Shown here: piece after piece, positions 1 to 64,000 of the stretch
Layout: every line of letters begins with the position of its first letter
How positions within the stretch are numbered: the stretch's first letter is position 1
IMG/VR virus record: IMGVR_UViG_3300043179_000079
Location: 1,138 to 65,137 of that record
Reading direction: 5' to 3' (one strand)
Origin: a virus
DNA: 64,000 nt
Notes under the pieces: generated by a model
Told to the model about the DNA's origin: nothing
What the model saw: only the letters and a program-made list of their open reading frames with translations
Databases searched by the model: none
Position numbers and translations under genes: made by a program

Positions 1-2
1 TC

Positions 3-167
3 CGCGTCAACGCCTACGAGGTGGTGTCGCGGGCGGTGGAGGAGGGGGTGGCCTACGGCTACAACCGGGCCCACAAGCACACCGCCCAGCCGACCGAGGA
101 GCATCTCCGGGAGCAGGTCGAGGCGGCTGTCATGAACGCCCTGTGCGAGGTCCTGGACTTCGGGTAG
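3..167 (+). CDS. hypothetical phage protein, 5'-partial
   Basis: Frame open from window edge (RVNAYEVVSRAVEEGVAYGYNRAHKH...LDFG*); GC3-rich codons. Confidence 0.75.
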   Translation, partial: RVNAYEVVSRAVEEGVAYGYNRAHKHTAQPTEEHLREQVEAAVMNALCEVLDFG

Positions 168-189
168 CGCGCGTGATAGAGGAGGACTC

Positions 190-678
190 ATGGACAAGCT
201 ACAGACGGTCGAGAGGGAGCTGCGGCGCGGCGTCGAGGCCGCCCTGGAGCGCGGGGGCTGCTACCTGCGCACCAACCAGGACAGGGTGAGGGAGCACCAG
301 AGGCGGAGGGACGCCGGGGAGAACTTCTTTTCGGTCTTCGGAGACCAATCCTACTTCGGGGGGTGCGGCGGCCGGTGCCTGCTGTCGGCGTACCTCACCG
401 GGATCCTGAAGGAGCGGGCTCGCCTGCTGGATGGCGTCGTCCAGGATGAGGCGGCCAAGAGGCTCGGCGTGACCCTGGCCCAGGCCGTGGCGCTGGAGTA
501 CGGGTACGAGGGGGCGGACTGCATGGCCAACACGGGCGCCATCAGGTCCGACGGGCAGGAGCCCTCCGTCTACGCACCGAACGGCCCCATCCCCCAGGAA
601 CAGATCCTCCCCGAGCTGCTCCCCTACGTCGAGCTGGGGCGCCGCCTCCGAGCCGACTACTACGACGCGGCGTCGTGA
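190..678 (+). CDS. hypothetical protein (paralog of 14910..15275)
   Basis: GGAGGA SD; shares F.G.GG.CLL, EAA..LG.T...A..LE..Y and Y.LGRRLR.DY with 14910..15275. Confidence 0.8.
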   Translation: MDKLQTVERELRRGVEAALERGGCYLRTNQDRVREHQRRRDAGENFFSVFGDQSYFGGCGGRCLLSAYLTGILKERARLLDGVVQDEAAKRLGVTLAQAVALEYGYEGADCMANTGAIRSDGQEPSVYAPNGPIPQEQILPELLPYVELGRRLRADYYDAAS

Positions 679-694
679 GCTTCGAGGCCGTTGA

Positions 695-1108
695 ATGACG
701 GGGATGCGCTTCTGCCAGGGCAAGGGCTGCGACCACCTCGCGGCGCCGGGCAAGAAGACGTGCCGCGAGCACCTGGCGAAGGCCAGGAGCGGGTGGGCTC
801 GACGCGTGGGCGAGCGCGTCGCCATGGGCGCCTGCATCTCGTGCCTGCGCCCCCCGGTCGAGGGCGAGCTGAGGTGCGCCCTCCACAAGTCCAGGAACCG
901 GGTCAAGAGCCTGCGCTGGAACATCTCCCACCCCGAGCACACCGCGGTCAACTGGGAGAAGCAGAAGGTCCTGCGAGACGCGGGCGTGTGCCCTAGCTGC
1001 GCCGAGCACCGTCCCCTGCCGACCGGGTTCAGGAGGTGCGACCCCTGCCGGGCGCGGAGGCGCGCCCGCGAGGCGGGGGGCGCGGCCCCCGGGGCGGACG
1101 GCCCCTGA
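695..1108 (+). CDS. Cys-rich zinc-finger protein
   Basis: Multiple CxxC/CxxH pairs; stop overlaps next ATG (TGATG). Confidence 0.7.
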   Translation: MTGMRFCQGKGCDHLAAPGKKTCREHLAKARSGWARRVGERVAMGACISCLRPPVEGELRCALHKSRNRVKSLRWNISHPEHTAVNWEKQKVLRDAGVCPSCAEHRPLPTGFRRCDPCRARRRAREAGGAAPGADGP

Positions 1109-1457
1109 TGCCGGCGGCCGCGCCGCGCCCGCGGCGCTCCTTCGTCAGGTGGGGGGGCGGCCAGGTCCCCGAGCCCGGACGGGCCGGGCCTCCGCTACCA
1201 CCTGATCGACGGGTCGGGGCCCAGGCCGGCTCGCCTACGCCAACCTGGGGAAGGCCGAGTTCTACCGGAGGCTCCGCGCCCTCGGGGTGGGGCGGATGCC
1301 TCGGCCGGCCTACCGCCGCGGCCGCGTTGCCCTCTTCCTCGGTCCCCCGGGCGGGTCGGTGCCGGTGGTTCGGGGCGTGCGCATGCGCTCGACGTGGCCG
1401 ACGTGGCCGAGCAAGCCGAACGGGGCTTGCGAGAGGGCCCCAGAGAGGGTAGGGTAG
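1108..1457 (+). pseudogene. probable frameshifted hypothetical gene
   Basis: Coding-like segments (GLRYHLIDG; LAYANLGKAEFYRRLRALG) lie in different frames after ATG 1108. Confidence 0.35.
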
Positions 1458-1461
1458 CTCC

Positions 1462-2493
1462 ATGAGCCAGGAGCGCAGCGTCAGGGTGGTGCGGGTCGGC
1501 CCCGTGCACAGGCACGAGAACGCGGACACTCTGTCTATCACGCTCGTGGAGGGGGGCTACCCGGTGGTCTTCCGCACGGGCGAGTTCAACGAGGGCGACC
1601 TGGCCGCCTACGTCCCGGTGGACAGCGTGGTGCCGGACACCGAGCAGTGGGCCTTCCTCAAGGGCCACCGCCGCATCAGGGCGAAGAAGCTGCGCGGCAC
1701 CTTCAGCATGGGGATGCTGGCGCCCCTGCCCCACCGGGCTGGCCAGGACTGCGCGGAGGAGGCCGAGGCGGCCCACGTGTGCTTCGGGTACGACGAGGGG
1801 CAGGACATCACCGCGGCCATGGGCGTCGTGCCCTACGAGCCCCCCATGAAGTCCATGCTCGTCAACACCTACAACGAGCCCGACCCCGGCTTCCTGCCCC
1901 GGTACACCGACATCGAGGGCCTGCGCCGCTACCAGGACGTCCTGGTGCTGGGCGAGGAGGTGGTCATCACCGAGAAGATCCACGGCGCCAACATGCGCGT
2001 GGCGCAGCGCGACGGCCGGCTCTGGGTGGGGTCTCACAACTGCTTCAAGAAGCCGCCGGTCGAGGGCGGCCCGGTGGACATCTGGTGGCGAACGGCCAGG
2101 GAGATCGGGGTCGAGGGGCGCCTCGACGACGGGTACGCCCTGTACGGGGAGGTCTACGGCCGGGTGCAGGACCTGGGGTACGGGGTCGAGGAGCTGGCCT
2201 TCAGGGGCTTCGACGTCATGGACCTGTCCACGGGCCGGTACTTCGACTACCACGAGCAGACCGTCTGCCTGCAGAACCTGGGCGTGGAGGGCGCCCCCGT
2301 CCTCTACCGCGGGCCCTGGCTGGGCATGGAGGCCCACGCCGCCCTGGCCGAGGGCCCGAGCACGCTCTACCCCGGGCACGTCCGGGAGGGCTTCGTGGTG
2401 CGGCCCGTCAAGGAGCGCTACGACCACCGGGTCGGGAGAGTAATCTTGAAACTGCATGGGCAAAATTTTCTATTGCGAAAAGGGACCGAATGA
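1462..2493 (+). CDS. RNA ligase, Rnl2-like/DRB0094 family, with N-terminal OB-like domain
   Basis: Motif I EKIHGAN, motif III GEVYG, F..FDV, EGFVVRP, terminal LK; N-terminal H.NADTL. Confidence 0.9.
   Translation: MSQERSVRVVRVGPVHRHENADTLSITLVEGGYPVVFRTGEFNEGDLAAYVPVDSVVPDTEQWAFLKGHRRIRAKKLRGTFSMGMLAPLPHRAGQDCAEEAEAAHVCFGYDEGQDITAAMGVVPYEPPMKSMLVNTYNEPDPGFLPRYTDIEGLRRYQDVLVLGEEVVITEKIHGANMRVAQRDGRLWVGSHNCFKKPPVEGGPVDIWWRTAREIGVEGRLDDGYALYGEVYGRVQDLGYGVEELAFRGFDVMDLSTGRYFDYHEQTVCLQNLGVEGAPVLYRGPWLGMEAHAALAEGPSTLYPGHVREGFVVRPVKERYDHRVGRVILKLHGQNFLLRKGTE
2441..2447 (+). promoter_or_regulatory. candidate late-promoter box TAATCTT
   Basis: 8 nt upstream of HNH ATG 2456. Confidence 0.5.
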
Positions 2494-2965
2494 CCTATGG
2501 GAGTGCACTGTCTGCCACGAACAGAAGCCACTCGACGCCTTCTACTTGAACAAGAAGGGCAAGTACAAAGGCCATCGAACTTACGGGTCATGCAAACCCT
2601 GCATCGCCGAGAGGGTAAAGACCAACCCCAACAGACAGTTGTGGGCGAAACGTTACACAGAAACCCATCGAGAGGAGAATCGAGCAAGGAGTCGTGCACG
2701 GAATTTGCGTCTGCGCAATCAGATCCTGGACCACTACGGACGAAGATGTCGTTGCTGTGGAGAGACCGAGGAGGCCTTTCTAGCCCTCGACCACGTCAAC
2801 GGCGGGGGGAACAAGCACAGAAGAGAGATAAAGGGTGGACATTCCTCCGTGTACTACTGGGTCATCACCCACAATTTTCCGAAGGATTTTCAAATCTTGT
2901 GCCACAACTGTAACGTCGCTAAGGGTAATCGAGGCCTGTGTCCTCACCAGGGAAGGGTAGATTAG
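2456..2965 (+). CDS. HNH homing endonuclease
   Basis: N-terminal CxxC zinc fingers; CRCCG...LDHVNGGG...LCHNCN; AT-rich relative to flanks; overlaps ligase 3' end by 38 nt. Confidence 0.85.
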   Translation: MGKIFYCEKGPNDLWECTVCHEQKPLDAFYLNKKGKYKGHRTYGSCKPCIAERVKTNPNRQLWAKRYTETHREENRARSRARNLRLRNQILDHYGRRCRCCGETEEAFLALDHVNGGGNKHRREIKGGHSSVYYWVITHNFPKDFQILCHNCNVAKGNRGLCPHQGRVD

Positions 2966-2969
2966 ACGC

Positions 2970-3146
2970 ATGGCAATAAAGATGATAGTCCTCCTGCCCG
3001 GCGAAGGAGACCACCCCGGAGTAGGGGTCCGGCTACACGACCCGGGGTGGTACCACTACGACGAGACGTGGGGGTACGTGCACGGCCCGTTCGCCACCCC
3101 GGAGGCCGCCGAGGAGGCCTGCCGGCGGTACGCGGAGTCCCTATGA
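2970..3146 (+). CDS. small hypothetical protein (58 aa, not in ORF track)
   Basis: MAIKMIV...GWYHYDETWGYVHGPFATPEAAEEACRRYAESL*; ATGA overlap with next gene. Confidence 0.7.
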   Translation: MAIKMIVLLPGEGDHPGVGVRLHDPGWYHYDETWGYVHGPFATPEAAEEACRRYAESL

Positions 3147-3352
3147 GGGGCGCCGCCGTATTCCTGGCCGCCGTCCTGATGACGCTGATCGTCGGGACCA
3201 TGCTGACCCGCCTGGCCGCCTCGGCCGGCGCGCCCCCGGCGGCTCCCGCCGCGACGGGTGGATGGCAGGAAGCCCCCCACGCCTGCCCGCGCTGCGGCGG
3301 CCCCGCCTACGTCGGATTCGCGTCCACCGAGTGCCAGCGCGGGCGCTCCTAG
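3143..3352 (+). CDS. membrane-anchored zinc-ribbon protein
   Basis: N-terminal hydrophobic helix; CPRCG...C. Confidence 0.6.
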   Translation: MRGAAVFLAAVLMTLIVGTMLTRLAASAGAPPAAPAATGGWQEAPHACPRCGGPAYVGFASTECQRGRS

Positions 3353-3357
3353 CCGCC

Positions 3358-3807
3358 GTGGCCGGCCTGCCCGTCCTCCAGCCCCGCTCCTGCGGCCGCT
3401 GCACCGCCTGCTGCACCGTCATGGAGGTGCGCGAGCTGGGCAAGCCCCCGGGGACGCCCTGCCCCCACCTGGACCGGGAGCGCCCGGGCTGCGGGCGGTA
3501 CGAGACCAGGCCCGCCTCGTGCCGGGCGTACGCCTGCCTATGGCTGGGGGAGACCCAGGGCCTGCTCCGCAACATGGAGCGCCCGGACCAGCTCGGGGTG
3601 ATGTTCAACTCCCCGGGGGGCGACCACCCGCTGCGCGGCTGCGTGTACGCCTACGAGGTCCGGCCCGGGGGCTACGCCGAGGCCGAGCGGGCCATCGAGC
3701 GCCTGGCCCGCGGGGCCGTGGTGGTGCTGCCCCAGCCCGGCGGCCGCCTGGTGTTACGGGGGCCGCCGGAGCTGGTAGAGCGGGCTCGTCGGATCGCGAC
3801 GACCTAA
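3358..3807 (+). CDS. YkgJ-like Cys-cluster (Zn/Fe-chelating) protein
   Basis: CGRCTACC...CPHL...CGRYETRPASCRAYAC; GTG start chosen just after upstream stop. Confidence 0.75.
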   Translation: MAGLPVLQPRSCGRCTACCTVMEVRELGKPPGTPCPHLDRERPGCGRYETRPASCRAYACLWLGETQGLLRNMERPDQLGVMFNSPGGDHPLRGCVYAYEVRPGGYAEAERAIERLARGAVVVLPQPGGRLVLRGPPELVERARRIATT

Positions 3808-3811
3808 GGGG

Positions 3812-3840
3812 TTGCAAGACCGTTTCGTGTTGTGTATAAG
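3812..3840 (+). promoter_or_regulatory. sigma70-type early promoter
   Basis: TTGCAA-N17-TATAAG. Confidence 0.75.
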
Positions 3841-3879
3841 AGAATCTGGCACTTCAACCAACAACAAAAGGAACACGCT

Positions 3880-5037
3880 ATGAGCAAGCCCACTTGGAAA
3901 TTCGTAAAGACCCAACCCGGACACCAGGTCGCCGTCTCCATCTCCATCCGAGAGTACATCCTGCTGGTTCAGCAGGATGTCATCAAGCCATGGGACGCCA
4001 ACCGAGAGGGCGACGGGTTCAACCGAGCGATCGAGGACCTCAAGAACGTCCCGTTCGACGTCCCGTCGATCGCCACGATCATCGCCTCCCAGCAGCCCGA
4101 CGGCACGCTCCTCCTGGCCGACGGGCACCGCCGCACCCAGATGATGCTCGAAAAGTACCGCGAGGCGGACCCCGACCTCACGAAGGTCCTGGACCGAAAC
4201 CTCTCGATCGAGGTCATCGACCCCAGCGACCACGCGCGGGTGTACGCCAACCACTGCCAGTCCAAGCCCCACGTGGACAGCGAGAAGATCCAGAACCCCT
4301 TCCTCGCCCTCGGCGCCGCGGTGCGGCGCCTGACGGAGAAGGCGGGGGTGGAGCTGGACGAGTCCAAGCTCCGGGTGCTCGGCGACCTGCTGGTCGCCAT
4401 GAACCGGAACGAGGGGGAGCCGGTCACGTTCTCGAACTACGTGGCCTCCCACACCCCGGCCAGGGAGTACCTCAACCAGGCGGAGAGCGACGGGGCGGTC
4501 CCGTACGACTCCGAGGACGCGGAACTCCTGGTCGAGGCGCTGCGGTTCTACCAGGCGTACGTGAACGCGGTCCTCGCCCTGGTGCCCCACGACGAGAACG
4601 GGTACCCCCGAACCGACAAGAACTTCCGCCTGTTCCGAAACTCCTCCCACATCTTCAAGGCGGTCATGCTGGACCAGCTCGGTCGGGGGTACCTCAGCAG
4701 CATCAAGCTGAAGACCCTCGCCGAGCGGACCGCCAGCCAGATCATGGCCGTGGTCGCCCTCGCCAGGTCCCTGACGTTCGGCAGCCGCCGGAAGACCAAC
4801 TTCCGGGACCTCTTCCGGCAGATGGGGCTGTGCGCCGGGGACGCCGAGATGGCCTCCAACGCCTGCAACCCGTACGAGGTCTCCTACCGGGACGCCCCTC
4901 CCGCCGCCCAGCTCATCCGCCTCGCGCCGCGCAAGATCACGGCCCGGACGAAGAAGAACAAGCGCGTGGAGCCCGGGGCCGTGAACGTCGGCGCCGCTCT
5001 GGCGACGGCGGCCCGGGAGACGACGGACACGAACTAG
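3880..5037 (+). CDS. ParB/DUF262-like N-terminal domain protein
   Basis: PSI...LLLADGHRRT motif; AAGGAA SD before ATG 3880. Confidence 0.7.
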   Translation: MSKPTWKFVKTQPGHQVAVSISIREYILLVQQDVIKPWDANREGDGFNRAIEDLKNVPFDVPSIATIIASQQPDGTLLLADGHRRTQMMLEKYREADPDLTKVLDRNLSIEVIDPSDHARVYANHCQSKPHVDSEKIQNPFLALGAAVRRLTEKAGVELDESKLRVLGDLLVAMNRNEGEPVTFSNYVASHTPAREYLNQAESDGAVPYDSEDAELLVEALRFYQAYVNAVLALVPHDENGYPRTDKNFRLFRNSSHIFKAVMLDQLGRGYLSSIKLKTLAERTASQIMAVVALARSLTFGSRRKTNFRDLFRQMGLCAGDAEMASNACNPYEVSYRDAPPAAQLIRLAPRKITARTKKNKRVEPGAVNVGAALATAARETTDTN

Positions 5038-5126
5038 GGCGCCGCCGAGAAGAACCAGGCCACCAGGGCGGCCAGCAGGCCGATCCAGAACAGGTGGCCC
5101 CAGGGGAAGCCGTCCCAGGCCCTCAC
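5034..5126 (-). CDS. 30-aa single-TM protein
   Basis: MRAWDGFPWGHLFWIGLLAALVAWFFSAAP*; GTGA overlap with upstream gene. Confidence 0.5.
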   Translation of the reverse strand: MRAWDGFPWGHLFWIGLLAALVAWFFSAAP

Positions 5127-5533
5127 GCGGACGGCCCCTCCCCGCACCGCCCCCGGGGGATGGGCAGGCCCAGGATCCTGGCCCCGCCCTCCCCGTCGGG
5201 CCCCACCCCGACCGCCAGCCAGTCCCGGCACCGCAGGCACTCCGCCATGGCGACGGCGGCCGCGGCGCGTACCCGCCCGCCCCCGTCCGGCCCCAGGCGG
5301 GCCCCCTCCACGGCGTCCCGCATCTCGACCACGTCCGTGGCGTGGCCCTGGGCCCCCCAGGCCGCCCCGGCCGCGGCCACCGCCGCCCGGTAGGGCATGG
5401 AGACGGCCCGCCGGCACGGCTGCCCGCACCGCTCGCAGCCCGGGCACCTCGGCAGGCCGTCCAGGCCCAGCGCCTGCGCGTACGTGGGCCTGAGGTCGAT
5501 GCCGCAGCACGCACAGCGGGTCGCGTCTCCCAC
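5123..5533 (-). CDS. zinc-finger protein
   Basis: CACC, CPGC, CGQPC, CLRC; GTG start 7 nt after CAATCTT box. Confidence 0.65.
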   Translation of the reverse strand: MGDATRCACCGIDLRPTYAQALGLDGLPRCPGCERCGQPCRRAVSMPYRAAVAAAGAAWGAQGHATDVVEMRDAVEGARLGPDGGGRVRAAAAVAMAECLRCRDWLAVGVGPDGEGGARILGLPIPRGRCGEGPSA

Positions 5534-5540
5534 GGGGGAG

Positions 5541-5547
5541 AAGATTG
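5541..5547 (-). promoter_or_regulatory. candidate late-promoter box CAATCTT
   Basis: 7 nt upstream of GTG 5533. Confidence 0.6.
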
Positions 5548-5583
5548 ACCCCCAGGGGCGACGCCCCGCGTCGGAGCCGGCCC

Positions 5584-5613
5584 TTGACACGCCCCGGCCG
5601 GCCGGCGTAGGGT
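5584..5613 (+). promoter_or_regulatory. sigma70-type promoter, leaderless
   Basis: TTGACA-N18-TAGGGT, 6 nt before ATG 5620. Confidence 0.65.
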
Positions 5614-5619
5614 AGGGAC

Positions 5620-5802
5620 ATGAGAGACACCGTCCTGTACGTGGTCAGGGTGGCGGCCGTGCCCTCCGGGGCGGCCGCCGGGTTCTTCGTCGGCGCGCCC
5701 TTCGTCGGCGCGCCCTACGGCGGGGCGGCGGCCCTCCTCGGCATCCTGGTAGGGGGCGGGCTCGCGTTCCTCGGGCTCTGGATCGCGGAGAACCTGGGCT
5801 GA
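5620..5802 (+). CDS. small two-TM membrane protein
   Basis: Gly/Ala/Leu-rich hydrophobic 60 aa. Confidence 0.7.
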   Translation: MRDTVLYVVRVAAVPSGAAAGFFVGAPFVGAPYGGAAALLGILVGGGLAFLGLWIAENLG

Positions 5803-6068
5803 TGGCCTCCCCTCGGCGGATCAGGCTCTTCTCCATGACCGTGGTCGCGGGGGCCGTCGGGCAAACCGCCGACACCCTCCTCATCCTCCAGAACCACCGT
5901 AGCCTCCTGGGGCTCGTCTGGGCCTACCTCAGGCTCCGGCTCGGGCGGGGGCGCGAGGTGGCGCCCGGGGTCACGGCCGGGAACAGCGGCACCGAGGACA
6001 TGTTCCGGGAGGCGGCCGTCGAGGCCAGGCTGGGCCGGGCGTTCAAAGCCGACGGCAAGGCGAACTAG
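5802..6068 (+). CDS. hypothetical protein
   Basis: TGATG coupling; codon bias. Confidence 0.65.
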   Translation: MASPRRIRLFSMTVVAGAVGQTADTLLILQNHRSLLGLVWAYLRLRLGRGREVAPGVTAGNSGTEDMFREAAVEARLGRAFKADGKAN

Positions 6069-6069
6069 G

Positions 6070-6429
6070 ATGCGCCGCGTCCTGTTCCTCGACGACAGCC
6101 GGGAGCGACACGACTTCGTGGACGCCCTCTTCCGCCAGGTGGGCGGGGAGGGGTGCTCGGTTCGCCACTGCTACCGGGCGGCCGACGCCGTCAACGCCCT
6201 GGCGTCGGAGGGGCCGTTCGACTGCGTGTTCCTGGACCACGACCTGGAGCAGGCCGACCCGGACGAGACCGGGATGGCGGTGGCGGCGTACATCGCCGAC
6301 CACCTCCCGCGCGACCGGGCCCCGGGCGAGGTGGTCGTCCACTCCTGGAACCCGACGGGGGCGCTGCGGATGGAGCAGGCCCTCAGGGAGGCGGGGGTGC
6401 CGGTGCGGCGCGTCCCGTTCGGGGGGTAG
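6070..6429 (+). CDS. cyclic-phosphate-processing receiver-like domain protein
   Basis: LFLDD, VFLDHDL, VHSWNP..A.RM motifs. Confidence 0.8.
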   Translation: MRRVLFLDDSRERHDFVDALFRQVGGEGCSVRHCYRAADAVNALASEGPFDCVFLDHDLEQADPDETGMAVAAYIADHLPRDRAPGEVVVHSWNPTGALRMEQALREAGVPVRRVPFGG

Positions 6430-6439
6430 GCAACAGGCC

Positions 6440-6931
6440 GTGGGGGCGATGATTGACTCTATGGAGGCCGACATGAGCATCAGCCAGAAGAGGGCGGACG
6501 AGGTCGAGGAGCTGCTGGAGCACGAGATCCTGAGGTTCGTGCAGGGGGGCGGCACGTTCAACGGGAACGCCCTCCCGATCGGCCCCCGCGTAGGCGCGCC
6601 CTGGAAGGTGAGGTTTGACAGGTGCCAGGCGTGTGCCGTGGGAGCCTACCTAGTGAACCGCGCCGTTCGTCACACGCGGACGGCGTGCGCCGACTTCGCC
6701 AAAGAGGTCGGAGTGTCGAACGACTTCGCCGAGGGGGTCTATTACGGGGCGATACACGACTCCGGGGAGACCGACCCAAGCACGTGCGAGTGCGGGGATC
6801 AGATGGAACCCCACCCGAAGACCTCCGGCCACGAGCCATCCCCAATGACATCGTGCGTTTGCGGGCGCCCCGCGACGGACGAGTACCGCCGCCAGGTGAA
6901 CGAGGCTCTGGACGACTCCAAGGGCGGCTAG
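6440..6931 (+). CDS. hypothetical protein (start uncertain)
   Basis: ORF with codon bias; CQACAVGAYL and Cys-rich C-terminus; weak similarity to 190..678. Confidence 0.65.
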   Translation: MGAMIDSMEADMSISQKRADEVEELLEHEILRFVQGGGTFNGNALPIGPRVGAPWKVRFDRCQACAVGAYLVNRAVRHTRTACADFAKEVGVSNDFAEGVYYGAIHDSGETDPSTCECGDQMEPHPKTSGHEPSPMTSCVCGRPATDEYRRQVNEALDDSKGG

Positions 6932-6932
6932 G

Positions 6933-7214
6933 GTGCACCCCCACGGCGGCTACAAGCGGGTCTGGCCCGAGGACGCCTACCGGCTGTCCAGGTCGGGGGC
7001 CAAGCGCGCCGCAGAGCGGGAGCGGGAGGAGCCGCGACACCGGTCGAGCAAGGACACCAAGAGGTGGTGCCGCGGGGTGGTCGGGCGGGAGCACGAGTGG
7101 GCCGACGCCGAGAGGAGGTACGGGCACCGGGTCGTGCTCTACATCCAGGCCTGCAGGAGGTGCCGCAAGGAGCGCGGCCGGGAGGCGGGCCGGCGGGCCC
7201 GGCGCCCCTCCTGA
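6933..7214 (+). CDS. basic hypothetical protein
   Basis: KDTKRWCRGVVGREH...CRRC. Confidence 0.65.
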   Translation: MHPHGGYKRVWPEDAYRLSRSGAKRAAEREREEPRHRSSKDTKRWCRGVVGREHEWADAERRYGHRVVLYIQACRRCRKERGREAGRRARRPS

Positions 7215-7242
7215 CGCCCCCTTACCCTTACGCTGATTTTCG

Positions 7243-7273
7243 TTGACATCGGAAAGCGCCAGGCGCGCATAGT
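7243..7273 (+). promoter_or_regulatory. sigma70-type early promoter
   Basis: TTTTCG-TTGACA-N19-CATAGT; spacer is long. Confidence 0.55.
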
Positions 7274-7301
7274 CGAGCCACCAACCAACAGGAGGTCCGA
7301 C

Positions 7302-7733
7302 ATGTCCACGCGCAGCGCCATCATCATCCAGACCGAGGACGGCTTCGAGGGGGTCTACTGCCACTCCGACGGCTACCCCGCCGGGGTGGGGAGGACCCTG
7401 CTGGACCACTACCAGGACCGCGACAAGGTCCGGCGCCTGGTGGCCCTGGGCGACCTCTCGTACCTGGAGGAGCGGGTCGAGCCGGACGGCTCCCGCCCCC
7501 ACAGCTTCGACGCGCCGCAGAGCGGGGTCACGGTGGCCTACGGCCGCGACCGGGGCGAGGACGGCGTTAAGACCAAGGGGGGCGCCACCCTCGCGGAGGT
7601 GGAGGACCGGATCGGCCACGACGGCCACGTCTACGTGTACTGCCTAAACGGTCACTGGGACCACAACGGGATACTCCTGGCCCGGGCCGTGGCGGCGGAC
7701 GAGTGGGCCGTGTCGGGCGCAGAGGAGGGCTGA
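7302..7733 (+). CDS. conserved phage hypothetical protein
   Basis: MSTRS.I...YCHSDGYP..VG..L..HY pattern; AGGAGG SD. Confidence 0.85.
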   Translation: MSTRSAIIIQTEDGFEGVYCHSDGYPAGVGRTLLDHYQDRDKVRRLVALGDLSYLEERVEPDGSRPHSFDAPQSGVTVAYGRDRGEDGVKTKGGATLAEVEDRIGHDGHVYVYCLNGHWDHNGILLARAVAADEWAVSGAEEG

Positions 7734-8114
7734 TGCGCTGGTACGTCAAGCTCCGCGTCCCCACATGCCTCCTGGACCGGCTGGCTGGGCGACGACGCCT
7801 CCAGGAGGGAGGCGGGCCTGGTGCCGGCCGCCGACGGGGGGAGGTGCTTCGTCATGAGGAGGGAGGCGGCCCGGCGCCTGCTGTGGCTCCTCCGCCGGCT
7901 GGACAGGGACGGCGCCCTCGGCCCCCGGGAGACGATCAGGTGCCGCCAGGTGCTCCACAACCTGCGCGCCGCCCTCGGGGACCGCGTGCAGGGCAGGAGC
8001 CCCAGGACCGGGGAGGTGTCGGTGGACGTGCAGCGCGGCATGCCGGGAAGGCGCCCGCCAGAGCAAGAAAGAGTTGACGCCCGGGACGTCCTGGGCGTAT
8101 GGTCGTCGCCATGA
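7733..8114 (+). pseudogene. hypothetical gene with +1 frameshift near 7762
   Basis: MRWYVKLRVP joins HASWTGWLGDD...(7821 frame) if one base is removed from CCCCACAT. Confidence 0.5.
8074..8103 (+). promoter_or_regulatory. sigma70-type promoter, leaderless
   Basis: TTGACG-N18-TATGGT, 7 nt before ATG 8111. Confidence 0.6.
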
Positions 8115-8341
8115 CCACCCCCTGCTTCGCCTGCCAGGGCCCGTACCACCCCGCCACGGGGCACGCCTTCTCGGAGGACGTGCTCTACTGCGGGCGGTGC
8201 ATCCGGCACTTCTACAAGTGGGTCCGGGGCCACACCAACCGGAGGTGGGGCGGGCACCTCCTCTACGAGGAGGCCCGCACCAGCGTGAGGGCCGGCGTCT
8301 GGCCGGTCGAGAAGGGCGAGACGAAGGAGGCGACGCCGTGA
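8111..8341 (+). CDS. zinc-binding hypothetical protein
   Basis: CFAC...CGRC. Confidence 0.75.
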   Translation: MTTPCFACQGPYHPATGHAFSEDVLYCGRCIRHFYKWVRGHTNRRWGGHLLYEEARTSVRAGVWPVEKGETKEATP

Positions 8342-8721
8342 CGGACCTCAAGAGGCTGGTGGGCCGCCGAATCTCGGACGTGGTCGAGCACGACGCCCAC
8401 GGCCCGTCCCTGGAGCTGGTCTTCGACGGCGGCGTTAGCCTGCACGTCGGGGAGGAGGACTCGTGCACGGGCCCCCACTACGCCTACAAGGGGACCAGGA
8501 TGTTCGTCGCGGTGGTCGAGGGCGCGGACTGGCTCCCGCCCGAGGCCGCCGCACGCCACCGGGTGGAGCGGGCGGCCGCCTACCTGTGCTGCTCCTCGAA
8601 GCCGTGCCGGAAGCACCTGGAGCAGGCCGAGGAGGTGGCGGCCATCCTGGGAGTGAGGGTCTTGACAAGCGGGGCCGGAGATGGTCCTATGGGCGGGCGT
8701 TCGGACAAGACACCAAAGTGA
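8338..8721 (+). CDS. hypothetical protein
   Basis: AAGGAGG SD; GTGA overlap. Confidence 0.7.
   Translation: MTDLKRLVGRRISDVVEHDAHGPSLELVFDGGVSLHVGEEDSCTGPHYAYKGTRMFVAVVEGADWLPPEAAARHRVERAAAYLCCSSKPCRKHLEQAEEVAAILGVRVLTSGAGDGPMGGRSDKTPK
8662..8690 (+). promoter_or_regulatory. possible sigma70 promoter
   Basis: TTGACA-N17-TCCTAT; weak -10. Confidence 0.4.
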
Positions 8722-8731
8722 AAGGTAAGAA

Positions 8732-9391
8732 ATGACCAAGAAGCAGAAACTCCCCAAGGAAAACGTCGAGCTGCTGCGTAACAGCTACGCCTCGGACCCG
8801 ACGGTTCGGGCCCTCCTGGGCCACTACGCCGGGCTGGCCCTGTGCCGCGAGCGCATCCGCGCCCGGACGGCGGCCACGTTCACCGGCCGCACGACGGAGG
8901 AGGTGATCCAGGCCTTCGTGGCCCTGGGCCGCATGCGCCTCGGGACGTACAGCGGAAGCGCCCGGGCCTTCTACTTCTCCTTCCGCCCCGACCACCTGCT
9001 CAACGTGGCCAGGGGGCGCGCCAGGAGCGCCAGGCTGACCAAGTTCGGCAAGCAGCGAGACCTCGGCGACCTGACGCCCTTCTCCTTCGACGAAGAGCGG
9101 GCTCCGGCCGCGGCGGCGACGCCGGAGCGGCCGGCCCAGCGGGCCCCGACGACCACGCCCTCCGCCGACGACGACCTCAGGGCGGTGGTCATCCAGACGC
9201 ACCGGGCGCACCAGCGCTCGATCGAGAGCAACACGGCCCTCGCCCAGAGGCTGGCCGACGTCCTGCTCCGGCTGGAGGGGCGGGTCGGCGAGATCGAGGG
9301 GCGCCTCGCCCAGAGCATCGGCACCCGCTTCGAGGTCGAGGAGGGGGTACGCCAGGGTAACGGGGTGCATCAAGAGGTCCCGACGCGCTAG
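8732..9391 (+). CDS. hypothetical protein with C-terminal coiled coil
   Basis: 219-aa ORF; AAAGGT SD; codon bias. Confidence 0.8.
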   Translation: MTKKQKLPKENVELLRNSYASDPTVRALLGHYAGLALCRERIRARTAATFTGRTTEEVIQAFVALGRMRLGTYSGSARAFYFSFRPDHLLNVARGRARSARLTKFGKQRDLGDLTPFSFDEERAPAAAATPERPAQRAPTTTPSADDDLRAVVIQTHRAHQRSIESNTALAQRLADVLLRLEGRVGEIEGRLAQSIGTRFEVEEGVRQGNGVHQEVPTR

Positions 9392-9402
9392 GGGCGCGCC
9401 CC

Positions 9403-9454
9403 CGGGCCAGGCGCCAGGCGCCGCAGGCGGGTTCGACTCCCGCCGGCCCGGCCG
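9403..9454 (+). ncRNA. tRNA-like mini-element lacking an anticodon arm
   Basis: Acceptor-like stem CGGGCC/GGCCCG, short GGCG-CCAGG-CGCC hairpin, canonical T-arm GCGGG-TTCGACT-CCCGC; ends GCCG, not NCCA. Confidence 0.45.
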
Positions 9455-9477
9455 AAAGAAAGGAAGGGGGGTGAGTC

Positions 9478-9753
9478 ATGCCGTACGTCAAGCCCGAGGT
9501 CCGCGCCAGGCTGGACGGCGCCGTCGAGGCGCTGGCCCTGGCGCTGTCCAACGAGGGCCTGGACCCCGGGGCCGTCAACTACGCCCTCTCCAGGACGATT
9601 CTCAGGTCGGCGGCCATGGCCGGGGTGCAGTGGAGGTACAGCAGCATCACCATGGTGGTGGGCGTGCTCCAGACCATGGTCCTGGAGTTCTACCGCCGGG
9701 TGGCCGCCCCCTACGAGGACGCCAAGCGGGACGAGAACGGGGACGTGTTCTGA
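9478..9753 (+). CDS. conserved phage hypothetical protein (DUF6899-like)
   Basis: MPY.K...R..LD...G..NY...EFYRRVAAPYED.K..ENGDV pattern. Confidence 0.8.
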   Translation: MPYVKPEVRARLDGAVEALALALSNEGLDPGAVNYALSRTILRSAAMAGVQWRYSSITMVVGVLQTMVLEFYRRVAAPYEDAKRDENGDVF

Positions 9754-10128
9754 TGCCGGGCGTCGTGGTGTGGATGGACGCCCGGGACCTGGACCCGCCC
9801 CACGGGCTCGACATGGGGTCGCGACACGACCGGGAGAAGGTCGAGGCGCTGTGCACGAACTTCAGGTTCGACGGCGGCTTCGACCGCGAATACCCGGCCC
9901 TGGTGGGCTACGTGAGGGACGGGCGCGTCCAGCTCCTGTCGGGCACCCACCGGCACCGGGCCGCCCTCATGGCCGGGGTCCAGCTCCCCGTCACCCTGTG
10001 GCGCGGGAGCGACGTGGAGAGGGCCTTGGGGCGACCTGGAGCGCTGGCGCAGGGTGGTGGAAGACGTCCCCTGCCGGGAGCTGGAGGGGTGGACCAGGGA
10101 GGACCTGGAGGCGAGGGCCGAGGGGTGA
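9753..10128 (+). pseudogene. ParB-like protein with +1 frameshift at 10026-10027
   Basis: LLSGTHRHRAA ParB-like motif; removing one T from GCCTTGG restores WGDLERWRRVVEDV...EG* ending at a GTGA overlap. Confidence 0.6.
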
Positions 10129-10268
10129 GGCTCCTGCTCAAGGTCGCCGTGGTGGGCCTGGCCGTCGTGGCCACCCCCGTGGCGGTGGCGTGCCACGTGC
10201 TCGGCTACGAGGCGGCCAGGGACCGGGTGGTCGAGCTTGTCGAGGGCGCGTCGGAGCTGGTAAGGTAG
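10125..10268 (+). CDS. small membrane protein
   Basis: MRLLLKVAVVGLAVVATPVAV...; GTGA overlap. Confidence 0.6.
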   Translation: MRLLLKVAVVGLAVVATPVAVACHVLGYEAARDRVVELVEGASELVR

Positions 10269-10274
10269 GGGACC

Positions 10275-10679
10275 ATGGGTCTCGACGTATCGCACGACTG
10301 CTGGCACGGGCCGTACTCCCAGTTCATGAGGTGGCGTCAGTGGCTGAACCACTTCGTGATGATCACCCGCGAGAACGCGGATCCGAGGGCGCGTGAGTTC
10401 AGGTTCATGGGGGCCACCAGAGAGGCCTGGGAGGCGGCGTTGAACGGCGGCCAGTACGACGACCAGACCGTCCCGATCAACGTCCTGATGGCGCACTCCG
10501 ACTGCGACGGGTCTATCCCGGCCGCCGTGTGCGGCCCGCTGGCGGACGCGCTGGAAGAGCTGGTAAGGCGGTGCATGCCTCCGCGCGGGACCTACGACGA
10601 GATGAGGCCGCCGACGGAGAGGTTCGCTGCCGGCCTGCGCCGGGCGGCCGCCGCTGGCGAGGACGTTCTTTTTCGTTGA
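10275..10679 (+). CDS. conserved phage hypothetical protein
   Basis: MGLD.SH..W.G.YS.F..WR...HSDCDG pattern. Confidence 0.8.
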   Translation: MGLDVSHDCWHGPYSQFMRWRQWLNHFVMITRENADPRAREFRFMGATREAWEAALNGGQYDDQTVPINVLMAHSDCDGSIPAAVCGPLADALEELVRRCMPPRGTYDEMRPPTERFAAGLRRAAAAGEDVLFR

Positions 10680-10704
10680 CATCATAACCGCCCTGCCTCA
10701 TAAT
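10676..10704 (+). promoter_or_regulatory. sigma70-type promoter, leaderless
   Basis: TTTTTCG-TTGACA-N17-CATAAT, 6 nt before ATG 10711. Confidence 0.8.
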
Positions 10705-10710
10705 GGGGGC

Positions 10711-11451
10711 ATGGCAAAAGATACCATCCAGGAACGAACCGAGACAGCCGAGTACGGGGAGGCCGGGCGGCGGTACCGCCTGACGGCCCGCTACGGGCTC
10801 CGCAAGTTCGAGGGCCAGCCGCCCTATCTCTTCGTGGTGGCGGACCTAGACGAGGCGGACGCCCGCGGAAACTGGCACGAGGCGGGCGGAGGGGCCATGC
10901 ACGGGAAGATCGTGCGAGTCTTCCCCCACCTGGCGCCCCTGGTGCGGTGGCACCTGACTGCCTGGCCGGGCGAGCCCATGCACTACCTGGCCAACGGGCT
11001 CTACTGGTGGGAGATACTCACCGGGGAGAGCCGGTGGGCCGGGCGGCGCCAGCCGGGCGACCCCGACCCCATGGCCGCGTTCAAGAGCACGATCGTGTAC
11101 GGGGCGGTGGCAGGCGACGAGGCCTTCGACCTGACCCCGGCCCGAGGCAGGAGCAAGGAGGTGTCGACGTGGCTGACCGGGCGGCAGGAGGCCCTCCAGG
11201 CGGCCGTCGGGTGGCTGACCCCCAGCCTGAAGCTCCAGCTGACCCCGCTCTACTGGCAGTTCACGTTCGCCGTGCTCGAACGAGGGTTCGGCCTGGCCGT
11301 GGGTCCGTTCGCCGTGACTCTGGAGTTCCGCGGCTTCGTCCTGGAGGGCCGTCTCGGGGCGTTCGATCGTCGAGGGGGCAATTGCCTGCACCTATCTCGG
11401 GACGGCAAGACGTGCCGGATCTGCGGGGCCCGCCCGCCGAGCGGGCCGTGA
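10711..11451 (+). CDS. hypothetical protein (possibly chimeric C-terminus)
   Basis: 246-aa ORF; GGAMH..I...FP.LAPL.RWHL...P.HY.ANG.YW. Confidence 0.75.
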   Translation: MAKDTIQERTETAEYGEAGRRYRLTARYGLRKFEGQPPYLFVVADLDEADARGNWHEAGGGAMHGKIVRVFPHLAPLVRWHLTAWPGEPMHYLANGLYWWEILTGESRWAGRRQPGDPDPMAAFKSTIVYGAVAGDEAFDLTPARGRSKEVSTWLTGRQEALQAAVGWLTPSLKLQLTPLYWQFTFAVLERGFGLAVGPFAVTLEFRGFVLEGRLGAFDRRGGNCLHLSRDGKTCRICGARPPSGP

Positions 11452-11648
11452 CCCACCGCGAGGAACTCCGGAAGCTGGTCATCAGGGCCTGGGAGCGCGA
11501 CCTGCGCACGGGCTCGGGCGACACCCACGACCTCGCCATGACCGTGGCGCGGGCCGCCTACCGGCTCGGGTTCGGACGGGGGCGGGCGGCTGAGGGTCCT
11601 TGGTTCTTTTTCGTTGACACCAAAACCGCCATGCCCCAAGATACAAAC
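11448..11648 (+). other. coding segment that runs in frame through a promoter into 11649..11849
   Basis: GTGA-coupled start MTHREELRK; no stop before ATG 11649. Confidence 0.4.
11614..11642 (+). promoter_or_regulatory. sigma70-type promoter, leaderless
   Basis: TTTTTCG-TTGACA-N17-CAAGAT, 6 nt before ATG 11649. Confidence 0.7.
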
Positions 11649-11849
11649 ATGAGCAACACAAAGCAAGCGACAACCCACAAGAACTCGCAAAAGGCTCAAG
11701 AGGCAGAACAAATGGCCGCTCATTGGCTGCACCTCGGCAACCTAGCTTCAGAACGCGGCGAGGATGAAAAGGCGGAACGCCACTATGCCCGAGCACAGAA
11801 GCACCAAGACGCCATGAACCGCTACCTCGGCAACGGAGACGGGAGCTAA
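11649..11849 (+). CDS. small helical hypothetical protein, lower GC
   Basis: MSNTKQ...HWLHLGNLASERGEDEKAERHYARAQK. Confidence 0.7.
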   Translation: MSNTKQATTHKNSQKAQEAEQMAAHWLHLGNLASERGEDEKAERHYARAQKHQDAMNRYLGNGDGS

Positions 11850-11893
11850 GGCATCATGAACCTCCGCCGCAACCTCGCGGGGCCCTGGCGGCC

Positions 11894-12203
11894 GTGAGGT
11901 CCGTCAGCGTCGCCAGCTACCCGCCCGAGCCGGTCTTCGGCCACATGCGCGCCGGCCTGGCCCGCGTCGCGCTTGGACGGCGAGTCCGTGAGCCTGGCCG
12001 GCTACCGCCTGCGCACCTTCCTGCTCCGCGGCGCGGCGTGCGCCGGCTGCGGGCTGGCCGGGGACCGCTTCCGCAAGGAGCGGGGCCACCCGGGCGAGGA
12101 GAACCCCCACCTCAACCTGTACGCCCGGGCCTTGGCCACTAGCCCCTTACTCCGCCGGAACCGCGCGCATAGCCCATGTCATGGAGTAGACTGCCTCCCT
12201 TGA
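11894..12203 (+). pseudogene. truncated, frameshifted HNH-family gene remnant
   Basis: RL.TF...G..C..CG..G..F..ER....PHLNLYA resembles the N-half of a phage HNH family; frameshift near 11971; no DH..P HNH core follows. Confidence 0.5.
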
Positions 12204-13024
12204 TCTATCTCCATGACCGAGCCAACTACGCCGTCCACCGCCCCGGACCTAAGCGCCTCCCGCCAGTCCATCCACCACTGGTGGCCCCCGGTCGTCCTCC
12301 TCAGATACTCGTCCATGGTCACCTTCAGCCTGCCGGCGCACTGCTCGGCAAACGCACGAACGACGACCTCAAGGGCGCTTCTTTGGTTGTCCAGGGTCTC
12401 CAGCCGGACCTCGGCCTCCGGCTGGTAGGGGCTGTGCGCCATCAGGTACGAGCGCCTCGTAGCCCACCTCTCCGGGCAGCTCTGAAGGATGGCGAAGGCG
12501 GAGCTGAGCCCCAGGCCGTCCACCACGCACGTCACCCGCAGGCCGCGCTCGGCCGCCGCCTCCAGGGCCTTGACCATCTGGTGGGCCAGGACGACGCTGC
12601 CGCCCGGGGAGTCGATCTCCATGACGGCGGTCTTGTGCCCCGCGTCGAGGTGCTCCTTGAGCCACCCCCTGAGGGCCGCGAAGTCGGTCACGTCGATGGG
12701 CCCGACCAGCCTCCACCGGCCCGGGCCGGCGGGGGCCTGGGCCCCCTCCCCGGGCTCCTCGTCCTGGCCGGCGGCCGGGGCGGCGTCGGGGCGGGCGGGC
12801 CTGGGCGCGCAGCTAGACGGGCCGCAGGCCCGGGGGGCCGCCAGCTCCTCCGGGATGGGCATCCGCCACCCCGCCCTGAACCTGCCCGCCACGTGGCCGG
12901 CGTACAGCCCGGCCAGCAGGAGGGCGGCCAGCAGCGCCAGCCTCCTAATCAGGGACCCGCGCCTCGGCTTCATGCTCTCCTCCATGCTCTCCTCCTCCGG
13001 CTCGGTGCGTCTTCGTTTCCCCAT
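12179..13024 (-). CDS. membrane-anchored ClpP-like (S14/S49 fold) protease
   Basis: N-terminal TM; IDSPGGSV, DGL..SSAF (Ser), LMAH (His), WM...EAL..G.VD.V. Confidence 0.8.
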   Translation of the reverse strand: MGKRRRTEPEEESMEESMKPRRGSLIRRLALLAALLLAGLYAGHVAGRFRAGWRMPIPEELAAPRACGPSSCAPRPARPDAAPAAGQDEEPGEGAQAPAGPGRWRLVGPIDVTDFAALRGWLKEHLDAGHKTAVMEIDSPGGSVVLAHQMVKALEAAAERGLRVTCVVDGLGLSSAFAILQSCPERWATRRSYLMAHSPYQPEAEVRLETLDNQRSALEVVVRAFAEQCAGRLKVTMDEYLRRTTGGHQWWMDWREALRSGAVDGVVGSVMEIDQGRQSTP

Positions 13025-13049
13025 CCTACCACCGGCCGGCCACCGGCCG

Positions 13050-13346
13050 CTACTCCCCGGGCCTGACCGGCTCCTCGCCCTCGTAGAGCGGGGGCTCCGG
13101 CGCTGGGGGCGCCCTCCTGGCGGCCATGGCTCCGGCGAACTTGCCGGCGACGTTCCCGCCGCAGAAGACGCCGTACACCCCGAGCAGCAGGAAGCACAGC
13201 TCGGCGAAGGCGGCCTCCGGCACCCAGAAGGCGGCGGTCACGGCCAGCAGCATCACGAAGACCCCGAGCCACAGCTTCCTGGACCGGGCGCCCCCGTCGT
13301 CCAGGATGCGGTGGCTAACGTGGCCGGCGGCGCCTGAGCGACTCAA
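13050..13346 (-). CDS. two-TM holin-like membrane protein (start uncertain)
   Basis: Two hydrophobic helices; charged C-terminal tail. Confidence 0.65.
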   Translation of the reverse strand: MSRSGAAGHVSHRILDDGGARSRKLWLGVFVMLLAVTAAFWVPEAAFAELCFLLLGVYGVFCGGNVAGKFAGAMAARRAPPAPEPPLYEGEEPVRPGE

Positions 13347-13422
13347 GGGCGTCCTCCAGCATGAACCTGGCGATGAGGTAAGTCACCTGGACCGTCTGCC
13401 ACGCCCGCCTGATCAGCTTCAT
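13315..13422 (-). CDS. 35-aa hypothetical protein
   Basis: MKLIRRAWQTVQVTYLIARFMLEDALESLRRRRPR*; fills gap in operon. Confidence 0.45.
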   Translation of the reverse strand: MKLIRRAWQTVQVTYLIARFMLEDALESLRRRRPR

Positions 13423-13424
13423 CC

Positions 13425-13790
13425 CTACCCCCCCACGACCCTGAGCCAGAGCGCCTTCACGGCCTCGGAGACCGCCACCGCCGCGGCGCCTATGCCGAGG
13501 CCGATGGCCGCCTTCCTGCGGCCCCTGCGGCGCTGGGCGGCGGCCTGCTGGGCCTCCTCCACCCTCCCCACCCGCAGGTATAGCCCCTCCTCGGGGTCGG
13601 TGAGGCGGGCCAGCTCCCTGGCCACCGGGGAGATAAGCTCCTCCACCCGGGCCTGCAGCCGGTCGAAGCCCTCGTCCACCCGCCTGCCCAGGCTCTCCGC
13701 CTGGGCCTCCTGGCGCGCCACGGCGGCCGCCAGCTCGGGCAGGTCGGCCTCCAGCCTCTGGAGGCGGCTCTCGTGGGCGTCGTCCGCCAC
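13425..13790 (-). CDS. coiled-coil protein with C-terminal TM (XhlA/holin-like architecture)
   Basis: GTG start overlapping upstream TAG; heptads, then RRRGRRK plus TM. Confidence 0.7.
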   Translation of the reverse strand: MADDAHESRLQRLEADLPELAAAVARQEAQAESLGRRVDEGFDRLQARVEELISPVARELARLTDPEEGLYLRVGRVEEAQQAAAQRRRGRRKAAIGLGIGAAAVAVSEAVKALWLRVVGG

Positions 13791-13936
13791 TAGCCTGGCT
13801 CCCGGGCGGTCGGCCGCAGCAAACCTCTCAGCGCGTCTGTAGGGACCGTCTTGATCCCCCCGGGGCCGGCCGTAACGTTGGCCCCCTCTCCTCGTGCCCC
13901 CTCCGGGGTCGGTTGCTCCGTGGCCTCGCGCCTCAT
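13790..13936 (-). CDS. 48-aa hypothetical protein
   Basis: ATG follows CAATCTT box; TAGTG coupling to next gene. Confidence 0.35.
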   Translation of the reverse strand: MRREATEQPTPEGARGEGANVTAGPGGIKTVPTDALRGLLRPTAREPG

Positions 13937-13953
13937 GTTGAGGTACCGAGGGG

Positions 13954-13960
13954 AAGATTG
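13954..13960 (-). promoter_or_regulatory. candidate late-promoter box CAATCTT
   Basis: Upstream of membrane/ClpP cassette; overlaps the -35 of the divergent Hsp20 promoter. Confidence 0.6.
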
Positions 13961-13986
13961 ACACCGAGGGGGCTGGTGTTTACGAT
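13958..13986 (+). promoter_or_regulatory. sigma70-type promoter, leaderless
   Basis: TTGACA-N17-TACGAT, 6 nt before ATG 13993. Confidence 0.8.
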
Positions 13987-13992
13987 ACCGGC

Positions 13993-14316
13993 ATGGACAG
14001 AACCAAGAGCCCCTTCATGTACGGGAGCATATTCGACGGCCTGCTGCGGGACGACCACTGCCGGTACGAGGACCGGGACGGCGATGCGGTCATCGAGGTC
14101 GAGCTGCCGGGGGTGCCCCGGGCTTCGTGCGCCCTGGCCGTCTCGGACGGGATCCTGACCCTGGCCTACGCGGGCAGGGGCGGGGACCGCCAGATGCGGT
14201 GGGACGTGCGCGGATTCGACCACGAGGGGGCGACCGCCTCCCTGCGAGACGGCCTGCTGACCGTCCGGGTGCCGCGCCTGGGCGGGTCCAAGACGCGCCG
14301 CATCGAGATCGGATGA
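13993..14316 (+). CDS. small heat-shock protein (Hsp20/alpha-crystallin domain)
   Basis: IEVELPGV...DGILTL...ATASLRDGLLTVRVP...RRIEIG. Confidence 0.85.
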   Translation: MDRTKSPFMYGSIFDGLLRDDHCRYEDRDGDAVIEVELPGVPRASCALAVSDGILTLAYAGRGGDRQMRWDVRGFDHEGATASLRDGLLTVRVPRLGGSKTRRIEIG

Positions 14317-14507
14317 CGTACCCGATGCTGAGGAGGGGGGACCGGATCCGCCTCCCGCGGGAGAGCTTCGAGGACCCGGACTCGCTGCCCGAGGGCTGGG
14401 CGGAGGGCTTCCGGCCCATAGCGGAGGTGGCCGTCGTCTCCCGCGGGCTGCTGGCCGTCCGGTTCGAGGACGGCACCCGGGCCAGGGTGCCGGTGCACGC
14501 GGCCTAG
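14313..14507 (+). CDS. small hypothetical protein
   Basis: ATGA overlap; [14 protein letters not shown]... Confidence 0.65.
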
Positions 14508-14854
14508 GCCGCCAGGACGACCGCCACCCCGGCCGCCCTGGCCCGGCGCACCATGTCGGCCGTGCCGCGCCCGCCGGGGAAGGCCACCACCAGGTCGGGC
14601 CGGCCCTCGTCCAGCATGCGCTGGTTCCGGATCGGTCCGGCGGCCCGCCCGTCCCTGCCCCAGTCGGCCGGGAAGGCCGCCTCGGCGACGCCCCGCGACC
14701 TGGCCCAGGAGCCGGCCATCTGGTCCGCCCCCACGGCGGCCCCGTGCACGATCACGTACGGCACCGTGGACCGGGAGTGGCACACGGCGTCCAGGACGCG
14801 CTCCATGGCCGGCTCGTCCGCGTACCGCCTCCCGCCGCACACCAGCACCCTCAT
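14504..14854 (-). CDS. DUF2493/YspA-like SLOG family protein
   Basis: [42 protein letters not shown]. Confidence 0.9.
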
Positions 14855-14873
14855 CCTCCCATGCTAGCACGAC

Positions 14874-14902
14874 TTGACACGCAGGCGCGGCCGGGGCAGA
14901 GT
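14874..14902 (+). promoter_or_regulatory. sigma70-type promoter, leaderless
   Basis: TTGACA-N17-CAGAGT, 7 nt before ATG 14910. Confidence 0.6.
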
Positions 14903-14909
14903 AGCCCCC

Positions 14910-15275
14910 ATGGCGAACATCAAGAGGGTCCGCGAGCTGGTCCATCGGGCCATCGAGCGCGAGGGAGCCTACCCCATCTACGGGAACAACACGTTCGACG
15001 GACGGGGCGGCGCCTGCCTGCTCTGCCTGTGCCTCGTGGGGGACGGCAAGCGCCGCGCAGACGGGGAAAGAGGGGCGAGCGACCCCCTGCAGGGCTACTG
15101 CGTGGAGGCGGCGGCCTCCATCGGGATCACGTACCGCGAGGCCCAGGAGCTGGAGAGCAGGTACGCGGCATGGAGCAAATCGGGGGACGCTCTTCCCGCC
15201 CTCCAGGACATGTACGACCTGGGCCGACGGCTCCGCGGCGACTACCTGCTCACGCAAGAGGAGGACCGACCATGA
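14910..15275 (+). CDS. hypothetical protein (paralog of 190..678)
   Basis: Shared motifs with 190..678. Confidence 0.75.
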   Translation: MANIKRVRELVHRAIEREGAYPIYGNNTFDGRGGACLLCLCLVGDGKRRADGERGASDPLQGYCVEAAASIGITYREAQELESRYAAWSKSGDALPALQDMYDLGRRLRGDYLLTQEEDRP

Positions 15276-15538
15276 GCATCGTCAGGACCGCGGAGGAGGA
15301 GAGGGCCCGGAAGGTGCCGTCCCTGTCGCCGGCCGAGCTGGAGGACGCCAAGCGCCTGGTGGAGCAGCTCCGGGCGCAGGTGGCCAAGAGTCGGGCCAAG
15401 CTGGAGAGGGGGCTGCACCGGCAGGGGCCGCGCCACTACGGCAGGCTGCTGGCCCGGCAGCAGGGGCGGCTGGACGCCATCGGGACGGCCCAGCAGCGCC
15501 TCATGGGGCTGGAGCACGTCATCGCCAGGAACAGCTAG
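15272..15538 (+). CDS. coiled-coil hypothetical protein
   Basis: GAGGAGG SD; ATGA overlap. Confidence 0.7.
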   Translation: MSIVRTAEEERARKVPSLSPAELEDAKRLVEQLRAQVAKSRAKLERGLHRQGPRHYGRLLARQQGRLDAIGTAQQRLMGLEHVIARNS

Positions 15539-15554
15539 GCCGTCGGGCCCGGGA

Positions 15555-15594
15555 TAAAAAAGAGCCGCCCGGGACTCCTGGTCGGGGGCGGCTC
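15555..15594 (-). terminator. rho-independent terminator after tail tube
   Basis: GAGCCGCCC...GGGCGGCTC stem followed by TTTTTTAT on minus strand. Confidence 0.8.
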
Positions 15595-15630
15595 CGTGCG
15601 CCTTAGGGGCGCCAAGTTCTGCTTGGAAGG

Positions 15631-16119
15631 TTACGGGAGGTCGGTGCTGGTCGGGTGCTCCGCGTTCGTCGTGTTTTCGTCGTCGATCAGGATTCCGACG
15701 GCCGTGATCGTGTACTCGGTGAGCTGCCTGGCGCTGAGCGTCGTGCTGTAGCCGGTCGGGCGGATCTTGCGGATCTTCGCGATGCGCCCGTCGCCCCCGC
15801 CGGCCTCAAGCTGGCGGTCGATGACGGCCATCTCCAGGTACTCGTGGGTGAGCAGGTCCACCAGGTTCGGCACCTTGCCGTCCTGGTGCGGCCCGTGCCC
15901 CACCGAGCGCCAGGCGCCCAGGGTGAGCTGGACGGGCTCCATGTGGGTGTAGTCGATCTCCGAGGGCGAGTACCGCCCCAGGATGTAGACCGCCTGCGTG
16001 CCGTACTGCAGGGAGTACGACACGTTGTTGAAGATGCCGATGACGTTCGCCTTGCCCGTGGCGGGATCGACGATGGCGACCTTCGCGCGGGCGCCTGAGA
16101 CTACCTTGGGGGCTGCCAT
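15631..16119 (-). CDS. tail tube protein
   Basis: V.SGARA...IG....VSY....GT..VY.LG...P.EI.Y; directly downstream of sheath. Confidence 0.8.
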   Translation of the reverse strand: MAAPKVVSGARAKVAIVDPATGKANVIGIFNNVSYSLQYGTQAVYILGRYSPSEIDYTHMEPVQLTLGAWRSVGHGPHQDGKVPNLVDLLTHEYLEMAVIDRQLEAGGGDGRIAKIRKIRPTGYSTTLSARQLTEYTITAVGILIDDENTTNAEHPTSTDLP

Positions 16120-16139
16120 GTTGCGTTACCTCTCCGCTC

Positions 16140-18641
16140 TTACGCGCTCTGCTGGACCTGGGTGATCTGGAACGTGATGGGCACGAACGCGATGGCCGTG
16201 GCCAGCTTCACCTCGGCCTGCACGATCATGGTGTTGCCCCGCACCTGGATCTTGGCGTTCCGGAAGCCCTTCGGGGCGTCGTCCGAGGCCGCGATGAGCT
16301 TCAGCCGGCGCAGGTCCTCGAAGATGCCCTCCAGGACCGTGAGGCCGACCGAGGCGCCGACGTCCGCCACCGACTGGCCGACGATCGCCTTCTCCATCCG
16401 GGTGGCCGCCGTGAGGGCGACCGTGTCGGCCCCGTAGACCGCCTGCACGCTGTTGAAGACGAAGTTGTCGTCCTTGCCGTAGGTGGTCTGGTCGGACACC
16501 CACACGAAGCCGCCGCCCTCGTCCTTGCGGACCGGGAGCAGGCCCGAGAGGAGGGCGTCCTCGACCGCGCTGTCGCTGTTGGGGTTGAACGACCCGTCCG
16601 CGTGCACCGCGCCCGAGACGTTGATGCCCTTCCGCATGATGCTGCGGTAGAAGCCCGCCGCCTGCATGGCCGCGGCCTTGACCGCGAACATCCAGGGCCG
16701 CTGCTGGACCACCGTGCCCACCGAGTTCGGCGTGCGGGCGTCCTGGAACGTCATCGAGCAGCGGAAGCTGGCGACGTTGGACGCCGCCTCCTTGTCGCTG
16801 TCGAAGTCGCCCCGGTGCGACAGGAAGGCCTGCCGGTTGCGGCGCTTCTTCAGCGTGGACATCGAGAGCACGTGGCTCTTGACGTTGGCGTTGACGCCGT
16901 CGATGGTGTAGGTCGAGCCCGAGTCCGTCAGGCCGTCCGCGACGTCGTCCGCCGCGTCGTTGCTGAACAGGGGGACGACGAAGTTGAGCCTCACCGCCTC
17001 CAGGGCGACGCAGGCCGCCAGGACGTCGGCGTCGGCCGTGGCCCCGCGGGTGCCGCCCGAGAGGAAGGCCGCGGCGGCCGGCTGCGGGACTCCCGCGGCC
17101 TCCTGGGCCTCGGGGTCGTTGAGCTGCACCAGCACCGACTCCTGGACCCGCTTGAAGAAGCGGTAGGCGTCCTGCTTGATGCCGCCGGTCTTGGCGCCGT
17201 ACGTGGTGCCGATGCCGGTGCCCGCCGTCTCGTCGAGCGAGGTGGCCGGCTGCTGTCCGAGGACCGCGGTCCCGGCGGACGCCGTGAACCCGGTCAGGGT
17301 GCTGAGATAGGCGGCCAGGTCGGCGATCGTGCCGAAGTCGGCCAGGGTGATGGGGTCGGGGCTGGAGCCGGCGCCCCCGACCACCGTGATAGTCATGACG
17401 CCGTCGGCGATGACCACGGTGCCGTCGGTGCCCTCGTATCCGAGGCGCAGGACGACCGGGCCGCCCGCCGTCAGCTCCTCCGTGATCGAGTCGAGCTGGC
17501 GGGAGACCGTCAGCATCGGCACGTACTCCGAGGCGGAGTAGATGACCGTCGGGGCCGCCGCGGTCGAGATCCAGTCCACGGGCTCGTCGGTGAGGGCGTA
17601 GGCGTTGTAGGTGAACCGGCCGGTGGCCGTGGTCAGCTCGTTGACCTCCATGCTCTTGCCGACGCCGTCGTACGGGGTCGGGCTCTCGTCGTTCGTGATC
17701 GTGACCGGGGAGTAAGCCACGAGGTCGGCCGTGGTCGAGGTGATGGCCACCGCGCCCACCGCCACCGGGGCGGTCTTCTCGTTGCCCACCGCGCCGTCGG
17801 CGTCGAGGAGCTTGGTCGCGCTGATGACCGTGCTGGTCGCCGCCGTGACGACGTACGAGCCGGCGTTCTGGCTGGAGCCGCCCTCGATGACCGACCCGGT
17901 CGGGATGTACATCAGGTCGCCGACCGACGGGGTGGTGGTCCACGCCGTGGACTTGGTGACCGTGACGTCGAAGCCGCTCACCACCGCCAGGGCCAGGGTG
18001 CCGGCCACGACCGTGATGATGCCGCGGTTGACGCCGCCGGTGGCCGCGACGCCCGCGAGGGCGCCGACGCCGGCCACGAAGGTGTCGGGCATCTCGTCGG
18101 CCGCGATGCTGTAGAGCAGCGACGAGGAGCCGGTCAGGCGGATGCTGATGTCGGTGGCGACCGTCGGGGGAGCGAAGGTGAAGGGGCCCGAGGTCGGGGG
18201 GTCCTCCTCGGTGACCGCCTCGACGGTGCGCGAGATCAGGTTGCCCGGCTTGCCCGGCATGCGGGCGACCAGGTCCATGGAGTCCCCGCCCCAGTTGGTG
18301 AGGGACGAGGAGGCCGCGGCCGACACGTTGGTCTTGACCAGGACGATGCGCTGGAACGCGCCCTGGATGTCGGGGTCGTTCGCGGCGGCCATCGCCTCGC
18401 GGCACGCGTCAACGAGCGGGCCCGAGCCGTACTTCGCGACGATCTCGGCGAGCTGGTCGGGGCCGAACGCGTTCTCCTGGAGGTCCTCCTCCTTGGTGAA
18501 GTCCGGGCCCTGGTCGGCCTCGCCGATCACGGCGAGGACGCCGACGGTCGAGAGGCCGGCCGAGCTGCGCTCGACCTTGGTCTGGGCGTAGGCGCCCGGG
18601 ATGATCAGGACGCCCGCGTCGGTGGGGAATGAAAGTGCCAT
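16140..18641 (-). CDS. tail sheath protein
   Basis: 833 aa; N-terminal PGAY.......S and IG.A..G; C-terminal sheath-like domain ending I.FVPITF.I. Confidence 0.85.
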   Translation of the reverse strand: MALSFPTDAGVLIIPGAYAQTKVERSSAGLSTVGVLAVIGEADQGPDFTKEEDLQENAFGPDQLAEIVAKYGSGPLVDACREAMAAANDPDIQGAFQRIVLVKTNVSAAASSSLTNWGGDSMDLVARMPGKPGNLISRTVEAVTEEDPPTSGPFTFAPPTVATDISIRLTGSSSLLYSIAADEMPDTFVAGVGALAGVAATGGVNRGIITVVAGTLALAVVSGFDVTVTKSTAWTTTPSVGDLMYIPTGSVIEGGSSQNAGSYVVTAATSTVISATKLLDADGAVGNEKTAPVAVGAVAITSTTADLVAYSPVTITNDESPTPYDGVGKSMEVNELTTATGRFTYNAYALTDEPVDWISTAAAPTVIYSASEYVPMLTVSRQLDSITEELTAGGPVVLRLGYEGTDGTVVIADGVMTITVVGGAGSSPDPITLADFGTIADLAAYLSTLTGFTASAGTAVLGQQPATSLDETAGTGIGTTYGAKTGGIKQDAYRFFKRVQESVLVQLNDPEAQEAAGVPQPAAAAFLSGGTRGATADADVLAACVALEAVRLNFVVPLFSNDAADDVADGLTDSGSTYTIDGVNANVKSHVLSMSTLKKRRNRQAFLSHRGDFDSDKEAASNVASFRCSMTFQDARTPNSVGTVVQQRPWMFAVKAAAMQAAGFYRSIMRKGINVSGAVHADGSFNPNSDSAVEDALLSGLLPVRKDEGGGFVWVSDQTTYGKDDNFVFNSVQAVYGADTVALTAATRMEKAIVGQSVADVGASVGLTVLEGIFEDLRRLKLIAASDDAPKGFRNAKIQVRGNTMIVQAEVKLATAIAFVPITFQITQVQQSA

Positions 18642-18655
18642 CTGTTCTCTCCTCT

Positions 18656-18662
18656 TAGATTG
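18656..18662 (-). promoter_or_regulatory. candidate late-promoter box CAATCTA
   Basis: Immediately upstream of sheath SD (GAGGAG). Confidence 0.6.
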
Positions 18663-18671
18663 CTTCCTGAA

Positions 18672-19865
18672 CTAGCAGGCGCCCGAGTGCTCCGCCTTGC
18701 GACACACCGAGCATCTCTCGAACTTACCCAGCACCCTGTCGCCCAGCTCCTTGCGGGCCAGGTGTCCCCCGTGGGGCATCTTGGTCGGGCTCGAAGCGAT
18801 GGAGCGGAAGTTGCCCAGCTCCTGGTTCACGTGCGCGATCGAGCCCTTGGGGGCGGTCATGCCCGGCAGCTTGGGGCGCTTGGTGTTCATCGCGGTGACC
18901 AGGTGGGTCATGTCCGGGTCCGGCTTGCCCTCGGCCTTGGCGGTCGGTTTCTTCACCTCGGGTGGGATCTTCGTCGTCCCCAGCTCCTTGCGGGGCTCCT
19001 TGTCGAACTCGGTGGCGGGCGCCGGGTCGGCGGCCAGGGAGCCGGTCTTCGGGCGGGGGCCGGCGGCCCTCCATGCCTTCGCCATCTTCTTCGGGCCCCT
19101 GTCCGACGGATGGAGGACCGTGGGCTCCCGCTCCATCAGCTTCGAGACCACGTCGTCCGGCGGGGATGTGTGGGACCAGCCCATGCCGCAGTTCCGGCAG
19201 CGGAAGTGCTCCTTCGACCCGAGGTTGCCCAGCAGCATGCCGGGGCCCGAGCAGGTCGGGCACGAGGGGCCGGCGGCGAGGTCGTCGTCCTCGGACTTCG
19301 AGACCTTGGAGCCGGCGGCCGCCATGCGAAAGTGCTCCGCGTACACGCGCCGGGTCTCGTCATCGTGGTGGTCCCCGAGGTGTCCGTGGTCGCGAGACAT
19401 CGAATAGTGGTTGTTGATCACGTGGTTGGACGGATGTACCGTCACGTGGGCCGGCGACGATCCGGCCATCCTGCGTCGAAACCCGTCCCCGTCGAGCGCG
19501 GCCCGGGCCTTGATCTTGGCGTGCTTGTCGTCCTCGGCCATGGCCATCGGGGTGGCGGCAGGTCCCGTCGGCGTGGACTGCACACCGTAGCCCATGGCGG
19601 CGTTCTTCTTCATCGAGTCCTTGTGGATCTTCCAGGCGGCGGCGAAGGCCTTCTCGGGCTCACCCGGGTACTGCGCCTTCAGCTCGTGCATCCTGGCCTC
19701 GCTGAAGCCGGGGGGCGCCTTCTTCTCCAGCTCGGCCTTGGCCAGCTCCTCGGCGGCCGACAGCTCCCTGAGGTGCGCCTCGTGGTCTTCAAGGGCCTTC
19801 TTCAGGGCGCTCGCAAGACCCTTCCTCACCCCGTCAAAGGACCGCGTAGCTGCTGGCTCACTCAT
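18672..19865 (-). CDS. putative processed head-associated protein with zinc ribbons
   Basis: LAKAE, VSKSE, MAKAW motifs; CPTC...CRNC and CSVC; start MSEPAAT after GGGGGAGA. Confidence 0.7.
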   Translation of the reverse strand: MSEPAATRSFDGVRKGLASALKKALEDHEAHLRELSAAEELAKAELEKKAPPGFSEARMHELKAQYPGEPEKAFAAAWKIHKDSMKKNAAMGYGVQSTPTGPAATPMAMAEDDKHAKIKARAALDGDGFRRRMAGSSPAHVTVHPSNHVINNHYSMSRDHGHLGDHHDDETRRVYAEHFRMAAAGSKVSKSEDDDLAAGPSCPTCSGPGMLLGNLGSKEHFRCRNCGMGWSHTSPPDDVVSKLMEREPTVLHPSDRGPKKMAKAWRAAGPRPKTGSLAADPAPATEFDKEPRKELGTTKIPPEVKKPTAKAEGKPDPDMTHLVTAMNTKRPKLPGMTAPKGSIAHVNQELGNFRSIASSPTKMPHGGHLARKELGDRVLGKFERCSVCRKAEHSGAC

Positions 19866-19894
19866 CCGGATTGGTCTCCCCCGCTTCGGGCATG

Positions 19895-19901
19895 AAGATT
19901 G
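19895..19901 (-). promoter_or_regulatory. candidate late-promoter box CAATCTT
   Basis: 29 nt upstream of ATG 19865. Confidence 0.5.
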
Positions 19902-19971
19902 TCCGAGGGTTGACAACAAATCGGTCGGAAAAACTACACGATGGCGCGACGACCCTTACAAGACCGCGCGA

Positions 19972-19978
19972 CAATCTG
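19972..19978 (+). promoter_or_regulatory. candidate late-promoter box CAATCTG
   Basis: 6 nt before ATG 19985. Confidence 0.5.
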
Positions 19979-19984
19979 GAGGAC

Positions 19985-20728
19985 ATGATCGAACAGTTCC
20001 GCTGCACCCGCTGCCTCCAGACGAAGCCGAGGGCCGACTTTCATGAAAACCCCTCTAGCCGAGCAAGAAGGCCGGTGGTGTACGTTTGCAAGTCATGCCG
20101 CACAACCGTCCGGACCCAGAAAAGGCTGTACAAGTACGGGACCGTCTGCGTTACCTGCAACGAGCCTGGGCCGACGTACGACGACAAGTGCGGTAAATGC
20201 TTGAAGAGATGCGGGTTGAAATACTGTCGCTCCTGCAGGAGAGTCCAAAGCCGCACCGAGTTCTACCCCCACAGGGCCATATGTCTCTCCTGTGAGAAGT
20301 CCCTGGATAGACGCACCGAGACGTACATGGCCATCCTGGAGAAAAAACGAAAAAGGAAGGAAGAGGTCCGTCTTAAGCAGTGCGTCACGTGCAGAAAAAC
20401 CAAGCCGAAGGACGAGTTTTACCGAAGAGACGAGTGCACTACCTGCTCCGACGCGGTGTCTGACGAACAACACAGGGATCGATACCGAGGCTGGATGCTG
20501 CGCAAGCTGTACAACCTATCTCTCGACGACTACGAGCGGATGAAGCAAGAGCAGGGCGGGGTCTGCAAAATATGCAAGGGTTCCAGTTCGACGAAAGCCC
20601 TCGTGGTCGATCACTGCCATCTTTCCGGCAAGGTACGCGGGCTCCTGTGCCATAACTGCAACACAGGCCTGGGCATGTTCCGCGACAACCCCATGACGAT
20701 GAGGTCGGCAGCAGACTATCTGGGTTGA
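19985..20728 (+). CDS. endonuclease VII-type homing endonuclease with N-terminal zinc fingers
   Basis: QGGVCKIC...LVVDHCH.SGKVRGLLCHNCN.GLG.FRD; lower GC. Confidence 0.9.
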   Translation: MIEQFRCTRCLQTKPRADFHENPSSRARRPVVYVCKSCRTTVRTQKRLYKYGTVCVTCNEPGPTYDDKCGKCLKRCGLKYCRSCRRVQSRTEFYPHRAICLSCEKSLDRRTETYMAILEKKRKRKEEVRLKQCVTCRKTKPKDEFYRRDECTTCSDAVSDEQHRDRYRGWMLRKLYNLSLDDYERMKQEQGGVCKICKGSSSTKALVVDHCHLSGKVRGLLCHNCNTGLGMFRDNPMTMRSAADYLG

Positions 20729-20937
20729 GGGCCCAGAGAAGTCAGCGGAAGGCACGGACATCGATCGACGTGGGGCGCCACCCCCCCGCCGCACGCTGGG
20801 CAGATCCAGCCCCTAGCCTCCACCTGGGGACCAAGGGGCGTGAAGGTCACCCACCCCGCCATGTGCCGAGGGCACCGCCCGCACGTCGAGCCCATGCAGG
20901 CCAGGCACGGCCCGATCGGCAGCAGGTCCTGCGACAC
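20716..20937 (-). CDS. small Cys-rich hypothetical protein
   Basis: CLAC, CGRC, GWICPACGGGVAPHVDRCPC. Confidence 0.6.
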   Translation of the reverse strand: MSQDLLPIGPCLACMGSTCGRCPRHMAGWVTFTPLGPQVEARGWICPACGGGVAPHVDRCPCLPLTSLGPQPR

Positions 20938-21002
20938 GATCTCGGCTCCGACCGCCCCCGGCAGGGGGCGGCAGTTCTATCCTCACCGCTCCGTCCATCC
21001 CT

Positions 21003-21818
21003 CTATCCCTTTTTCTGCCGCAGCAGGTCGTGCTCGCCCCTCAGCCCCATCTCCGCCGCCGAGTTCCGCACCGCCCCGAGGGCGACCTCCAGGGGGACCT
21101 GGTGGGCGTGGGGCTGGAACCCCTCGTCCCCCGGCTCGCTGAGCCTGCCCGTAACCGCCCTGTGGACGGCGTCGTGGAGCACCGTGTTATACTCGCGGTT
21201 GAAGTCCTGGTCCGAGGCGTGCACTCCGATCGACGCCAGCAGCTCGCGCTGCTTGTGCGCCGCCAGGTGCTCCCAGTGGACGGCCCGCATGGCCTCCCTC
21301 TGGGTCCTCTGCCGGCCCAGGCCGCCCATGCGCCGGCCCTCCCCGTAGACCTGGTTGACCTCGGGGTAGGTGAGGGCGTGGGCCAGCTCGTGCGTCTTGC
21401 GCCAGGCGTCCGTGTAGGCCCGGTGCCCTAAGTCCCCGCCCGAGCCCTCCTCGGGGTCCCAGATCATGAGGTGCTTGGTGTCGTAGTTCTTGTTGGCCAG
21501 GTCGGCCCGGCCGTGCTTCCCCCCGGCGTAGTAGGCCTGGTAGCCGTGGTGGGCCAGCAGGCGCTCCACCTCCGGCCCCTTGTGCTCCAGGCCGTGGTAG
21601 AACTTGAGGCTCGGCCTCGACCCGGGCTCCACCCGACCGTAGGGGGCCGCGAACCGTCCGTACTCCTTCGAGCTGCCCGCCACCGAGGCCTGCTCGTTGG
21701 TGGCGTGGGCCTTGCCGCCCCCGAACTCGTCCTTGCGCAGGCGCGACAGCGCCGACATCGAGGTGAGCACGCCGGGGCCCAGGTGGCGCTGGTGGCCGGG
21801 TAGGCGTGCGGGTGGCAC
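21003..21818 (-). CDS. zincin-like metallopeptidase domain protein
   Basis: THELAH (21378-21392) plus downstream WEH; LRKDE near N-terminus; start uncertain. Confidence 0.65.
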   Translation of the reverse strand: MPPARLPGHQRHLGPGVLTSMSALSRLRKDEFGGGKAHATNEQASVAGSSKEYGRFAAPYGRVEPGSRPSLKFYHGLEHKGPEVERLLAHHGYQAYYAGGKHGRADLANKNYDTKHLMIWDPEEGSGGDLGHRAYTDAWRKTHELAHALTYPEVNQVYGEGRRMGGLGRQRTQREAMRAVHWEHLAAHKQRELLASIGVHASDQDFNREYNTVLHDAVHRAVTGRLSEPGDEGFQPHAHQVPLEVALGAVRNSAAEMGLRGEHDLLRQKKG

Positions 21819-21819
21819 G

Positions 21820-22188
21820 GCCTACACCCCTTGAGAGACAAGAGACGCCTGGTCGCTGGTGACACAATGCGTCCGGGTTCACCTTCTCCGCCATCGCTCA
21901 TATTGGTCAGGCGCGCCCCCACATATCTCCAGTACGAAATCCAAAATCTCTCCGCCTCGGCGGTCTCGGCAGGAGAGGAGAAGCCTTCCTCCAAAACCTC
22001 CACCTCAGGCTTCGACCCCTGAACCAGCTATTTTTGTAGCTCTTCTTTCTAAGAGAATGTACGGAAAAATGGGCTGAGATCCTCTTCCATCCCTGACACG
22101 ACTTTCCAACGTAACGCATCTCTCACGTCCGTGGATCAATTAGGGCGTAAACGAAGAACTTAGATGATGTTTTTTGCGACAAGAGCAT
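21820..22188 (-). pseudogene. degraded GIY-YIG homing endonuclease
   Basis: MLLSQKTSSKFFVYALIDPRT*EMRYVGKS...(frameshift)...VLEE...AEAERFWI...LTNMSDGGEG; AT-rich. Confidence 0.8.
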
Positions 22189-23134
22189 CGGAAGCCAACC
22201 ACGCTTCGTCTTCGGGGGTAGAATCTGCCGATACAAAAGGCTCACCCGGAACACCAGGTCTAGCCACCCCTACCTGTGTCCCGACCGAGTACAGGCGCCC
22301 GGCCACCGCCTTCGGCCACACGCTCATCGCCGTCCCGGTCAGGTTCAGGTACCGGGCGTAGGCGACGTCGCTCTCCATGAGGTCCAGACGCTGGGCGGGG
22401 GCGCTGGAGACCTGGGAGGCCTGGAAGCCGCGCGCCTCCAGGAGGTCCTGGCGGCGGCGCATCAGGACGAACACCACGAGGCTGTGCAGGTAGGTCAGGT
22501 GGACCACCTCCCCGCCCACGAAGCACCCGATCTGGTAGGTCTCCCGGAACTGGGCCGACTCCAGGGCCGCCTGCCGGGAGGGCCGGGCGCCCCTGATGGT
22601 CGAGCCGCGCAGGTCCGCCACCGTGCCGGCGGCGATGGTGACGGTCTGCCCGTCCACCTCCAGGACCTCGTGCTGCCGCCCCTCTCGGTCAACCAGGACC
22701 ATGCCCGGCACCACCACCAGCGTGACCGAGGCAGGCAGGACGACCGCGCCGGTGGCCGGGTCGTAGGAGTCCGGGTCGAAGGGGCCGGCCAGGGCGGGCC
22801 ACTGGGTGTCGTCCGGCTCCGAGGTGTCGTGGTGGACGTCCCCGAGCGTGTTGGCGATCTCCACCGACTCCATCAGGCCGATGCTGACGCAGGGCAGGAC
22901 GGGGCCGGCGTACAGCGAGGTGGCCATGACCACCTTGATCTCGGTGCGCTGGAACCACTCCTTGGCCCGGTCGATCTCGCGCTGCCCGTAGCTGCCCTTG
23001 GTCAGCTCGTCCTCGCGGAGGCTGGCGAAGGCGTAGTCGAGCAGCCACGGCTCCCGGCGCAGCTCCCGCAGGCCCTCGACCAGGGCGCCGCGCACTACAA
23101 CATCACTCTGGAAGATCCCGGTAGCTTCCGCCAC
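22160..23134 (-). CDS. putative neck/tail-completion protein
   Basis: Position upstream of sheath; 324 aa; function by synteny only. Confidence 0.6.
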   Translation of the reverse strand: MAEATGIFQSDVVVRGALVEGLRELRREPWLLDYAFASLREDELTKGSYGQREIDRAKEWFQRTEIKVVMATSLYAGPVLPCVSIGLMESVEIANTLGDVHHDTSEPDDTQWPALAGPFDPDSYDPATGAVVLPASVTLVVVPGMVLVDREGRQHEVLEVDGQTVTIAAGTVADLRGSTIRGARPSRQAALESAQFRETYQIGCFVGGEVVHLTYLHSLVVFVLMRRRQDLLEARGFQASQVSSAPAQRLDLMESDVAYARYLNLTGTAMSVWPKAVAGRLYSVGTQVGVARPGVPGEPFVSADSTPEDEAWLASDALVAKNII

Positions 23135-23145
23135 TTAAGCCTCGT

Positions 23146-23484
23146 GTGATAAGATTACCCTACATGGTCACGGACCCGGAAGAGGTGGCGGCGGCCGGAC
23201 GCGTCATCCGCAGGTTCGTGGAGGACATGAGCATCCGCCTGCGCTTCGGGATGAAGATGCGGCGGGCCGTCCAGAAGACCATCGCCGCCGGCAAGACGCC
23301 CGAGGGGTACCGGCCGGACTGGACGATCAAGACCGCCCGGAGGATAATCGAGGTGCTGAAGGAGGCCGAGGCCGACTTCAACGCCCGGTACCCGTGGGAC
23401 CAGGTCAGCGTCCTGGACATGCACGACGTGGTGGCCACGGTCAGGGGCATGGTAAACGGAGGAGAGGAAGACGATGATGATTGA
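23146..23484 (+). CDS. hypothetical protein (start 23146 or 23164)
   Basis: Strong GC3 bias. Confidence 0.7.
   Translation: MIRLPYMVTDPEEVAAAGRVIRRFVEDMSIRLRFGMKMRRAVQKTIAAGKTPEGYRPDWTIKTARRIIEVLKEAEADFNARYPWDQVSVLDMHDVVATVRGMVNGGEEDDDD
23151..23157 (-). promoter_or_regulatory. candidate late-promoter box TAATCTT
   Basis: 16 nt upstream of GTG 23134. Confidence 0.5.
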
Positions 23485-23789
23485 CAAGGTCAAGGAAGTT
23501 GCTCAGGGCCGCCGCGTCCTCGGCCTACACGGCCCTCCTGTACTGCAGCGGGCTCGCGTGCGCGGCGCTCGGCTTCTCCTCGGAGTCTAGCCTAGACGCC
23601 TGGCTGGGGGCGATGGCGCTGGCGGCGTGCATGGTGGCCCTGGAGGCCCGGGCGAGGAGGCGCGGCCTGGAGGAAGGCTACCTCCAGGGGGTCCTGGTCC
23701 AGGAGAAGAGGGAGGTACGGGCGCTTAGATCGATGACGAGATCCGCTCCAGCAGGGCGGGGGCGACCTCGCGCTCGAAGGTCTCCATGA
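23481..23789 (+). CDS. two-TM membrane protein
   Basis: TTGA overlap start; two hydrophobic helices; tail overlaps convergent gene. Confidence 0.5.
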   Translation: MTRSRKLLRAAASSAYTALLYCSGLACAALGFSSESSLDAWLGAMALAACMVALEARARRRGLEEGYLQGVLVQEKREVRALRSMTRSAPAGRGRPRARRSP

Positions 23790-24570
23790 CCCAGTCGGCC
23801 ACGTCCTCCAGGATGTGCGCCCCCTCCAGGCCCGGGTGCTCCCAGCGGCCCTGACCGCGGTGCTTCTCCGAGGCCACCCGGAACGTCATGATGTCGCGAC
23901 GCACCCCGGCGCCCGCCTGCCGCTGGTAGACCCCCACCCCCCGCAGGAAGGGGATGCCCCCGCCCCCCGGCCCGCCCCCGCGGGCCTGGCGCTCGTTGGG
24001 GCCCTGCTTTACGTCCCCCACCGGGCCCCAGCCCTGCCCGGGGCCGACCCCGGTCTTGATGGGGCGGTCGTCGATCGAGAACTTGTGCAGCCGGCCGGTC
24101 AGGGCCCGGCCGGCGGCGTCCCGCTCGATCTTGCCGAAGGGGATGCCCCTCCGCTTCATCTCCGACTTGATGGTGTTCACCAGGGAGGCCTGGGCCGGGG
24201 TCACCGTGCTGCCCGCCCCGGGCCCGTGCCGGAAGGGCACGACCAGGTACCGGGTACCGTCCTTGGAGACCCGCGCCTTGGGGCTCTTGAGCAGGTCGTC
24301 CAGCATCGAGTGCGCCGGCAGGCCGTCGTCGATCCAGCGCGCCTTGGCTTCGAGCTGGATGAACCAGGTGCCGTCGTTGACCTGCTGCACCGACAGGCCG
24401 TCGAGGAACATCTGCCGGCGGGTGCGCAGCCTCTGGGCGGCCAGCTCGACCGCCCGGGCGTGGCCCATGGCCGTCAGGTCGCCCGCGGCCTTGCGCATCT
24501 CCCTGTCCGCGACCTGCCCCAGGTTGAGCAGGTCGATCAGGGCGCTCAGGTCCACCGAGGCCGAGAACAC
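23725..24570 (-). CDS. putative neck/tail-completion protein (HK97 gp10-like position)
   Basis: A...L...R..Y/F...L...YL.VPF.H...FR..S...W.HPG pattern of large-myovirus neck genes. Confidence 0.65.
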   Translation of the reverse strand: MFSASVDLSALIDLLNLGQVADREMRKAAGDLTAMGHARAVELAAQRLRTRRQMFLDGLSVQQVNDGTWFIQLEAKARWIDDGLPAHSMLDDLLKSPKARVSKDGTRYLVVPFRHGPGAGSTVTPAQASLVNTIKSEMKRRGIPFGKIERDAAGRALTGRLHKFSIDDRPIKTGVGPGQGWGPVGDVKQGPNERQARGGGPGGGGIPFLRGVGVYQRQAGAGVRRDIMTFRVASEKHRGQGRWEHPGLEGAHILEDVADWVMETFEREVAPALLERISSSI

Positions 24571-24581
24571 GGCGACCCTCC

Positions 24582-25568
24582 TTAGTGGATCGAGGGGTTG
24601 CGGGCGCTGGCGGGGTGCCCGGCCGGGTCCTGCGCCAGGACCATCCCCGAGCGGACGCTCACCCAGGATACGCTGCCGTCCTCGTGCCGGACCTTGACCT
24701 TGCCGTCGTGCTGGGTCCCGACCGGGAGGTTGAGCTTCACGCGACCCGCCTCGGCGCCTCCGATACCCTTCTCCACCGGGGCACCCTCGGCGGCCGGGGC
24801 GGGAGGGGCGGACGGGGGCGGGGCCGCCTCCGTCCTGGGCAGGAGCCTGGCGGCGTCCCGCACGGCGTCCAGCAGCTCGGCCAGGGCCTCGACCACGGCG
24901 GGGGCCCGCTCCTTGAGGGCGGCCAGCTCGCGGGCCCGGCCCTGCATGGCCCTCAGCACGCCGGCCAGGCGCTCGCGGGCCTCGTCGCCCTCCTTAGCGG
25001 CCCTGGCCTTCGAGGCGCCCTCGGTCTCCCCGGAGGCCTGGGCGGCCTCGCGCAGCTCGTCGGCCAGAGAGGCTTGAGCGGGCTTCTGGGTCTGGGGCTC
25101 GACCTCGGCCTTGCCCAGGCCGTCTCCGTACTCCTCGGCCATCTTGGCGCCCTCGGAACGCTCAGCGCTCAGGCTAGCCGCCACCTCGGCCTCTACCTCG
25201 GGGGAGTGCACCACGGCCCGGTCCCCGCCGCGCAGCTTGGCGGCGTACAGGGCCTTGGCGGCCTCGGACAGGCGCGCCCCGACCCCCACCGACACGGTGG
25301 CGCCGGTGGCCTCCTGGTACCTGGCCCGGACGTCCTCCAGCCGGTCTAGGCGGGCGGCGGACACGGTGGCCCGGCCCTCGTCCCCTCCCATCTGCACCAG
25401 GGCCCCTCCGCCCTCGACGCACCAGGACTCGAACACGCGGTTGCCGCGGTCGATGGCCCCGCTAAGGCGGGCCAGCTCCTCGGGCTGGTCGTGCATGGTG
25501 GCCAGCCCCACGAGGCGACCTATCCGGTCGCCATCCCAGGCGATCCACACGCTAGAGTCGAGTTTCAT
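24582..25568 (-). CDS. minimal CRISPR polymerase (mCpol)-like nucleotide cyclase domain plus C-terminal extension
   Basis: WDGDRIG (25527-25535), MGGDEG (25377-25388), TVSVGVG.RLSEA.KAL.AAK..G; followed by GLGKAE. Confidence 0.75.
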   Translation of the reverse strand: MKLDSSVWIAWDGDRIGRLVGLATMHDQPEELARLSGAIDRGNRVFESWCVEGGGALVQMGGDEGRATVSAARLDRLEDVRARYQEATGATVSVGVGARLSEAAKALYAAKLRGGDRAVVHSPEVEAEVAASLSAERSEGAKMAEEYGDGLGKAEVEPQTQKPAQASLADELREAAQASGETEGASKARAAKEGDEARERLAGVLRAMQGRARELAALKERAPAVVEALAELLDAVRDAARLLPRTEAAPPPSAPPAPAAEGAPVEKGIGGAEAGRVKLNLPVGTQHDGKVKVRHEDGSVSWVSVRSGMVLAQDPAGHPASARNPSIH

Positions 25569-26190
25569 AGTAAAATCTCCGATCGCAAGACACACGACCA
25601 CGCTGCACAGAGCGCCGAATTGCGGCCCGATCTACCCCGTAATGCCGGGCAGCAGCTCCCACGGAGTTGAACCGATTGCCCAGGTCGTCACAGACCGCCT
25701 TACCGGGGCGAGAGGCCTCCATGGCCAGACGATGAGCCTGGCTGAGCGGCCTACCGAGCTTGGCTTGCCGAATCTTCTCCTTTGACTCCGGCGACCATAC
25801 CCGATCTCGCGACCACGGAGCCGGGCGTCCAAGAAGCTGCAATGACCTCGCCGCTCGCTGCTCTGGCGTGTACCTGTAACCGGAGGTGCCCCCACCCCCC
25901 TCTGTGGCGTTCGTCAAGCGTCCGCTTCGACCGAGACTCTTGATCCAGGACACCTCCGCCTTGTCCAGCGCCTCACGGCCACCCAAAATCGTCTCAAGGA
26001 CGACCCACCGTGGACGAAGACCCTTGCGTTGTAGACACTGAAGCCATCGGTCACGGTGGGAGTCGTCGTGGATCTTCAAATGCGCCCTTACCCTGGCTTT
26101 GACATCTTGCGTTGTCTGCCCGACATACCTGACCTCGTTGGTCTCAGGATCGATAAGACCGTAAACAAGGCCACAAACTCCGGGCTCCAC
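25552..26190 (-). CDS. GIY-YIG homing endonuclease with NUMOD-like tail
   Basis: VYGLIDP...VRYVGQT...E..WI...LTN.TEGG; WSPESKEKIR; RFNSVGAAARHYG. Confidence 0.9.
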   Translation of the reverse strand: MEPGVCGLVYGLIDPETNEVRYVGQTTQDVKARVRAHLKIHDDSHRDRWLQCLQRKGLRPRWVVLETILGGREALDKAEVSWIKSLGRSGRLTNATEGGGGTSGYRYTPEQRAARSLQLLGRPAPWSRDRVWSPESKEKIRQAKLGRPLSQAHRLAMEASRPGKAVCDDLGNRFNSVGAAARHYGVDRAAIRRSVQRGRVSCDRRFYYETRL

Positions 26191-26196
26191 GGACCC

Positions 26197-26203
26197 AAGA
26201 TTG
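26197..26203 (-). promoter_or_regulatory. candidate late-promoter box CAATCTT
   Basis: 6 nt before GTG 26190. Confidence 0.6.
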
Positions 26204-26265
26204 CCCCCCTTGACGAGGTCGAGGTCGGGAGGCTACCATCTACCCATGACGCACAGGAGCACGAG

Positions 26266-26766
26266 ATGAGCGAGGTGGCCCAGGTGGCGGCGCTGGTGTG
26301 CGCCTTGGCCGGCAAGCCGCCGGAGTGCCGGCTCAAGGGCATCCGCCCGCGGACGGTGGCCGCGCACATCCTCAAGGCGGTCAAGAGGCACCCCTCGGTG
26401 ACCCCCGAGGAGGCGGCGCTCATGCTCCTGCACGAGTCCCGGTTCAACCCCGACGCCAGGGGGGCCGGGGGCGAGCTGGGGATGGCCCAGCTCTACCGAG
26501 GGAAGATCGCGACCCGCGGGTACAACCGCCTCACCGACCGACAGCTCATGAACCCGGAGCTGAACATCCGCCTGGGGGTGCGGCACCTGGCTCTGGTGAA
26601 GGCCGACTGCTCCGGAGCGGGCAAGCCGGTCTCCCGCTGGATCGGGAGGTATTCTGGTGCTCCTTGCGGGAGGACGCGCTACGGCAGGCTGGCGGCCAAG
26701 CAGCTCGGCGATGCGCACAAGATCCTCCGCCGGCACGGGGTCGTGCTCGCCTCGGGTGGGCCGTGA
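26266..26766 (+). CDS. lytic transglycosylase (SLT domain)
   Basis: HESRFNPDA, GELGMAQL, NPELNIRLGVRHL, RYSG; AGGAG SD. Confidence 0.85.
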   Translation: MSEVAQVAALVCALAGKPPECRLKGIRPRTVAAHILKAVKRHPSVTPEEAALMLLHESRFNPDARGAGGELGMAQLYRGKIATRGYNRLTDRQLMNPELNIRLGVRHLALVKADCSGAGKPVSRWIGRYSGAPCGRTRYGRLAAKQLGDAHKILRRHGVVLASGGP

Positions 26767-26951
26767 GGTCCGCTCGGTACGCCGTCTCGGCCCTCGTCGT
26801 GGGGACGTACGCGCTCCTCGTTTCCCCGGCCGTCGGCCCCCGACCGGCCGGCCAGCTAGCAGCCCTGATGGCGGCCCTGGTCGCGCTGGCCTGCGCCCTA
26901 CCCGAGGGTCGAGCGGGCCGCCTCGACCGCCCCGAGGGCGGCCTTCGCTGA
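26763..26951 (+). CDS. small two-TM membrane protein
   Basis: GTGA overlap with SLT gene; two hydrophobic segments. Confidence 0.55.
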   Translation: MRSARYAVSALVVGTYALLVSPAVGPRPAGQLAALMAALVALACALPEGRAGRLDRPEGGLR

Positions 26952-27689
26952 GCTGGCCAGCCGGGCCGAGGAGGCCGCGCTCCTGGCGCGGAAGGCGGCG
27001 TTGGCGGCCTCTACCACGTCGTTCGAGGCCCCCGCCGACCGGTCGTTGACCGGCTCGGCCAGGCCGTCCTCCCTCTGCAGGAGGGAGGCGAGGGGTAGGC
27101 GGCGGTCTCCGTCCAGCCGGAAGTGGTGGGCCGTGCGGGCCCTGCCGGCCTCGCGCACGTGCAGTCGCTCCCCGGCCAGGCGCCTCGCCTCCGACAGGAG
27201 GTGGCTGAGGTCCCACTCCTCGATCCCGTGGTCGCTCCCCACCAGCGCGCCGAAGGCGGCCACGGGCTCGGCCTTGGCCAGGCCGCCGACCCCGCGGTCC
27301 CGCAGGAACTCCAGGGCCACCTCGTCGGCCGAGTGCGGGGCGAAGGCGTAGACGCGGGCCGTCCGGGGCGACCTGGAGGCGGCGGCCACCTCGGGAGGCG
27401 GCTCCCCGTTGGGGTTGTGCCCGAGGGAGCGCATGTAGACCCCGTAGAGCAGGCCGTGCCGGGCGGCGGCGCCTACGTCACCGGCCGCGTGGGCCGCGCG
27501 CATGCCCGCCAGGTGGTGGGCGGCGGCGGCGGAGGACCGGTGGGCCACGTAGTCGGCGTACGCCCGCTCCTCCGCCTCGTGGCGGTCGAGGCCGGCGCCC
27601 AGCTCGTGGACCGCGGACCGGGCCTCCAGCTCGACCTGGTCCTCCGGGCGCACGAGGGCGTGCCGGCCGCGCCACTGGTGCCTAGCCAC
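26898..27689 (-). CDS. putative head-associated two-domain protein
   Basis: GTG start overlapping upstream stop; central GLAKAE motif. Confidence 0.7.
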   Translation of the reverse strand: MARHQWRGRHALVRPEDQVELEARSAVHELGAGLDRHEAEERAYADYVAHRSSAAAAHHLAGMRAAHAAGDVGAAARHGLLYGVYMRSLGHNPNGEPPPEVAAASRSPRTARVYAFAPHSADEVALEFLRDRGVGGLAKAEPVAAFGALVGSDHGIEEWDLSHLLSEARRLAGERLHVREAGRARTAHHFRLDGDRRLPLASLLQREDGLAEPVNDRSAGASNDVVEAANAAFRARSAASSARLASSAKAALGAVEAARSTLG

Positions 27690-28506
27690 GGCGGACCTCC
27701 TCGCAGAAGGTGGCCAGCGCCTCGGCGTCCCAGCCGTCGAACGACACGACGACGGTATCCGGTCCAAAGCCCTTGAAGGACACCGCCTTGGCCACGGCCT
27801 GGAAGCAGGCGCACAGGGCCAGGTCGTCGCCGCTCATCTGGGGGCGCCCGCAGGCGCGGCACGGGGCCTCCAGCTCCGACCTCATGAACTGGGCCTGCCT
27901 GGGGCCCTTGGCGCCCTGGGCCTTGGGGGCCTTCGGGGCGGCCGGGGAGGTTGCCTTGACCCCAGGCTGCTTCTGGGACGGGGTGGGAGGGGTCGGGGCC
28001 TCGGGGGCGCTGGGCTTGTGGGCGGGGCCCGGGGCGGACGCGCCGCCTCCCCCGCCCCCTCGGTTGGCCTTCGCCATGCCGCGGGCCCGGTCCCGGATGT
28101 CCTTGACCGTGGGGACGCGGCGGCGCTCCCAGACGGCCGCCGCCAGGGCGTCGAGCGACTTGCCGAGCCTCAGCAGGGGCTGCCCCACCGCGGGGCGAGA
28201 GCGGCCGGCTGCGTCGCACATGACCAGGAGGGCGGCGGCCAGGCCGGCCTCCCCGGAGCCGGAGGTCTGGACGTCCCCGACCCGTACCGTCCAGCCGCCC
28301 GACTTGACCAGGAGGGCGGCCTCGGGGCGGCCCGGGGCGGGGCCGTCGTACCCTTGTGCGGTCGCCAGGCGGGACCAGGCGAGGGCCGTGCGCGGCGCCA
28401 GGGAGCCCTCCAGGTCCGGGGCCCGCTCGGCGGCCGTCCGGAGGGCGGCGGCGCCGTCCCGGCCCAGCACGTCCTCCATCAGCCTCGCCGTACCCGGATG
28501 CGTCAT
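27682..28506 (-). CDS. putative head-associated protein with C-terminal zinc finger
   Basis: LVKS, LGKS, MAKA, VAKA motifs; CRAC...CAC. Confidence 0.75.
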   Translation of the reverse strand: MTHPGTARLMEDVLGRDGAAALRTAAERAPDLEGSLAPRTALAWSRLATAQGYDGPAPGRPEAALLVKSGGWTVRVGDVQTSGSGEAGLAAALLVMCDAAGRSRPAVGQPLLRLGKSLDALAAAVWERRRVPTVKDIRDRARGMAKANRGGGGGGASAPGPAHKPSAPEAPTPPTPSQKQPGVKATSPAAPKAPKAQGAKGPRQAQFMRSELEAPCRACGRPQMSGDDLALCACFQAVAKAVSFKGFGPDTVVVSFDGWDAEALATFCEEVRRG

Positions 28507-28515
28507 GCTGGTCAG

Positions 28516-28522
28516 AAGATTG
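28516..28522 (-). promoter_or_regulatory. candidate late-promoter box CAATCTT
   Basis: 9 nt before ATG 28506. Confidence 0.6.
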
Positions 28523-28525
28523 CCC

Positions 28526-29344
28526 CTACCGAGGACCGAAGCCGCCGCTCTCCGGCGCCCTCTGCTGGCGCGCGGGGTCGCCGCCGACCGCGTCCGGGTC
28601 CTGCTGGCTGTTCAAGAAAACGTATTCCCTTTGCACGACGCACGCCTGCGGGGCCCGGATCGTCTTCAGGGCCCCGTCCGCCCCCTTGACCCGGATCAGG
28701 CGCAGCTCGTGGAGCATCCGCAGGACGACCCAGTAGGGTCGGTGCAGGTAGCGCACCGAGTAGACTGCGCGGCCGGTGCTGGGCTCTGGCGGGGGCCGCC
28801 TGCCGGTCCACCGGATGCGCCCCCCGGACACCTCGAAGTCGGCCCCCTGGGCGTACCGGGCGCCGGTCCAGTCAACCAGGTCCTGCACCTGGAGGGCCGG
28901 GAAGGACAGGCGATCGACCCCCGCCTCCGAGTGCTTGACCGTCTCCCAGTAGGGGACCATAACCGCCTCGTCCTCCAGGTACATGCGGTCGAAGGCCTGG
29001 AGGAACACGGGCTGGCCGTCGTCGTAAGTCCTGGGCACGGTGAGCTGGGCCGACCCGACGTCCAGCATGCCGACGTCCGAGTCCCGCTTCTGGCGCGGGT
29101 TGCCCACGAACAGGCAGGAGGCGGTCCCGGACCTGGTCAGCAGGTAGCCGCCGCTGCAGCCCTCGTGGTCCTCGTGCGGCCGGCGCGCGTCGTGCTCGTC
29201 CACCAGGCCGACCGGGCAGCGCATCGCCCTCCAGTGGACGAACCTCGCCCCGTGGTCCCCGACCGCCTCGTCGAACGCGTCGGCGTCGAAGTGGACCGAC
29301 CTGGATGGCAGGTCGAGGAAGACCCGCTGTCTCGACTCGGCCAC
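28526..29344 (-). CDS. putative head-closure/neck protein
   Basis: F...F...G....W.A..CP...C.G.G pattern of large-myovirus neck proteins. Confidence 0.7.
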   Translation of the reverse strand: MAESRQRVFLDLPSRSVHFDADAFDEAVGDHGARFVHWRAMRCPVGLVDEHDARRPHEDHEGCSGGYLLTRSGTASCLFVGNPRQKRDSDVGMLDVGSAQLTVPRTYDDGQPVFLQAFDRMYLEDEAVMVPYWETVKHSEAGVDRLSFPALQVQDLVDWTGARYAQGADFEVSGGRIRWTGRRPPPEPSTGRAVYSVRYLHRPYWVVLRMLHELRLIRVKGADGALKTIRAPQACVVQREYVFLNSQQDPDAVGGDPARQQRAPESGGFGPR

Positions 29345-29353
29345 GCCCGGCCC

Positions 29354-29665
29354 CTACCCCGAGAAGCCGCCGGCCCGCCGCAGGAGCGAGGTCAGTTGCT
29401 CGTACCGGGAGACCACCCGCCCGTTCGGGTCGAAGGCGGCGTCCTCGTTCTTGGCCAGCTCGTGGAGCTGGAGGGACGGCTCCTTCTTCCGGGCGATGTG
29501 GCGGCTCACGGCGCGGTGCGGGCCGGAGCCGAGGGGCTCTACCCGGCCGTTGCGCAGCACGACCACCATGCTGAGCCCGCCCGTGGTCTCTATCTCGAAC
29601 ACGGGAGCCCCGCCGAGGTGCCCGATCATCCTCTTCGACGCTATCTGCTCAGCGCTCAGGTCCAT
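29354..29665 (-). CDS. hypothetical late protein
   Basis: T.GGL...LG.G.HRA..RHIA; LAKNE motif. Confidence 0.75.
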   Translation of the reverse strand: MDLSAEQIASKRMIGHLGGAPVFEIETTGGLSMVVVLRNGRVEPLGSGPHRAVSRHIARKKEPSLQLHELAKNEDAAFDPNGRVVSRYEQLTSLLRRAGGFSG

Positions 29666-29672
29666 CGCCCCA

Positions 29673-29679
29673 AAGATTG
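29673..29679 (-). promoter_or_regulatory. candidate late-promoter box CAATCTT
   Basis: 7 nt before ATG 29665. Confidence 0.6.
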
Positions 29680-29684
29680 CATCC

Positions 29685-29712
29685 TTGACACCCCGGGCGT
29701 AGGCGGTATGAT
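29685..29712 (+). promoter_or_regulatory. sigma70-type early promoter
   Basis: TTGACA-N16-TATGAT. Confidence 0.7.
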
Positions 29713-29739
29713 GTCATCGAAAGCAAGGAGGCGAGAAGG

Positions 29740-29943
29740 ATGCCGAAGTTGACGCGAGAGGTAAACGAGAGCAGGGAGTCCAGCGTGTTCCGCCTGCTGG
29801 AGGGGAGGCCCGAGGCCTCCCTGGCGGACCTCAACGACGCCCTCAAGGCCGAGTACGGCCACCGGATGAACACCACGCGCCTGTCCGCCCTCCGGGAGAG
29901 GTTCCGCGCCCGGATCCAGCCCGGCCCGAGGACCCGCCCGTGA
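29740..29943 (+). CDS. small helical, possibly DNA-binding protein
   Basis: AAGGAGG SD; 67 aa. Confidence 0.7.
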   Translation: MPKLTREVNESRESSVFRLLEGRPEASLADLNDALKAEYGHRMNTTRLSALRERFRARIQPGPRTRP

Positions 29944-30779
29944 GGCTCCCCCTTATCCTGCTGTGCGGGAGGGCGGGGTCCGGGAAAGACACGGTCTCCG
30001 GCATCATGGCGTCGGAGTACCGGGCCGCCTCGGTGGCCCAGGCCGACCCCATGAAGAGGTTCTGCCACGACGTCTTCCAGTTCACCGAGGACCAGCTATG
30101 GGGCCCGAGCGAGCTGCGGGACACGCCGGACGACCGCTACGTCCCGGACGGCAACCCCACGCTGTCGCGCCGCATGCACGAGGACGCCCGCTTCAACTTC
30201 GAGGGATGCCACCGGCACTGGCTGGAGGCGATCGGCATCAAGGAGACCCCCGAGGCGGTCCACCAACTGCGGGCGGGGTGGTTCAACGGGTGCATGGACC
30301 TGGCGGGCCGGGGGCTCCTGTCCCCGCGCCTCGCCCTCCAGACCCTGGGCACCGAGTTCGGACGCAGGCAGGACCGGCAGGTGTGGGTCCGCGGCGCCCA
30401 GGAGGCCGCCCTGCTGCTGATCAGGGGCGGGTACAGGTACCACCGGCTCCGCGGGGTCGTGGCCTCCGACGGGCCGTACCCCGACTACGTCACGATCACG
30501 GACGGAAGGTTCCGCAACGAGGTCGTGGGGGTCCTGGAGAGGGGAGGGGAGGCCTGGTCGGTGACCGGACGCGCCCGCGACCTGCCCTCGGGCGGCGGCC
30601 ACCGGTCGGAGAACGAGCTGTCGGACGTGCCCGACCACCTGTACGCCCAGCGCATCGACAACTCCGGCACCTTAGACGACCTGCGCCGGGAGGTGGCCAG
30701 GGCCCTCTCATCCTCCTTCGGCGACCGCCGCCGGACGGAGTTAGACGCCGAGCGCCTCATGCGCCGGGCCGGGGGCTAG
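29940..30779 (+). CDS. deoxynucleoside monophosphate kinase (T4 gp1-like)
   Basis: CGRAGSGKDT, ADPMK, PRLALQTLGTE.GR, ITDGRFRNE, H.SE, IDNSGTLDDL. Confidence 0.9.
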   Translation: MRLPLILLCGRAGSGKDTVSGIMASEYRAASVAQADPMKRFCHDVFQFTEDQLWGPSELRDTPDDRYVPDGNPTLSRRMHEDARFNFEGCHRHWLEAIGIKETPEAVHQLRAGWFNGCMDLAGRGLLSPRLALQTLGTEFGRRQDRQVWVRGAQEAALLLIRGGYRYHRLRGVVASDGPYPDYVTITDGRFRNEVVGVLERGGEAWSVTGRARDLPSGGGHRSENELSDVPDHLYAQRIDNSGTLDDLRREVARALSSSFGDRRRTELDAERLMRRAGG

Positions 30780-30782
30780 CCC

Positions 30783-31028
30783 CTGGCCGAGCAGCAGTAC
30801 GCCCAGTGCACCCTGCGCCGCCCCCTCGGGGAGGGCCGATCCCAGGTCGAGGTCGCCTGGATACCCAGCCGGTTCGCGGTGGCGGGGAGGTGGCTGAAGA
30901 TCCGAACCGAGGAGGGGGAGTGGGTCAACGGGTGGCGCGTCGAGAGCGTCGGGGCGCGGCGGGGGTCGTCCTACCTGGACCTGAAGTCCCGGGACCACCT
31001 GCGCCAGAGGAGGGCCTCGGACGTTTAA
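30783..31028 (+). CDS. conserved phage hypothetical protein, apparent CTG start (not in ORF track)
   Basis: QYAQCTLRR...AWIP.RFA..G..L.I...W.NGW.V..V...RD...QR.ASDV*; same frame as kinase, after its TAG. Confidence 0.7.
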   Translation: MAEQQYAQCTLRRPLGEGRSQVEVAWIPSRFAVAGRWLKIRTEEGEWVNGWRVESVGARRGSSYLDLKSRDHLRQRRASDV

Positions 31029-31342
31029 CGTCCAGGAGTGGGACGTTTACCGCCCGGGAGCAGGATTCTCGGAGCGCGAGGAGCGGGTGCGGCCAACCGG
31101 GCCCTCATTCTGAGGCCCCCCAGGGGGTTGCTTGAGTGCACCGACACCCTGGCCGGGCGCCGCCCCGTCTCGTTCATCCACCTGACCAGGTGATCGCCGG
31201 TCTCCTGGCCGCGGCCCAGGTCGTGGTCCAGGGACGCCTCCTCGACCCGGCCGGTCTGTAGGTGCGCCTTGGCCTCCTCCACCGTCCGGGCGTGGACCCA
31301 GCCCGCGGGGGCCGGTCGGACGTCGTCGAGCCAGAGCTTCAT
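31025..31342 (-). CDS. cyclic-phosphate-processing receiver-like domain protein
   Basis: MKLWLDD.R..P.GW...SLDHDLG...G...VHSSNP.G..RM. Confidence 0.85.
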   Translation of the reverse strand: MKLWLDDVRPAPAGWVHARTVEEAKAHLQTGRVEEASLDHDLGRGQETGDHLVRWMNETGRRPARVSVHSSNPLGGLRMRARLAAPAPRAPRILLPGGKRPTPGR

Positions 31343-31347
31343 CTTCT

Positions 31348-31539
31348 CTAGGAAGATTGACGAACCGACACCGAGTAGTTCTGGGACCGGTTGATGGCCG
31401 CCACGAGGTCCGCGACGCTCTCGGTCGGGTCCCGCAGCACCCACGCCATGTGCTCCTTGACGTACGCCCGCAGCGCGTCGTCCCCGACGAGGGAGACGGA
31501 CCTCCTCGTCCACAGGTTGTCGATGGTGTAGGTGCTCAT
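31348..31539 (-). CDS. stand-alone homolog of the N-terminal domain of the tandem kinase protein
   Basis: Y.I.NL.T.....L..DD.L......W.......S...L......Q shared with start of 31544..33838. Confidence 0.7.
   Translation of the reverse strand: MSTYTIDNLWTRRSVSLVGDDALRAYVKEHMAWVLRDPTESVADLVAAINRSQNYSVSVRQSS
31353..31359 (-). promoter_or_regulatory. candidate late-promoter box CAATCTT
   Basis: 10 nt before ATG 31342. Confidence 0.55.
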
Positions 31540-31543
31540 ACGA

Positions 31544-33838
31544 CTATACTACCCTCGTGCTGGCGTACGGGTCAACGAACTTCTCTTCGGGGTCGGGGAG
31601 GGTGTCCGCCGGCCGGTCCTCCGGCTCGATCGGGGGGTCTACGTGGTCCTTCAGGAAGGAGTCCTCCCTGCCCCAGGAGGCGGCCCTGAGGAGGTGGTCG
31701 TACCTGGCGTTGAAGCCCCGGCGCACGTGCTCCCGCTCCCGCGGGTCCCTTATCATACCCAGCCTCGCCTCGAAGACCCTCTTGACCTCGGGGGCCGCCT
31801 TGGACCACCACGCCATGGTGCGCTTGACGTCTCCCGGGCCTCGCTCCTGGTCTTCCCCGGCCAGGGCGCTGTTCTGGTACTGGTCGTAGAGGCTCGTGTA
31901 CGTCCTCCAGTGTCTGCCTGTGCCGTAGTCGTAGCTCATCGCGTTGTCGATGGCGAGGGGGCGCCCCCTCGCCATCATGAGGTTGCCTGGGTGGCGGTCG
32001 GTGTTCTGGGACAGGAAGTCCATCACCGCGATCCTCCGTAGGTCCTCCCTGGCGGTGGCGGACACCCTGAAGCTCTGCTCGTGGTCGGCCTCCGGGTCCA
32101 GGTGCACGGCCAGCATGGGCACCGGGCCCGCGGATCCCCGGGCGAACACCACCGACACCTTCTGGTGCAGGCGGCCGATGCCGGCGGCGTGGTAGAGGGC
32201 CTGGTTGGTCATCTCGGACCACCCCAGCTTGGGGTGCCTCGTGCCGTACTGCCGGTGGTCCTCGTGGTACGGCTTGAGGAGGAAGGAGTGCTGGGCCCCC
32301 TTCATGACCACCTTAGGGGAGACCCCGGTGACGCCCTCGCTCCGATCCTCCACCGTGTTGTCCGGGTGCGCGAGGGAGGCCCGGAGGTCGTCGAACACGG
32401 CCCGGTGCTGCTTTCGCTCCCACGAGGGCTCGGCGTGGTGGTCGGTGGGAGGGGCCTGGGGGTCGTGCGGGTGCGTCTTCCCGTGCATGGCATCGACCTC
32501 GGGCGCGGGGACGGCCTTGGCCAGACCGACCCCCAGGCCCGTAGCCCACGCCCGGTTCACCGAGAAGTCCGCCAGCTCCGAGGACGCTGCCGCCTGCAGG
32601 GCCGACAGCCGGTCCAGGCTGGGCTGCGGGTCAACCCCGTACCGGGCGAGGGCGAGGGCCAGCCGCGCCCGGTCCACGGACCCCAGCCAGGACCTCAGGG
32701 ACCTCTCCCCGTCCACGGTGGCGCGCGGGAGCCCCGCCAGGCGCTCCCCGGGCGGCAGGCGCGCCCACCCCTCGGGCGCCCACACCCGCAGGTAGTAGGG
32801 GGTGAAGCTGTTGGGGTCGTTCGCCGGGTCGAACCCGCGGCCGGCCAGGGCCGACCCCTGGTCGATGAGCTGGACCGGGCGGTCCTCGGACGAGAGGACG
32901 TTCCGGCTGTGCCGGTCGGTCTGACCCAGGACCCAGTCCGCGGCCGCCAGCATGTGCAGGGTGCCGTCCCCGAGCAGGGGGAGCAGCGCCAGCCGCAGGC
33001 CGGCCTGGTCGTCGCGGAAGCGCCGGTACATGGGGGCGAACCCGGCCGCCTCGGAGAGCCACTCGACGGCGGCGTACTGCCGGCCGTCCACGAGGACCAG
33101 GTCCCCGCGCGGGGCGTAGGCGCCCAGGCCCATCCCGTCCAGAGCGTGCCAGAAGGCGGCCTCGCGCTGGCTCTGGGTGGCGGTCTCGTCACGCGCGCCG
33201 GCCGCCGGGGACTGGCGACCCGAGCCGGGCTTGAGCAGGAGGGCGCGGCCGGTCTCGGGGTCATCCGCCAGGACGGCGCCCGCGGCATGCTTGCCCCCCC
33301 TGAGGGAGACGGGGTGGGTGCGCCCCGCCTTGACGGCCCTGGCGATTGCCCCGGCCGCCTCGCGGGCCTCGGGCGCTCCGGGCGCCACCTGCGCCGACTC
33401 CTTGAGGCCCTCGGCCGAGTCGTCCACCACGGCCTCGCTCTTCCGGACGCCCTCGACCGCGGCCAGGCCGCGCAGGGCCAGCCGGTTCTCCTCGGTCGGC
33501 TCCAGCCCGGCGGCGGACAGGGCCGCCGCCTCGTCGTCGCCCTCGTGCAGGACGGCGTGCGGCCGGTGGCTCGGGTCGTCGTGCAGGCCGCCCTCCCGGA
33601 GGAGGCGCGCCGCCTCCATCAGGGAGTCCACCCCGAGGGACCCCCTCGGGAACTCGGGCTCCTCCTCGTGCCACGCGTCGAACATCTGGTGGTGGGCCAG
33701 GCGCTCCAGCAGGCTCTGCGCCGACGGCGGCGACGGGATGAACGCCCACGGGGCGCGGTCCTGCGCCCAGCGGAACAGGTCATCGTCGGTGGCCAGCTCG
33801 TGGCCCTCCCCGGTGTACAGGTTGGTGATGCGGTACAT
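31544..33838 (-). CDS. tandem HipA/PI3-4K-like kinase polyprotein
   Basis: Kinase 1: LLKP, REAA, DRHSRN, LIDQG; kinase 2: LLKPY, WSE, DRHPGN, AIDNA; linkers VRKSE and LAKAV. Confidence 0.8.
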   Translation of the reverse strand: MYRITNLYTGEGHELATDDDLFRWAQDRAPWAFIPSPPSAQSLLERLAHHQMFDAWHEEEPEFPRGSLGVDSLMEAARLLREGGLHDDPSHRPHAVLHEGDDEAAALSAAGLEPTEENRLALRGLAAVEGVRKSEAVVDDSAEGLKESAQVAPGAPEAREAAGAIARAVKAGRTHPVSLRGGKHAAGAVLADDPETGRALLLKPGSGRQSPAAGARDETATQSQREAAFWHALDGMGLGAYAPRGDLVLVDGRQYAAVEWLSEAAGFAPMYRRFRDDQAGLRLALLPLLGDGTLHMLAAADWVLGQTDRHSRNVLSSEDRPVQLIDQGSALAGRGFDPANDPNSFTPYYLRVWAPEGWARLPPGERLAGLPRATVDGERSLRSWLGSVDRARLALALARYGVDPQPSLDRLSALQAAASSELADFSVNRAWATGLGVGLAKAVPAPEVDAMHGKTHPHDPQAPPTDHHAEPSWERKQHRAVFDDLRASLAHPDNTVEDRSEGVTGVSPKVVMKGAQHSFLLKPYHEDHRQYGTRHPKLGWSEMTNQALYHAAGIGRLHQKVSVVFARGSAGPVPMLAVHLDPEADHEQSFRVSATAREDLRRIAVMDFLSQNTDRHPGNLMMARGRPLAIDNAMSYDYGTGRHWRTYTSLYDQYQNSALAGEDQERGPGDVKRTMAWWSKAAPEVKRVFEARLGMIRDPREREHVRRGFNARYDHLLRAASWGREDSFLKDHVDPPIEPEDRPADTLPDPEEKFVDPYASTRVV

Positions 33839-33841
33839 AGC

Positions 33842-34909
33842 TTAGGGGGCCCCCTTCGAGCGGTACATCGGGACGGACCCGTCGAACAGGTGCTGGCGCC
33901 CCTCGGCCGCCGCGTCCAGGAAGGCCGCCCGGCGGTTGAAGTTCTGGGAGACGTGGTCGCGCAGGCCGGGGTGCCGGATCAGGTCCAGCCTCCTGTCCAT
34001 GGCCGCCTTGACCGCGGGGGACGCGCCACGCCACCACGCCAGGGCAGGGCCGTACGCCGCAGCGCCAGCCTCCTCGCGCACCCGGACGTCGTCCATGCCC
34101 CAGTCAGCAGTGGGGCGCGGGATGGCGGGTACGAGGTTCTCCCAGGCCTGGTCCCGGTGGTAGGACAGCACCCCGTCGTCGCGGTTCATCCTCGCGACGT
34201 GGCGCGGGTGCCACTTGGGCGCCGCGTACTGGAAGGCCAGGGCGTGGTCGATGGCGAGGGGGCGCTGCTCGGGGTCGGGCCCCAGGAGTAGGTTGTCCCC
34301 GTGCCGGTTCGGCATCCCGGTCAGGAAGTCCATCAGGACCATCTTCCTGACGTGGTCGCCCATGGAGGACGGCCCGTCCCCCCTCGGGGAGACGCCCGTC
34401 TGCATGTCGCCCACGGAGGTGTGGCCGGGCGCCATGTGGACCACCACCAGGGGGTGCCGTCCGAACCCGTCGTCGTGGTGCACCACGTGGACGCGCTGGT
34501 GGAGGTCGCCGATGCCCCCGGCGTGGTACAGCGCCTGGCTGGTCATCTCGGACCAGCCCCCGATGGGGTGCCTCCCGTACCCCCGATGCAGGTCGCGCGG
34601 GATCCTCTCGAAGTAGGGCTTCACCAGGAAGCGGTCCCTGGCCCCGGCCTGCGCGGTCGAGGCGACCTCGAACACGGCCTTGTGGGAGCGGACCATGCCC
34701 ATGCCGCCCTGCCGGTGCTGGGGGGCGCCGCGGACGCTCCGGACCGGCCCCGGCCAGGACTGGACGCGCGAGAAGGCCTCCACGAGGTGGCCGTGGGCCG
34801 GCGGGTGGAGCCCCCGCTCCCGCTCGTGGTCCACCAGGGACGGGCCCTCCTTGGCCTGGGCCTCCATGACCCGGCCGACGCCCTCCAGGCGCTTGGCGAG
34901 GCTAGCCAC
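33842..34909 (-). CDS. HipA/PI3-4K-like kinase, probable pseudokinase
   Basis: LVKPY, GWSEMT.QALYHA.GIG.LHQ as in kinase 2; catalytic DRH is NRH (34301-34309). Confidence 0.75.
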   Translation of the reverse strand: MASLAKRLEGVGRVMEAQAKEGPSLVDHERERGLHPPAHGHLVEAFSRVQSWPGPVRSVRGAPQHRQGGMGMVRSHKAVFEVASTAQAGARDRFLVKPYFERIPRDLHRGYGRHPIGGWSEMTSQALYHAGGIGDLHQRVHVVHHDDGFGRHPLVVVHMAPGHTSVGDMQTGVSPRGDGPSSMGDHVRKMVLMDFLTGMPNRHGDNLLLGPDPEQRPLAIDHALAFQYAAPKWHPRHVARMNRDDGVLSYHRDQAWENLVPAIPRPTADWGMDDVRVREEAGAAAYGPALAWWRGASPAVKAAMDRRLDLIRHPGLRDHVSQNFNRRAAFLDAAAEGRQHLFDGSVPMYRSKGAP

Positions 34910-37496
34910 GGCGCCTCATGGGGTGCCTCGGGCCGACCGACGCCTCCTCCGAGGCCCGGGAGGAGTCGGGGGAGTGCTGGGCGGCCTCGCGGACGAGCCG
35001 CACGTGCTCCGGGCCGGCCTCCACGTGCCGCATCAGGGCCCCGACCTGGTGGGTGGGGTGGCGGCCGTCGCGGGTCAGGCGCGCGGCGGCGAGCAGGCGC
35101 AGCGTGTACGGGCTCCGGATGCGCGCCACGGCGGCCTGCGACACGGCCGGGTTGTCGTCCAGCGCGGCCCGCAGCAGGTCTCCCTCGCTCGGGTTGGGTG
35201 AGGCCAGCACCGCCAGCGCCCGCTCGTCGGGGTCGTGGTGGTCGAGGAGGGGGTCGGATTTCTGAAGACTTTTTCCTCCTCCTCTAGCAAATCTTTCCAC
35301 CTGTTCCTCCTCTTCTTCATCCGACAAACGAGGTATATTGTCACGATATCTGCGTTGTTCATGCCATGCGTGACCGATCTCATGTAGAATAGAGACCTCG
35401 ATCTCCCTTCTCATCTCTGGTTCGGTCACGTATCTGGCGTGTTCGGCAAGGGAAGGGGTGTGGAGGACGATATGAGGAGCGGCGTGCGTAAACCTGACGA
35501 AGGTGCTTACCGCGTTGTGGTTTTTTTCTGGCAGTTTGGTTGCGTAATGGATTGTGGGCTCGATCATCCCCAGCTTACGAAAGGTGTTTTTGTGGTCCTT
35601 TAGGACACGTTGCACCATGTCCACCATAGAAGGAGGCGGAGACGGGTCCTTTTGGTAGCCACGCATGACGGGGCGTCTTGCCATCTGGAGCCAGTGTTCT
35701 GGGTCGTATGTAGATTTCTCCAGGCACTCCTGCGACGCGAGGAGGTCGTCCTCGCTCTTCCCCACGGGGGCGGCGCCGACGTCCGCGGGCAGGAGCTGGT
35801 CGGCGTACGCCCGCACGTGGTGGTACGCGCGCTTCATGGCGTCATCGACCAGGCGGGCCCCCTGCTCGTCCCGCTCGTTGGCGGAGTGGTACCTCCGCCT
35901 GGTCTGCGGGTCGTTCACGTAGTTGTGCAGCAGCGCGACGCACTCCTCGTTGAAGGACCGGCCGTCGGGCTGGTAGCCGCGGTGCTCGGCGAACCTCTCG
36001 ACGTGGGACCTGAGGGCCTGAGGCAGAGAGCCGACGAGGCGCTCCGCCAGCCGCCAGCGCGCGGGCAGGCCGTGCCGGACCTCGACCTCCCGCATGGCGA
36101 GGTGGAAGTCCTCGTGCAGGGCCGTCGCCGCGGCCGAGTTGTGGTGCTGCGCGTCGTACGGCCTGGCCTCCCCGGCGAGCGCGAAGGCCGCCCTGGACCC
36201 CGGGACGCTGCTGGCGGTCCCCATGAGGCCCGGCCTGCTGCCGCTCTGGACGTCCACGGCGTCGCTGGCGCTCCTGGCCCGGACCGCGGACGCCCGGTCG
36301 GCGTTGTAGGCGTCCAGGTGGCGGGCGTGCGCCGCCCCTATCAGCCTCATCCGCAGACCGGCCTCCTGGGTGGTGGTCACGAAGGGCGTCTCCCGGCGCG
36401 GCTCGATGCCCAGGCCCTTGAACGCGATCTGGGGCTGGAACTTCTCCAGCGGGACCGACTTGAGGGTGTAGGAGTAGGGCGGATACACGGACCCCTGCTT
36501 CTCGCTGGGCGAGTAGGCTAGACCGTGCTTCCGCGCCAGGGCCTCGTGCACCCTCCTGGCCCCCTCGGTGTGGGTGCCGCCGGTCACCGAGTCCACTCCG
36601 AGCACGTGCTTGGCGTGGACGAGGGCGGCCTCGTACATGGCAGTCCCCAAACCCTTGCCTCGGAACGCCCTGGCGAGAGATGAGTGGATCTCGATCCCGG
36701 GCCGCCTTCCGGGACGCGGCTTCCACACCTCCAGCCTCCCCACCATGTCGCCGCGGTGGCGCAGGCGCACCTCGAAGATGCCGTGGTCGGGGTTGTCGAA
36801 CAGCTCCATGTCGGTATCGCCGCCACGGTGGGTCTCGGGGAGGAGGTGCCCGTAGTCGTAATACCAACTGCCGGCGCCCTTCTGCCTGCCCGTGGGCAGG
36901 TCCGCTATCGCCTTTCCGAGGGGCTGCGTCGATGACGCCCGGCGCACGTACTGGCGCACCACGTTATCCGGCCCCTCGGGGCCGTGCAGGTAGTCCCACA
37001 CCTCGGGGTCGAGCCCCTGGTGGACCGGGTGGAAGGTCCACTCGGCGGCCTCCCGGTCGGGGTCGAGCAGGCCGTGGGCCTGCCCCGAGACCAGGGCGGT
37101 GAACACGTGCAGCGTCTTGCCGTCCGGGGTCGTGCTCGTGCCCGCGGGCGTGACCGACATCGGGCGCAGGCCGGTCTCCTCGAACAGCTCGCGGCGCGCG
37201 GCCTCCTCGGGCAGCTCGCCCTCGTCCGCGTGCCCGCCCGGCAGGGACCAGCGGCCGTTGTCGTGCCGCCTCCCCAGCAGCAGGCGCCCGTGGGCGTCGT
37301 ACGCCATCACGAGGGCCACCTCCCGCGGCCCCTCGGACTTCTTGACGTCTCGGAATCCGGAGAAGTCGTCCCTGGCGACGAACCCGGCCTTCACCTCGTC
37401 GGCGTGGTCGTCGCAAGCCGGGACGTACGCCATGCCCTCGGCGTGGAGCACCTTCTTGGTGGCGTCCCTCTTGCACCTATCGCAGCGCTCGGCCAC
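34902..37496 (-). CDS. multi-effector polyprotein: Zn-finger, NUDIX, GNAT, zincin, zincin, helical repeat
   Basis: Nudix box GHADEGELPEEAARRELFEETGL; GNAT AFRGKGLGTAMY; LHEDFH and LHEIGH; linkers VKKS, LGKA, LEKF, VGKS, LEKS, LQKS. Confidence 0.85.
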   Translation of the reverse strand: MAERCDRCKRDATKKVLHAEGMAYVPACDDHADEVKAGFVARDDFSGFRDVKKSEGPREVALVMAYDAHGRLLLGRRHDNGRWSLPGGHADEGELPEEAARRELFEETGLRPMSVTPAGTSTTPDGKTLHVFTALVSGQAHGLLDPDREAAEWTFHPVHQGLDPEVWDYLHGPEGPDNVVRQYVRRASSTQPLGKAIADLPTGRQKGAGSWYYDYGHLLPETHRGGDTDMELFDNPDHGIFEVRLRHRGDMVGRLEVWKPRPGRRPGIEIHSSLARAFRGKGLGTAMYEAALVHAKHVLGVDSVTGGTHTEGARRVHEALARKHGLAYSPSEKQGSVYPPYSYTLKSVPLEKFQPQIAFKGLGIEPRRETPFVTTTQEAGLRMRLIGAAHARHLDAYNADRASAVRARSASDAVDVQSGSRPGLMGTASSVPGSRAAFALAGEARPYDAQHHNSAAATALHEDFHLAMREVEVRHGLPARWRLAERLVGSLPQALRSHVERFAEHRGYQPDGRSFNEECVALLHNYVNDPQTRRRYHSANERDEQGARLVDDAMKRAYHHVRAYADQLLPADVGAAPVGKSEDDLLASQECLEKSTYDPEHWLQMARRPVMRGYQKDPSPPPSMVDMVQRVLKDHKNTFRKLGMIEPTIHYATKLPEKNHNAVSTFVRFTHAAPHIVLHTPSLAEHARYVTEPEMRREIEVSILHEIGHAWHEQRRYRDNIPRLSDEEEEEQVERFARGGGKSLQKSDPLLDHHDPDERALAVLASPNPSEGDLLRAALDDNPAVSQAAVARIRSPYTLRLLAAARLTRDGRHPTHQVGALMRHVEAGPEHVRLVREAAQHSPDSSRASEEASVGPRHPMRRRG

Positions 37497-37508
37497 ACGT
37501 CGCTCCCG

Positions 37509-38354
37509 CTACACGTTCCCGGCGAAGAGCTTCTGCCCCACCACAGCCTTGATCTTTCCGACCAGCGCGTCCCTCTTCTTCTCCAGGTCGGTGATTCGCT
37601 GCAGGTACACCTGGGGACCCGGGCCCGAGAACGACTCCGACAGCCCGTCGATCCCGATGCTGTGGCCGGTGGTCTGGGCGTAGGTGGCCGCCAGCATGGA
37701 GAGTATGTCGATCGCCGCGATGGTCCCGATCAGGTCGTTGACGACCTTGGGCACCATGCCGTCCGGGAAGCCCGCCATGACCTCGAAGTGCCACCAGCTC
37801 CCGATCCAGTGGCTGGCCCCGAACGCCTGCAGCATGGCCAGTCCGGCCCCCGAGGCGGCCGGGACGACCGCTCCGGACCCGGTGGACCCGATCACGTACG
37901 GCATCAGGTTGATCTGGCCCTTGTAGAGCTGGCCGACGTCGATCCACTCCTTGGGGACCGTGAACACATCCTCCCCGTTTGAAAGTTGGATGGTCAGGCT
38001 CTTGATGGCCCAGATGGGCCGCACCGCCAGGCGGAAGAACCCGTTGGACCTCCACTCCGACTGGTCGAAGGGCTCCTTGGTGTCGTACTGGGTCGGCATG
38101 ATGGTGGCGTGCGTCAACTGCTCCGCCATCGTCACCGCCCGCTCGATGTACTCCTTGAGCAGCTCGTTGGTCATCCTCTCCCGCTTGCCCGTCTCCGGGT
38201 CCGGGACCTGGGAGACCAGGGAGAGGCCGAACAGGTGCAGCGCCCGCAGGTCGTCCGGCTCAAGCAGGGGCTCGGTCCTCAGCCAGGGGCTCTCCTTCCC
38301 CTTGGGGGGCCACGTAGCCGTGGCCAGGAGCTTGGCGGCCTCCAGGTCCGCCAC
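37509..38354 (-). CDS. putative head-tail adaptor/neck protein
   Basis: Position after capsid; S..IDGLS.S.S...Y..RI..L pattern. Confidence 0.7.
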   Translation of the reverse strand: MADLEAAKLLATATWPPKGKESPWLRTEPLLEPDDLRALHLFGLSLVSQVPDPETGKRERMTNELLKEYIERAVTMAEQLTHATIMPTQYDTKEPFDQSEWRSNGFFRLAVRPIWAIKSLTIQLSNGEDVFTVPKEWIDVGQLYKGQINLMPYVIGSTGSGAVVPAASGAGLAMLQAFGASHWIGSWWHFEVMAGFPDGMVPKVVNDLIGTIAAIDILSMLAATYAQTTGHSIGIDGLSESFSGPGPQVYLQRITDLEKKRDALVGKIKAVVGQKLFAGNV

Positions 38355-38355
38355 G

Positions 38356-38757
38356 CTACACCGCCGCCGTCGAGCGCACCTTCATGGCCGCCGGCAGCAC
38401 CGAGCGGAGGGTCCGCGAGGGCTCGACCAGCTTGAGGCGCAGCGTCACGGTCCCCCGGACGGAGTCGCTGGCGGCCACGGTGAACCTCCAGATCGAGGGG
38501 TCGGAGAAGGGCTGCGAGGCCGCCTTGGCGTAGGTCTTGGCGGTTTCCAGGGACTCCACCGTGACCTCCAGCGTCGTGCCCGCCGGGGGGCAGTACCGGC
38601 GCCCGACGGGGCCGTGCCCGCCCTGGGGGTCGGCCGACGCGTCCACGAGCTGCAGGTGCACCGTCTGGGGGTCCCCCTCGTAGGCCTGCACCGAGTCCAC
38701 GTAGCGGTAGCCGTTGACGTCCGCCACGTCGGCGAGGAACCTTGCGGCCAGCAGCAT
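38356..38757 (-). CDS. putative virion structural protein
   Basis: GGAGG SD; late box upstream. Confidence 0.7.
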   Translation of the reverse strand: MLLAARFLADVADVNGYRYVDSVQAYEGDPQTVHLQLVDASADPQGGHGPVGRRYCPPAGTTLEVTVESLETAKTYAKAASQPFSDPSIWRFTVAASDSVRGTVTLRLKLVEPSRTLRSVLPAAMKVRSTAAV

Positions 38758-38780
38758 GCTTCGTCGAGCCTCCGACGCCT

Positions 38781-38787
38781 AAGATTG
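38781..38787 (-). promoter_or_regulatory. candidate late-promoter box CAATCTT
   Basis: Upstream of SD of 38757. Confidence 0.55.
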
Positions 38788-38794
38788 CCCCGCC

Positions 38795-39157
38795 CTAGGC
38801 CTTGCCGGGCCAGCGCACGAGCATCTCGGGGGGCGTCACGGCGTCCGCCTCGACGAAGCCGCGCCGCACCAGGTAGGAGGCCAACGACACCGCCGCCTCC
38901 GCCAGCCCCGGGGCCATCTCCGCGTCTCCGGGCATGTGCCGCGTCAGGTACTCGCCCGGGACAGTCGTCAGGCAGGCCATGGCCTCGTGCAGGTGCTCGG
39001 CGCGGGCGTACGCCCAGGCCAGCCTCACCACCGCGGCGTGGTACTGGCGGGGGGTCATCATGCCCTCCCGCACCATCCTGACCACCTCGGCCAGGGACTC
39101 GTCCACCTGCTCCTTGGACAGGAAGCCTACCCCGGCGACCGCCTGCGGCGCTCCCAC
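38795..39157 (-). CDS. hypothetical protein (start uncertain)
   Basis: Codon bias from about FLSKEQVDE onward. Confidence 0.6.
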   Translation of the reverse strand: MGAPQAVAGVGFLSKEQVDESLAEVVRMVREGMMTPRQYHAAVVRLAWAYARAEHLHEAMACLTTVPGEYLTRHMPGDAEMAPGLAEAAVSLASYLVRRGFVEADAVTPPEMLVRWPGKA

Positions 39158-39330
39158 GCCTCCTCGGCCTCCAGGTCCCGCTCCGCCTCCCCGGCGCCGA
39201 GCGCCTCGCCCACGGCCCGGTCGAAGTGCTCCTGGGGCTCCCCCCGGCTCACCCTCCTGGCCACCTCCTCCAGCAGCCCCCTCACCTCCTGCGGCTTGGC
39301 CCTCTCCAGGAGGCGGCACAGTGCGCACAT
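39127..39330 (-). CDS. small hypothetical protein
   Basis: MCALCRLLE...; GC3 bias. Confidence 0.6.
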   Translation of the reverse strand: MCALCRLLERAKPQEVRGLLEEVARRVSRGEPQEHFDRAVGEALGAGEAERDLEAEEAWERRRRSPG

Positions 39331-39346
39331 TAGACCCCATCATCCC

Positions 39347-39673
39347 CTAAGATTCCGACGACTCGTCGTCGAGGAATATCTCCCGCACCGGCTTCCCTAG
39401 GGCCTCGGCGGCCTGTAGCTCCTGGTCCATGCCCTGGCTGAGGCCCCGGTCCCGGAACGCCCACACCTCGTCGCACGCCTCCAGGAACTTGAAGCCGGCC
39501 GCCATGCCCAGGGCCCGAGACGCCGGCCACGCGTCGTCCAGCACGGTCGGGTAGATCAGGTGGGGGGCGAACGGGGCGTGCCCCTTCTCCAGCACGTAGC
39601 TGCACGCCCTGCGGGCGTAGGCCAGGTTGGCCTCTACGTCCCCCCGGTAAGGCGAACAGACGAAGACCCGCAC
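39347..39673 (-). CDS. DUF4406/nucleoside 2-deoxyribosyltransferase-like protein
   Basis: VFVCSPYRGD...N...AR..C...G.AP.APHL.YP...G...L..CDE.W.F. Confidence 0.8.
   Translation of the reverse strand: MRVFVCSPYRGDVEANLAYARRACSYVLEKGHAPFAPHLIYPTVLDDAWPASRALGMAAGFKFLEACDEVWAFRDRGLSQGMDQELQAAEALGKPVREIFLDDESSES
39349..39355 (-). promoter_or_regulatory. possible late-promoter box GAATCTT
   Basis: Upstream of ATG 39330. Confidence 0.4.
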
Positions 39674-39676
39674 GGC

Positions 39677-39976
39677 CTAGTTCCCCATCCGGCGGACGGC
39701 CTCGTCCCCGCGGTCCTCTTCGGGAAACGGAGGGTCGGCGTCGGCCTGGATCTTGGCGATCGGGTACTGCTTCTGGACCACCCCGACCAGGTCCTCCGCG
39801 GACACGCCGCAGGCGGCGGCGGTGCGGGTGGCGGCCAGGATGAGGGCGGCCACGGCCGCCTTGGGCCGCCCCTTCGTGATCAGCAGGGCGCTGATGCCCA
39901 CCTCGGTGGCCAGGTGGTCCACCTCCGCGATGATCGCGTCCTCTTCCGCTTCCGCCCTCTTGTGGCTTGGGTCCAT
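39677..39976 (-). CDS. hypothetical protein
   Basis: Leaderless sigma70 promoter upstream. Confidence 0.7.
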   Translation of the reverse strand: MDPSHKRAEAEEDAIIAEVDHLATEVGISALLITKGRPKAAVAALILAATRTAAACGVSAEDLVGVVQKQYPIAKIQADADPPFPEEDRGDEAVRRMGN

Positions 39977-39982
39977 GCGTTA

Positions 39983-40012
39983 AATGTAGCACGACCCACG
40001 ACCCGGAGTCAA
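39983..40012 (-). promoter_or_regulatory. sigma70-type promoter, leaderless
   Basis: TTGACT-N18-TACATT, 6 nt before ATG 39976. Confidence 0.7.
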
Positions 40013-40027
40013 GGAGGTCGCTCGGAT

Positions 40028-40064
40028 AAGAAAAAGGCCAGGTGGGCGAGAGCCCCCCGGCCTT
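40028..40064 (-). terminator. rho-independent terminator after major capsid gene
   Basis: AAGGCC-GG-GGGGC...GCCC-ACC-TGGCCTT stem plus TTTT run on minus strand. Confidence 0.7.
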
Positions 40065-40082
40065 AGTCTAGGAAAACCTCAG

Positions 40083-41489
40083 TTATGACGTGAGGTTATC
40101 GCAGATCACGTTCTTCCTGGGCTGCATGATGGCCAGCGTGGCGAACCGGAAGAAGGCCTCCGGGGACGCCAGCTCGGTCACCGCCAGCTTGAGGCGCGTG
40201 AAGGGCGCCAGCTCGCGCATCTCCATGGTGTTCCCCTGGACGAGGAACCCGGTGACGAACCCCGGGATCTTGTTGCCGAGGTCGTGGAAGACCGTGGTCG
40301 CCCCGGTCGAGGAGGCCACCCGGCCGATGTACTTGGCCGAGGCCTCGCTGCCGCCGGCCGCGCTGCGGTACACGTTGTGGTACCGGTGCGTGCCCGAGCC
40401 GTGCGTGATGGTGACGACGACCTCGTCGCCGTCCGCCACGATGGTCTCGGCCACCGCCGCCGACTTGCCCGACTCGCCCTTCTCGTTCGCCGAGGTGACG
40501 TAGTAGGTGTAGACCTCGTCCTTGAGGAACGGGGTCACGATGCCCGCGGTCGTGGTGCTGACCGCCGAGGTCAGCGTCGGGGTGCCCGGGCTGTTGCGGC
40601 GGATCGGGGCGGGGCCCGTCTTGCCGGAGAGGAAGCGGCTCTCCTCCAGCTTGACCGTGCCGCCCGAGACGAACTGGCGGCGGAGGTCCGCGCCGGTCGC
40701 GTCCTGGGGGGTGCCCGCCAGGATGATGCGCTCCTTGTCGAACGCGATCTTGTTGTAGGTCGCGTGGACGAGGGGGTCGATGAGGAGCAGGTCGGCCTTG
40801 CCGAAGTTCATGCGGCTGCGCACCGCGGCGTTCTCGATGATGGTCTGCGTCAGCGTTCCGCCGCCGCTCACGACCACCGAGGTGCCGCTGCCGTACTCGC
40901 CGAACATGAGGTCCTGCGCCTGACGCTGCGCGTCCGACTGCCGGACCTGGAGGTCCACGCCGTGCATGTTCGGGAGCTGCGGGACCGCCAGCGGGTTGCC
41001 GTCGAAGACGCCCCCGTTGGAGAAGTCCGCGAGCCCGCGGAACAGGTCGAACTCGATGTCGCCCGCGATCTTGAGGGCGGCCGAGGCGGCCTCCCGCTCG
41101 TCGCTCTTACGGCCGTCGCTCGTCTCGACCATGGTCGAGGCGATCGTCACCTTGCGGGTGTGGCTGTAGAAGCACATCGGGACGGTCACCCGGACGTAGT
41201 CCGAGATCTCCTCTTCGCCGACGTTGCCTTCGAGCTGGGCCGAGCCACCGAAGATGCCGTACGACAACTGGCGGTTGAACTGCCAGAGCGTAGACTTCGC
41301 GGGGCGCGAGTCCACCATCTTCTGCAGCACCATGTCCTTCTCCTCGAAGGTCACGTTCTGCATGACCGGCGACAGGTCCTCGACCTGCAGCGCGCTGCCC
41401 TGGGTCAGGTTGCCTGGGGCGGTCCCTGCGTAGGTACCGGCCTCCAGCGCCTTCACCAGGTCCTGGATGTTCTTGACGAGGTCGTTCAT
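40083..41489 (-). CDS. major capsid protein (Twort/SPO1-like HK97 fold)
   Basis: 468 aa; G.ALQVEDL...TF...PA.ST...F.R...G....EG; short propeptide ending LVK-A. Confidence 0.9.
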   Translation of the reverse strand: MNDLVKNIQDLVKALEAGTYAGTAPGNLTQGSALQVEDLSPVMQNVTFEEKDMVLQKMVDSRPAKSTLWQFNRQLSYGIFGGSAQLEGNVGEEEISDYVRVTVPMCFYSHTRKVTIASTMVETSDGRKSDEREAASAALKIAGDIEFDLFRGLADFSNGGVFDGNPLAVPQLPNMHGVDLQVRQSDAQRQAQDLMFGEYGSGTSVVVSGGGTLTQTIIENAAVRSRMNFGKADLLLIDPLVHATYNKIAFDKERIILAGTPQDATGADLRRQFVSGGTVKLEESRFLSGKTGPAPIRRNSPGTPTLTSAVSTTTAGIVTPFLKDEVYTYYVTSANEKGESGKSAAVAETIVADGDEVVVTITHGSGTHRYHNVYRSAAGGSEASAKYIGRVASSTGATTVFHDLGNKIPGFVTGFLVQGNTMEMRELAPFTRLKLAVTELASPEAFFRFATLAIMQPRKNVICDNLTS

Positions 41490-41526
41490 CTCTCTGCTCC
41501 TGTCTTTCTTTCTGGTGCTCTGCGCT

Positions 41527-42396
41527 CTACGCCCCCGCGAGGAGGTGCTTGATCTGGGTCAGGTCCGCCTGCTTGAAGCAGTACCGGTTGATGAGGTCGC
41601 GGTCCGACTTGGACAGCTTCGGGTTCTTTGCCGCGTCGCGCAGGCGACGGGTGACCTCCTCCGGGCTCATGTCCTTGGTGGCGTCGGCCTCCGCGGCCGA
41701 CGGGGCGACGTCCGAGAGGGACGTGACCGCCTTGCGGAGCGGGCGCGCGAGCGCCTGCTCGACCGCCTTCACCAGGTGGCCGATGGCCTGCTGGCTGGCG
41801 GCGAGGTCCGCCTGGAGGGCGACCACCTCGGGCGCGGGCGCCGCGGCCGCGGGGGCCGCCTCGCTCTTGCCCATGGCGGGGGCCTCGGGAGGGGGGGCCG
41901 ACTCGGCCGCCGGGGCCTCTGGGGCCGGGGGCGGCATCTTCTCCGCCAGGACGTGCTTGATCGCCTGGTAGTGCGTCAGCAGGTCCGGCATCGAGAGCTT
42001 GCCGTACTCCTCGGCCAGCGCCATCGGGTCAACCGGGTCTCCCGACCCGTCGCCCTCCGCCGCCGGGTCCTGGGAGGGCTCGCCCTCCCCCTCTGCGGGC
42101 GGGGGCGCGCTGCCCTCGGGCGAGCCCGAGGCTGACGCGCTGCCCTCGGCCGGCGGGGAACCCTCGGGGGAGGGCGAGCCCTCCGCGGGGGACCCAGAAG
42201 CCGACGCCGACCCCTCTGCCGGGGGGGCCGAGGCCTCCGGGGCGGGGGGAGCGGTCGCCGACGCGTCGGGCGAGACCTCGGGGGAGGTCGCCTCGCCCGG
42301 GTGGGCCTTGGCCAGAGGGCTCGACTTCAGGAGCGCCGACACCTCGGCGTGCACCTGGTCGAGCATCTCTGCGATCTTGTCCTTCTCGTCAGCCAT
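41527..42396 (-). CDS. scaffolding protein
   Basis: Directly upstream of capsid; acidic, Pro/Ala/Ser low complexity; six K-S/A motifs (LLKS, LAKA, MGKS, LVKA, LRKA, LSKS). Confidence 0.75.
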   Translation of the reverse strand: MADEKDKIAEMLDQVHAEVSALLKSSPLAKAHPGEATSPEVSPDASATAPPAPEASAPPAEGSASASGSPAEGSPSPEGSPPAEGSASASGSPEGSAPPPAEGEGEPSQDPAAEGDGSGDPVDPMALAEEYGKLSMPDLLTHYQAIKHVLAEKMPPPAPEAPAAESAPPPEAPAMGKSEAAPAAAAPAPEVVALQADLAASQQAIGHLVKAVEQALARPLRKAVTSLSDVAPSAAEADATKDMSPEEVTRRLRDAAKNPKLSKSDRDLINRYCFKQADLTQIKHLLAGA

Positions 42397-42411
42397 GTTG
42401 GCTCGCTCCGC

Positions 42412-42861
42412 TTACTGCGCGGCCAGCGGGTGGTAAATGTCGGCGTAGGTCGCCTTCAGGTTGGCGGCGTCGATCGTGGTCTCGTCGGGGCCGGTTCCGA
42501 AGGCCTCCTCGTACCACTCCGTCTGGCAGCCGCAGCTCAGGCACTCGCCCAGGATGTTGGTCAACTGCTGGCGGGACAGGTTGTCGGCGCCCGCCCCTGC
42601 CGAGGGGTTGGCCTCGGTGGCGAGCTGGACCTTGTGCGGGCCGAAGATCGTCGCCGCGTTGCCCAGCGAGTCCTTCGCCAGGGGCCAGTCCTTCGGGACG
42701 ATGCGGATCAGCGCGCTTGCCGAGGCGGAGGCGCCGGTCCCGATCGTGATGATCGGGTCGCCGTCGGTGCCGACGCCCTCGGTGATGGCGAGGGTCAGGC
42801 GCTTCGAGAGCCGGTCGAACAGCTCGCGAGCGATTGCGGAAGCCTTGTGCGTGGTTGCCAT
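42412..42861 (-). CDS. putative head structural/decoration protein
   Basis: AAGGAG SD; located between fibre genes and scaffold. Confidence 0.7.
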   Translation of the reverse strand: MATTHKASAIARELFDRLSKRLTLAITEGVGTDGDPIITIGTGASASASALIRIVPKDWPLAKDSLGNAATIFGPHKVQLATEANPSAGAGADNLSRQQLTNILGECLSCGCQTEWYEEAFGTGPDETTIDAANLKATYADIYHPLAAQ

Positions 42862-42930
42862 CCCTGGATCTCCTTGAATCTTCTCTTGGGTTCTTGGGGC
42901 TTCTCTGCAGGGGCCCCGTTGACAGCTTCA

Positions 42931-42937
42931 GAGATTG
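42931..42937 (-). promoter_or_regulatory. candidate late-promoter box CAATCTC
   Basis: Upstream of the 42861-scaffold-capsid operon. Confidence 0.5.
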
Positions 42938-42963
42938 CCTGCCGCGGCCTAACAAAAGCGCGG

Positions 42964-42970
42964 CAATCTA
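42964..42970 (+). promoter_or_regulatory. candidate late-promoter box CAATCTA
   Basis: 6 nt before GTG 42977. Confidence 0.55.
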
Positions 42971-42976
42971 CCGGGG

Positions 42977-43312
42977 GTGAGCCAGACCGTCCGGTGCGCC
43001 GCCTGCCTGAGGCCCCTCCCCCGGGGCGACTTCCACCGCAACGCCGCCTCGAAGAACGGGGTCACCTCGCGCTGCCGTGGCTGCCGGCGGGAGGAGGACT
43101 ACTTCTCGAAGCGCTACCAGACGCGCTGCGGCCAGTGCGGGAGGAGCCGGCCCCTGGACCGCAACCGGTCGTGCCGGGCGTGCAACGAGGAGGCCGGCCT
43201 GCGCCAGTGCCGGGGGGCCTGCGGCGAGCTGCTGCCGATGTACCTGGAGTTCTACGCCGGCAAGGGCACCTGCAAGCGGTGCGCCAAGGCCGCTAGGCCA
43301 ACGTCGGGGTGA
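42977..43312 (+). CDS. multi-zinc-finger protein, nuclease-less paralog of 19985..20728
   Basis: C..CL...PR.DFH.N..S...C..CR...K.Y.T.C..C...C..C...GL+.CR.C...EFY...C..C.K shared. Confidence 0.75.
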   Translation: MSQTVRCAACLRPLPRGDFHRNAASKNGVTSRCRGCRREEDYFSKRYQTRCGQCGRSRPLDRNRSCRACNEEAGLRQCRGACGELLPMYLEFYAGKGTCKRCAKAARPTSG

Positions 43313-43655
43313 ACACCACCCGGACCATGACGACGTCCGACAGCGGGCCGGGGCCGGCGTAGTCGGACCCGTCCCCGTCCACCTCCTGCGAGGTCCAGAA
43401 GACGGTCTCGTCCAGGGTGTCGTCGTGGGCCCGCATCAGGTAGCTGACCTGGGGGGTCCCCCCGGTTGGCTGCGCCGCGTCGAAGGAGGAGGCCTGTCCG
43501 GCGACGAAGTCGCCGTCCCCCATGGCGTCCAGCTCGGAGGCGCCGGAGACGGTGCCCTGGCCCGCCGTGAAGTCGCCGTCCCCCATGGCGTCCAGCTCGG
43601 AGGCGCCGGAGACGGTGCCCTGGCCCGCCGTGAAGTCGCCGTCTACGTCGGCCAT
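43293..43655 (-). CDS. acidic repeat-containing protein
   Basis: 21-aa repeats DGDFTAGQGTVSGASELDAMG. Confidence 0.7.
   Translation of the reverse strand: MADVDGDFTAGQGTVSGASELDAMGDGDFTAGQGTVSGASELDAMGDGDFVAGQASSFDAAQPTGGTPQVSYLMRAHDDTLDETVFWTSQEVDGDGSDYAGPGPLSDVVMVRVVFTPTLA
43506..43643. repeat. 63-bp perfect tandem repeat, ~2.2 copies
   Basis: Units start at 43506, 43569 and 43632. Confidence 0.9.
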
Positions 43656-44653
43656 TAGGCGAACCTAGGAACGCCGTTGCCGGACGCCCAGGGGAGGATC
43701 AGGTGACCGAACTGGACCCAGCCGAGCGGGCTGCCGGCCGAGTCCTCCATGGTGGCATTGACCGGCCCGGCGGTCGGCCCGAGGTACATGTCGAACATGG
43801 TGCCCCACAGGCCCCGCAGGCTGGCGGTCTCCGACCAGACGCTGATGTCGTCGAAGGCGTACTCCTTCGACAGGTCGTTCTGGGCGAGGAGCTGCTCCCC
43901 GTTCGCCGAGGCGACGTAGCCCAGCGCGGCCATGAAGGCGGTCCCCGCCGTGCTGCCGTGCTTGAAGTTCAGGCTGGCGACGTCGTTCAGGTTGGCGTAG
44001 GTCCCGACCTGGGTGCCGGGCGCGTTGCTGCCGATGAAGAGCACCACCGCCTTCGTCCCCGACCACGCCGACAGGGCGTTCTGTACGCGGTCGAGGATCA
44101 GGATGGTCTGGGCCCCGTTCGAGCCGCAGAAGACGGCCCGCGTGCACTGGCCGTCCGTGGACTGCTGGACGTGCACCTGGACTGGCTGGTCGGCGTCGTT
44201 CCAAGTCCACTGGTAGATGCTCCTTACGACCACCTCGTCCGAGGCCGTGGGGCGGGCGGTCGCGGTGCCGTCGGCCCCCCCGTTGGCCGCCCCGAACCCG
44301 TTGACCGGGGAGTAGATGAAGGAGATATTAAAGGCACTGGAGCTGTTTAGGTCGATACAGACCTCGAACTTGGCCGCGACCCCCGTCTGGCGCAGGACGA
44401 TCCAGGAGTGGTTGCTGCCGGAGGCGGCCCAGACCAGGTCGGTCGATGCTAGCCACTTGTCCGACGCGCCGAACGAGCCGGCGCCCCCCTGTCCGTTGCA
44501 CGAGAACTGGACCGTCCAGGGCAGCGTCCCGAAGCCCGTTAGGGCGCCCTTGACCTGAAACCAGATCTTCTGCGCCCCGTTCAGCGTGGTCGTGCGGGTC
44601 GCGAGGAAGTTCGGGCTGTGCTGCCAGGTCTTTACGTATGCGGGTGCGGGCAT
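43655..44653 (-). CDS. putative virion fibre/appendage protein (paralog 1)
   Basis: Shares KTW, DLVWA..G..HSWIVLRQTG, TARPTA.DEVV, S.DGQCT with the next gene. Confidence 0.7.
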   Translation of the reverse strand: MPAPAYVKTWQHSPNFLATRTTTLNGAQKIWFQVKGALTGFGTLPWTVQFSCNGQGGAGSFGASDKWLASTDLVWAASGSNHSWIVLRQTGVAAKFEVCIDLNSSSAFNISFIYSPVNGFGAANGGADGTATARPTASDEVVVRSIYQWTWNDADQPVQVHVQQSTDGQCTRAVFCGSNGAQTILILDRVQNALSAWSGTKAVVLFIGSNAPGTQVGTYANLNDVASLNFKHGSTAGTAFMAALGYVASANGEQLLAQNDLSKEYAFDDISVWSETASLRGLWGTMFDMYLGPTAGPVNATMEDSAGSPLGWVQFGHLILPWASGNGVPRFA

Positions 44654-44670
44654 TTAATTCTTCTCCGTCC

Positions 44671-45654
44671 TTAGGTCGCCATGGTCGAGGCGCCGTCCCA
44701 CGGGACCCACAGGTCCCCGATGAACGTCCATTCACGGGTCGTGCCGGTCAGGTTGGCCTGCGTCCCCTTGGCGAGGCCCTTGTCACCGAAGTACAGGTCG
44801 AATGGCTCGCCCATCTTGCCGCGCACCGGCGCGGTTGAGGACACGAAGACGATCGGCGCAAAGTTCCTCAGCAGGCTAACGTCGTGCGCCACCTGGCCGG
44901 CCGATCTCTCCCCCACGGAGGAGGTAACCACCATCGGAGTGCCCATGTAAAGTGAGGCCACGGTCCCGTTGATGAGGGCTCTGCCGAGAGCGACATCGTT
45001 CCAGTCCTCGAAGCGGGCCGCGGAGACTGAGGTAGATCCAGAGGCCTTCCATCCGAATACCGACTTGGGCGTACTCCACTGGCTGAGGGGGTTCCTCGGC
45101 TTCCCGAAGAAGGCGAACGTGCCGGCGTTGAGGTTGTTCGTGATGATGATCTTGGTGCACTGGCCGTCGCTGCTGGTCATGACGTGGACGCGACGAGAGC
45201 CCTCTATCGAGTCTCCCCACGGGGCGGTAGTGAGGAGCACTACCTCGTCCGTGGCCGTCGGGCGGGCCGTCGTACTGCCGCCGGCAAAACCGGCGGAGGG
45301 AGACACCGCGACGGTCATGTTGATGCCGCTCCCGGCGCCGGAGGTGAGGTCGAGGCACAGCTCGAAGTTGGTATCGATCCCCGTCTGGCGCAGGACGATC
45401 CAGGAGTGGGCGGTCCCGACGTTGGCCCAGACCAGGTCGGTGTTGGTGTCCCACCGGTCCACGGCGTCCATGCCCGAGGCGACGCTGTCGGACGACCCCC
45501 GCACCGTCCACGGAAGCGTAAAGGAGGGGTCGTCGATCAGTGCGTTCTTCAGCGCGAAGACGGTGTCCCGGTTCGTATTCAGGAGGGTTCCTGTTGCAGG
45601 AACCGAGATGTTCACGTCGAACTCCCAGGTCTTGACTTTTGCGGGCAGGCCCAT
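44671..45654 (-). CDS. putative virion fibre/appendage protein (paralog 2)
   Basis: As above; C-terminal part lower in GC. Confidence 0.7.
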   Translation of the reverse strand: MGLPAKVKTWEFDVNISVPATGTLLNTNRDTVFALKNALIDDPSFTLPWTVRGSSDSVASGMDAVDRWDTNTDLVWANVGTAHSWIVLRQTGIDTNFELCLDLTSGAGSGINMTVAVSPSAGFAGGSTTARPTATDEVVLLTTAPWGDSIEGSRRVHVMTSSDGQCTKIIITNNLNAGTFAFFGKPRNPLSQWSTPKSVFGWKASGSTSVSAARFEDWNDVALGRALINGTVASLYMGTPMVVTSSVGERSAGQVAHDVSLLRNFAPIVFVSSTAPVRGKMGEPFDLYFGDKGLAKGTQANLTGTTREWTFIGDLWVPWDGASTMAT

Positions 45655-45664
45655 GGTTTACCTC

Positions 45665-47056
45665 TTAGGAGATTACGTTCTTGGCAAAGAGCCTGGTCGA
45701 GTAGATCTCGATGGTGTCGTCCGGGTTGGCGGTGGAATCGACGCTGATCCTCAGCTCGTACAGCCGCGACCCGGAGGTCAGGCTGAACTCGACCGTGGTC
45801 TCGGCGGTGGCCGTGCCGGTGACGTTGAACGTGGTGACGTCCGTGCTGTCGGTGACGTTGCGCAGCGTCACGGTGCCGGTCACGGTGCCGTTCCCGGCGG
45901 CGTGGACCACCTTCAGGACGAAGGTCTTGGTGCCCCCGGTCACGGTGAAGTCATCTGGGTTGATGAAGACGCCCCACGTCACCTTGGGGGTGGTGTCGTC
46001 GTGGCTGTCCCGTCCGTCGGACATGACCGACCAGTAGAAGGTATCTCCGGAGAACGGGTTACCGGTGCTGACGGCGACCCAGGTGCCGTCGGCCTTGAGG
46101 AACTTGCCGGCGGCGGCGTCACCCGCAGCCGGGGCGGGCACGAGGCCGCGGACACCCCCGGCGCCCGAGTCGCCCACCATGTTCGAGACGTCGAAGGTGC
46201 GGTCGGCCGAGAGGTCCCCTCCCCCCGTCATGGGGGACGTGGTGTTGATGGCGCGCGTCGAGGGGGGCACGCCCAGGTTCGTGCGGGCCGTCGTCGTGTT
46301 GTTCAGGTCCGACAGGTTGTTCGCCGCCACCAGGGCCCCGACCACCGAGGCGAATCCCGCGAAGACGATGGAGGTCACCCCGATGGTGATGGAGTCGTTC
46401 GTGCAGACGAAGGCCTTGTCGGCGTTGATGGTGCCGCTCTGCACGAAGACGGCCGATGACACCAGCTCTGTCCCAGAGTCGGCGTCGGTCGCCCTGGCGG
46501 GGGCTCCGGACGCCGCCACCACGTAGATGCCGTTCTCGGTGCCGTCCACCTGGTCCTTGACCAGGATGCGGTCCCCGGTGGCCAGCGCGGCCCCGTCCAG
46601 CGTGTCCCCGTCCTCGAAGTCGGTGGCCAGGGTCCCCGCCGCCGTCGTAGCCGCCCTGACCGAGGTCTTCCACTTGAGGCCCGCGACGAGGGCGTCCACG
46701 TAGGCCTTAGAGGGGACGTCCGTGCCGACCAGCACCCCGAGGGTGGCCTGGGCGGTGGCCTGGTCCGGGTCGTCCAGGAGGGTGCGCGCGAAGGCCGTGA
46801 AGTCCGTCAGAGCAGCAGTCCCTACTCCCGTGAAGTAGGGCAGCTTGTTGGCGGCGCTGGACAGGCCCGCAAGGGCCGCAAGCTCGGGGTCCAGCAGGCT
46901 GCTCGGGTCCGCGTAGGCGAGACCGAGGACCGAGCCGGAGTCTACGACAATGACGTACCCGTCGGGCGCGAGGCCGAGGGACAGAACCGCCTGCTCCGTC
47001 CCGTCGTGGGACAGGAGGTCGCCTTTCTGTACCGGTACCGCTCTTAGCTCGGCCAT
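45665..47056 (-). CDS. fibre-like structural protein
   Basis: K.YVD..V.GL.WK.SVRAATTA...GDRILVKDQ....ENGIYV...RATD module typical of phage fibres. Confidence 0.8.
   Translation of the reverse strand: MAELRAVPVQKGDLLSHDGTEQAVLSLGLAPDGYVIVVDSGSVLGLAYADPSSLLDPELAALAGLSSAANKLPYFTGVGTAALTDFTAFARTLLDDPDQATAQATLGVLVGTDVPSKAYVDALVAGLKWKTSVRAATTAAGTLATDFEDGDTLDGAALATGDRILVKDQVDGTENGIYVVAASGAPARATDADSGTELVSSAVFVQSGTINADKAFVCTNDSITIGVTSIVFAGFASVVGALVAANNLSDLNNTTTARTNLGVPPSTRAINTTSPMTGGGDLSADRTFDVSNMVGDSGAGGVRGLVPAPAAGDAAAGKFLKADGTWVAVSTGNPFSGDTFYWSVMSDGRDSHDDTTPKVTWGVFINPDDFTVTGGTKTFVLKVVHAAGNGTVTGTVTLRNVTDSTDVTTFNVTGTATAETTVEFSLTSGSRLYELRISVDSTANPDDTIEIYSTRLFAKNVIS
45669..45675 (-). promoter_or_regulatory. 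possible late-promoter box TAATCTC
   Basis: Immediately upstream of SD of 45654. Confidence 0.45.
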
Positions 47057-47058
47057 GG

Positions 47059-48954
47059 CTACACGCCGCCGTCCGAAATCGCCGACAGAAGCTCCGGGTG
47101 CAGCACCACACGCCCCATGGAGCCGTTCGCCATCACGATCCTGCCTAGACGCTGCTTATGCACCGTACCATCGTAGGTCGGGGCGGAGGTCCTGGCCTGA
47201 CCGGCAGTCGCCTCCGAGAGGTAGGCAATGCCACCCAGTACCGGCGGGCTCGAAAAGTTGACCCACGCGACCTGGCCGACCGGCGCCATGTAGCCGTACC
47301 CGTCGTCGGCGGCGGGGGTCACCATGACCCCCACGACCTTGGCGTTGGCCTCGACGTCGGCCTGCGCCTTCACGACCTCGCCCGTCAGGTACTCGTTGGA
47401 GCGCACCAGGTCACCGACCGTGCACGCGCTGCCGCTCTTGTTCAGGACCTGCACGCACTGCCCGACGTACACCTTGTCGGTGGCGCCGACGTTGTTGCCA
47501 CCGGTATCGACCACGTTGGTGACCTCGAAGGACGCGTGCGTGGTGATGGCGCTGCCGACCATCTCGAACTCGCCGAGGGCTCCGGACACCGTGTTCGGCA
47601 GGACGTTCCCGAGGACGATGGTCGATAGCTGGGTCCCGTTGCTCCCCATGCTGATGCCGTACCCGGTGTTGCCGGTCGTGCCGGTCAGGCCGCTGATGCC
47701 GAGGCGTACCCCGACGCCGGCTATGTTCAGGCAGTTGCCGACCACGTTCTCGAACTGCGCCGAGATGATGTTTCCGTCGGAGTGCCTCCACTCCAGGTGC
47801 GACCCGTCGAACCGCACGGGGCGCTGGGTAGAGCCGGCGGGGGTCCCGAATATGCTGCCGCTCGACCCGGACGATCGGCTGCTCCGGCCGCAGTCGATCA
47901 TGAAGACCTGGGCGCCCCCGTGCCAGGCGCTGCCGCGGCGCCCTATCTGGTAGGCGTAGACCTGCGAGAACTGGCTGGGGGACGACGAGAAGAAGCCGGA
48001 CGCGGAGACCAGCACGCTCACGAGGTTGTTCCACACTCCGCGCGAGTTGGAGCGAAGCCCCGTCCCGGTGATGCGGCTGGCGCCCCCCTCGTCGATGTAG
48101 CTCCTCTCCAGGGAGAGCGTCGAGACCGAGTCGTACATGAGCAGGCCGGCGTTGACGATCGAGCTGGTGATCTCGCAGAACGACAGCGTGACCCCGGCGG
48201 TGGCGGCGGACACCAGGATGGCGTCGGTCGTCGTCTCCACGGCGGCTACGCCGACGATGGCCCAGCGCCCGATGGGCGTGACCTGGCGCGGCGAGGAGAC
48301 CGTGTTCGAGTACAGGATCCGGCGCACGCGGACCGCCGGCTCCTCGATCACGAAGGTGTCTCCGGCCGCCGGGGCGGCGGACAGGTCGTTTCCGAGGGTG
48401 ATCGACGTCCCGGTGTTGGACCAGACGTTGGAGCTCGCGTTCGCGAGGGCGCCGCTGGTGAACCGGAGGCGCTTCTGCAGCACGGCCGGCTCCGCCGGGA
48501 GCGTCCCGGAGGCGATCTCGAAGGTGTTGGCGGTGGGGGCGGGCGCGGCAGCCACCGTGTAGGGGCCCGAGACCGTCTGTCCGGCGCACGTCAGCTTGTC
48601 GGCGGTCGTGTTGGTGAAGTCGGTCGCCCGGACCAAGCCCACGCCGTACCCCACGAGGCCGGTGAGGTCGAGGTCGTCGATCGTGATCCCGTCCGGCTTG
48701 AGGTAGTTCGCCCCGGCGGCGCGCGGCTTGATGCCGATCATCACGATCCGGCCGTTGCCGACCGGTGGGAGGATCTCCCGCAGCCGGGTCAGGGTCTTTA
48801 GGGCCACCGCCCCGGCGGCCGCCAGGCTGACGTCGGAGTACCCGACGTTGGAGTCGTCGCCGGAGTCGTAGTCCACGGCGTAGTAACGCGCAGCGCCTAC
48901 GGCCCAGCTTGCGACCCTGGACAGGGGAGGGGAGGGGACGTACGAGTTGTTCAT
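47059..48954 (-). CDS. fibre/spike-like structural protein
   Basis: 631 aa, Gly/Ser/Thr-rich, beta-solenoid-like middle; late box upstream. Confidence 0.7.
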   Translation of the reverse strand: MNNSYVPSPPLSRVASWAVGAARYYAVDYDSGDDSNVGYSDVSLAAAGAVALKTLTRLREILPPVGNGRIVMIGIKPRAAGANYLKPDGITIDDLDLTGLVGYGVGLVRATDFTNTTADKLTCAGQTVSGPYTVAAAPAPTANTFEIASGTLPAEPAVLQKRLRFTSGALANASSNVWSNTGTSITLGNDLSAAPAAGDTFVIEEPAVRVRRILYSNTVSSPRQVTPIGRWAIVGVAAVETTTDAILVSAATAGVTLSFCEITSSIVNAGLLMYDSVSTLSLERSYIDEGGASRITGTGLRSNSRGVWNNLVSVLVSASGFFSSSPSQFSQVYAYQIGRRGSAWHGGAQVFMIDCGRSSRSSGSSGSIFGTPAGSTQRPVRFDGSHLEWRHSDGNIISAQFENVVGNCLNIAGVGVRLGISGLTGTTGNTGYGISMGSNGTQLSTIVLGNVLPNTVSGALGEFEMVGSAITTHASFEVTNVVDTGGNNVGATDKVYVGQCVQVLNKSGSACTVGDLVRSNEYLTGEVVKAQADVEANAKVVGVMVTPAADDGYGYMAPVGQVAWVNFSSPPVLGGIAYLSEATAGQARTSAPTYDGTVHKQRLGRIVMANGSMGRVVLHPELLSAISDGGV

Positions 48955-48967
48955 CTCCTGCCCGGCT

Positions 48968-48974
48968 AAGATTG
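48968..48974 (-). promoter_or_regulatory. candidate late-promoter box CAATCTT
   Basis: Upstream of AGGAG SD of 48954. Confidence 0.6.
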
Positions 48975-48996
48975 CGCGGGGGCGGGGGGTATGATA

Positions 48997-51900
48997 TTAT
49001 GCCGCGGTCGGGGGGGCTGGCGCCGGGGGTGCCTCGTGGTGCAGGGCGATGGGGCCCTCCCGTCCGGGGACCGCCGAGTGGGCGAGCATCGGGGTCTGCC
49101 CCACCGCGTGGGCGCGCTGCCCGCCCGGGGTCAGCTTCTGCCTCTTGGCCTCGTACAGGGCGCGGTCGGCGTGCTCGGGGGAGTGGCCCAGGCCGATCGA
49201 CATCGACAGCTTGTGGGTCCCCCCGATCGGCGGCAGGGCGTCCATCTTGTCGCGGAGGGCGTGCACGAACCGGAGGGCGTGCTCGTAGGACGGCACGTGC
49301 GCCACGAACTCGTCCCCGCCGTTCCGGTAGAGGTCCTGGAGGTCCGGGTCCCGGAACAGCTTGCCGTGCCCCCGGCCGACCGACTCGTCCATGGCCTCCC
49401 GAGAGGCGCGCCCGAAGGCCTCGATGGCCTGGTCCCCGGCGTCGTGGCCGTGCTGGTTGTTGATGCTGGAGAAGTCGTTTCCGTCCATCGAGATGTAGAC
49501 GCCGGGCCTGCGGCGCGCCCGGAACTCGCTGAAGGCGTACTTGTTCCCGAGGCCGGGGGCCATCTTGTCCTCGTAGATGTGCCGCGTCAAGGCCCGCTCG
49601 ACGTCCGGGTGGACGTGGCCGGCCTGCACCGCCGCGCGGATGTGCTGCAGGGCGGTGTCCGGGCCCATCCTCTCCCCCTCCCCCTTGGACAGGCCGCGCG
49701 CCGGCCTAAGGGTGGCGGCGCCCGTCCGGGCGTTGCGCGCCATCAAGCGGACCAGGCTGGGGGGCACCGGCGACCCGTTCAGGTAGGCCGCGTCCCCGGA
49801 CACCTCCAGGGTGGCGGGGGCGGACATCCCGGCCCGCTGGTACTCGTACACCTCGACGCCGCCCTCGGCGGGCGCCTGGGCGCCCGCCGGTGCCGCCGGC
49901 TGCCGCGGCGCGTCCGCCCGCTCGCCGCCGGCCTCGACCTCGTCGCGCGGGTAGTCGTGGTCGTGCTGGACCCGCAGGTGGGGGCTCGCCTCCAGGCTGT
50001 GCATCATGGCCACCGCCCGCTCGTCCGCCGGCCCCTCGGGCAGGAGGCGCGACAGGACGCCGTGGTAGTCCTCCAGGTGGCGGACCGATCCGTCGTGGAC
50101 CATGTACCTCCCGACCCTGACGGCGCCGCCGTCGTGGAGGGCGTGCACCTCCCTGACGCTCGGCCCGCCGTGGTACAGCGCCTCCCCGGCCCCCTCCGAG
50201 GGCAGGGCCGCCAGGTGTGAGCGCAGCTCGGCCGTCAGGCGCTCCAGCCGGGGGGCCGAGCCGGCCATCATGGCGGTGGCCTGTCTCCCGGCGGTGCGCC
50301 TCTCCGCGTGGTCCAGCAGGCGGGGGGCCAGGAAGGCGTGGTACAGCATGGACGCCGGGACCTCCCCGAAGGCCTCCGCGTACCGGCGGTGCACCAGGGC
50401 GGTGCGCAGCGGCAGGTCCGAGTGGGCCTCCGGGACGGGCTCCCCCTTGGCCATGAAGGGGTCGATCGCCTCCCAGTAGGGGGCGTGGGTGGTCAGCTCG
50501 TTGGCCGCCAGGCCGCCTGGCATGTTGCGGAGGCGCTCGTGCGGGGCGATGGCCATCCAGTGCCGCCAGAAGGCGGGGAAGATGGCGTCCTCCCGGGTCG
50601 CGAAGTGCTTCCCCCATACCGGGTGCTCCACCATGTGCTGCACCGCCGGGTGGTTCTTGGAGTACCACCGGTCGATGGAGTCGAGCAGGTGGGTGTGCCG
50701 CGGGTCCCACAGCAGGTTCTTCACGTACTCGATGGTGTCCGAGTCCCGGCGGATACGGAGGCCGAACAGGTGGCGCAGGAAGTGGGTGTCCGGCACCGTG
50801 ACGTTGCCGCCGCCCATCATGCCCCAGGCGTAGCGCGAGGTCTTGGGGGCCAGGCCGTGCGGGTGGATGCCCTCGTACCGGCCCGGGTCCGGCTTGCCCT
50901 TGCCGGCAGCGACCTTGCGGCGCAGCTCGCTCCGGACGCTCTCGATCTTGTGCCGCATCAGCTCGCCGACCGCCGACCGGGCGTCGGCGCCGTGCCTGTT
51001 GGCCAGCTCGACCATCTGGTCGTGCATCTGGTGGTAGCGCAGGATGTTGACGCCCTTCTCTTTGGCCATGGCGTACCGCTGCAGGACGCCCGCCTGTGTG
51101 TGAGCGCCGGGGTTTGCAATAAAGTGCGACCGAGCGTGCTCGGGGTACTCGTCGGGCCGGTTGAGCTGCTTCCAGTGCTGGATGGCGGGCTCGAAGCCGG
51201 GCTTGCTGGGGTCGTGCCCGGTGTGGGCCATGGCGTCCACCAGCTTGGAGTACATCAGCTCCTGGATCGGGACCGGGGTGTTGGGGCTCAGCTCCGAGAA
51301 CAGGACGCTGTGCATCACGACCTCGGACGGCAGCCTCCTCTGCCTCAGGAGGTCGTGCGTCCGCACCCACCCGTGCATGGCGCGTCCGTGCGCTTCCTCG
51401 ATTTTCGGGTCGGACAGGATCTTCTTGAAGTGCTCGTCGGTGCCGTCGTGCGCCGGCAGGTAGAGGCGGAGGTCGCCCCGGGGCGTCCGCATGACCCCGG
51501 AGGTCTCGTCCACGAACGGGCGGGCCAGCTTGGGGTTCTCCTTGATCGGGGCCCCCTGCACGGTGAGGCCCGCGGGCTTGACCGACACCCCCGGCAGGGT
51601 CTGCTGGCGGGCCGCCTTGGGCTTCGCCTGCTCCCTGGCCGGCTTGGGCAGGGCCATGGGCCGACGAGCCTCCGTCTTCTTCTGGAGGGCGCCCCCCTGG
51701 ACCAGCGAGCCCGGGGACGAGGCCCCGTAGCCGGCCTCCAGGGCCTTGCTCAGCTCGGCGGGAAGCTCGGGGTCGGCCGACACCTCGACCGAGCCGGCCA
51801 GGCGGGAGGCCTCCCGCTTCTCCGTCCGCTTGCCGTCCTCGACCACCCCGCTCAGGCAGGTGCGGTTGGCCGGGCGCACGGTGGCGGCCACGGCCCGGGC

Positions 51901-52314
51901 TACCGTGGAGGTCAGGCGGTGCCCCCTTCGCTCCAGCGTAGACCCCTCGATGCTGTACCGCACCAAGATGGGCTCCTTGTTGGCCTGGCAGTCCCGGATG
52001 ATGGCCGCCAGGGCGCGGGCGCCCTCGTGGCCGCTGTCGTCGAAGAGGCGCGCCACGACGTAGATGTACGGCACCTTGACGCAGGACAGGTAGTACCTCT
52101 GCCGGTCGTTCTCGCAGTCCTCGGGCTTGTAAATCTTCTTGGCCGACACTATCTTGCCGACCACGTCGAGGGGGGTGGAGTCCTGGCCCGATCGATGCTC
52201 GAAGTTCAGGGTGGCCTTGCCCTCCTCCAGGTCCGAGATGTCGCAGCCCTCGACCTCCAGCACCTCGCCCGCCGTGTCGAGGGCCTCTGACGCGGCCACG
52301 CCATCGATGATCAT
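48997..52314 (-). CDS. prohead protease polyprotein: protease, HhH-GPD-like domain, unknown domain, GGDEF
   Basis: N-terminal IIDG.A.SE..D..GE...NFEH...YSIEG; GLAPKT...PDTHFLR; DGNDFSSINN.HGH..GD...GGDEF; linkers LSKA, MAKG, LSKG. Confidence 0.85.
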   Translation of the reverse strand: MIIDGVAASEALDTAGEVLEVEGCDISDLEEGKATLNFEHRSGQDSTPLDVVGKIVSAKKIYKPEDCENDRQRYYLSCVKVPYIYVVARLFDDSGHEGARALAAIIRDCQANKEPILVRYSIEGSTLERRGHRLTSTVARAVAATVRPANRTCLSGVVEDGKRTEKREASRLAGSVEVSADPELPAELSKALEAGYGASSPGSLVQGGALQKKTEARRPMALPKPAREQAKPKAARQQTLPGVSVKPAGLTVQGAPIKENPKLARPFVDETSGVMRTPRGDLRLYLPAHDGTDEHFKKILSDPKIEEAHGRAMHGWVRTHDLLRQRRLPSEVVMHSVLFSELSPNTPVPIQELMYSKLVDAMAHTGHDPSKPGFEPAIQHWKQLNRPDEYPEHARSHFIANPGAHTQAGVLQRYAMAKEKGVNILRYHQMHDQMVELANRHGADARSAVGELMRHKIESVRSELRRKVAAGKGKPDPGRYEGIHPHGLAPKTSRYAWGMMGGGNVTVPDTHFLRHLFGLRIRRDSDTIEYVKNLLWDPRHTHLLDSIDRWYSKNHPAVQHMVEHPVWGKHFATREDAIFPAFWRHWMAIAPHERLRNMPGGLAANELTTHAPYWEAIDPFMAKGEPVPEAHSDLPLRTALVHRRYAEAFGEVPASMLYHAFLAPRLLDHAERRTAGRQATAMMAGSAPRLERLTAELRSHLAALPSEGAGEALYHGGPSVREVHALHDGGAVRVGRYMVHDGSVRHLEDYHGVLSRLLPEGPADERAVAMMHSLEASPHLRVQHDHDYPRDEVEAGGERADAPRQPAAPAGAQAPAEGGVEVYEYQRAGMSAPATLEVSGDAAYLNGSPVPPSLVRLMARNARTGAATLRPARGLSKGEGERMGPDTALQHIRAAVQAGHVHPDVERALTRHIYEDKMAPGLGNKYAFSEFRARRRPGVYISMDGNDFSSINNQHGHDAGDQAIEAFGRASREAMDESVGRGHGKLFRDPDLQDLYRNGGDEFVAHVPSYEHALRFVHALRDKMDALPPIGGTHKLSMSIGLGHSPEHADRALYEAKRQKLTPGGQRAHAVGQTPMLAHSAVPGREGPIALHHEAPPAPAPPTAA

Positions 52315-52323
52315 CGCCCCCCT

Positions 52324-52330
52324 AAGATTG
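52324..52330 (-). promoter_or_regulatory. candidate late-promoter box CAATCTT
   Basis: 9 nt before ATG 52314. Confidence 0.6.
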
Positions 52331-52353
52331 CCCGCCCGCGCTCTTTTTTTCTG

Positions 52354-52382
52354 TTGACAGCAGAACCCGGGAGGCCTATATT
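52354..52382 (+). promoter_or_regulatory. sigma70-type early promoter
   Basis: TTTTTTTCTG-TTGACA-N17-TATATT. Confidence 0.8.
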
Positions 52383-52427
52383 TACCGTGACCGTAACGGA
52401 AAACCCTCAGACACGAAGGAGACCACC

Positions 52428-53570
52428 ATGGACCTCAGCGACATCAAGCCCGGGATGCCCCTCAACCGCGTCCACGCCGAGTACGGCGCCCTGTCCGACG
52501 AGGACAAGCTGCGCATCGGCCTGGAGAAGCTCACCTCCTACATCGACAAGGGCCGGGACAAGGCCGCCCGGGTGGTCCAGGCCATCCTGGACGAGCAGCC
52601 GCGCGACCGCTACGTCCCCGCAGGCCGCCTCGGATTCAAGGTCGTCGAGAGCAACGGCCCCCGCCCGCAGATCCAGGTCCTCGTGGGCGAGGAGGGCGCC
52701 CGCATCCACCGCTACGCCCTAGACCAGGCCGCGGAGCGCGTGGGCATCAACCTCCGCTTCCTCCACGGGCTCGTGGACAAAGGAGAGCCGTGGGCGGCCA
52801 ACCTGGCGGCCCACAACATGAACGTCCTGCTGAACCACCAGCCGGCCAACACCAAGTACCTGGTCCGCCAGGTCGGCGGAGAGGTCCGCGGGGTGCTCTC
52901 CTCGGCCTACAAGCGCATCGACAGCCGCCCGACGGTGGACGCGCTGATCCAGGCGTCCGACTCGGCCGGGGCCAAGGTCGTGGACGGCATCTTCACGCCG
53001 ACCCGCGTCAGCCTCAAGGTGGTCAAGGCCGAGCCGGTCGAGATTTTCCCCGGCGAGTACGCGGTGTTCGGGCTCGACTACTCGAACAGCGACTTCGGCG
53101 ACGGCGCCACCGAGTTCTCGGCCTTCATCCTCCGCCTGATCTGCCTCAACGGGGCGGTCTCGGTCCGCGAGCTGCGCAAGATCCACATCGGCGCCCGCTT
53201 CCAGGGCGACGAGCACGCCAGCGAGCGAACCCTCCGCCTCAACGCGGCGGCCCAGGCCAGCATCGCCCGGGACCAGGTCAGCGCGCTCCTCTCCCCGGCA
53301 GCGACCGAGAACCTCGTGTCGCAGATCCGCAAGGCGAACTCGATCGAGGTCTCCCCGGCCAAGATCAAGGCCTTCCTCAAGACCCGGGTCAACAAGACCG
53401 AGGAGGAGGAGATCGTCAAGAAGTTCGCCAGCGCCGACATCGTCGAGGTGCCCGCCGGGCAGACCAACTGGCGGTTCAGCAACGCCATCTCCTGGCTGGC
53501 CCGCGGCACCGAGGACGGCCGGCGCCGCATGGAGCTGGAGCGCATCGCGGGCGAGGCCGCGGCGGCCTAG
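52428..53570 (+). CDS. DUF932-like protein
   Basis: RGVLS..Y.R.D...NS..G.G....F..RL.CLNG...H.G pattern; AAGGAG SD. Confidence 0.8.
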   Translation: MDLSDIKPGMPLNRVHAEYGALSDEDKLRIGLEKLTSYIDKGRDKAARVVQAILDEQPRDRYVPAGRLGFKVVESNGPRPQIQVLVGEEGARIHRYALDQAAERVGINLRFLHGLVDKGEPWAANLAAHNMNVLLNHQPANTKYLVRQVGGEVRGVLSSAYKRIDSRPTVDALIQASDSAGAKVVDGIFTPTRVSLKVVKAEPVEIFPGEYAVFGLDYSNSDFGDGATEFSAFILRLICLNGAVSVRELRKIHIGARFQGDEHASERTLRLNAAAQASIARDQVSALLSPAATENLVSQIRKANSIEVSPAKIKAFLKTRVNKTEEEEIVKKFASADIVEVPAGQTNWRFSNAISWLARGTEDGRRRMELERIAGEAAAA

Positions 53571-53577
53571 AGGTTCT

Positions 53578-53666
53578 GGGCGAACCGTCTATCCACGCGG
53601 TGGCTAGATGGGTTCTGGCAAGTAGGGGGAGCTGTTTTGCGTCGATCCCGAAAGCCAGAATCGCCC
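53578..53666 (+). ncRNA. candidate structured RNA (three-way junction with loop-E-like motif)
   Basis: GGGCGA/TCGCCC, CCGTCTA.CCAC/GTGG.TAGATGG, TTCTGGC/GCCAGAA enclosing AAGTA/GAAA and tandem GA. Confidence 0.55.
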
Positions 53667-53682
53667 TCTTTCCCCAACCACC

Positions 53683-53719
53683 GGGGCCCGGCTCCCTGAG
53701 GGCCGGGCCCCTCTCTTTT
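53683..53719 (+). terminator. rho-independent terminator
   Basis: GGGGCCCGGC/GCCGGGCCCC stem plus TCTCTTTT. Confidence 0.8.
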
Positions 53720-53758
53720 GACGCACCTCCCACTTTCGTGACGGTCTGGTCTTTTTCG

Positions 53759-53787
53759 TTGACAGCAAAAACCCCCAGCCTCATGCT
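53759..53787 (+). promoter_or_regulatory. sigma70-type promoter, leaderless
   Basis: TTTTTCG-TTGACA-N17-CATGCT, 6 nt before ATG 53794. Confidence 0.75.
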
Positions 53788-53793
53788 AGGAAC

Positions 53794-54831
53794 ATGAAGA
53801 ACACAAACCGCACCGACCCGCATCGCCCCGGAGCCATCGTCCCCGCCGACTACAAGTACGTCCTCTCGTACGCCCTGCCGACCACCTCGGGCGGCTGGCC
53901 CATCCCGGCCCAGGGCATCAACTGCCAGCTCGACCGCCGTATCGTAGACGCCAAGGGCGTCATCATCCAGGAAGGACAGCACGACGCGAACGGTCGCTGC
54001 TGCGTTTTGGGGCTCATACACGTTGCCAAGGCCACCTTCGCCGGCATCGGCGCCACCGGCAAGTGCTCCGTCTGCGGCACCTGCTACAGCTACGGCGACG
54101 TGTGGTACCACACCCCGTCAGCCGAGTACATCCACATCGGCCACACCTGTTCCGACAAGTACGAGATGCTGGCCGACCGCTCCAGGTTCGAGCTGGAACG
54201 GGGCCGCCGGGAAGCGGCCGCGGCCCGTGAGGTCTCCAAGGTCCGCAACCAGGAGGAGCGTCAGGACTTCCTGACCGCCAACCCGGGACTGGAAGAGGAC
54301 CTCAAGGTAGGCCACCACATCGTCCAAGACATCGCCCGCAAGTTCCAGGAGTACCGCTCCCTGAGCCCGGCTCAGGTGGCCCTGGTCCGCAAGATCGCGA
54401 ACGAGGTCCGCAACCCGCCCCCGGCCGAGGCCCACGTCCCCGCGCCCAAGGGTCGCGTGACGGTGCGCGGCAAGGTGGTGTCCACGAAGACCTACGACGG
54501 CCACTTCGGCACCACCCTCAAGATGACGGTCAAGGTGACCACCCCCGGAGGCGTCTGGCTGTGCTGGGGGACGGTCCCTGACGCCCTCCTCGGCGACCGC
54601 CCGGTGAATGGCGCCACGGTAGAGTTCACGGCCACCCTGAAACCAGGCCGCGACGCCCACTTCGCCCTCTTCTCGCGCCCCACCAAGGCGTCGGTGGTGT
54701 CCTACCCCGACCCGGAGTGCACCAGGTGCCGCAACGCCTTCCCGTACGGCGGCGGGAACCAGGTCGTATGCGACCCCTGCATCGGAGCCGAGGTCGCCAG
54801 ACTCACCGCCCGCGTCGAGGCGGCCGTCTAG
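53794..54831 (+). CDS. zinc-finger plus OB-fold-like protein
   Basis: CSVCG...HIGHTC; C-terminal GRVTVRGKVVSTK...TVEFTATL...FSRP.K. Confidence 0.75.
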   Translation: MKNTNRTDPHRPGAIVPADYKYVLSYALPTTSGGWPIPAQGINCQLDRRIVDAKGVIIQEGQHDANGRCCVLGLIHVAKATFAGIGATGKCSVCGTCYSYGDVWYHTPSAEYIHIGHTCSDKYEMLADRSRFELERGRREAAAAREVSKVRNQEERQDFLTANPGLEEDLKVGHHIVQDIARKFQEYRSLSPAQVALVRKIANEVRNPPPAEAHVPAPKGRVTVRGKVVSTKTYDGHFGTTLKMTVKVTTPGGVWLCWGTVPDALLGDRPVNGATVEFTATLKPGRDAHFALFSRPTKASVVSYPDPECTRCRNAFPYGGGNQVVCDPCIGAEVARLTARVEAAV

Positions 54832-55589
54832 CCGCCGCGCTGGCGGGCGTACTCGTCGTGGTCGGGGGCGACGAACCTCACGCCGCCACCGGCCCCGAAC
54901 CCGTACCCGGGCAAGAGGATGGTCTGGGTGCACCTGCAGTTCGGGTGCAGGCCCAGGACGCTCGGCGCCGGCCCCCCGCGCTTGTGGTACCCGCGGTCCA
55001 GCTCCGACAGCTTCCAGACCCGAGGGGTGACGCCGTCCTCCAGCATGTGGAGCCTCTTGCACTCCTCGCACAGGTAGCCGTCCCGGACCACCACGAAGTA
55101 CACGGTAGGGTCCCTGTCCCCCCTGGCGGCCGCGATCTGCCCGACCGCCTCCAGGCTGCCCAGGTTCCTGGCCGCGGTCGCCTCGGTGTTGGCCACCCGC
55201 TCCACGACCGCCGTCAGGCGCGTCAGCACGCCCTCCAGGGCGTCCCTCAGGGCCCCCCGGACCTCGGGGGTCATCACGCCCTTGGCGCCGCGCACGACCC
55301 CGTCCACCACCCGCGTCACGGCCGCCTGGGCGGCCTCCTGGTGGGAGTCCATGTAGCCGGCGGCCACCCGCCGGATGACCTCGGCCGCCGACGCCCTGGG
55401 GACCGCCCCTCCCTCCCGCACGGCGCCCTCGTAGAGCCCGGGTATGGTGAACCGCCGGTCCACCGTGACGTACAGGCGCTTGTCGCCCCTCGGGGCCGCC
55501 ACGAGGCCCATCCGGATCTTGGCCCTGCCGAAGAGGCGGCCGACCGCCGCCCGGGCGGCGGCCGCGAGCCTGTCCGCCGCGTCGGCCAC
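54828..55589 (-). CDS. MuF-like head morphogenesis protein
   Basis: RVANTE...CEEC...LHPNCRC. Confidence 0.8.
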   Translation of the reverse strand: MADAADRLAAAARAAVGRLFGRAKIRMGLVAAPRGDKRLYVTVDRRFTIPGLYEGAVREGGAVPRASAAEVIRRVAAGYMDSHQEAAQAAVTRVVDGVVRGAKGVMTPEVRGALRDALEGVLTRLTAVVERVANTEATAARNLGSLEAVGQIAAARGDRDPTVYFVVVRDGYLCEECKRLHMLEDGVTPRVWKLSELDRGYHKRGGPAPSVLGLHPNCRCTQTILLPGYGFGAGGGVRFVAPDHDEYARQRGG

Positions 55590-57769
55590 TATCCCCTCTC
55601 GGGCAGGATGTCGTCGGCCTGGGCCAGGATCTCGCCCACGGCCTCGTGGGCGTCGGCCTCCAGGGACCTCGCGACCCCGTCCACCAGGCGCTTGTGGTTC
55701 TCCAGCAGGATGCGCTTGCCGGGGGGCAGGTGCCGCTCGCCCTTGCTCAGGGAGTCGGCCGCCTCCTGGAGGGAGCGCTCCAGATCCGCCTTGGGGGGGT
55801 TACCGGTGCTGTCCTCGGCCTGGGCCGTCTTCTGCTTCTCGGTGGGCTCGTGCTGGGGCTGCTGGACGTCGGCGTTGCCGGCGGCCTCCGGGTTCTCCTC
55901 GCCCCCGGTCGAGCCCTCGGAGCCTCCCCCGCCTCCACCACCGCCGCCTCCCGGCGGCTGGCCCCGGGCGACCTGCATCTGGGCCAGCTTGGCCTGCTGG
56001 ATCATCTGCTGCTGCTGGAACCACATGGGGTCGCGGCGGTACTGGAGGTTGGGGTCCTGGGACGCGCCCTTGCGTCCGAAGAACTTCTCCAGGATCTCGC
56101 CCACCGTCAGGTAGGGGTCGAGGACCTGCTTCTGGAAGGCTGGGTTGAGCGGGAACTCGCCTCCCCACTCCTTGCCGTACGGCTTCTTCTCCACCTTGGA
56201 GAGGAGCTGGTCCATCGTCATGTGCAGCGGCATGTCCTGCTGCAGGCGGACGGACTCCTTCTCCTCGGTCTCGGCCTCCAGGCCGATCATCCGGAAGCGG
56301 ACCTTGTCGTGGATCTCTGGGGCGATGAGCGGCATGATGACCGCGTTCACGAAGTCCTCGAACTTGGCCAGCATCGGCCGGATCCCGAGATCCCGGGCGG
56401 CCTCCAGCTTGTACTCGTTGCTGGACTCGCTGAGCGCCTGGTTGTTGGTGCCGCGGCTGAGGTAGGTCCACCCCGGCAGCTCGTCCGGGCTCATCTGGAA
56501 CGCCGACAGGATGGTCCTGGCGTTCATGTCGGTGAGGTACTGGAACTCCATGTCCCGGCTGGAGGTGTCGATGGCCTGCCAGCTCAGCTCGTCACCCGGG
56601 CCGATGCCGAAGACCGGCATCCTCCAGGCGTTCGAGCTGTTGTTTATGGACGCGTTGAACTGCTGCCGGATGGTCTTGATCACGTCGTCGTCCACGTCGT
56701 CCGACTTGATGACGAGCATGCCGCGGCTGGCCCGGCCGTTCTGGAAGTAGAGCCGGTTGTGGTTGGTGATGTTGAGGTGCGTCGTGACCGCCGCGATGGC
56801 GTTGTCGAGCGGCGTGACCGGGTACCCGTCCCACTCCACGTCGGGGACCGGGTAGAAGTTGTGGACCACGCACTCCTGGGCGGTGAACGCCTGCACGGGG
56901 CGCTGCTCGATGACCTGTATCCAGGCGTACTCGTCCTTCTGGAAGCGATCGACGTCGATGCCCTTGCCGTCGAAGCTGCCGGTCTTGAGCTGCTGCAGCA
57001 GGTGCTTGGCCTGCTGGCGAACGACGTCGGCGCCCTTCCGCTGGGGAACCGAGAAGAAGACGGTGCCGGCGTCGATGGGGCGGAACCCGACGAACTTCTT
57101 GCCCGACATCGCGGAGGGGTCGCTCTTCCACACCAGCTCGGTGGCGATCCTGCCGACCCCCGAGGCCGAGTAGGTGCTCATCTCCAGGTACTGGGCAAAG
57201 GTCATGCGCTCGTTCATGGGGAAGGCGTCCTCGTCCCCGCACGACCACAGGCGCTTGACGGCCTGGTCGATCTGCTTGTCGAGCTGGGCCTTGCCCTCGT
57301 CGTCGAGGCGGTCCACCACCCCGACCGTCGGCTCCAGGACGTACCCCATCCCGAACCGGTCGAACCGCGGGCGGCCGAAGTTGCTGACCTGGTGGCAGCG
57401 GGCCCGGATGATGGCCGCGACCAGGTCGTCCTGGACCGCTATCCGCTTGGCGACGTGCTCCGGCACCCCCCGCAGCTTCGGGCGGTACACAGACTGGTAC
57501 TGGTGAGACGAGTTCGGGTCGGTCTCGAAGGCGAGGCGCTCGACCTCGTTGCGGTTCAGGAGGCGCTTGACCGACTTCTCCAGGGCGTCCAGGCCTGGGC
57601 GGTTGGAGGTGCGAGGCTCCGGCTTGGGCGCGGCCTGCTCCTGGTCCACGTCGAAGGAGTACCTGACGCGGCGCCTCCCCCTCTGGGCGACTAGCTGCCG
57701 CTCCTTCTTCTCCAGAGCCTCAGCCACCGAGTGCTTGGCCCTGTTGGTAGGCCTCTGTGTCTCAGCCAT
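55589..57769 (-). CDS. portal protein
   Basis: PIDAGTV, N..YF.NG.A.RGML, W..PV, DMEF, I..AFQMSPDE.; LEKS near N-terminus and LSKG near C-terminus. Confidence 0.9.
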   Translation of the reverse strand: MAETQRPTNRAKHSVAEALEKKERQLVAQRGRRRVRYSFDVDQEQAAPKPEPRTSNRPGLDALEKSVKRLLNRNEVERLAFETDPNSSHQYQSVYRPKLRGVPEHVAKRIAVQDDLVAAIIRARCHQVSNFGRPRFDRFGMGYVLEPTVGVVDRLDDEGKAQLDKQIDQAVKRLWSCGDEDAFPMNERMTFAQYLEMSTYSASGVGRIATELVWKSDPSAMSGKKFVGFRPIDAGTVFFSVPQRKGADVVRQQAKHLLQQLKTGSFDGKGIDVDRFQKDEYAWIQVIEQRPVQAFTAQECVVHNFYPVPDVEWDGYPVTPLDNAIAAVTTHLNITNHNRLYFQNGRASRGMLVIKSDDVDDDVIKTIRQQFNASINNSSNAWRMPVFGIGPGDELSWQAIDTSSRDMEFQYLTDMNARTILSAFQMSPDELPGWTYLSRGTNNQALSESSNEYKLEAARDLGIRPMLAKFEDFVNAVIMPLIAPEIHDKVRFRMIGLEAETEEKESVRLQQDMPLHMTMDQLLSKVEKKPYGKEWGGEFPLNPAFQKQVLDPYLTVGEILEKFFGRKGASQDPNLQYRRDPMWFQQQQMIQQAKLAQMQVARGQPPGGGGGGGGGGSEGSTGGEENPEAAGNADVQQPQHEPTEKQKTAQAEDSTGNPPKADLERSLQEAADSLSKGERHLPPGKRILLENHKRLVDGVARSLEADAHEAVGEILAQADDILPERG

Positions 57770-57779
57770 CCGCCGCCCC

Positions 57780-58757
57780 CTACGCCGCGGCGATCACGAG
57801 GACCTTGGCGATGGACTGCGACCTGTTGAGCAGGGCCAGCCTCCACACGGTCCCCTTCTTGAACGCCCACCCCACCTTGTCCGGGTCCCCCGCCTCGAAG
57901 GGCTCGATCCGGTTGTTCTCCCCGGTGTCCCCGTTGAGCTTGACCGCCACCTCCTGGTCGGCCTCCGCGTAGTACCAGGCCTTGGCGCCGCTGTAGACCT
58001 CCAGGCCCCCGACCCCCGGCACCGCGGTCTCGTCCGCCAGGGGCAGGGTGCTCTGGATGTCGAGCCACCGCGGGGCCGCGGAGAGGACGCGGTAGCTCCT
58101 CCGAGCCGAGGTGACGAACCCGGCCAGTATCTCCAGCTTGTCCCCCTCCTGGACGCGGTCCGAGGAGAAGGCCAGGATCTCGTTCATGCTCGCGACCGCC
58201 ACCACCTCCGAGACCCCGGAGAAGGAGACGCCCGACGGGCGGGCGAGGACCATGGAGGTCGGGGTCGAGGCGAGCGCCGTCCAGTACCCCTCGTTCTCGG
58301 TCGAGAACGGGGACGCCGGGTCGCCGGTGGTCGGGCCGGGGATGAGGACGGTGTCGCCCACCTGCACGTCCGAGTAGGTCGGCCCGACCCCGGTCACGGT
58401 CACGGTGGAGTTGGCGTTGACCGTCAGGGTCAGGGTAGCGCTAGAGGCGTCGAAGCTCCGGTCCACCCTGAAGGCAGGCAGCGTCCCGGCCCCGGTCCAC
58501 TCGATCCGGTAGCGGTCGGCCGCCAGGGGCGACAAAGACAGGGACAGCTCGGTGGTACCGTCGAACCCGGTGGTGCGAGTACCGTCGAACCAGACCGCCT
58601 CCTCCCCAGGGGCCAGCTTCACGATCTCGGACCTGGGCGTCTCCGTGACCAGCCCCCGCATGGCCCGGGACCAGTCCACGACCCGGAGCTGCGGGTTCGA
58701 GCTGGAGACCTGGTCGTCGTAGGCGAGGACGTGGGTGGACAGCGTCAGGAGGGACAT
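57780..58757 (-). CDS. putative virion structural protein
   Basis: GGAGG SD; between terminase and portal. Confidence 0.75.
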   Translation of the reverse strand: MSLLTLSTHVLAYDDQVSSSNPQLRVVDWSRAMRGLVTETPRSEIVKLAPGEEAVWFDGTRTTGFDGTTELSLSLSPLAADRYRIEWTGAGTLPAFRVDRSFDASSATLTLTVNANSTVTVTGVGPTYSDVQVGDTVLIPGPTTGDPASPFSTENEGYWTALASTPTSMVLARPSGVSFSGVSEVVAVASMNEILAFSSDRVQEGDKLEILAGFVTSARRSYRVLSAAPRWLDIQSTLPLADETAVPGVGGLEVYSGAKAWYYAEADQEVAVKLNGDTGENNRIEPFEAGDPDKVGWAFKKGTVWRLALLNRSQSIAKVLVIAAA

Positions 58758-58767
58758 GTCGTCCTCC

Positions 58768-58774
58768 AAGATTG
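58768..58774 (-). promoter_or_regulatory. candidate late-promoter box CAATCTT
   Basis: Abuts GGAGG SD of 58757. Confidence 0.6.
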
Positions 58775-58788
58775 CCTGCCCTTCCGTC

Positions 58789-60726
58789 TCAGATTGACCA
58801 CTTCAACCGACCCTTTCCCCCGCCGGGCGAGCCACCGGATCCTCCGGGTGTCCCCCCCTCGGTCATGCCGTCGATGACGTCCCTCATCCACTTCTGCTGC
58901 CCGCCCTGGGCCTGCGACCGAGGAGCCTCGGGGCTCGGCGCCTGGGCCTCCTGACCGGTGGTCACGCCGCCCCTCCGGTGGGGGAAGACGTTCATCACCG
59001 CGTATCGCAAAGCGTCAGGAAGGTCGTCGTTGTCGTCGTCCGGGTCGTCCGTGGGCTTGCCCGCGGCGTCCAGCTTCCAACTGTACTCCTTGAGGTGCTG
59101 GAGGAGCAGGTCGATCTCCGGGTCCTGGTCGTCCTCGCGCACGAACAGCAGCTCGGGGTCCCCGGACATGGGCGACAGCTTCCCCCGCACGATGCCGATG
59201 CCCTGGTTGACCGTCCCGGGGCCCTTTTTCCAATCACGCATAGCCCATCCGTGCTTCTTGAACCAGGCGACGGTCCCCGGGTAGGCGGTGTCCCCGTAGA
59301 CCACCGGGTTGAGAGCCTTGAGGGGGGCGCACAGGCTCAGTTGCTGGGCGGGGTCCAGCTCGGCCGCGGCCGGGGCCCTGGTGACGAAGAACTTGAGGCC
59401 GAACCGGAAGCCGACCACGAAGGCGAAGAAGTGCTCGTACCCGTAGTCCTGGCCGCCGAACCACCGGACCTCGTGGGTCCTCAGCGCATCCACCAAGGCG
59501 GCCTTGTTGGGCACGGGCCCCGACGGCGGGTCGGCCCCGGCCACCATGCGGTAGGCCTGGGCCGGGCTTATTACGTGGCGGTCCTCCATCAGGGACCCGT
59601 AGATCAGGCCTACGCTGGACGGCTTGAGGCACACGAGCTGCGATATCGCGGTGTCCAGCTCGTTGGTCCTGAACTTCAGGGCCGTGTCCGAGACGGGCTT
59701 CAGGAAGGCGGCGGTGCTGGTCTGGCACGTGGCCAGCCTCCCCTTGCAGGCGGCGAATATCTTGCAGTTCTGGAGACACCCCGTGAAGCCCTCGTCCCGG
59801 ACGTAGCTCTCCCGGGCCTTCTCGTCCATGGCGTTGTAGGTCGCCTCGTCCACCGCGCGCAGCGTGCGGTCGGACCGGTATATGGGCAGCCTAGGGAGGT
59901 CCGGGCGGTGCCGCTCCGGGGGGCACCGCTGCGTGGTGCTCATGATGTTCCAGTGCTTGACCAGGAGCCCGGTCTCGGACGCCCGGTCGATGGCCTTCTG
60001 GACCGGCCCGATGGCGGTCTTGCGGGTCGAGGTGATGACCGTGAGCGGCAGCACGTAGGCTCCCCCCGGCCTCCGGATGGGGGTCGGGATGTTCTTGGAC
60101 TCCGCCACGATGCGGGGGTCGCGCACCAGGTCGAACTCGTCGAGGCACATCAGGCCGGCGTGCTTCCCGTTGACCGACGACATGGTGGCCACGACCACCT
60201 CGGCCTTGTTGACCACCGCCTCGTACCGGCCCTGGTCCGGGGCCTCCCGGTGCTCCGCCCTGGTCAGGTACAGCCCGCCGGGCTCCCGGAAGTAGACCAC
60301 CTCGGTCTTGCGCACGCTGTCGCCCTCTACGAACCCCTGGAGGTCTGGCTTGAGGAAGAACCCCTTCAGGTAGTTCTGCGCGTCAACGCTCTGCTCCTCG
60401 ATGGAGGCCAGGTGGACCACGTTGGTGTTGACGTGGAGAAGCGCCAGGACCTCGGTGATGGCCATGGCGAGGGTCTTGCCCCCGAAACGGTTGGCGTAGT
60501 ACAGCCGCTCCGCCGGCAGCTCCTCCTGGTTGGCCGGCGGGTGCATGAAGTGGCTGTAGATGTCCCAGATCATCTGCAGAGGCGTGCAGTTGGAGCGGTC
60601 GTCCACGACCACGTCCGGGAGGTCCACGTCGAGGAAGACGAAGATCCAGTCGTGGAGAGCCTGCTTGTCCACGCAGGGCGCGAACAGCAGCCTGCGCCGG
60701 ACCTCCTGCTCCGGGGTGAGGGGCAA
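58789..60726 (-). CDS. terL: terminase large subunit
   Basis: ANRFGGKT Walker A, CLDEFD Walker B, ITSTRK motif III, GQDYG and DDLPDALRY nuclease motifs. Confidence 0.9.
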   Translation of the reverse strand: MPLTPEQEVRRRLLFAPCVDKQALHDWIFVFLDVDLPDVVVDDRSNCTPLQMIWDIYSHFMHPPANQEELPAERLYYANRFGGKTLAMAITEVLALLHVNTNVVHLASIEEQSVDAQNYLKGFFLKPDLQGFVEGDSVRKTEVVYFREPGGLYLTRAEHREAPDQGRYEAVVNKAEVVVATMSSVNGKHAGLMCLDEFDLVRDPRIVAESKNIPTPIRRPGGAYVLPLTVITSTRKTAIGPVQKAIDRASETGLLVKHWNIMSTTQRCPPERHRPDLPRLPIYRSDRTLRAVDEATYNAMDEKARESYVRDEGFTGCLQNCKIFAACKGRLATCQTSTAAFLKPVSDTALKFRTNELDTAISQLVCLKPSSVGLIYGSLMEDRHVISPAQAYRMVAGADPPSGPVPNKAALVDALRTHEVRWFGGQDYGYEHFFAFVVGFRFGLKFFVTRAPAAAELDPAQQLSLCAPLKALNPVVYGDTAYPGTVAWFKKHGWAMRDWKKGPGTVNQGIGIVRGKLSPMSGDPELLFVREDDQDPEIDLLLQHLKEYSWKLDAAGKPTDDPDDDNDDLPDALRYAVMNVFPHRRGGVTTGQEAQAPSPEAPRSQAQGGQQKWMRDVIDGMTEGGTPGGSGGSPGGGKGRLKWSI

Positions 60727-60732
60727 GGTCCC

Positions 60733-61353
60733 CTACCCGCCTCGCTTCTTCTGCGCCAGAGAAGCAAGCCACTCCTTGGCCATCTCCCCTGTAAGCGTCT
60801 GCTGCGGCGACCCCTCCTGGGCGGGAGCGCCCACCACCTCGTGCCGGTGGAGGACCTCTCCCTTGACCTTCATCTTCTGGTCCTGCCCGGTCAGCTTCTG
60901 CAGCAGCTCGACCACGTCCTTGTACTGCCGCAGGCTGGTGATGGCCAGGTCCCCCAGGTCGTCCTCGTTCCCGGTCTGCATGTACCGCAGCAGGCGGTCC
61001 CGGTTGAGGCGGTGGGCGGCCGCTAGCTGGAGCGCCACGAACTCGCAGGCCTCAAGGGAGATGCGCGTGGCGCCCGGGTTGGCCTCCCCGAGCAGCCGGT
61101 CGTCGTGCTCGTTCTTTCGGTGGTCCCACCCGTTGGCCACCCGGGCGTGCACGATCTGCCCCATGCTGAAGCCGGGGTTGAGGCGCCGGATCTCGGCGCA
61201 CGTGCATCCGCGCAGGAACAGCTCGTACAGCTTGTCGGCCGTGTCCGGCGAGATGGGGGGCCCTCCGGAGTTCTGGAAGTAGGCCAGGGCGTGCCTCTCC
61301 GCCTCCGTCAGGGCGGTGAGGGGGGTCCGCACGACGGCCAGGTCTCTAGCCAT
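60733..61353 (-). CDS. putative terminase small subunit
   Basis: N-terminal HTH-like region, W..R; directly upstream of terL. Confidence 0.6.
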   Translation of the reverse strand: MARDLAVVRTPLTALTEAERHALAYFQNSGGPPISPDTADKLYELFLRGCTCAEIRRLNPGFSMGQIVHARVANGWDHRKNEHDDRLLGEANPGATRISLEACEFVALQLAAAHRLNRDRLLRYMQTGNEDDLGDLAITSLRQYKDVVELLQKLTGQDQKMKVKGEVLHRHEVVGAPAQEGSPQQTLTGEMAKEWLASLAQKKRGG

Positions 61354-61699
61354 CCCCGGCAGCCTCCTCCGGCACGGCCAGCGGCCTGGCGTTGACGACG
61401 ACCTCGACCGTCCAGTCGGGCCCGAGGAGCCACTCGACCGACCGCCGCAGGGCCGCCAGCCGGTCGGTCTTAACGGTCTTCCCCATGCCCGCCTTGCCCA
61501 GGAACCCGTAGGTGACCGTCTTCTGGTCCATCCGCACCTTGACCTCGAAGGAGGAGGCCTTGGGCACCGCTATCGCGCCCCACGCCCGAAGCTGGAAGTT
61601 CTGCGCGTCGTGCAGCGCCCCGGTCCTCTTGGTGATGTCGCGCATCATCATGAGCTGGGTGGCCATGTCGAGTGCGTCTACCACGTCGCCGCCCCCCAT
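61346..61699 (-). CDS. hypothetical protein
   Basis: GC3 bias in this frame from about M at 61699. Confidence 0.65.
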   Translation of the reverse strand: MGGGDVVDALDMATQLMMMRDITKRTGALHDAQNFQLRAWGAIAVPKASSFEVKVRMDQKTVTYGFLGKAGMGKTVKTDRLAALRRSVEWLLGPDWTVEVVVNARPLAVPEEAAGDG

Positions 61700-62673
61700 A
61701 TCCGCTCGTCCGCCATCCTCTCCAGGACCGCCGTGGGGGTCCCGCCCTTGGCGGTGAAGGACTGCAGGTACCCGGAGAATGCCTGGCGTACCCCCTCCGA
61801 CTCCCGGGCCCGGGCGGCGGGCGGGTCGGTCCGGAAGGGGCGCACCCGGGCGCCCGGGCACGCGGCCCGCACCTCCTCGACCCGGGCGGGCAGGGAAGCG
61901 GAGGTCCCGTACACGTCCACCCGCACGTCGATCAGCGGGCCGGCCTCCGGCAGGGCCGCGGGGGCCCCGGGGCGGTCCTCCAGGTGGACTATCTTGCGGC
62001 AGCAACGCGAGGTGTCCTCCCCGCACACCTTCGAGAACCTCCCGTCCTCGCCGTGGTCCACCGCCCACACGTGGCGGTCCTTGTTGGCGTCCGAGGCCGA
62101 GCGCCACCTGGGCGCCCCGACGTACCAGACCTTGCCGAACTCCTGCGGGTCGTGTACGTGGCCGCTGATGACCCGCTCCTGGGGGACGTCCGCCTGGTCC
62201 ACCCCCTCCTCCCCGGCGTAGAACCCGTTCTCGTAGCGCGACCCGTCGAAGAGCTGGTGGCACACAACGACCGGGCTCCCGGACGCGCAGCAGGCCGCCA
62301 CGAAGTCCTCCTTGCGCGCCATGTACGGCAGGTGCAGCACGCCCCCCAGCTCAAGGGGCGCGTCCACCACGGTCACTCCCAGGTCTCGGTAGGCCACGAG
62401 GATGTGGTGCCGGCCGTCCTGCGAGGCGTCGTGGTTCCCCTTGAGGACCACCACCTCCAGGTCGTCGGCCACCAGCCGCGACAGCTCCTCGCGCCACATC
62501 GAGACCACCTCAAGACGCACCACGGCGTGGGTGTGGTGCAGGTCGCCAAGGATGGTCACCCGGTCCGCGGCCACCTCCCGCGCAAAGGAGCGAACCCGGC
62601 CCATGAGGGCCCGGCAGTCGTCCACCTCCCCCGCGGTAGCGTGCGGATCGCCTACATAGACCACCCTAGCCAT
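61678..62673 (-). CDS. Mre11/SbcD-like metallophosphoesterase
   Basis: GDPH, GDLHH, GNHD, CHQ, SGHVH, Y.G.P. Confidence 0.9.
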   Translation of the reverse strand: MARVVYVGDPHATAGEVDDCRALMGRVRSFAREVAADRVTILGDLHHTHAVVRLEVVSMWREELSRLVADDLEVVVLKGNHDASQDGRHHILVAYRDLGVTVVDAPLELGGVLHLPYMARKEDFVAACCASGSPVVVCHQLFDGSRYENGFYAGEEGVDQADVPQERVISGHVHDPQEFGKVWYVGAPRWRSASDANKDRHVWAVDHGEDGRFSKVCGEDTSRCCRKIVHLEDRPGAPAALPEAGPLIDVRVDVYGTSASLPARVEEVRAACPGARVRPFRTDPPAARARESEGVRQAFSGYLQSFTAKGGTPTAVLERMADERIWGAATW

Positions 62674-62980
62674 CGGCGGCCCCCTCGTCCCTCTCGACGA
62701 CCAGAACGCGCTCCTCGGGCACGAGGATGAACCTCCTGCCGCGCACCTCGAAGACGTCCTTAGCCCAGGAGGACAGGCGGTCCTCCCCCCTCAGGTACAC
62801 GACGTCCCCGGGGGCGTACCCGGACCCGTCGCGGCCTCGGTACCCGAACACCACCTCGGAGCAGGCCAGCTCCCACTTCTGCTTGATGGTGACGACCCCG
62901 CCGCTCTCCTTCATTTCGACGGAGGTGCGATCGAAGGGCGCGCAGGCCACCTTCCCGTTGACGCACAGAAACGACCTCAC
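62666..62980 (-). CDS. GroES-like co-chaperonin (tentative)
   Basis: ~104 aa; VV.G......GDVVY...W......G..FILVPEE.VL.V. Confidence 0.5.
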   Translation of the reverse strand: MRSFLCVNGKVACAPFDRTSVEMKESGGVVTIKQKWELACSEVVFGYRGRDGSGYAPGDVVYLRGEDRLSSWAKDVFEVRGRRFILVPEERVLVVERDEGAADG

Positions 62981-63999
62981 GAGATCACCTCCCCGGCCTC
63001 CAGGGCCCCTTTCAGAGCCAAGAACTTCCTCTCCACGCATGATAGCACACGGGCAGAGCGTCTCATAAAGGCGGACTCCTCGGACCGCTCCGCAGAGCGA
63101 TCGGGGCCGGACTCCTCCGGAGAGGCCACCCTGGAGGCGGCGCGACGCACCCCGGCCGGACCTATGTCGGTGCTGACGCACGAGGCCGCCGACATCAGGC
63201 CGGCCAGCTCGGAGGGGGAGGTCTTGAAGGCGCCCTCGGCCTCCTGGTTGACCCGATCGGACAGGGCGTCGAAGTCCACCCCGTCCATGCCGGAGACCGT
63301 CTTGCCGACCGCCTTGTTGGCCCGGTAAACCTTGCGCTTGTCGGCCGGGTAGAAGTGAACCAGGGTCTCGCTGTATTGCTCTATGAGGTTGCCAACCATG
63401 CGGCCTATGGCGACCGCCCGGAACACCCTCCCGAAGGGCGGCACGAACTTGTCCACCGCGGCCAGGAGGCCCTCGCTGGAGATCTGCACCAGGTCCAGGA
63501 AGGACAGGTGCGACCGCGGGGTCCGCGACCAGAAGATGCGCGCCCGGTTGAGCGCCAGCGGCAGCAGGAGGAGGACCATCTCCTTGCGCAGGCGCTCGAT
63601 CTCCTCGGCCCTCCTCCGCAGCCCCCCGCTCCACCCCCCGAGAGAGACCACGAACCTCACGAAGCGGTAGTTGGTCCGGAACCTCGTCAGGGCCGCCGAG
63701 TCCCCCACCTTGAGGGCCTGGCTGATCTGCGAGGCGAACACCGCCTGGCGCTCCCGGAAGTACGGGCGCGCCGACAGGATCGACCCCTGGCTGACGTGCT
63801 TGAGGAACCGGCGGTAGGTCTTCGGGCCCCGGTGGTGCCTGGCGACCATGGCGCGGAACTCGTCCTCCAGCCTGATCAGGCGATCCACCTGGGCGCGCTG
63901 GTAGGCCAGGAACGCCACGGCGTCCCGGACCGGCGGCGCCCCTATCTCCTGGAGCTTGCGCTCCATCTGCCCGATCAGGGCCCTGAGCTGCTCTCCCCC
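62977..63999 (-). CDS. phage sigma70-family sigma factor, 5'-partial
   Basis: Region 2 DLVQISSEGLLAAVDKF...FRAVA; ends shortly after a region 4.1-like L...ER..L.LKG; frame open to window edge. Confidence 0.85.
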   Translation of the reverse strand, partial: GGEQLRALIGQMERKLQEIGAPPVRDAVAFLAYQRAQVDRLIRLEDEFRAMVARHHRGPKTYRRFLKHVSQGSILSARPYFRERQAVFASQISQALKVGDSAALTRFRTNYRFVRFVVSLGGWSGGLRRRAEEIERLRKEMVLLLLPLALNRARIFWSRTPRSHLSFLDLVQISSEGLLAAVDKFVPPFGRVFRAVAIGRMVGNLIEQYSETLVHFYPADKRKVYRANKAVGKTVSGMDGVDFDALSDRVNQEAEGAFKTSPSELAGLMSAASCVSTDIGPAGVRRAASRVASPEESGPDRSAERSEESAFMRRSARVLSCVERKFLALKGALEAGEVIS

Positions 64000-64000
64000 C

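Follow-up and report, generated by a model that had tools for sequence, protein, structure and literature searches.

A six-module polyvalent protein of an Mx1-like myxophage whose linkers resemble capsid-protease cut sites

Six modules encoded by one gene in the phage head region

The window analyzed here is a 64,000-nucleotide stretch of viral DNA (positions 1,138 to 65,137 of IMG/VR record IMGVR_UViG_3300043179_000079). It is a fragment of a large uncultured Mx1-like myxophage, a relative of Myxococcus phage Mx1, with a GC content of ~70% compared with 55.5% in Mx1 (PMC10720576). On the minus strand of this viral contig, positions 34902-37496 form a single open reading frame of 864 codons with a GTG start at 37496 and its stop at 34902. 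The frame sits within the head module, in the order terminase, portal, protease, scaffold-like protein, capsid protein, a gene for a protein of ~281 amino acids (aa), the six-module gene, and a kinase gene. An identical order is found in Mx1, L004, and L006, and in Mx1 the syntenic gene encodes a 1479-aa “NUDIX hydrolase.” Genes for thymidylate synthase and a dNMP kinase are interspersed in the corresponding head region of Mx1. The features are as follows, with a slash marking the putative cut after lysine.

37338..37496, minus strand: module 1, small zinc knuckle CxxC...CxxH (C5, C8, C28, H31), aa 1-53; C-terminal end VKK/SE
36912..37337, minus strand: module 2, NUDIX hydrolase with a complete Nudix box, aa 54-195; C-terminal end LGK/A
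36441..36911, minus strand: module 3, GNAT acetyltransferase, aa 196-352; ends in Y-x-L-K/S and L-E-K/F
35757..36440, minus strand: module 4 (z1), HExxH...EE...R domain, aa 353-580; C-terminal end VGK/SE
35715..35756, minus strand: spacer of 14 residues (aa 581-594), VGK/S to LEK/S, read from the sequence
35259..35714, minus strand: module 5 (z2), minimal zincin-fold HExxH domain, aa 595-746, flanked by LEK/S and LQK/S
34902..35258, minus strand: module 6, helical HEAT-like repeat domain (D-H-H-D-P-x-E-R ... D-x-x-P-x-V ...), aa 747-864 plus the stop codon
31544..34909, minus strand: two downstream genes, for a 355-aa kinase-like paralogue (o355) and a 764-aa PI3/PI4-kinase-like protein (PF00454 match)
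40083..41489, minus strand: major capsid protein (phrog_752 at E 3e-52; 56% identity to the Mx1 capsid protein)
41527..42396, minus strand: scaffold-like Pro/Ala/Ser-rich protein with six h-x-K-[SA] sites
48997..52314, minus strand: putative cutter, 1105 aa; the first ~160 aa are a putative prohead protease, with a C-terminal GGDEF domain (E 1.4e-8)

Each of the six modules has homologues of its own elsewhere, in agreement with the module map drawn by an earlier sequence-only reading. The features on which that map was built (one frame with a Nudix box, FRGKGLG, two HExxH motifs each with a downstream Glu, and the border tetrapeptides) are all present in the 864-aa sequence. C5, C8, C28, and H31 of the zinc knuckle recur without change in two internal modules homologous to it (residues 380-430 of P0076 and 143-193 of P0081), both of which have K-[AST] sites on their flanks; against Pfam, the knuckle gave a weak match to DUF7455 (E 0.027).

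Residues 58-161 match the Pfam NUDIX family PF00293 (E 7e-21, 75.1 bits; cut-off 21.1), and the Nudix box, G-x5-E-x7-R-E-L-x-E-E-x-G-L, is complete at approximately residues 87-110. PHROG nudix families also match module 2, as do Nudix structures in the PDB (best E 1e-6). For the subfamilies ADPR, Ap4A, RppH, MutT, and NudC, the best NCBIfam scores were at most 35 bits, against cut-offs of 95-475. The sequence-only reading had proposed a hydrolase of nucleotide signals; membership in the NUDIX family stands, and a specificity for ADP-ribose, Ap4A, or ppGpp is a guess, because no NCBIfam subfamily reaches its cut-off. Fusions of portal proteins with NUDIX domains occur in other phages (phrog_15528).

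Module 3 includes a conserved N-terminal extension of the GNAT domain (K-A-I-A-D-L-P-x-G ... Y-D-Y-G-H-L-L-P). Its residues 232-318 match Acetyltransf_3 (E 1.6e-7, 32.6 bits; cut-off 25.4) and Acetyltransf_1 (E 9e-6, 26.4 bits; cut-off 20.7) in Pfam, and motif A, F-R-G-K-G-L-G, fits R/Q-x-x-G-x-G/A. The acetyltransferase family named earlier is thus upheld by profile matches above the gathering score, and acetyltransferase activity is predicted from them. The module is present one to three times in P0004, P0005, P0006, P0016, and Mx1 P0002. Homologues of module 6 are found in P0004, P0008 (twice), P0046, P0079, P0082, P0086, and P0103, often with an adjoining NUDIX domain. No Pfam family matched module 6, and HEAT similarity was faint and seen in the homologues only.

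Two HExxH modules of different character

The z1 module carries HEDFH at residues 461-465 and EE at 517-518. Its family comprises 137 cluster representatives at E<=1e-3 (50% identity clusters), and H461, E462, H465, E518, and R533 are invariant and E517 invariant or nearly so among 40-81 homologues. Immediately before every z1, L350 is nearly invariant and K352 invariant. The family is absent from Pfam and has no match to MPTase-PolyVal or any LPD family. An AF2 model with a pLDDT of 94 found no match in a Foldseek search of the PDB, and a wide VIA structure search returned only helical-hairpin rows and the LF-like Certhrax domain at Z 5.4. Against the Atlas and AFDB, there was a weak likeness to MA-clan peptidases (Peptidase_MA_2, DUF1570, and M48; TM 0.37-0.43). 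We treat z1 as a candidate divergent gluzincin, an abundant and confidently folded HExxH domain without a solved or curated relative.

Proteins that bear z1 reach 2933 aa. NUDIX and PI3_PI4_kinase domains each occur in 21 of 40, and other partners are GNAT, mCpol, PBECR5, ART-PolyVal, InPase, and SAM lyase. In P0015 and P0019, the matches to o355 and to the kinase share one polypeptide with z1. Together with the co-travelling NUDIX, PI3/4-kinase-like, and mCpol domains, z1 is a good candidate for new host-takeover or counter-defense activities in phages of Myxococcota.

The z2 module has HEIGH at residues 705-709 and an acidic run at 727-731, followed by E734. It has seven stand-alone homologues of 150-412 aa; in the eight sequences, H705, E706, H709, E730, E734, and a V-E..A motif are invariant. 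In the AF2 model (pLDDT 85), HExxH lies in helix 93-120 and E730/E734 in the next helix, 127-139, the place of a predicted third-ligand Glu. The best VIA match was 3e11 (Z 7.5, rmsd 3.1, 98 aligned residues), with further matches at Z 6-7.5 to YbeY, TTHA0227, Wss1, selecase, and SPRTN; LF and IrrE also matched, and all top structural matches are zincins. Atlas TM values were 0.5-0.63 to Zincin_1, M48, SprT-like, and M78 clusters. Pfam matches of z2 were below threshold, with none to MPTase-PolyVal or any LPD family.

The GC3 of z2 is 0.546, versus 0.90-0.98 elsewhere, and the switch coincides exactly with the Lys codons of K594 and K746, which belong to two border sites. On its codon composition, z2 is a foreign cassette, recently inserted precisely between the two sites.

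The sequence-only reading had called both modules zincins. For z2 this agrees with the fold of the model; for z1 the HExxH...EE...R signature is confirmed and a match to a solved zincin is not. Checked domain by domain by profile and structure searches, as that reading had proposed, NUDIX and GNAT were recognized by Pfam, z2 was recognized by fold but fell below threshold in Pfam, and z1 had no Pfam or PDB match.

A site motif shared with capsid, scaffold-like, and protease proteins

The modules are bordered by the tetrapeptides VKK/S (K53), LGK/A (K195), TLK/S (K346), LEK/F (K352), VGK/S (K580), LEK/S (K594), and LQK/S (K746). Across 109 homologous proteins, the motif [LVMFI]-x-K-[SAT]-E was counted 237 times, compared with 26.2 ± 4.8 (maximum 39) in 200 composition-preserving shuffles, a 9-fold enrichment. 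KSE is enriched 4.6-fold, and P3 is hydrophobic in 79% of cases. The motif is placed at module borders in P0004-P0019 and Mx1 and is depleted inside domain cores, which hold 13% of motifs versus 35% of positions. In the z1 and z2 models, the border sites are located in low-pLDDT ends, in line with sites that a protease could reach. The same kind of site is found at the N terminus of the capsid protein (DLVK/ALEAG here, ELRK/AMEAG in Mx1, and DLLK/ASEAG in L004), and the Mx1 and L004 counterparts of the scaffold-like protein with its six sites have 6 and 8. In the putative cutter, LSK/ALEAG follows just after the protease domain.

By sequence, the border sites look like capsid-protease cut sites. 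Three of the seven in the 864-aa protein (LGK/AI, TLK/SV, and LEK/FQ) are without an acidic P2' residue. In part, the motif could instead reflect domain ends conserved by descent, such as Y-x-L-K-S-E where the GNAT domain closes or L-x-K ahead of z1, and not retention for cleavage. The sequence-only reading had proposed a polyprotein, and this idea gains strong comparative support from a motif at borders in more than 100 relatives, from its sharing with capsid, scaffold-like, and protease proteins, and from the cassette between sites; cleavage itself is predicted on those grounds.

The 1105-aa putative cutter is 37% identical to Mx1 WNM70322, a “putative prohead protease.” Its protease domain has an Atlas features score of 0.94 to S78, S77, and S80 clusters (protein-language-model neighbors), invariant His columns, and a Ser in a Y-S-I-E-G motif where sequences cover that column. 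The domain matched no Pfam or PDB family, and hhalign against HK97 gp4 was not significant (probability below 1%). Its identity as a putative prohead protease rests on the annotation of the Mx1 authors, the protein-language-model neighbors, and gene position.

HK97 offers a proven site of the same type: gp4 cuts gp5 at K103/S104, within T-F-N-K/S-L (PMC10275583), likewise with a hydrophobic P3, Lys at P1, and Ser or Ala at P1' in the N-terminal part of the capsid protein. HK97 is, however, without a cargo polyprotein, and in contrast to gp4 the protease here is fused to ~950 more residues that include the GGDEF domain. Cargo of this kind is known from T4 (IPI-III and Alt, with gp21) and from phiKZ/SPN3US (with gp175/gp245), where the head-packaged proteins have a short consensus site in common with the capsid protein, are processed within the prohead, and subsequently enter the host by ejection (PMC10052503, PMC5694885). 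The proteases of these phages cleave C-terminal to Glu (AXE or LxE type), whereas P1 is Lys here. In T4 and SPN3US, the prohead protease mostly trims N-terminal propeptides (PMC10052503), whereas the sites here separate complete enzyme modules along the chain.

As Iyer et al. 2017 (PMC5512222) use the term, the six-module protein is a polyvalent protein. In that paper, polyvalent proteins likewise combine many unrelated enzymatic domains in one polypeptide (GNAT, zincin-like HExxH, kinase), are likewise encoded among late virion genes, are presumed to be delivered with DNA, and are likened to viral polyproteins. ART-PolyVal, PBECR5, and InPase, known from polyvalent proteins, are found in homologues of the present one. 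NUDIX appears there only as a neighbor or fusion partner of InPase domains, and the passages searched gave no explicit cut-site motif between modules that recurs in the capsid protein. The paper favors embedded peptidases as processors, whereas the evidence here points to a separate prohead protease; its assemblin-like peptidases lie at polyvalent C termini, whereas the protease here is the N terminus of another multidomain protein. Beyond that paper, what is added here is the enrichment of the border motif, the site shared with capsid, scaffold-like, and protease proteins, and the foreign z2 cassette.

Proposed packaging, processing, and roles

We consider it probable that the frame, lying in the head module of an Mx1-like myxophage, encodes a polyvalent polyprotein that travels as cargo, is cut in the capsid, and is injected. 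The polyprotein would be made late in infection and taken up into the prohead, where cuts, presumably by the putative prohead protease, would free the zinc knuckle, NUDIX hydrolase, GNAT acetyltransferase, z1, small zincin, and HEAT-like domain as separate small proteins. The freed modules would remain in the capsid and reach the host along with the DNA, there to exert their predicted activities. The cut-site linkers may double as in-frame junctions for swapping enzyme cassettes between phages.

Processing could instead be internal, with z1 and/or z2 cleaving the K-[SA] linkers either while the chain is in the capsid or once it has been injected. Autoproteolysis was proposed for MPTase-bearing polyvalent proteins, with zincin-like peptidases as the hub domain, by Iyer et al. 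(PMC5512222); z2 has a protease-like zincin fold, and the conserved L350 and K352 stand right upstream of every z1. Yet the complete Mx1 genome has no z1 and sites are kept in the Mx1 homologue and in scaffold-like and capsid proteins, and P0005 and P0006 also have sites without z1. Moreover, capsid and scaffold-like proteins, which share the site, are the classical substrates of prohead proteases, and z2, as a recent insertion, is therefore not the ancestral processing enzyme. Self-processing thus seems unlikely to us.

It also seems improbable, to a similar degree, that the chain acts as an uncleaved multidomain effector, packaged or cytoplasmic, like N4 vRNAP or ArdC, with K-[SA]-E serving as flexible charged linkers or docking motifs. 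Full-length transfer is known for several polyvalent proteins (PMC5512222), but a fixed Lys, a hydrophobic P3, a small P1', and the 9-fold enrichment are more than a plain linker needs, and the site comes back, in the form proven for HK97 (PMC10275583), in the scaffold-like protein and at the N terminus of the capsid protein. Position alone is no proof of packaging, because of the thymidylate synthase and dNMP kinase genes in the same region of Mx1, and the product might be a non-virion late enzyme that remains inside the infected cell, where it might serve nucleotide housekeeping and acetylation during assembly, for instance. This we regard as very unlikely, given that the gene keeps its place beside structural genes in four phages, that its set of domains is characteristic of polyvalent proteins, that the site motif is shared with capsid proteins, and that NUDIX domains are fused to portal proteins elsewhere.

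If the linkers of the cargo polyprotein are genuine targets of the prohead protease, a single gene provides an entire set of small enzymes for injection. Dividing the sequence at the motif would then be enough to list the members of the set, a rule that would predict the ejected proteome of a whole clade of uncultured phages. Such sites would also explain how polyvalent proteins come apart, which is a matter of conjecture in Iyer et al. 2017, and insertion of a cassette at a site would be a simple route for new effectors into the virion payload. The sequence-only reading had suggested an anti-defense set; the data are equally compatible with this and with host reprogramming.

A broader proposal, to which we give slightly less than an even chance, is that a widespread, uncultured clade of large phages (137 or more cluster representatives at 50% identity) uses the HK97-type site both as a release signal for injected enzymes and as a universal in-frame junction of a plug-and-play cassette system, such that any enzyme flanked by h-x-K/[SA]-E could recombine into the cargo polyprotein and would automatically be packaged, excised, and delivered. 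Were this so, the low-GC zincin cassette would be an insertion caught in the act, and phages would have their own equivalent of the cassette exchange seen in polymorphic toxins.

Mx1 is culturable, and the central claim is therefore directly testable. Its syntenic counterpart of the six-module protein, WNM70333 (OR576727), is encoded between the ~281-aa gene and the kinase gene and shares the GNAT and NUDIX modules, with 34.7% identity over the matched parts. Mx1 is without z1, z2, the zinc knuckle, and the HEAT-like tail. Sites in WNM70333 are MKK/AE, ALK/SE, LKK/SE, and LEK/SE; GNAT precedes NUDIX, and putative ParB-like and transglycosylase-like regions can be read by eye.

Gene order around the polyprotein

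The window has a GC content of ~70% and makes up 64 kb of an IMG/VR viral contig that is 67.7 kb long and estimated to be 41% complete. Myxococcus phage Mx1 was its sole relative among deposited phages. Megablast with 30-45 kb of the window against 50,697 phage records returned no DNA-level relative, a peptide-pattern scan of viral contigs found no relative, and tblastn matches were limited to Mx1 and the Nudix box of a Pantoea phage. The genes listed below follow one another on the minus strand, with the tail sheath gene further on.

Features of the window, in minus-strand order
58789-60726, minus strand: large terminase
55589-57769, minus strand: portal
48997-52314, minus strand: 1105-aa protein with a GGDEF domain at its C terminus, 37% identical to the Mx1 "putative prohead protease"
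41527-42396, minus strand: scaffold-like Pro/Ala-rich protein
40083-41489, minus strand: major capsid protein, 56% identical to its Mx1 counterpart
37509-38354, minus strand: conserved gene of ~281 aa (phrog_772, labeled "tail fiber protein," E 5e-20)
34902-37496, minus strand: polyprotein ORF, 864 codons in one frame
31544-34909, minus strand: 355-aa gene and 764-aa PI3/PI4-kinase-like gene, after the polyprotein gene

Mx1 has the same gene order, with a 1479-aa "NUDIX hydrolase" and then a "kinase" at the equivalent position. A version of the polyprotein also lies after a ~281-284-aa gene in two related metagenomic phage contigs, L004 and L006, with two further genes in between in L004 and one small gene in L006; downstream of it are a PI3/PI4-kinase gene in L004 and an unannotated 338-aa gene in L006. 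Despite its label, the ~281-aa gene may code for a component of the head or neck, or for a factor that chaperones or docks the cargo. The start of the 355-aa gene overlaps the polyprotein stop by 8 nt, an arrangement that suggests translational coupling.

Modules of the polyprotein

In a genome of such high GC, a long frame like the polyprotein ORF could have been spurious. We rejected this explanation because homologs were found for every segment and GC3 was 0.90-0.98 outside the cassette encoding the second HExxH module. All of the motifs listed in the sequence-only reading were present in the frame: the Nudix box, the GNAT motif, two HExxH motifs (HEDFH at 461-465 with EE at 517-518 in the first HExxH module, z1; HEIGH at 705-709 followed by an acidic run and E734 in the second, z2), and the border tetrapeptides, at K53, K195, K346/K352, K580, K594, and K746. 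The complete Nudix box and a Pfam NUDIX match (E 7e-21) bear out the proposed hydrolase domain. The substrate class proposed with it, nucleotide signals, is conjectural, as in an NCBIfam search the module fell below the cut-off of every subfamily. The GNAT module (motif A, R-G-K-G-L-G) exceeded the cut-offs of two Pfam GNAT models and has a conserved N-terminal extension; one to three copies occur in the homologous proteins P0004, P0005, P0006, and P0016 and in Mx1. Its best match among PDB sequences had an E value of 0.3, and it is too divergent for a target to be assigned.

Homologs also define the two terminal modules. The zinc knuckle (residues 1-53) has invariant C5, C8, C28, and H31 and recurs inside two unrelated large proteins, where K-A, K-S, or K-T sites lie on its flanks. 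Eight homologous copies of the helical tail (747-864), which had no match in Pfam, NCBIfam, or PHROGs, were found, often adjoining a NUDIX domain. Judged from sequence, each module of the polyprotein is a real, mobile unit. By-eye reading of Mx1 WNM70333 (8617-13056) suggested extra stretches that have no counterpart in the polyprotein, among them an SLT-like L-E-S-x-F-G also found in P0005 and a ParB-like D-G-N-H-R.

A word-indexed protein search gave 3 relatives; it took an exhaustive representative search to reach the family of z1 (353-580), with 137 cluster representatives, mostly multidomain proteins of 400-2900 aa. H461, E462, H465, and E518 are invariant across alignments, whereas one alignment has invariant E517 and R533 and another has them nearly so. 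Searches with z1 found no entry for the family in Pfam, NCBIfam, or PHROGs. An AlphaFold model built from a 71-sequence alignment reached a pLDDT of 94. Fold searches by Foldseek against PDB, by VIA wide, and against AFDB clusters and BFVD gave no convincing match; the Atlas shape search pointed weakly to MA-clan peptidases (TM 0.37-0.43 across Atlas and AFDB). Of the first zincin that had been proposed, the signature of HExxH and downstream Glu is present, and z1 is accordingly a candidate divergent gluzincin.

For z2 (595-746), the proposed zincin fold was recovered. Its seven small stand-alone homologs share an invariant HE..H...E...V-E..A pattern, and the top structural neighbors of its model (pLDDT 85) were all minimal zincins: 3e11 (Z 7.5), TTHA0227, Wss1, selecase, SPRTN, LF, and IrrE, with Atlas TM scores up to 0.5-0.63. 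The GC3 of z2 is 0.546, versus 0.90-0.98 in the five other modules and the spacer. All third codon positions are G or C up to E593; A/T-ending codons start at K594 (AAA) and stop at K746 (AAA), and G/C third positions resume at S747. The insert therefore begins with the Lys of LEK|S and ends with that of LQK|S (bars mark putative cut positions). By this codon pattern, z2 is a foreign, lower-GC zincin gene that recombined in frame at a putative cut site, duplicating the site.

Among 40 z1-bearing proteins, NUDIX and PI3/PI4-kinase-like domains each occurred in 21, and others carried GNAT, mCpol, PBECR5, ART-PolyVal, InPase, SAM lyase, or HicA. Such a domain makeup is that of the architecture class set out by Iyer et al. 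2017 (PMC5512222), and the product of the ORF is accordingly a polyvalent protein in their sense. In P0015 and P0019, regions matching the kinase and the 355-aa protein are fused to z1; the window's three consecutive genes therefore represent a single array divided into separate genes. The minimal CRISPR polymerase domain mCpol (PF18182, E 3.9e-11) starts a late-region protein of the window (24582-25601, minus strand), with LGK|AEV directly after it; P0010 and P0013 have mCpol fused to z1.

The border motif and its putative protease

The border motif [LVMFI]-x-K-[SAT]-E occurred 237 times in 109 homologs, versus 26.2 ± 4.8 times in shuffles. KSE was enriched 4.6-fold, equal to the invariant catalytic motifs, and 79% of K[SA]E instances had a hydrophobic P3. 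Domain cores held 13% of border motifs versus 35% of positions, and maps of individual proteins placed the motif at nearly every module border, as in P0016 (VKK|SED, GNAT, ALK|SEL, z1, VQK|SED, z1, VLK|SED, NUDIX). The same h-x-K|[SA] site was also found near the capsid N terminus in three phages (DLVK|ALEAG, ELRK|AMEAG, and DLLK|ASEAG), in six to eight copies per scaffold-like protein, and directly after the protease domain of the 1105-aa protein as LSK|ALEAG, which is kept in Mx1 and two short homologs. Prohead proteases classically act on the N-terminal parts of capsid proteins, on scaffolds, and on the tail of the protease itself. The site is of the same type as K103|S104 of HK97 gp5, which sits within T-F-N-K|S-L and is a proven cleavage site (PMC10275583). 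A 415-aa protein of the window with no family match (18672-19919, minus strand) has 8.9% Lys, versus 1.5-5% in its neighbors; K-[SA]-E occurs four times in it, LAK|AEL and VSK|SED among them.

What might cut these sites? We rejected z1, since it is missing from the complete genome of Mx1, which keeps the sites; together with the recent insertion of z2, this makes it less likely that the embedded HExxH modules process their own chain. The other candidate occupies the first ~160 aa of the 1105-aa protein, followed by LSK|ALEAG, a ~700-aa region conserved with Mx1, LSK|GE, and a GGDEF domain that is intact (Pfam E 1.4e-8); Mx1 encodes its nucleotide cyclase separately, two genes further downstream. 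The domain had no match in Pfam, NCBIfam, or PHROGs, and phmmer and profile searches against PDB sequences were empty. An alignment to HK97 gp4 (hhalign) was not significant; it places Y-S-I-E-G opposite the gp4 Ser region and R-P-A-N opposite F-P-A-N. Among short proteins, four unannotated homologs were found. The domain has conserved His and Ser columns. Language-model neighbors fall in the S78, S77, and S80 clusters, and the Mx1 authors annotated the counterpart as a putative prohead protease (methods in PMC10720576). Together with gene position, this annotation, these neighbors, and the His and Ser columns are the basis for a putative prohead-protease identity, which is the weakest element of this reading.

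Possible roles of the proposed cargo

We infer that the polyprotein is packaged, cleaved, and ejected. Prohead-protease processing of ejected head proteins is already known in T4, phiKZ, and SPN3US (PMC10052503), as are polyvalent proteins (PMC5512222). Three features were not found in the passages searched in PMC5512222 or in the full-text literature searched: an explicit Lys-type site that marks off whole enzyme modules and recurs in the capsid protein, the use of this site as a cassette junction, and the z1 family. Both z1 and z2 are candidate proteases. The modules may have the anti-defense role first proposed for them, or they may reprogram host signaling, given the neighboring mCpol, GGDEF, and kinase domains; the present data are compatible with both. 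In L004, the relative encoding P0004, a NAMPT/NAPRTase-like gene and a small NUDIX gene lie side by side at 20795-22746, much like the gene pairs with which phages salvage NAD (NAD reconstitution).

Follow-up and report, generated by a model that had tools for sequence, protein, structure and literature searches.

A low-GC zincin domain set between two Lys-Ser motifs of a phage polyvalent protein

Polyvalent proteins and head proteases of phages

Polyvalent proteins are thought to be a main route by which phages deliver counter-defence enzymes at infection. Zincin-like metallopeptidase domains have been proposed as the processors of these proteins (Iyer, Burroughs, Anand, de Souza, and Aravind 2017, J Bacteriol, PMC5512222). 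How the domain sets of polyvalent proteins are assembled and renewed has hitherto been known from static comparisons only.

Phage proteins are also processed during head maturation. T4 gp21 cuts after Glu, not Lys. T4 internal proteins and phiKZ inner-body proteins are cut by the prohead protease before delivery, again following Glu. In HK97, the gp4 protease cleaves gp5 between Lys103 and Ser104. The head protease of SPN3US removes N-terminal propeptides, and its cut follows Glu (Viruses 2023, PMC10052503).

The gene described here encodes an 864-aa protein (P0001; ORF at positions 34902-37496, minus strand, with its translation). It lies in a window of 64,000 nucleotides, the whole stretch of DNA that was analysed, which is taken from a metagenome-assembled IMG/VR fragment (41% complete). 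All features given below are on the same strand. The source is an uncultured phage of large size, a relative of Myxococcus phage Mx1. The major head, portal, terminase, and sheath genes are found alongside the 864-aa gene, as are kinase-like and structural neighbours. The gene is syntenic with that of the 1479-aa "NUDIX hydrolase" of Mx1, an orthologue (WNM70333) bearing the ART-PolyVal domain (PF18760).

The 864-aa product belongs to the phage polyvalent proteins as Iyer et al. 2017 (PMC5512222) use the term. It is phage-encoded, joins at least two unrelated catalytic or effector domains (Nudix, GNAT, and zincin) in one multi-enzyme polypeptide, carries hallmark zincin-like domains, and has relatives with mosaic architectures. 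Unlike the proteins described there, it has a recurrent h-x-K-[S/A] linker, which is common to the capsid protein, the scaffold-position gene, and the protease of the same phage. Another difference is that one of its modules keeps the codon usage of a donor, by which a single shuffling event can be dated and mapped. This cassette represents domain shuffling in phage polyvalent proteins caught in the act.

From the N-terminus, the modules are a Zn-ribbon-like region, Nudix, GNAT, zincin 1 (HEDFH), zincin 2 (HEIGH), and a helical C-terminal domain. The Nudix domain covers residues 58-161 (37014-37325; Pfam PF00293, 75 bits). The GNAT module extends from LGK-A to TLK-S (residues 196-346; 36459-36911), matches Pfam Acetyltransf_3 and Acetyltransf_1, and is 36-39% identical to the GNAT modules of a relative, P0004. 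In the Pfam scan of the whole gene, E-values were 7e-21 for NUDIX and 1.6e-7 for GNAT. The native zincin 1 (residues 353-580; 35757-36440) has a third-position GC (GC3) of about 1.0 per 20 codons and is homologous to modules of P0004 and P0018 (35-37% identity). It is followed by a native double-Lys linker, K580-SED...LEK594 (residues 581-594; 35715-35756). The native helical domain (residues 747-864; 34905-35258) is 51% identical to residues 399-496 of P0018 and 38% identical to the C-terminus of P0004.

The low-GC cassette and its zincin domain

A first-pass annotation of this DNA had noted a sharp drop in GC at CLEK-S and a return at SLQK-S, and sliding-window GC bears this out, the breakpoints coinciding with the motifs. 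In 150-nt windows GC is 0.75-0.81 at positions 34700-35250, 0.47-0.58 at 35200-35750, and 0.69-0.75 again beyond. The breakpoints were located by a two-breakpoint maximum-likelihood fit on GC3 of the 864-aa gene. The best-fit low-GC3 block consists of codons 594-746, with a GC3 of 0.54 inside vs 0.96 outside and a log-likelihood gain of 78.8; the top gain in 100 codon permutations was 10.2. The 2-log-unit support intervals place the first low-GC codon at 591-594 and the last at 744-749. A fit on all bases gives breakpoints at window positions 35719 and 35258. The GC3 breakpoints, K594 and K746, are the Lys residues of the two K-S motifs. GC3 thus drops at the left junction K594-S595 (AAA TCT; 35712-35717) and returns at the right junction K746-S747 (AAA TCC; 35256-35261), and the cassette between them is S595-K746 (152 codons; 35259-35714).

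The change is not restricted to third positions. GC at the three codon positions is 0.59/0.39/0.54 in the cassette vs 0.73/0.50/0.96 in the remainder of the gene. The corresponding values in the polyvalent gene of Mx1 are 0.60/0.43/0.59, and the cassette resembles in this respect an Mx1-like genome of about 55% GC. Lys is encoded by AAG at all 19 positions outside the low-GC segment, and by AAA at six of the nine inside, K594 and K746 among them. Among 35 genes from the window, this cassette is the sole internal in-frame low-GC block of such size; no further in-frame low-GC cassettes were found in the window, the other islands of low GC lying between genes or at their ends. AGAAATC, a 7-nt direct repeat, has two copies in the 64 kb, one at each junction. 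Note that the copies are identical largely because both encode [E/Q]-K-S in donor-type codons, and the repeat was not counted as an independent sign of target duplication.

The first-pass annotation had also read the roughly 150 codons as one complete HEIGH zincin-like domain in AT-rich codons, and both the structural model and the AAA codons agree with this. The AlphaFold2 model of residues 590-750 (pLDDT 85.5, pTM 0.80) has, in order, a zincin-type helix, a three-strand sheet, the HExxH helix, and the Glu helix, with low-confidence, disordered ends (590-598 and 739-750). The HEIGH motif (residues 705-709; 35370-35384), predicted from the family alignment (A1) and the model to be the metal-binding and catalytic site, lies within a long model helix (103-130), and its H705, E706, and H709 are invariant in the alignment. 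E730 and E734 (E141 and E145 of A1; 35295-35309) are also invariant. They are found on the following model helix (137-149) and include the candidate third zinc ligand. The HExxH helix, the Glu on the following helix, and the core fold order that characterize the zincin superfamily are all present; according to the model, the cassette encodes a single, complete zincin of minimal size, with HEIGH and a Glu downstream of it.

The cassette is similar to known minimal zincins (SprT/Wss1/SPRTN, Zincin_1 PF06262, the minigluzincins selecase and abylysin, and IrrE/ImmA M78) in having HExxH on a long helix, Glu on the next helix, a three-strand sheet, and a length of 130-150 residues. Its fold matches are weak (TM 0.4-0.55), and the informative ones are all zincins: SprT/Wss1 (6mdw), Zincin_1 (3e11 and 2ejq), selecase, M48, and IrrE. 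Unlike these known zincins, however, the cassette scores under the gathering thresholds of all the Pfam zincin families compared (Peptidase_M78, Zincin_1, SprT-like, and DUF4344), with M78 (17 bits, cut-off 22) and Zincin_1 (15 bits, cut-off 22.4) the best, and an NCBIfam search gave no match. A HMMER search of 1.84 billion representatives gave 11 matches (E <= 0.001) besides the protein itself, and 10 of these either are 150-179 aa long or have the domain at their N-terminus. The homologues are 28-40% identical to the cassette (36% for the best match) and mostly free-standing. The free-standing ones (150-180 aa) align with it from about residue 3 to near the C-terminus, and those examined are located in arrays of small phage genes. 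The cassette is a member of a separate small zincin family, hitherto unnamed, of mostly free-standing phage genes. This family is now defined and is amenable to effector assays.

The K-x-L-x-K/R at the end of the cassette may originally belong to the free-standing family, in which case the right-hand K-S site could be partly fortuitous.

Relatives, junctions, and module order

The cassette is absent from relatives. Its profile had no match in the complete Mx1 genome or in two relatives that are 96% and 100% complete, and the domain is missing in every relative examined. Word-index searches for orthologues found P0004, P0005, P0006, and P0018 only. With the whole protein, blastn against phages gave nothing, and IMG/VR scans with the 864-aa protein and two module alignments gave no closer orthologue. 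For the cassette itself, tblastn against 50,697 phage records gave no match, no relative came out of pattern scans of IMG/VR and JGI metagenome contigs, and scanning IMG/VR with a profile gave three matches, all distant (24% identity). As neither a donor nor a close relative of the cassette turned up, it is from base composition that the acquisition is judged to be recent.

The alignments place the insertion exactly. K594 aligns with the invariant Lys that ends the same tail in P0018 (LDK-A) and P0004 (MGK-S). On the other side, S747-D-P-LLDHHD aligns with LAK-SD-LLDHHD of P0018, the native start of the helical domain. Since K594 is the conserved Lys of the tail and S747 is the native first residue, the insertion sits on the K-S bond. 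The proposal that a module had been acquired and joined in frame between K-S motifs is upheld by composition, absence from relatives, free-standing homologues, and these alignments: the module is foreign and little ameliorated.

Another example of a module in this position is found in P0004, where a GNAT module occupies the same slot from the first zincin to the helical domain. While the linkers are constant, the order of modules is permuted among P0001, Mx1, P0004, P0005, P0006, P0018, and P0019. P0004 also has a second compositional cassette, a GNAT module (residues 142-295) which extends from linker to linker with a GC3 of 0.66 vs 0.88 (gain 22.5 vs a null maximum of 12.9). The compositional breakpoints in P0018, in P0019, and at the 3' end of the Mx1 segment are off the linkers.

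The insert is not an intein or homing element; it ends with L-Q-K rather than His-Asn and folds as a zincin. A transposon was also rejected.

Two ways of explaining the low GC without horizontal transfer can be weighed against these results. The domain could be old and native, its low GC maintained by local selection for slow translation or for a hidden DNA or RNA element. This agrees with the failure to find a donor, but GC1, GC2, and amino-acid make-up shift along with GC3, the edges are sharp to a few codons and match those of the modules, and the relatives lacking the domain include three complete or near-complete genomes, so that such an origin is very improbable. Even harder to credit is a chimera, in which the assembly would have taken reads from a lower-GC organism into the contig. 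Although the record is an incomplete metagenome assembly, the block is exactly 152 codons long, in frame, and without stops, encodes a complete fold, and is flanked by the linker motif of the host protein. Moreover, a separately assembled Logan contig (run SRR12687952) encodes an identical 864-aa protein with the same gene neighbours. The cassette is not an assembly artefact.

Lys-Ser linkers and the head-maturation protease

The modules of the 864-aa protein and its relatives are always separated by h-x-K-[S/A] linkers. In the 864-aa protein, all five [LVM]xK[SAG] motifs are found between domains, one at every domain boundary. In the proteins of the window, this motif occurs 49 times vs 26 expected (p = 2e-5). 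The most strongly enriched is the gene in the scaffold position (41527-42396), which lies upstream of the capsid gene and has six motifs vs 0.8 expected (p = 8e-5). The major capsid protein (gene at 40083-41489; PHROG 752, major head protein) has DLVK13-A14LEAG (41448-41453) close to its N-terminus, and the L-x-K-A-x-EAG of the capsid protein is conserved in the window, Mx1, and L003. A similar sequence, ELSK190-A191LEAG (51742-51747), directly follows the protease domain in a 1105-aa head-protease polyprotein (gene at 48997-52314), and K-A-x-EAG follows the protease domain in Mx1 too. Ser121 and His40 of the polyprotein are invariant. The protease domain has no Pfam match even at E 10, no PDB match, and no NCBIfam match. 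It was recognized by language-model neighbours and weak fold matches, the best being T4 gp21 (E 0.027), together with herpesvirus proteases.

These recurrences are circumstantial evidence that the h-x-K-[S/A] linkers may be sites of the head-maturation protease. Because the linker motif recurs in the capsid, scaffold-position, and protease genes, this protease, not the zincins, is suggested as the processor. The arrangement is similar to that of T4, phiKZ, and SPN3US in that non-structural proteins encoded among head genes share a motif with capsid and scaffold. The difference is that the cut proposed here comes after Lys, and a chain of several enzymes would be divided by it at each domain boundary. 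HK97 shows that a Lys-Ser bond can be the target of a prohead protease. The protease domain here, however, has no Pfam S78 match, and its best structural match is T4 gp21. If the Lys-Ser bonds are head-protease sites, it is the capsid maturation protease, and not the proteins' own zincins, that is needed for processing in the Mx1-like group. Cuts after Lys would also be invisible to ordinary trypsin-based virion proteomics.

As a whole, the most probable explanation, which is held with fair though not full confidence, is a polyvalent protein that gained a zincin horizontally at a K-S bond and whose linkers are cut by the head protease. The protein is a chain of independent enzyme domains joined by short disordered h-x-K-[S/A] linkers and is encoded among head genes. 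The zincin S595-K746 would have come from a donor of about 55% GC, which may be a lower-GC relative, recently enough for donor codon usage to persist. The cassette would represent a free-standing gene of about 150 codons in almost its full coding length, joined in frame exactly at the K-S bond between the tail of zincin 1 and the helical domain, so that a Lys-Ser junction flanks the new domain on both sides. The polyprotein would then be packaged and cut into separate enzymes by the head-maturation protease, and the new zincin released as an extra delivered effector, probably a protease acting against a host or defence protein. The location of the gene among head genes is what favours packaging. 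On this explanation the gene is a dated, base-resolved case in which a whole free-standing gene was turned into a module at the bond that apparently separates modules.

It is also conceivable, though unlikely, that the cassette was acquired horizontally while the K-S motifs are plain flexible linkers and the protein acts as a single multidomain chain that is never cut. Junctions would then be seen in linkers because insertion elsewhere destroys a domain, and selection for intact domains would leave them there without any special role of the motif. The breakpoints off the linkers in P0018, P0019, and Mx1 and the preference of T4 gp21, the nearest fold match of the protease, for Glu are in keeping with this, and according to Iyer et al. 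(2017, PMC5512222) the delivery of some polyvalent proteins, for example N4 vRNAP and ArdC, involves no cutting. Yet the junctions are at the K-S bond itself, not just anywhere in a 14-residue linker, and plain linkers would leave without explanation the motif at each domain boundary of P0001, its enrichment in the scaffold-position gene, and the recurrence of K-A-x-EAG in the capsid protein and protease of two phages. Cleavage of the linkers by the protein's own zincins, with the new zincin as a second or replacement processing enzyme, appears improbable. Zincin-like domains have been proposed for this role (PMC5512222), and both HExxH domains of the protein have intact motifs. The linker motif, however, is shared by Mx1, P0005, and P0006, in which Pfam scans (and, for Mx1, the cassette-profile search) detect no zincin, and is carried by the capsid protein, the scaffold-position gene, and the protease itself. 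Moreover, the genes homologous to the cassette are free-standing, and their products contain nothing to autoprocess.

Returning to cleavage by the head protease, a further and more tentative suggestion is that the K-[S/A] site doubles as a universal module boundary and that the short DNA coding for the linker is also a recombination point for shuffling and capture. Free-standing genes joined in frame at such a site would become packaged, released effectors, and the locus would be a cassette system for enzymes delivered from the capsid, just after one capture. The first-pass annotation had likewise pictured the motif as a standard for swapping payload enzymes, much as polymorphic toxins swap tips. 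The GNAT module in the P0004 slot and the permutation in six relatives that share the linkers are in line with swapping. The motif as its driver is not required by them, as selection that tolerates changes in linkers would do. The likeness to polymorphic toxins is loose. As in those toxins, a short conserved motif marks the exchange point of unrelated domains, but here exchange takes place along the whole chain, and there is no N-terminal secretion domain, repeat stalk, or adjacent immunity gene, the neighbours being kinase-like and structural.

Two further observations concern the relatives. P0006 has a sub-threshold ParB_N match (17 bits, cut-off 26.3). In the gene of one relative, the linker-coding DNA is repeated, with up to 20 of 21 nt identical.

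Composition and setting of the cassette

The IMG/VR virus record holding the window is 67.7 kb long, about 70% GC and estimated to be 41% complete. Genes for terminase, portal, major head protein, tail sheath and related functions are found in the window, and their order is that of Myxococcus phage Mx1 (169.6 kb genome). In both, the major capsid gene is followed in turn by a few small genes, a 281-aa gene, a large "NUDIX hydrolase" gene and a kinase gene. The large gene of the window (34902-37496, minus strand) encodes P0001, a protein of 864 aa. It has a Cys/His-rich N-terminus (Zn-ribbon), Nudix (residues 58-161) and GNAT (residues ~232-318) domains detected by Pfam, a first zincin (zincin 1, residues ~353-580, with HEDFH as its HExxH motif), a second HExxH motif (HEIGH, residues 705-709), and a helical C-terminal domain (residues 747-864). 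PI3/PI4-kinase-like genes follow the polyvalent gene in the window (31544-34909, minus strand) and in two relatives (L003:11645-12649 and L015:6175-7293), and the Mx1 gene at that place is annotated plainly as "kinase". The polyvalent protein seems to have a conserved partner in these kinase-like genes.

P0001 fits the polyvalent protein class defined by Iyer et al. 2017 (PMC5512222): a phage gene encodes several unrelated enzymes, zincins among them, in one chain, and the Mx1 orthologue carries PF18760 (ART-PolyVal). Zincin-like metallopeptidases are the commonest domain of the class (PMC5512222). Domain mosaicism is already known for polyvalent proteins; what is new here is that one shuffling event is still visible in composition and maps to a single peptide bond, and that module boundaries are tied to a motif which the capsid protein, the gene in scaffold position and the protease also have.

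Across roughly 35200-35750, GC falls from ~0.78 to ~0.50 (150-nt windows). The optimum two-breakpoint fit on GC3 of the P0001 gene delimits codons 594-746 (0.54 inside vs 0.96 outside), with a log-likelihood gain of 78.8 against a maximum of 10.2 in 100 codon permutations; the support intervals at 2 log units are 591-594 for the start of the low-GC run and 744-749 for its end. The first-pass annotation had placed the drop and return of base composition at two K-S motifs, and the fit bears this out: the edges coincide with K594·S595 (35712-35717) and K746·S747 (35256-35261; the dot marks the bond). Lys is encoded by AAG in 19 of 19 cases outside the block and by AAA in six of nine inside it, both junction Lys being among the AAA codons. 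GC1 and GC2 are also lower (0.59/0.39 vs 0.73/0.50 for the rest of the gene), so the amino-acid make-up differs too.

No other internal in-frame low-GC block of this kind occurs among 35 window genes; the remaining low-GC islands are intergenic (AT-rich at 2375-3073, 19892-20665 and 21852-22312) or at gene ends. Two GC-rich genes end in AT-rich tails: the final 40 codons of 22160-23134 (22160-22279, minus strand; GC3 0.42) and the final 19 codons of 1453-2493 (2437-2493, plus strand; GC3 0.37). These tails may be replaced C-termini or run-ins to the AT-rich intergenic islands.

Nature and origin of the cassette

The block is a member of the zincin superfamily and belongs to a small unnamed family that is normally a free-standing phage gene. 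A HMMER search of 1.84 billion representative proteins gives 11 non-self matches at E <= 0.001. Of these, ten are either 150-179 aa long or have the domain N-terminally (28-36% identity), and in the eleventh, P0013, the match is confined to a short stretch. The alignment starts at residue 3-5 of the homologues ("DYDPEW") and stops at most ~10 residues before their C-termini, and H705, E706, H709, E730 and E734 are invariant. The three contigs examined are phage-like DNA of 56-63% GC, on which the homologues lie in tight small-gene arrays adjoining endolysin-like and helicase genes. The AlphaFold2 model from the family alignment (pLDDT 85.5, pTM 0.80) combines a three-strand sheet with helices, among them a long one bearing HExxH and another carrying the glutamates; confidence is low at residues 590-598 and 739-750. 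No Pfam or NCBIfam model matches above threshold and fold matches are weak (TM 0.4-0.55), the informative ones all being zincins: SprT/Wss1-type 6mdw, Zincin_1 3e11 and 2ejq, selecase, abylysin, M48 and IrrE-like models. The zincin assignment rests on the family alignment, the model and these matches. The ~150 codons thus encode one complete HEIGH zincin-like domain, as first proposed.

Five related proteins were recovered, and all are chains of modules in differing order. The Mx1 orthologue (1479 aa) has GNAT, unknown domain, ART-PolyVal, Nudix and ParB-like modules. P0004 (1218 aa, syntenic) has four GNATs, three before Nudix and one after zincin 1, and ends in a helical domain; P0018 (997 aa) has Nudix, unknown domain, helical, zincin 1 and another domain. 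P0005 (652 aa) is on a 171-kb contig, and P0006 is 1439 aa. Short linkers divide the modules in all of them (e.g., LK·SEPLxK·AIADLP, K·AEP, K·SED). The terminal Lys of zincin 1 is invariant in the three proteins with this module (LEK594·S in the window, LDK·A in P0018, MGK·S in P0004), and the helical domain starts "LQK746·SDPLLDHHDP" in the window vs "LAK·SD-LLDHHDP" in P0018. It follows that the 152 codons S595-K746 directly adjoin native residues on both sides, a Lys at one end and a Ser at the other. If they are taken out, what is left is K·SED...LEK·SDPLLDHHD, a double-Lys linker of the ordinary kind also seen in P0018. The relatives examined lack the cassette, and in P0004 a GNAT module takes its place, following zincin 1 and preceding the helical domain, so both absence and replacement are seen at the same junctions. 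On these alignments, exact placement at the K·S bond is well supported. Note that the Mx1 gene (WNM70333, L002:5617-10056), annotated just as "NUDIX hydrolase", is actually polyvalent, with GNAT, PF18760 ART-PolyVal, Nudix and a ParB-like C-terminus. In another relative (L015:1-6017), the polyvalent genes of P0019, whose 1016 aa or more include ParB-like DGHHR motifs, and P0018 are consecutive and overlap by 28 nt, and both have K·AE and K·SE linkers.

The family profile, which recovers the window's own copy at E 1e-46, finds no match to the block in the complete Mx1 genome or in two further relatives, 96% and 100% complete, that were located via head-protease genes; nor is the block matched among 50,697 deposited phage genomes. 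An assembly chimera is very unlikely, because a separately assembled Logan contig encodes the 864-aa protein without any difference and in the same gene neighbourhood, the frame is exact and the fold complete. Acquisition of a foreign module recombined in frame is well supported by the composition break, the absence from relatives and the in-frame placement. The donor could plausibly be a phage of the same group with lower GC, since GC1/2/3 of the block (0.59/0.39/0.54) are near those of the Mx1 polyvalent gene (0.60/0.43/0.59); pattern scans of IMG/VR and JGI metagenome contigs found no such donor. The cassette ends resemble those with which free-standing family members naturally begin ("M-K-x-x-D-P...") and finish ("K-x-L-x-K" or "-R"). 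Capture of a whole gene is at least as likely as exchange of a module already flanked by linkers.

Linker motif and the head protease

The original proposal is borne out in part, acquisition and exact placement being well supported; cleavage at the K·S present at each end is an inference, which the following observations favour. All five [LVM]xK[SAG] motifs of P0001 are interdomain, and no boundary lacks a pair of Lys and a small residue. In 38 window proteins 49 motifs are observed vs 26 expected (p = 2e-5). The largest excess (6 vs 0.8) belongs to the gene immediately preceding that of the capsid protein, followed by P0001 (5 vs 1.4). The gene preceding that of the capsid protein (41527-42396, minus strand; 289 aa, without family match) occupies the usual scaffold position, and its product is likely a scaffold cut to pieces.

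L-x-K·A-x-EAG stands at residues 11-18 of the major capsid protein in the window, in Mx1 and in L003 (the P0004 locus). A 1105-aa window protein, named putative prohead protease by the Mx1 annotators, has K·A-L-E-A-G directly after its N-terminal domain, and its Mx1 counterpart has K·A-M-E-A-G, the same as the Mx1 capsid protein's own. Such a pattern would be expected if self-trimming by the protease and trimming of the capsid protein used one type of site. In the N-terminal domain, His40 and Ser121 are invariant in nine relatives, its neighbours by language model belong to the prohead protease families S77, S78 and S80, and the best fold matches, though weak (E 0.027, model pLDDT 65), are T4 gp21 and herpesvirus proteases. 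T4 gp21 cleaves after Glu, and this, with the lack of a Pfam match for the protease domain, counts against cleavage at K·S. HK97 gp5 is a precedent for Lys·Ser processing. Taken together, the balance tips modestly toward K·S being a cleavage site. With the module boundaries sharing their motif with capsid protein, scaffold-position gene and protease, the head protease is a likelier candidate for the processing enzyme than the zincin domains are. Functionally, the closest parallels are the internal or ejection proteins of T4, phiKZ and SPN3US. In T4 and phiKZ the prohead protease cuts such proteins at a shared motif. The same is reported for SPN3US (PMC10052503).

After the protease domain, the polyprotein carries a copy of the capsid N-terminal segment (51742-51762 and 41433-41453, minus strand), reading K·ALEAG...P..L.QG.AL in the window and K·AMEAGNFNA.PSTL in Mx1 (L010:13002-16721, residue 242; L002:916-2316); the versions in the relatives L016 and L017 read K·SIEAG and K·TLTAG. 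The segment may be a shared cleavage or docking signal.

Linkers as proposed exchange boundaries

The comparison of chains shows modules moving as units bounded by these linkers. A second module-sized compositional cassette, in another phage, runs linker to linker: one of the four GNATs of P0004 (residues 142-295, L003:8424-8885) has GC3 0.66 vs 0.88 for the rest of the gene, with edges no more than 2-4 codons from linker Lys (gain 22.5 vs permutation maximum 12.9). A lower-GC3 segment of the Mx1 polyvalent gene (0.47 vs 0.67) starts exactly at LDK315·V. Two P0004 linkers are identical at 20 of 21 nt, and such repeated DNA could guide recombination. Off linkers are the breakpoints in P0018 and P0019 and the one at which the Mx1 segment ends, and the P0001 gene has no long linker repeats. 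Selection that keeps only domain-sparing joints would also leave junctions at linkers. The motif as a plug-in standard is therefore plausible and in part supported. The heptamer AGAAATC has only two copies in the window on either strand, direct repeats at both junctions (35257-35263 and 35713-35719, minus strand); both encode [E/Q]-K-S, so it adds little evidence. Slippage between the copies would remove the cassette precisely and in frame.

Follow-up and report, generated by a model that had tools for sequence, protein, structure and literature searches.

A candidate -10-only promoter box before the virion genes of Mx1-like phages and a phage sigma factor that ends after region 4.1

The window analyzed here, a stretch of 64,000 nt of viral DNA, comes from an uncultured relative of Myxococcus phage Mx1 and harbors at one end the gene of a phage sigma factor (P0001, 342 aa). 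About 5 nt of this gene project beyond the window; in window coordinates it starts near 64005. At its other end, the TGA stop codon (62977-62979) shares bases with the GTG that opens the following open reading frame (ORF). Copies of a short box, CAATCTT, and variants of it are found upstream of genes throughout the same stretch, and are listed below together with the sigma gene and, where there is one, the corresponding site in Mx1.

62977-64000, minus strand: phage sigma factor gene with regions 1.2, 2, 3 and 4.1, without the region 4.2 helix-turn-helix
58768-58774, minus strand: CAATCTT, 10 nt to ATG 58757, gene after the terminase; Mx1 orthologue 7617 with CAATCTA at +6
52324-52330, minus strand: CAATCTT, 9 nt to ATG 52314, prohead protease polyprotein; Mx1 protease with CAATCTT at +6
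48968-48974, minus strand: CAATCTT, 13 nt to ATG 48954
42931-42937, minus strand: variant CAATCTC, 69 nt to ATG 42861; Mx1 orthologue 18321 with CAATCTC at +43
42964-42970, plus strand: variant CAATCTA, 6 nt to GTG 42977, small Cys-rich endonuclease-like ORF
38781-38787, minus strand: CAATCTT, 23 nt to ATG 38757; Mx1 orthologue 23137 with CAATCTT at +18
31353-31359, minus strand: CAATCTT, 10 nt to ATG 31342, cREC_REC domain protein
29673-29679, minus strand: CAATCTT, 7 nt to ATG 29665; Mx1 orthologue 30724 with CAATCTT at +15
28516-28522, minus strand: CAATCTT, 9 nt to ATG 28506
26197-26203, minus strand: CAATCTT, 6 nt to GTG 26190, low-GC GIY-YIG-like ORF 5' of an mCpol-like gene
23151-23157, minus strand: variant TAATCTT, 16 nt to GTG 23134; Mx1 orthologue 36563 with CAATCTT at +6
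19895-19901, minus strand: CAATCTT, 29 nt to ATG 19865, upstream of the sheath gene; positional Mx1 match 37603 with CAATCTT at +29
19972-19978, plus strand: variant CAATCTG, a weak member, 6 nt to ATG 19985, Endonuclease_7/HNH-type ORF, GC 0.56
18656-18662, minus strand: variant CAATCTA, 14 nt to ATG 18641, tail sheath; Mx1 sheath 39319 also with CAATCTA
13954-13960, minus strand: CAATCTT, target gene uncertain, 17 nt to a 48-codon ORF (13936)
5541-5547, minus strand: CAATCTT, 7 nt to GTG 5533, 136-aa Cys-rich ORF
2441-2447, plus strand: variant TAATCTT, a weak member, 8 nt to ATG 2456, low-GC endonuclease-like ORF

The gene that opens at ATG 42861 is the first of the unit containing the major capsid gene. 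The Mx1 counterpart of the ORF at 42977 lies on the opposite strand, at 18226, with CAATCTT at +6, and the gene downstream of the ORF at 26190 has an Mx1 orthologue, 33963, where the box stands immediately 5' of 33963 itself.

The window contains 11 copies of CAATCTT, with a chance expectation of 1.11 and none of 100 dinucleotide shuffles attaining 11; every copy is on the minus strand. Ten of the 11 are located 6-29 nt 5' of an ATG or GTG opening an ORF of at least 80 codons (background fraction 0.167, p 1.6e-7), and an unbiased scan of the window places CAATCTT at rank 1 among all start-proximal 7-mers. The initial annotation had described a looser box upstream of about 19 starts, and each start that it listed was indeed found with the box assigned to it (52314, 18641, 58757, 48954, 38757, 29665, 28506, 26190, 23134, 5533, 42977, 19985 and 2456); however, there is no overall enrichment of matches to the degenerate [CTG]AATCT[N] (26 in the window vs 20.6 expected), and consequently part of the 19 may be due to chance. 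The variants kept before an Mx1 orthologue, namely CAATCTA at the sheath gene and CAATCTC before 42861, are credible, and the copies of GAATCT, e.g. at 3842, 8369 and 22221, are probably chance occurrences. The statement that homing endonuclease genes carry the box as well is true of four low-GC ORFs.

A similar picture was obtained for Mx1, in which CAATCTT occurs in 25 forward vs 7 reverse copies (2 and 4 for the reversed-pattern controls) and again tops the start-proximal 7-mers. According to the independent GenBank annotation, an exact CAATCT[TA] is found 5' of 16 plus-strand coding sequences of Mx1, including those for portal, protease, sheath, tailspike and baseplate, and of the 7 reverse copies not one is located 5' of a minus-strand gene annotated as early or as replication-related. 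Conservation of the box extends to 8 homologous Mx1 genes (7 orthologues by tblastn and 1 by position) at an amino-acid identity of 32-46%, and likewise to a related endonuclease-like ORF in the same spot in Mx1. Even the type of variant is conserved between the window and Mx1, the final base being A in both at the sheath gene and C in both at the capsid-unit gene. Among related loci from IMG/VR, CAATCTT belongs to the top three or four start-proximal 7-mers in three independent groups with a GC content of 34-67%, and across relatives spanning 34-70% GC the box is unchanged. As the initial annotation had anticipated, the motif is thus enriched before virion-module starts, in the window as well as in Mx1 and the related loci. 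Most genes of Mx1 are annotated as hypothetical.

A set of 106 non-redundant sites was aligned on the box. From -40 to about -5 relative to the box, the information content stays close to 0, with a maximum of 0.09 bit, which bears out the earlier remark that no -35 is shared and indicates that there is no -35 element. AATCTT itself is fully conserved in the 106 sites, with T and sometimes, in relatives, A at the final position, and directly upstream of it stand a C (-13) and a weakly preferred G (-14). In some relatives CAATCTA equals or outnumbers CAATCTT (on the gene strand, 5 vs 0 in G004 and 14 vs 9 in G002), so that T at -7 is not strict. Outside the box the highest information is found at the predicted +1, which is a purine in 73 of 96 sites once the sites with a spacing of 6 are removed. 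The distance to the start codon, determined for 316 box copies in 79 sequences, follows a distinct pattern: not one of the 316 copies has a candidate start 0-5 nt after the box, 8, 10, 7, 6 and 3 starts lie at 6, 7, 8, 9 and 10 nt, respectively (about 0.6 expected per distance), the numbers fall at 11-17 nt, and starts become frequent again at 18-34 nt, in a second mode. In Mx1 the genes with a spacing of 6 include 7617, 13023, 36563, 75289 and 121405. Motifs resembling a Shine-Dalgarno sequence are present in 40 of 63 long leaders vs 15 of 63 control windows.

Promoters of the host type, TTGACA-N17-TAnnAT, are also found in the window (10676, 13958, 8074), with 6-7 nt from the -10 hexamer to the ATG. 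Since the minimum distance between box and ATG, 6 nt, is the same as at these promoters, the position -12 to -7 can be assigned to AATCTT, and the start-codon spacing implies a putative transcription start 7 nt after the box. So placed, the box displays the features of the -10-only class, a conserved element carrying A(-11) and T(-7), and no conserved -35. At several short-spacing sites, such as 58757 in the window and 36563 in Mx1, a GGAGG-like run lies between box and ATG; being located upstream of the predicted start, it would be usable by read-through transcripts only. At 13954/13958 the box overlaps a TTGACA -35, which raised the possibility that it is simply an extended form of that element read on the opposite strand; this was rejected, as the other divergent junctions separate the two by 5-23 nt.

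In the phage sigma factor, Pfam Sigma70_r2 matches residues 150-195 with 14.5 bits, below the gathering cut-off of 24 bits, the NCBIfam model of SigB/F/G (TIGR02980) matches at E 2e-5, and the PHROGs match is to a generic sigma (phrog_351, E 0.012). Comparison of the family profile with the PDB retrieved Geobacillus SigF (1l0o_C, E 2.3e-7) and RpoD (1e-6), aligning the DLxQxGxxGLxxAVDKF block and, in a continuous alignment that runs through regions 3.0-3.2, residues 137-337 of the query with 374-568 of RpoD. An AlphaFold model of the protein (pLDDT 85), in which residues 222-277 form helices and 276-300 an acidic linker of low confidence, superposes with its residues 3-338 on sigma70 94-568 in the VIA structural alignment (Z 11-11.7); Foldseek gives a probability of 1.0 against SigA and RpoD chains, and sigma28 chains reach Z 10.8-11.4. 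Both region 2 and region 3 with the 3.2 linker of the sigma70 family are therefore present. The region 4.2 helix-turn-helix is absent, profile and structural alignments alike stopping where region 4.1 ends, at residue 568 of E. coli sigma70, and the phage protein terminates 10 aa past the 4.1 helix, in agreement with the initial annotation of a sigma with a region 2 that ends after a 4.1-like helix. When the profile alignment was inspected by eye, the equivalents of the sigma70 melting aromatics Y430, W433 and W434 were not conserved, which is common in group-3 sigmas. Sigma70_r4 has no significant match in G000 or in the complete Mx1 genome. A split sigma, with 4.2 supplied by the downstream ORF (62666-62980, minus strand), is unsupported, as neither this ORF nor its Mx1 counterpart matches any Pfam family, although a partner not homologous to region 4.2 is still conceivable. 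By eye the ORF at 62666-62980 looks beta-rich and GroES-like, not helix-turn-helix. The accession of the Mx1 sigma is WNM70309.1.

The same architecture is found throughout the family, for which 346 representatives were retrieved at E<=1e-30, a lower bound on the number of family sequence clusters at 50% identity. All 269 members examined end after the 4.1 helix, with tails of 1-13 aa in nearly all of the 193 members in which the terminal helix motif was matched and rare longer tails of low complexity; the tails listed for the other members, where the motif was unmatched, likewise end after the 4.1 helix. A frameshift or truncation artefact of the contig was rejected because the relatives all end at the same place. 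Longer members were considered as possible full-length sigmas, but their extra sequence is either inserted mid-protein, in P0072 as an intein, or forms a short tail of low complexity, and contains no 4.2. In the family alignment the block IE.YSET.VHFYP.DKRK.YRANK is nearly invariant, and the members share an extra N-terminal domain of about 125 aa, which superposes on sigma70 region 1.2 and the start of the non-conserved region.

Based on these observations, we hypothesize, with a probability of roughly 0.7, that the late/virion genes are driven by a single -10-type box, CAATCT(T>A), read by the phage sigma without region 4.2 on the host core enzyme. According to this model the box would be the sole sequence-specific promoter element of the virion-module genes, which would be expressed late. 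AATCTT would fill -12 to -7, its second base, A, at -11 and its last base, T, at -7, with the C at -13 as an upstream extension, and transcription would begin at the 7th nucleotide past the box. An mRNA with its ATG 6-10 nt past the box would consequently be leaderless or nearly so, and one with its ATG at least 18 nt past the box would have a leader with a Shine-Dalgarno sequence. The box would be read by host core RNA polymerase together with the phage's own sigma, which retains the core-binding and -10-reading parts (1.2, 2 and 3.0-3.2) and, from domain 4, only its first two helices (4.1); lacking the region 4.2 helix-turn-helix, such a sigma could not read a -35 and would need none. We infer the phage sigma as the reader from an association between sigma and box that is a co-occurrence within one phage family.

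Other readers of the same element have to be weighed, since the relatives possess a second class of start-proximal motif and co-occurrence alone is thus not unique. The box may be a -10-type element read by a different factor, either a host primary or alternative sigma redirected by a hitherto unnoticed phage protein, in the way of AsiA and MotA in T4 or gp39 in Thermus phage P23-45, or a second sigma-like protein missed by Pfam; in that case the truncated sigma would act at a different class of promoter, e.g. the TTCGCTATA-type motif of relatives. Although the A(-11)/T(-7) pair in AATCTT is usable by any sigma70-type region 2 and hidden factors are possible among the mostly hypothetical Mx1 genes, we regard this explanation as unlikely. 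The second motif differs by clade (TTCGCTATA vs GTGATATAA) whereas the box is invariant at 34-70% GC, in what are presumably very different hosts, which is the reverse of what is expected for a host sigma and fits a phage-borne reader of the box. Furthermore, the second motif class is absent from the window and from Mx1, even though both carry the sigma, and the complete Mx1 genome contains only one detectable sigma-like ORF. A host-sigma holoenzyme, finally, normally needs a -35 or a TG extension, and the box sites have neither.

It is also conceivable, if improbable, that the box acts in RNA, as a translation signal or as an endoribonuclease site at which polycistronic transcripts are trimmed a few nt downstream, in the manner of MazF, which cleaves at ACA sites and creates leaderless or short-leader mRNAs. 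A strand-specific box in very short gaps within long co-oriented gene runs would suit such a role, a fixed cleavage offset would equally produce the 6-nt minimum to the ATG, and translation of read-through transcripts is suggested by the Shine-Dalgarno-like runs that some sites have between box and ATG. Nevertheless, the boxes at 52324, 29673, 26197 and 13954 head units at divergent junctions with plus-strand genes, where no co-oriented gene lies upstream and hence no upstream transcript is available for processing; the box also shares its geometry with bona fide -35/-10 promoters of the same genome, the predicted +1 prefers a purine, and a translation enhancer would hold a fixed distance to the ATG, whereas the spacing of the box ranges from 6 to 69 nt. 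Very little credence is given to a site for a dsDNA-binding phage regulator, or a replication or packaging signal, to which the sigma-like protein would be unrelated. Such a role would accommodate a short conserved motif in genomes where the functions of most genes are unassigned, but the motif lacks symmetry, containing neither a dyad nor a repeat, it always points in the direction of the gene that follows, and its never being less than 6 nt from an ATG, together with its bimodal spacing, is as expected for a start site. Moreover, an activator normally binds upstream of a -35 and depends on a core promoter, which is missing at the box.

A promoter read by the phage sigma at a -10-type box would most closely resemble the late transcription of T4, in which gp55, a truncated sigma, acts with gp33 and the gp45 clamp at the promoter TATAAATA at -10 (PMC2988020; PMC7892883). 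Both cases involve a phage-encoded sigma-family protein without a -35-reading domain and a single -10-type box, with no -35, that is placed before virion genes, conserved across a phage family and also found on homing endonuclease genes. T4 gp55, of about 185 aa, is essentially a region-2-like module only and depends on two partners, gp33 bound to the beta-flap and a sliding clamp loaded on DNA. In contrast to gp55, the Mx1-like sigma comprises 342 aa with regions 1.2, 2, 3.0-3.2 and 4.1, and CAATCTT is unrelated in sequence to the T4 late box; likewise, scans of Pfam and PHROGs returned generic sigma matches for the phage protein and none to a gp55-type family. Closest in sequence and fold are the group-3 sigmas (SigF/SigB/SigG and FliA/sigma28), which share regions 2, 3 and 4.1. 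These, however, have a complete domain 4 and two-box promoters, whereas the phage sigma ends after 4.1, is associated with a box that has no -35 partner and is further distinguished by its extra N-terminal domain.

Initiation without a 4.2/-35 contact is not in itself unprecedented. Kumar et al. (1993) reportedly found that sigma70 without region 4.2 is still active at TGnTATAAT promoters. Gp39 of Thermus phage P23-45 restricts transcription to -35-independent promoters by detaching region 4 (PMC3950348). As in these extended -10 and gp39 systems, additional specificity may come from bases just upstream of the -10, in the box sites the C at -13 and the weak G at -14. There, however, it is a host primary sigma that has been artificially truncated or remodelled by a phage, whereas the loss of 4.2 in the phage sigma is natural, fixed across at least 346 sequence clusters and putatively paired with a non-TATAAT box. 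Phage sigmas with promoters of their own include SPO1 gp28 and gp33/34 and phiEco32 gp36. Further examples are known from Bacillus phages (PMC9429907). The sigma described here would resemble all of these in redirecting the host core RNA polymerase to phage promoters within a temporal cascade. To our knowledge, other phage sigmas use two-element promoters or keep domain 4, and we know of none described with a 1.2-to-4.1 architecture or a CAATCTT box. A search of the literature for the box, for promoters or the sigma of Mx1 and for region-4-less sigmas found no published description. The principle of the T4 late switch being already known, what appears to be new is a switch of that kind with a different box and a naturally 4.2-less sigma.

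Sigma domain 4 is normally needed both for reading the -35 and for anchoring on the beta-flap, T4 gp55 with its two helpers being the classic exception. Here a whole phage family keeps its sigma up to 4.1 and drops only the DNA-reading helix-turn-helix, and the putative partner box of 7 bp stays constant at 34-70% GC. We put it at somewhat better than even that the Mx1-like phages of about 170 kb, a large and almost entirely uncultured family with hosts of 34-70% GC and at least 346 clusters, all share a 4.2-less sigma reading an invariant CAATCTT at -13 to -7, and that a large share of their late mRNAs is leaderless, beginning at the A of the ATG. If true, this would represent a third, independent route to -35-independent late transcription, beside T4 gp55/gp33/gp45 and the factor-remodelled host sigma, and a natural test of the role of a region 4.1 stub on the beta-flap. 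If confirmed, it would also offer a natural system for the study of -35-independent open-complex formation, and as an expression tool the promoter and its sigma would form a compact pair that may work independently of the host. The prediction can be tested directly, as both Mx1 and Myxococcus xanthus can be grown in culture. Similarly, if confirmed, CAATCTT with a start 7 nt downstream would be a rule by which late operons, true starts and leaderless genes could be annotated in hundreds of metagenomic phages. In fact, applied to Mx1, the box rule already corrects the annotation of the protease start and of one unannotated endonuclease-like ORF.

CAATCTT occurs 11 times in the window (GC about 70%), each time on the minus strand, which holds most of the virion genes, against 1.11 copies expected from shuffles, and none of 100 shuffled windows attained 11 copies. 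An unbiased scan that scored every 7-mer by its nearness to starts of ORFs of 80 codons or more placed it first, with 10 of 11 copies start-proximal (background 0.167, p 1.6e-7), and placed it first in Myxococcus phage Mx1 as well (14/32, p 2e-6). The box is a real feature. The gene starts named in the initial annotation each have the box described for them and were all recovered; its degenerate pattern, taken whole, is not enriched (26 against 20.6 expected), and the copies that can be relied on are therefore the 11 exact ones, together with variants backed by comparison.

The window covers 64 kb of a 67.7-kb IMG/VR virus record of estimated 41% completeness, and shares with Mx1 (OR576727.2, 169.6 kb, 55% GC) the gene order helicase, sigma, small ORF, phosphoesterase, two ORFs, large terminase, ORF and portal. 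The Mx1 'putative RNA polymerase sigma factor', 39% identical to the sigma-like protein of the window, was its sole match in a search of 50,697 phage records. CAATCTT is found in Mx1 in 25 forward and 7 reverse copies (2 and 4 for a reversed-pattern control), and by the GenBank annotation exact CAATCT[TA] lies 6-36 nt upstream of 16 plus-strand CDS, including those for portal, prohead protease, sheath, tailspike, two baseplate proteins and virion-module enzymes; no annotated early or replication gene on the minus strand is preceded by any of the 7 reverse copies. The box is kept in both phages before 8 homologous genes, 7 of them orthologues by tblastn of the window proteins (32-46% identity for box-bearing genes) and one by position, as well as before a related endonuclease-like ORF at a matching spot, while the variants CAATCTA and CAATCTC precede in both the sheath gene and the first gene of the capsid unit, respectively. 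In three groups of loci, drawn from 80 more that were retrieved around homologous sigma genes (GC 34-67%), CAATCTT is every time one of the three or four highest-ranking 7-mers near starts. Near starts the last base is enriched for T (113/336) and less so for A (20/112), with C and G at background, and a few relatives prefer CAATCTA.

The absence of a shared -35 element, noticed at the outset, was borne out by 106 non-redundant start-proximal sites, in which no position upstream of the box, from -40 to -5, is informative (at most 0.18 bit). The highest information outside the box falls on the 7th nucleotide after it, which is a purine in 73 of 96 sites and T in just 6, a count that leaves out those where this nucleotide is the A of the ATG. 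When the distance to the next candidate start was measured for 316 copies in 79 sequences, no start was found at 0-5 nt, and 8, 10, 7, 6 and 3 were found at 6, 7, 8, 9 and 10 nt, against about 0.6 per distance for permuted 7-mers; starts then dip at 11-17 nt before a second mode at 18-34 nt, and SD-like tetramers are present in 40/63 long leaders against 15/63 control windows. This pattern is that expected if AATCTT occupies -12 to -7 with the transcription start 7 nt beyond the box, since no ATG can lie upstream of +1, hence the hard limit at 6 nt, and an SD-led mRNA needs a leader of about 12 nt, hence the onset at 18 nt.

The sigma ORF, called at 62977-63966, truly encodes 342 aa, with its start about 5 nt past the window end. 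Its database label is generic sigma only, with a weak match to Sigma70_r2 and a SigB/F/G match at E 2e-5, and none of its more than 370 homologues (337-370 aa, many from contigs of about 170 kb) carries a precomputed Pfam domain; an exhaustive profile search gathered 346 representatives at E<=1e-30. A 44-member profile matched SigF (2.3e-7) and RpoD chains (1e-6), with positions 137-337 aligning unbroken to RpoD 374-568 and the last aligned block, L..ERKLLRLKG, falling on LTAREAKVLRMRFG, the second helix of region 4.1. An AlphaFold model (pLDDT 85; terminal two helices at 301-318 and 323-331) was matched by Foldseek to SigA and RpoD chains with probability 1.0, and VIA-align repeatedly placed its residues 3-338 on E. 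coli sigma70 94-568 (Z about 11). In E. coli sigma70, 45 further residues past 568 form the -35-reading helix-turn-helix. In the window protein the stop codon lies 10 residues past the helix, overlapping the GTG of the next gene. In 269 family members surveyed, the terminal helix motif was matched in 193, nearly all with a tail of 1-13 aa (most often 3 aa); the maximum is 38 aa, in a low-complexity tail rich in Gly and Ala, and the extra length of longer members is a mid-protein insert. In Mx1, whose genome is complete, a single ORF is sigma-like and Sigma70_r4 has no significant match. That the protein ends just past a 4.1-like helix is thus correct and true of the whole family.

Residues 1-125 (about 63630-64000) form a conserved domain with an invariant ARPYFRERQ..F block; it has no sequence-family match and aligns structurally with sigma70 from residue 94 (region 1.2 and beyond). 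Many homologues reach 573-824 aa, with a large insert at a single site (among the 150 representatives listed, about 25 besides the longer homologue P0072), corresponding to the junction of Y211 and S212 in the window protein (about 63370). From its C...HN/S signature, the P0072 insert looks like an intein within the most conserved block of the family, IE.Y/SET.VHFYP. Essential, conserved sites are the usual targets of intein homing. The ORF at 62666-62980 (minus strand), with a GTG that overlaps the stop codon of the sigma gene (GTGA), keeps its position in Mx1 (3075-3539); it has no Pfam family match and looks beta-rich and GroES-like by eye, and Mx1 encodes a GroEL.

A sigma without region 4.2 predicts a promoter without a -35 element, as seen at the box. 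Box and sigma co-occur across the family in genomes of 34-70% GC, and the region 2.4/3.0 block of the sigma is almost invariant. We infer from this, and from the constancy of the box beside a clade-variable second motif, the link between the two, and give a probability of roughly 0.7 to the full statement that the box is a -10-type element without a -35, read by the phage sigma with core RNA polymerase. The main rival, in which a different factor reads the box as a promoter, is unlikely. A second start-proximal motif varies by clade, TTCGCTATA in loci L007-L060 and GTGATATAA in L061-L086, as expected of host-read promoters and unlike the invariant box; it occurs in neither the window nor Mx1, and probably marks a further, host-read class of promoter, early or middle. 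Less probable still is an RNA-processing site, as at several divergent junctions a box heads a unit with no co-oriented transcript upstream. In some relatives the second motif directly follows the sigma stop (e.g. L009 11046, L016 11029), and in Mx1 its place near starts is taken by a GGATCTGC / GTAGATC k-mer set.

Reading of the box by the phage sigma would functionally resemble T4 late transcription, in which a -10-only box is served by a phage sigma without domain 4 (PMC2988020, PMC7892883), although the present sigma is much more complete than gp55 and the boxes are unrelated. It also resembles the -35-independent programme imposed by gp39 in Thermus phage P23-45 (PMC3950348). A further likeness is to sigma70 without region 4.2 working at extended -10 promoters; in sequence, group-3 sigmas are nearest. 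A literature search found no paper on Mx1 promoters, the CAATCTT box or such a sigma architecture. The prediction is testable, as Mx1 and M. xanthus form a cultivable pair.

Near-consensus host-type promoters (TTGACA, 16-18 nt, TAnnAT) head the plus-strand genes that lie dispersed through the virion cluster:

Host-type promoters of the window
8074-8103, plus strand, host-type promoter (TTGACG-N18-TATGGT, 7 nt from -10 hexamer to ATG)
10676-10704, plus strand, host-type promoter (TTGACA-N17-CATAAT, 6 nt)
13958-13986, plus strand, host-type promoter (TTGACA-N17-TACGAT, 6 nt)
26210-26239, plus strand, host-type promoter
29685-29712, plus strand, host-type promoter
52354-52382, plus strand, host-type promoter

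Three of them lie only 6-7 nt from the ATG and would give leaderless mRNAs, and such transcripts from ordinary promoters therefore share the spacing of the box. Four stand back-to-back with a minus-strand CAATCTT, 0-23 nt apart, with an overlap at 13954/13958, and early and late polymerase complexes might exclude each other there.

Homing endonuclease genes had been said to carry the same box, and four low-GC ORFs do have it or a variant:

Low-GC ORFs preceded by the box or a variant
25552-26190, minus strand, GIY-YIG-like ORF (weak match, GC 0.60)
19985-20728, Endonuclease_7/HNH-type ORF (E 5e-23)
42977 and 2456, two small ORFs with a common Cys-rich N-terminus

The GIY-YIG-like ORF lies between CAATCTT and an mCpol-like gene (24582-25568, minus strand), whose start it overlaps. 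In Mx1 the box immediately precedes the orthologue of the latter (33963), and the GIY-YIG-like gene therefore looks, from this arrangement, as if inserted just downstream of a putative late promoter. An HNH gene of Mx1 has, upstream of its annotated start, an ATG preceded at 6 nt by TAATCTA. Two stretches of the Mx1 record, 13002-13025 and 17891-18226 (minus strand), likely hold GenBank annotation errors: the prohead protease probably starts at ATG 13023, 6 nt after the box, not at 13002, and the second stretch is an unannotated 122-codon ORF whose ATG follows CAATCTT by 6 nt; it is a homologue of window 42977-43312 and shares its divergent position. Finally, a 105-aa protein consisting only of a cREC_REC domain (PF20274, E 1e-26; 31025-31342, minus strand) has its own CAATCTT 10 nt upstream.
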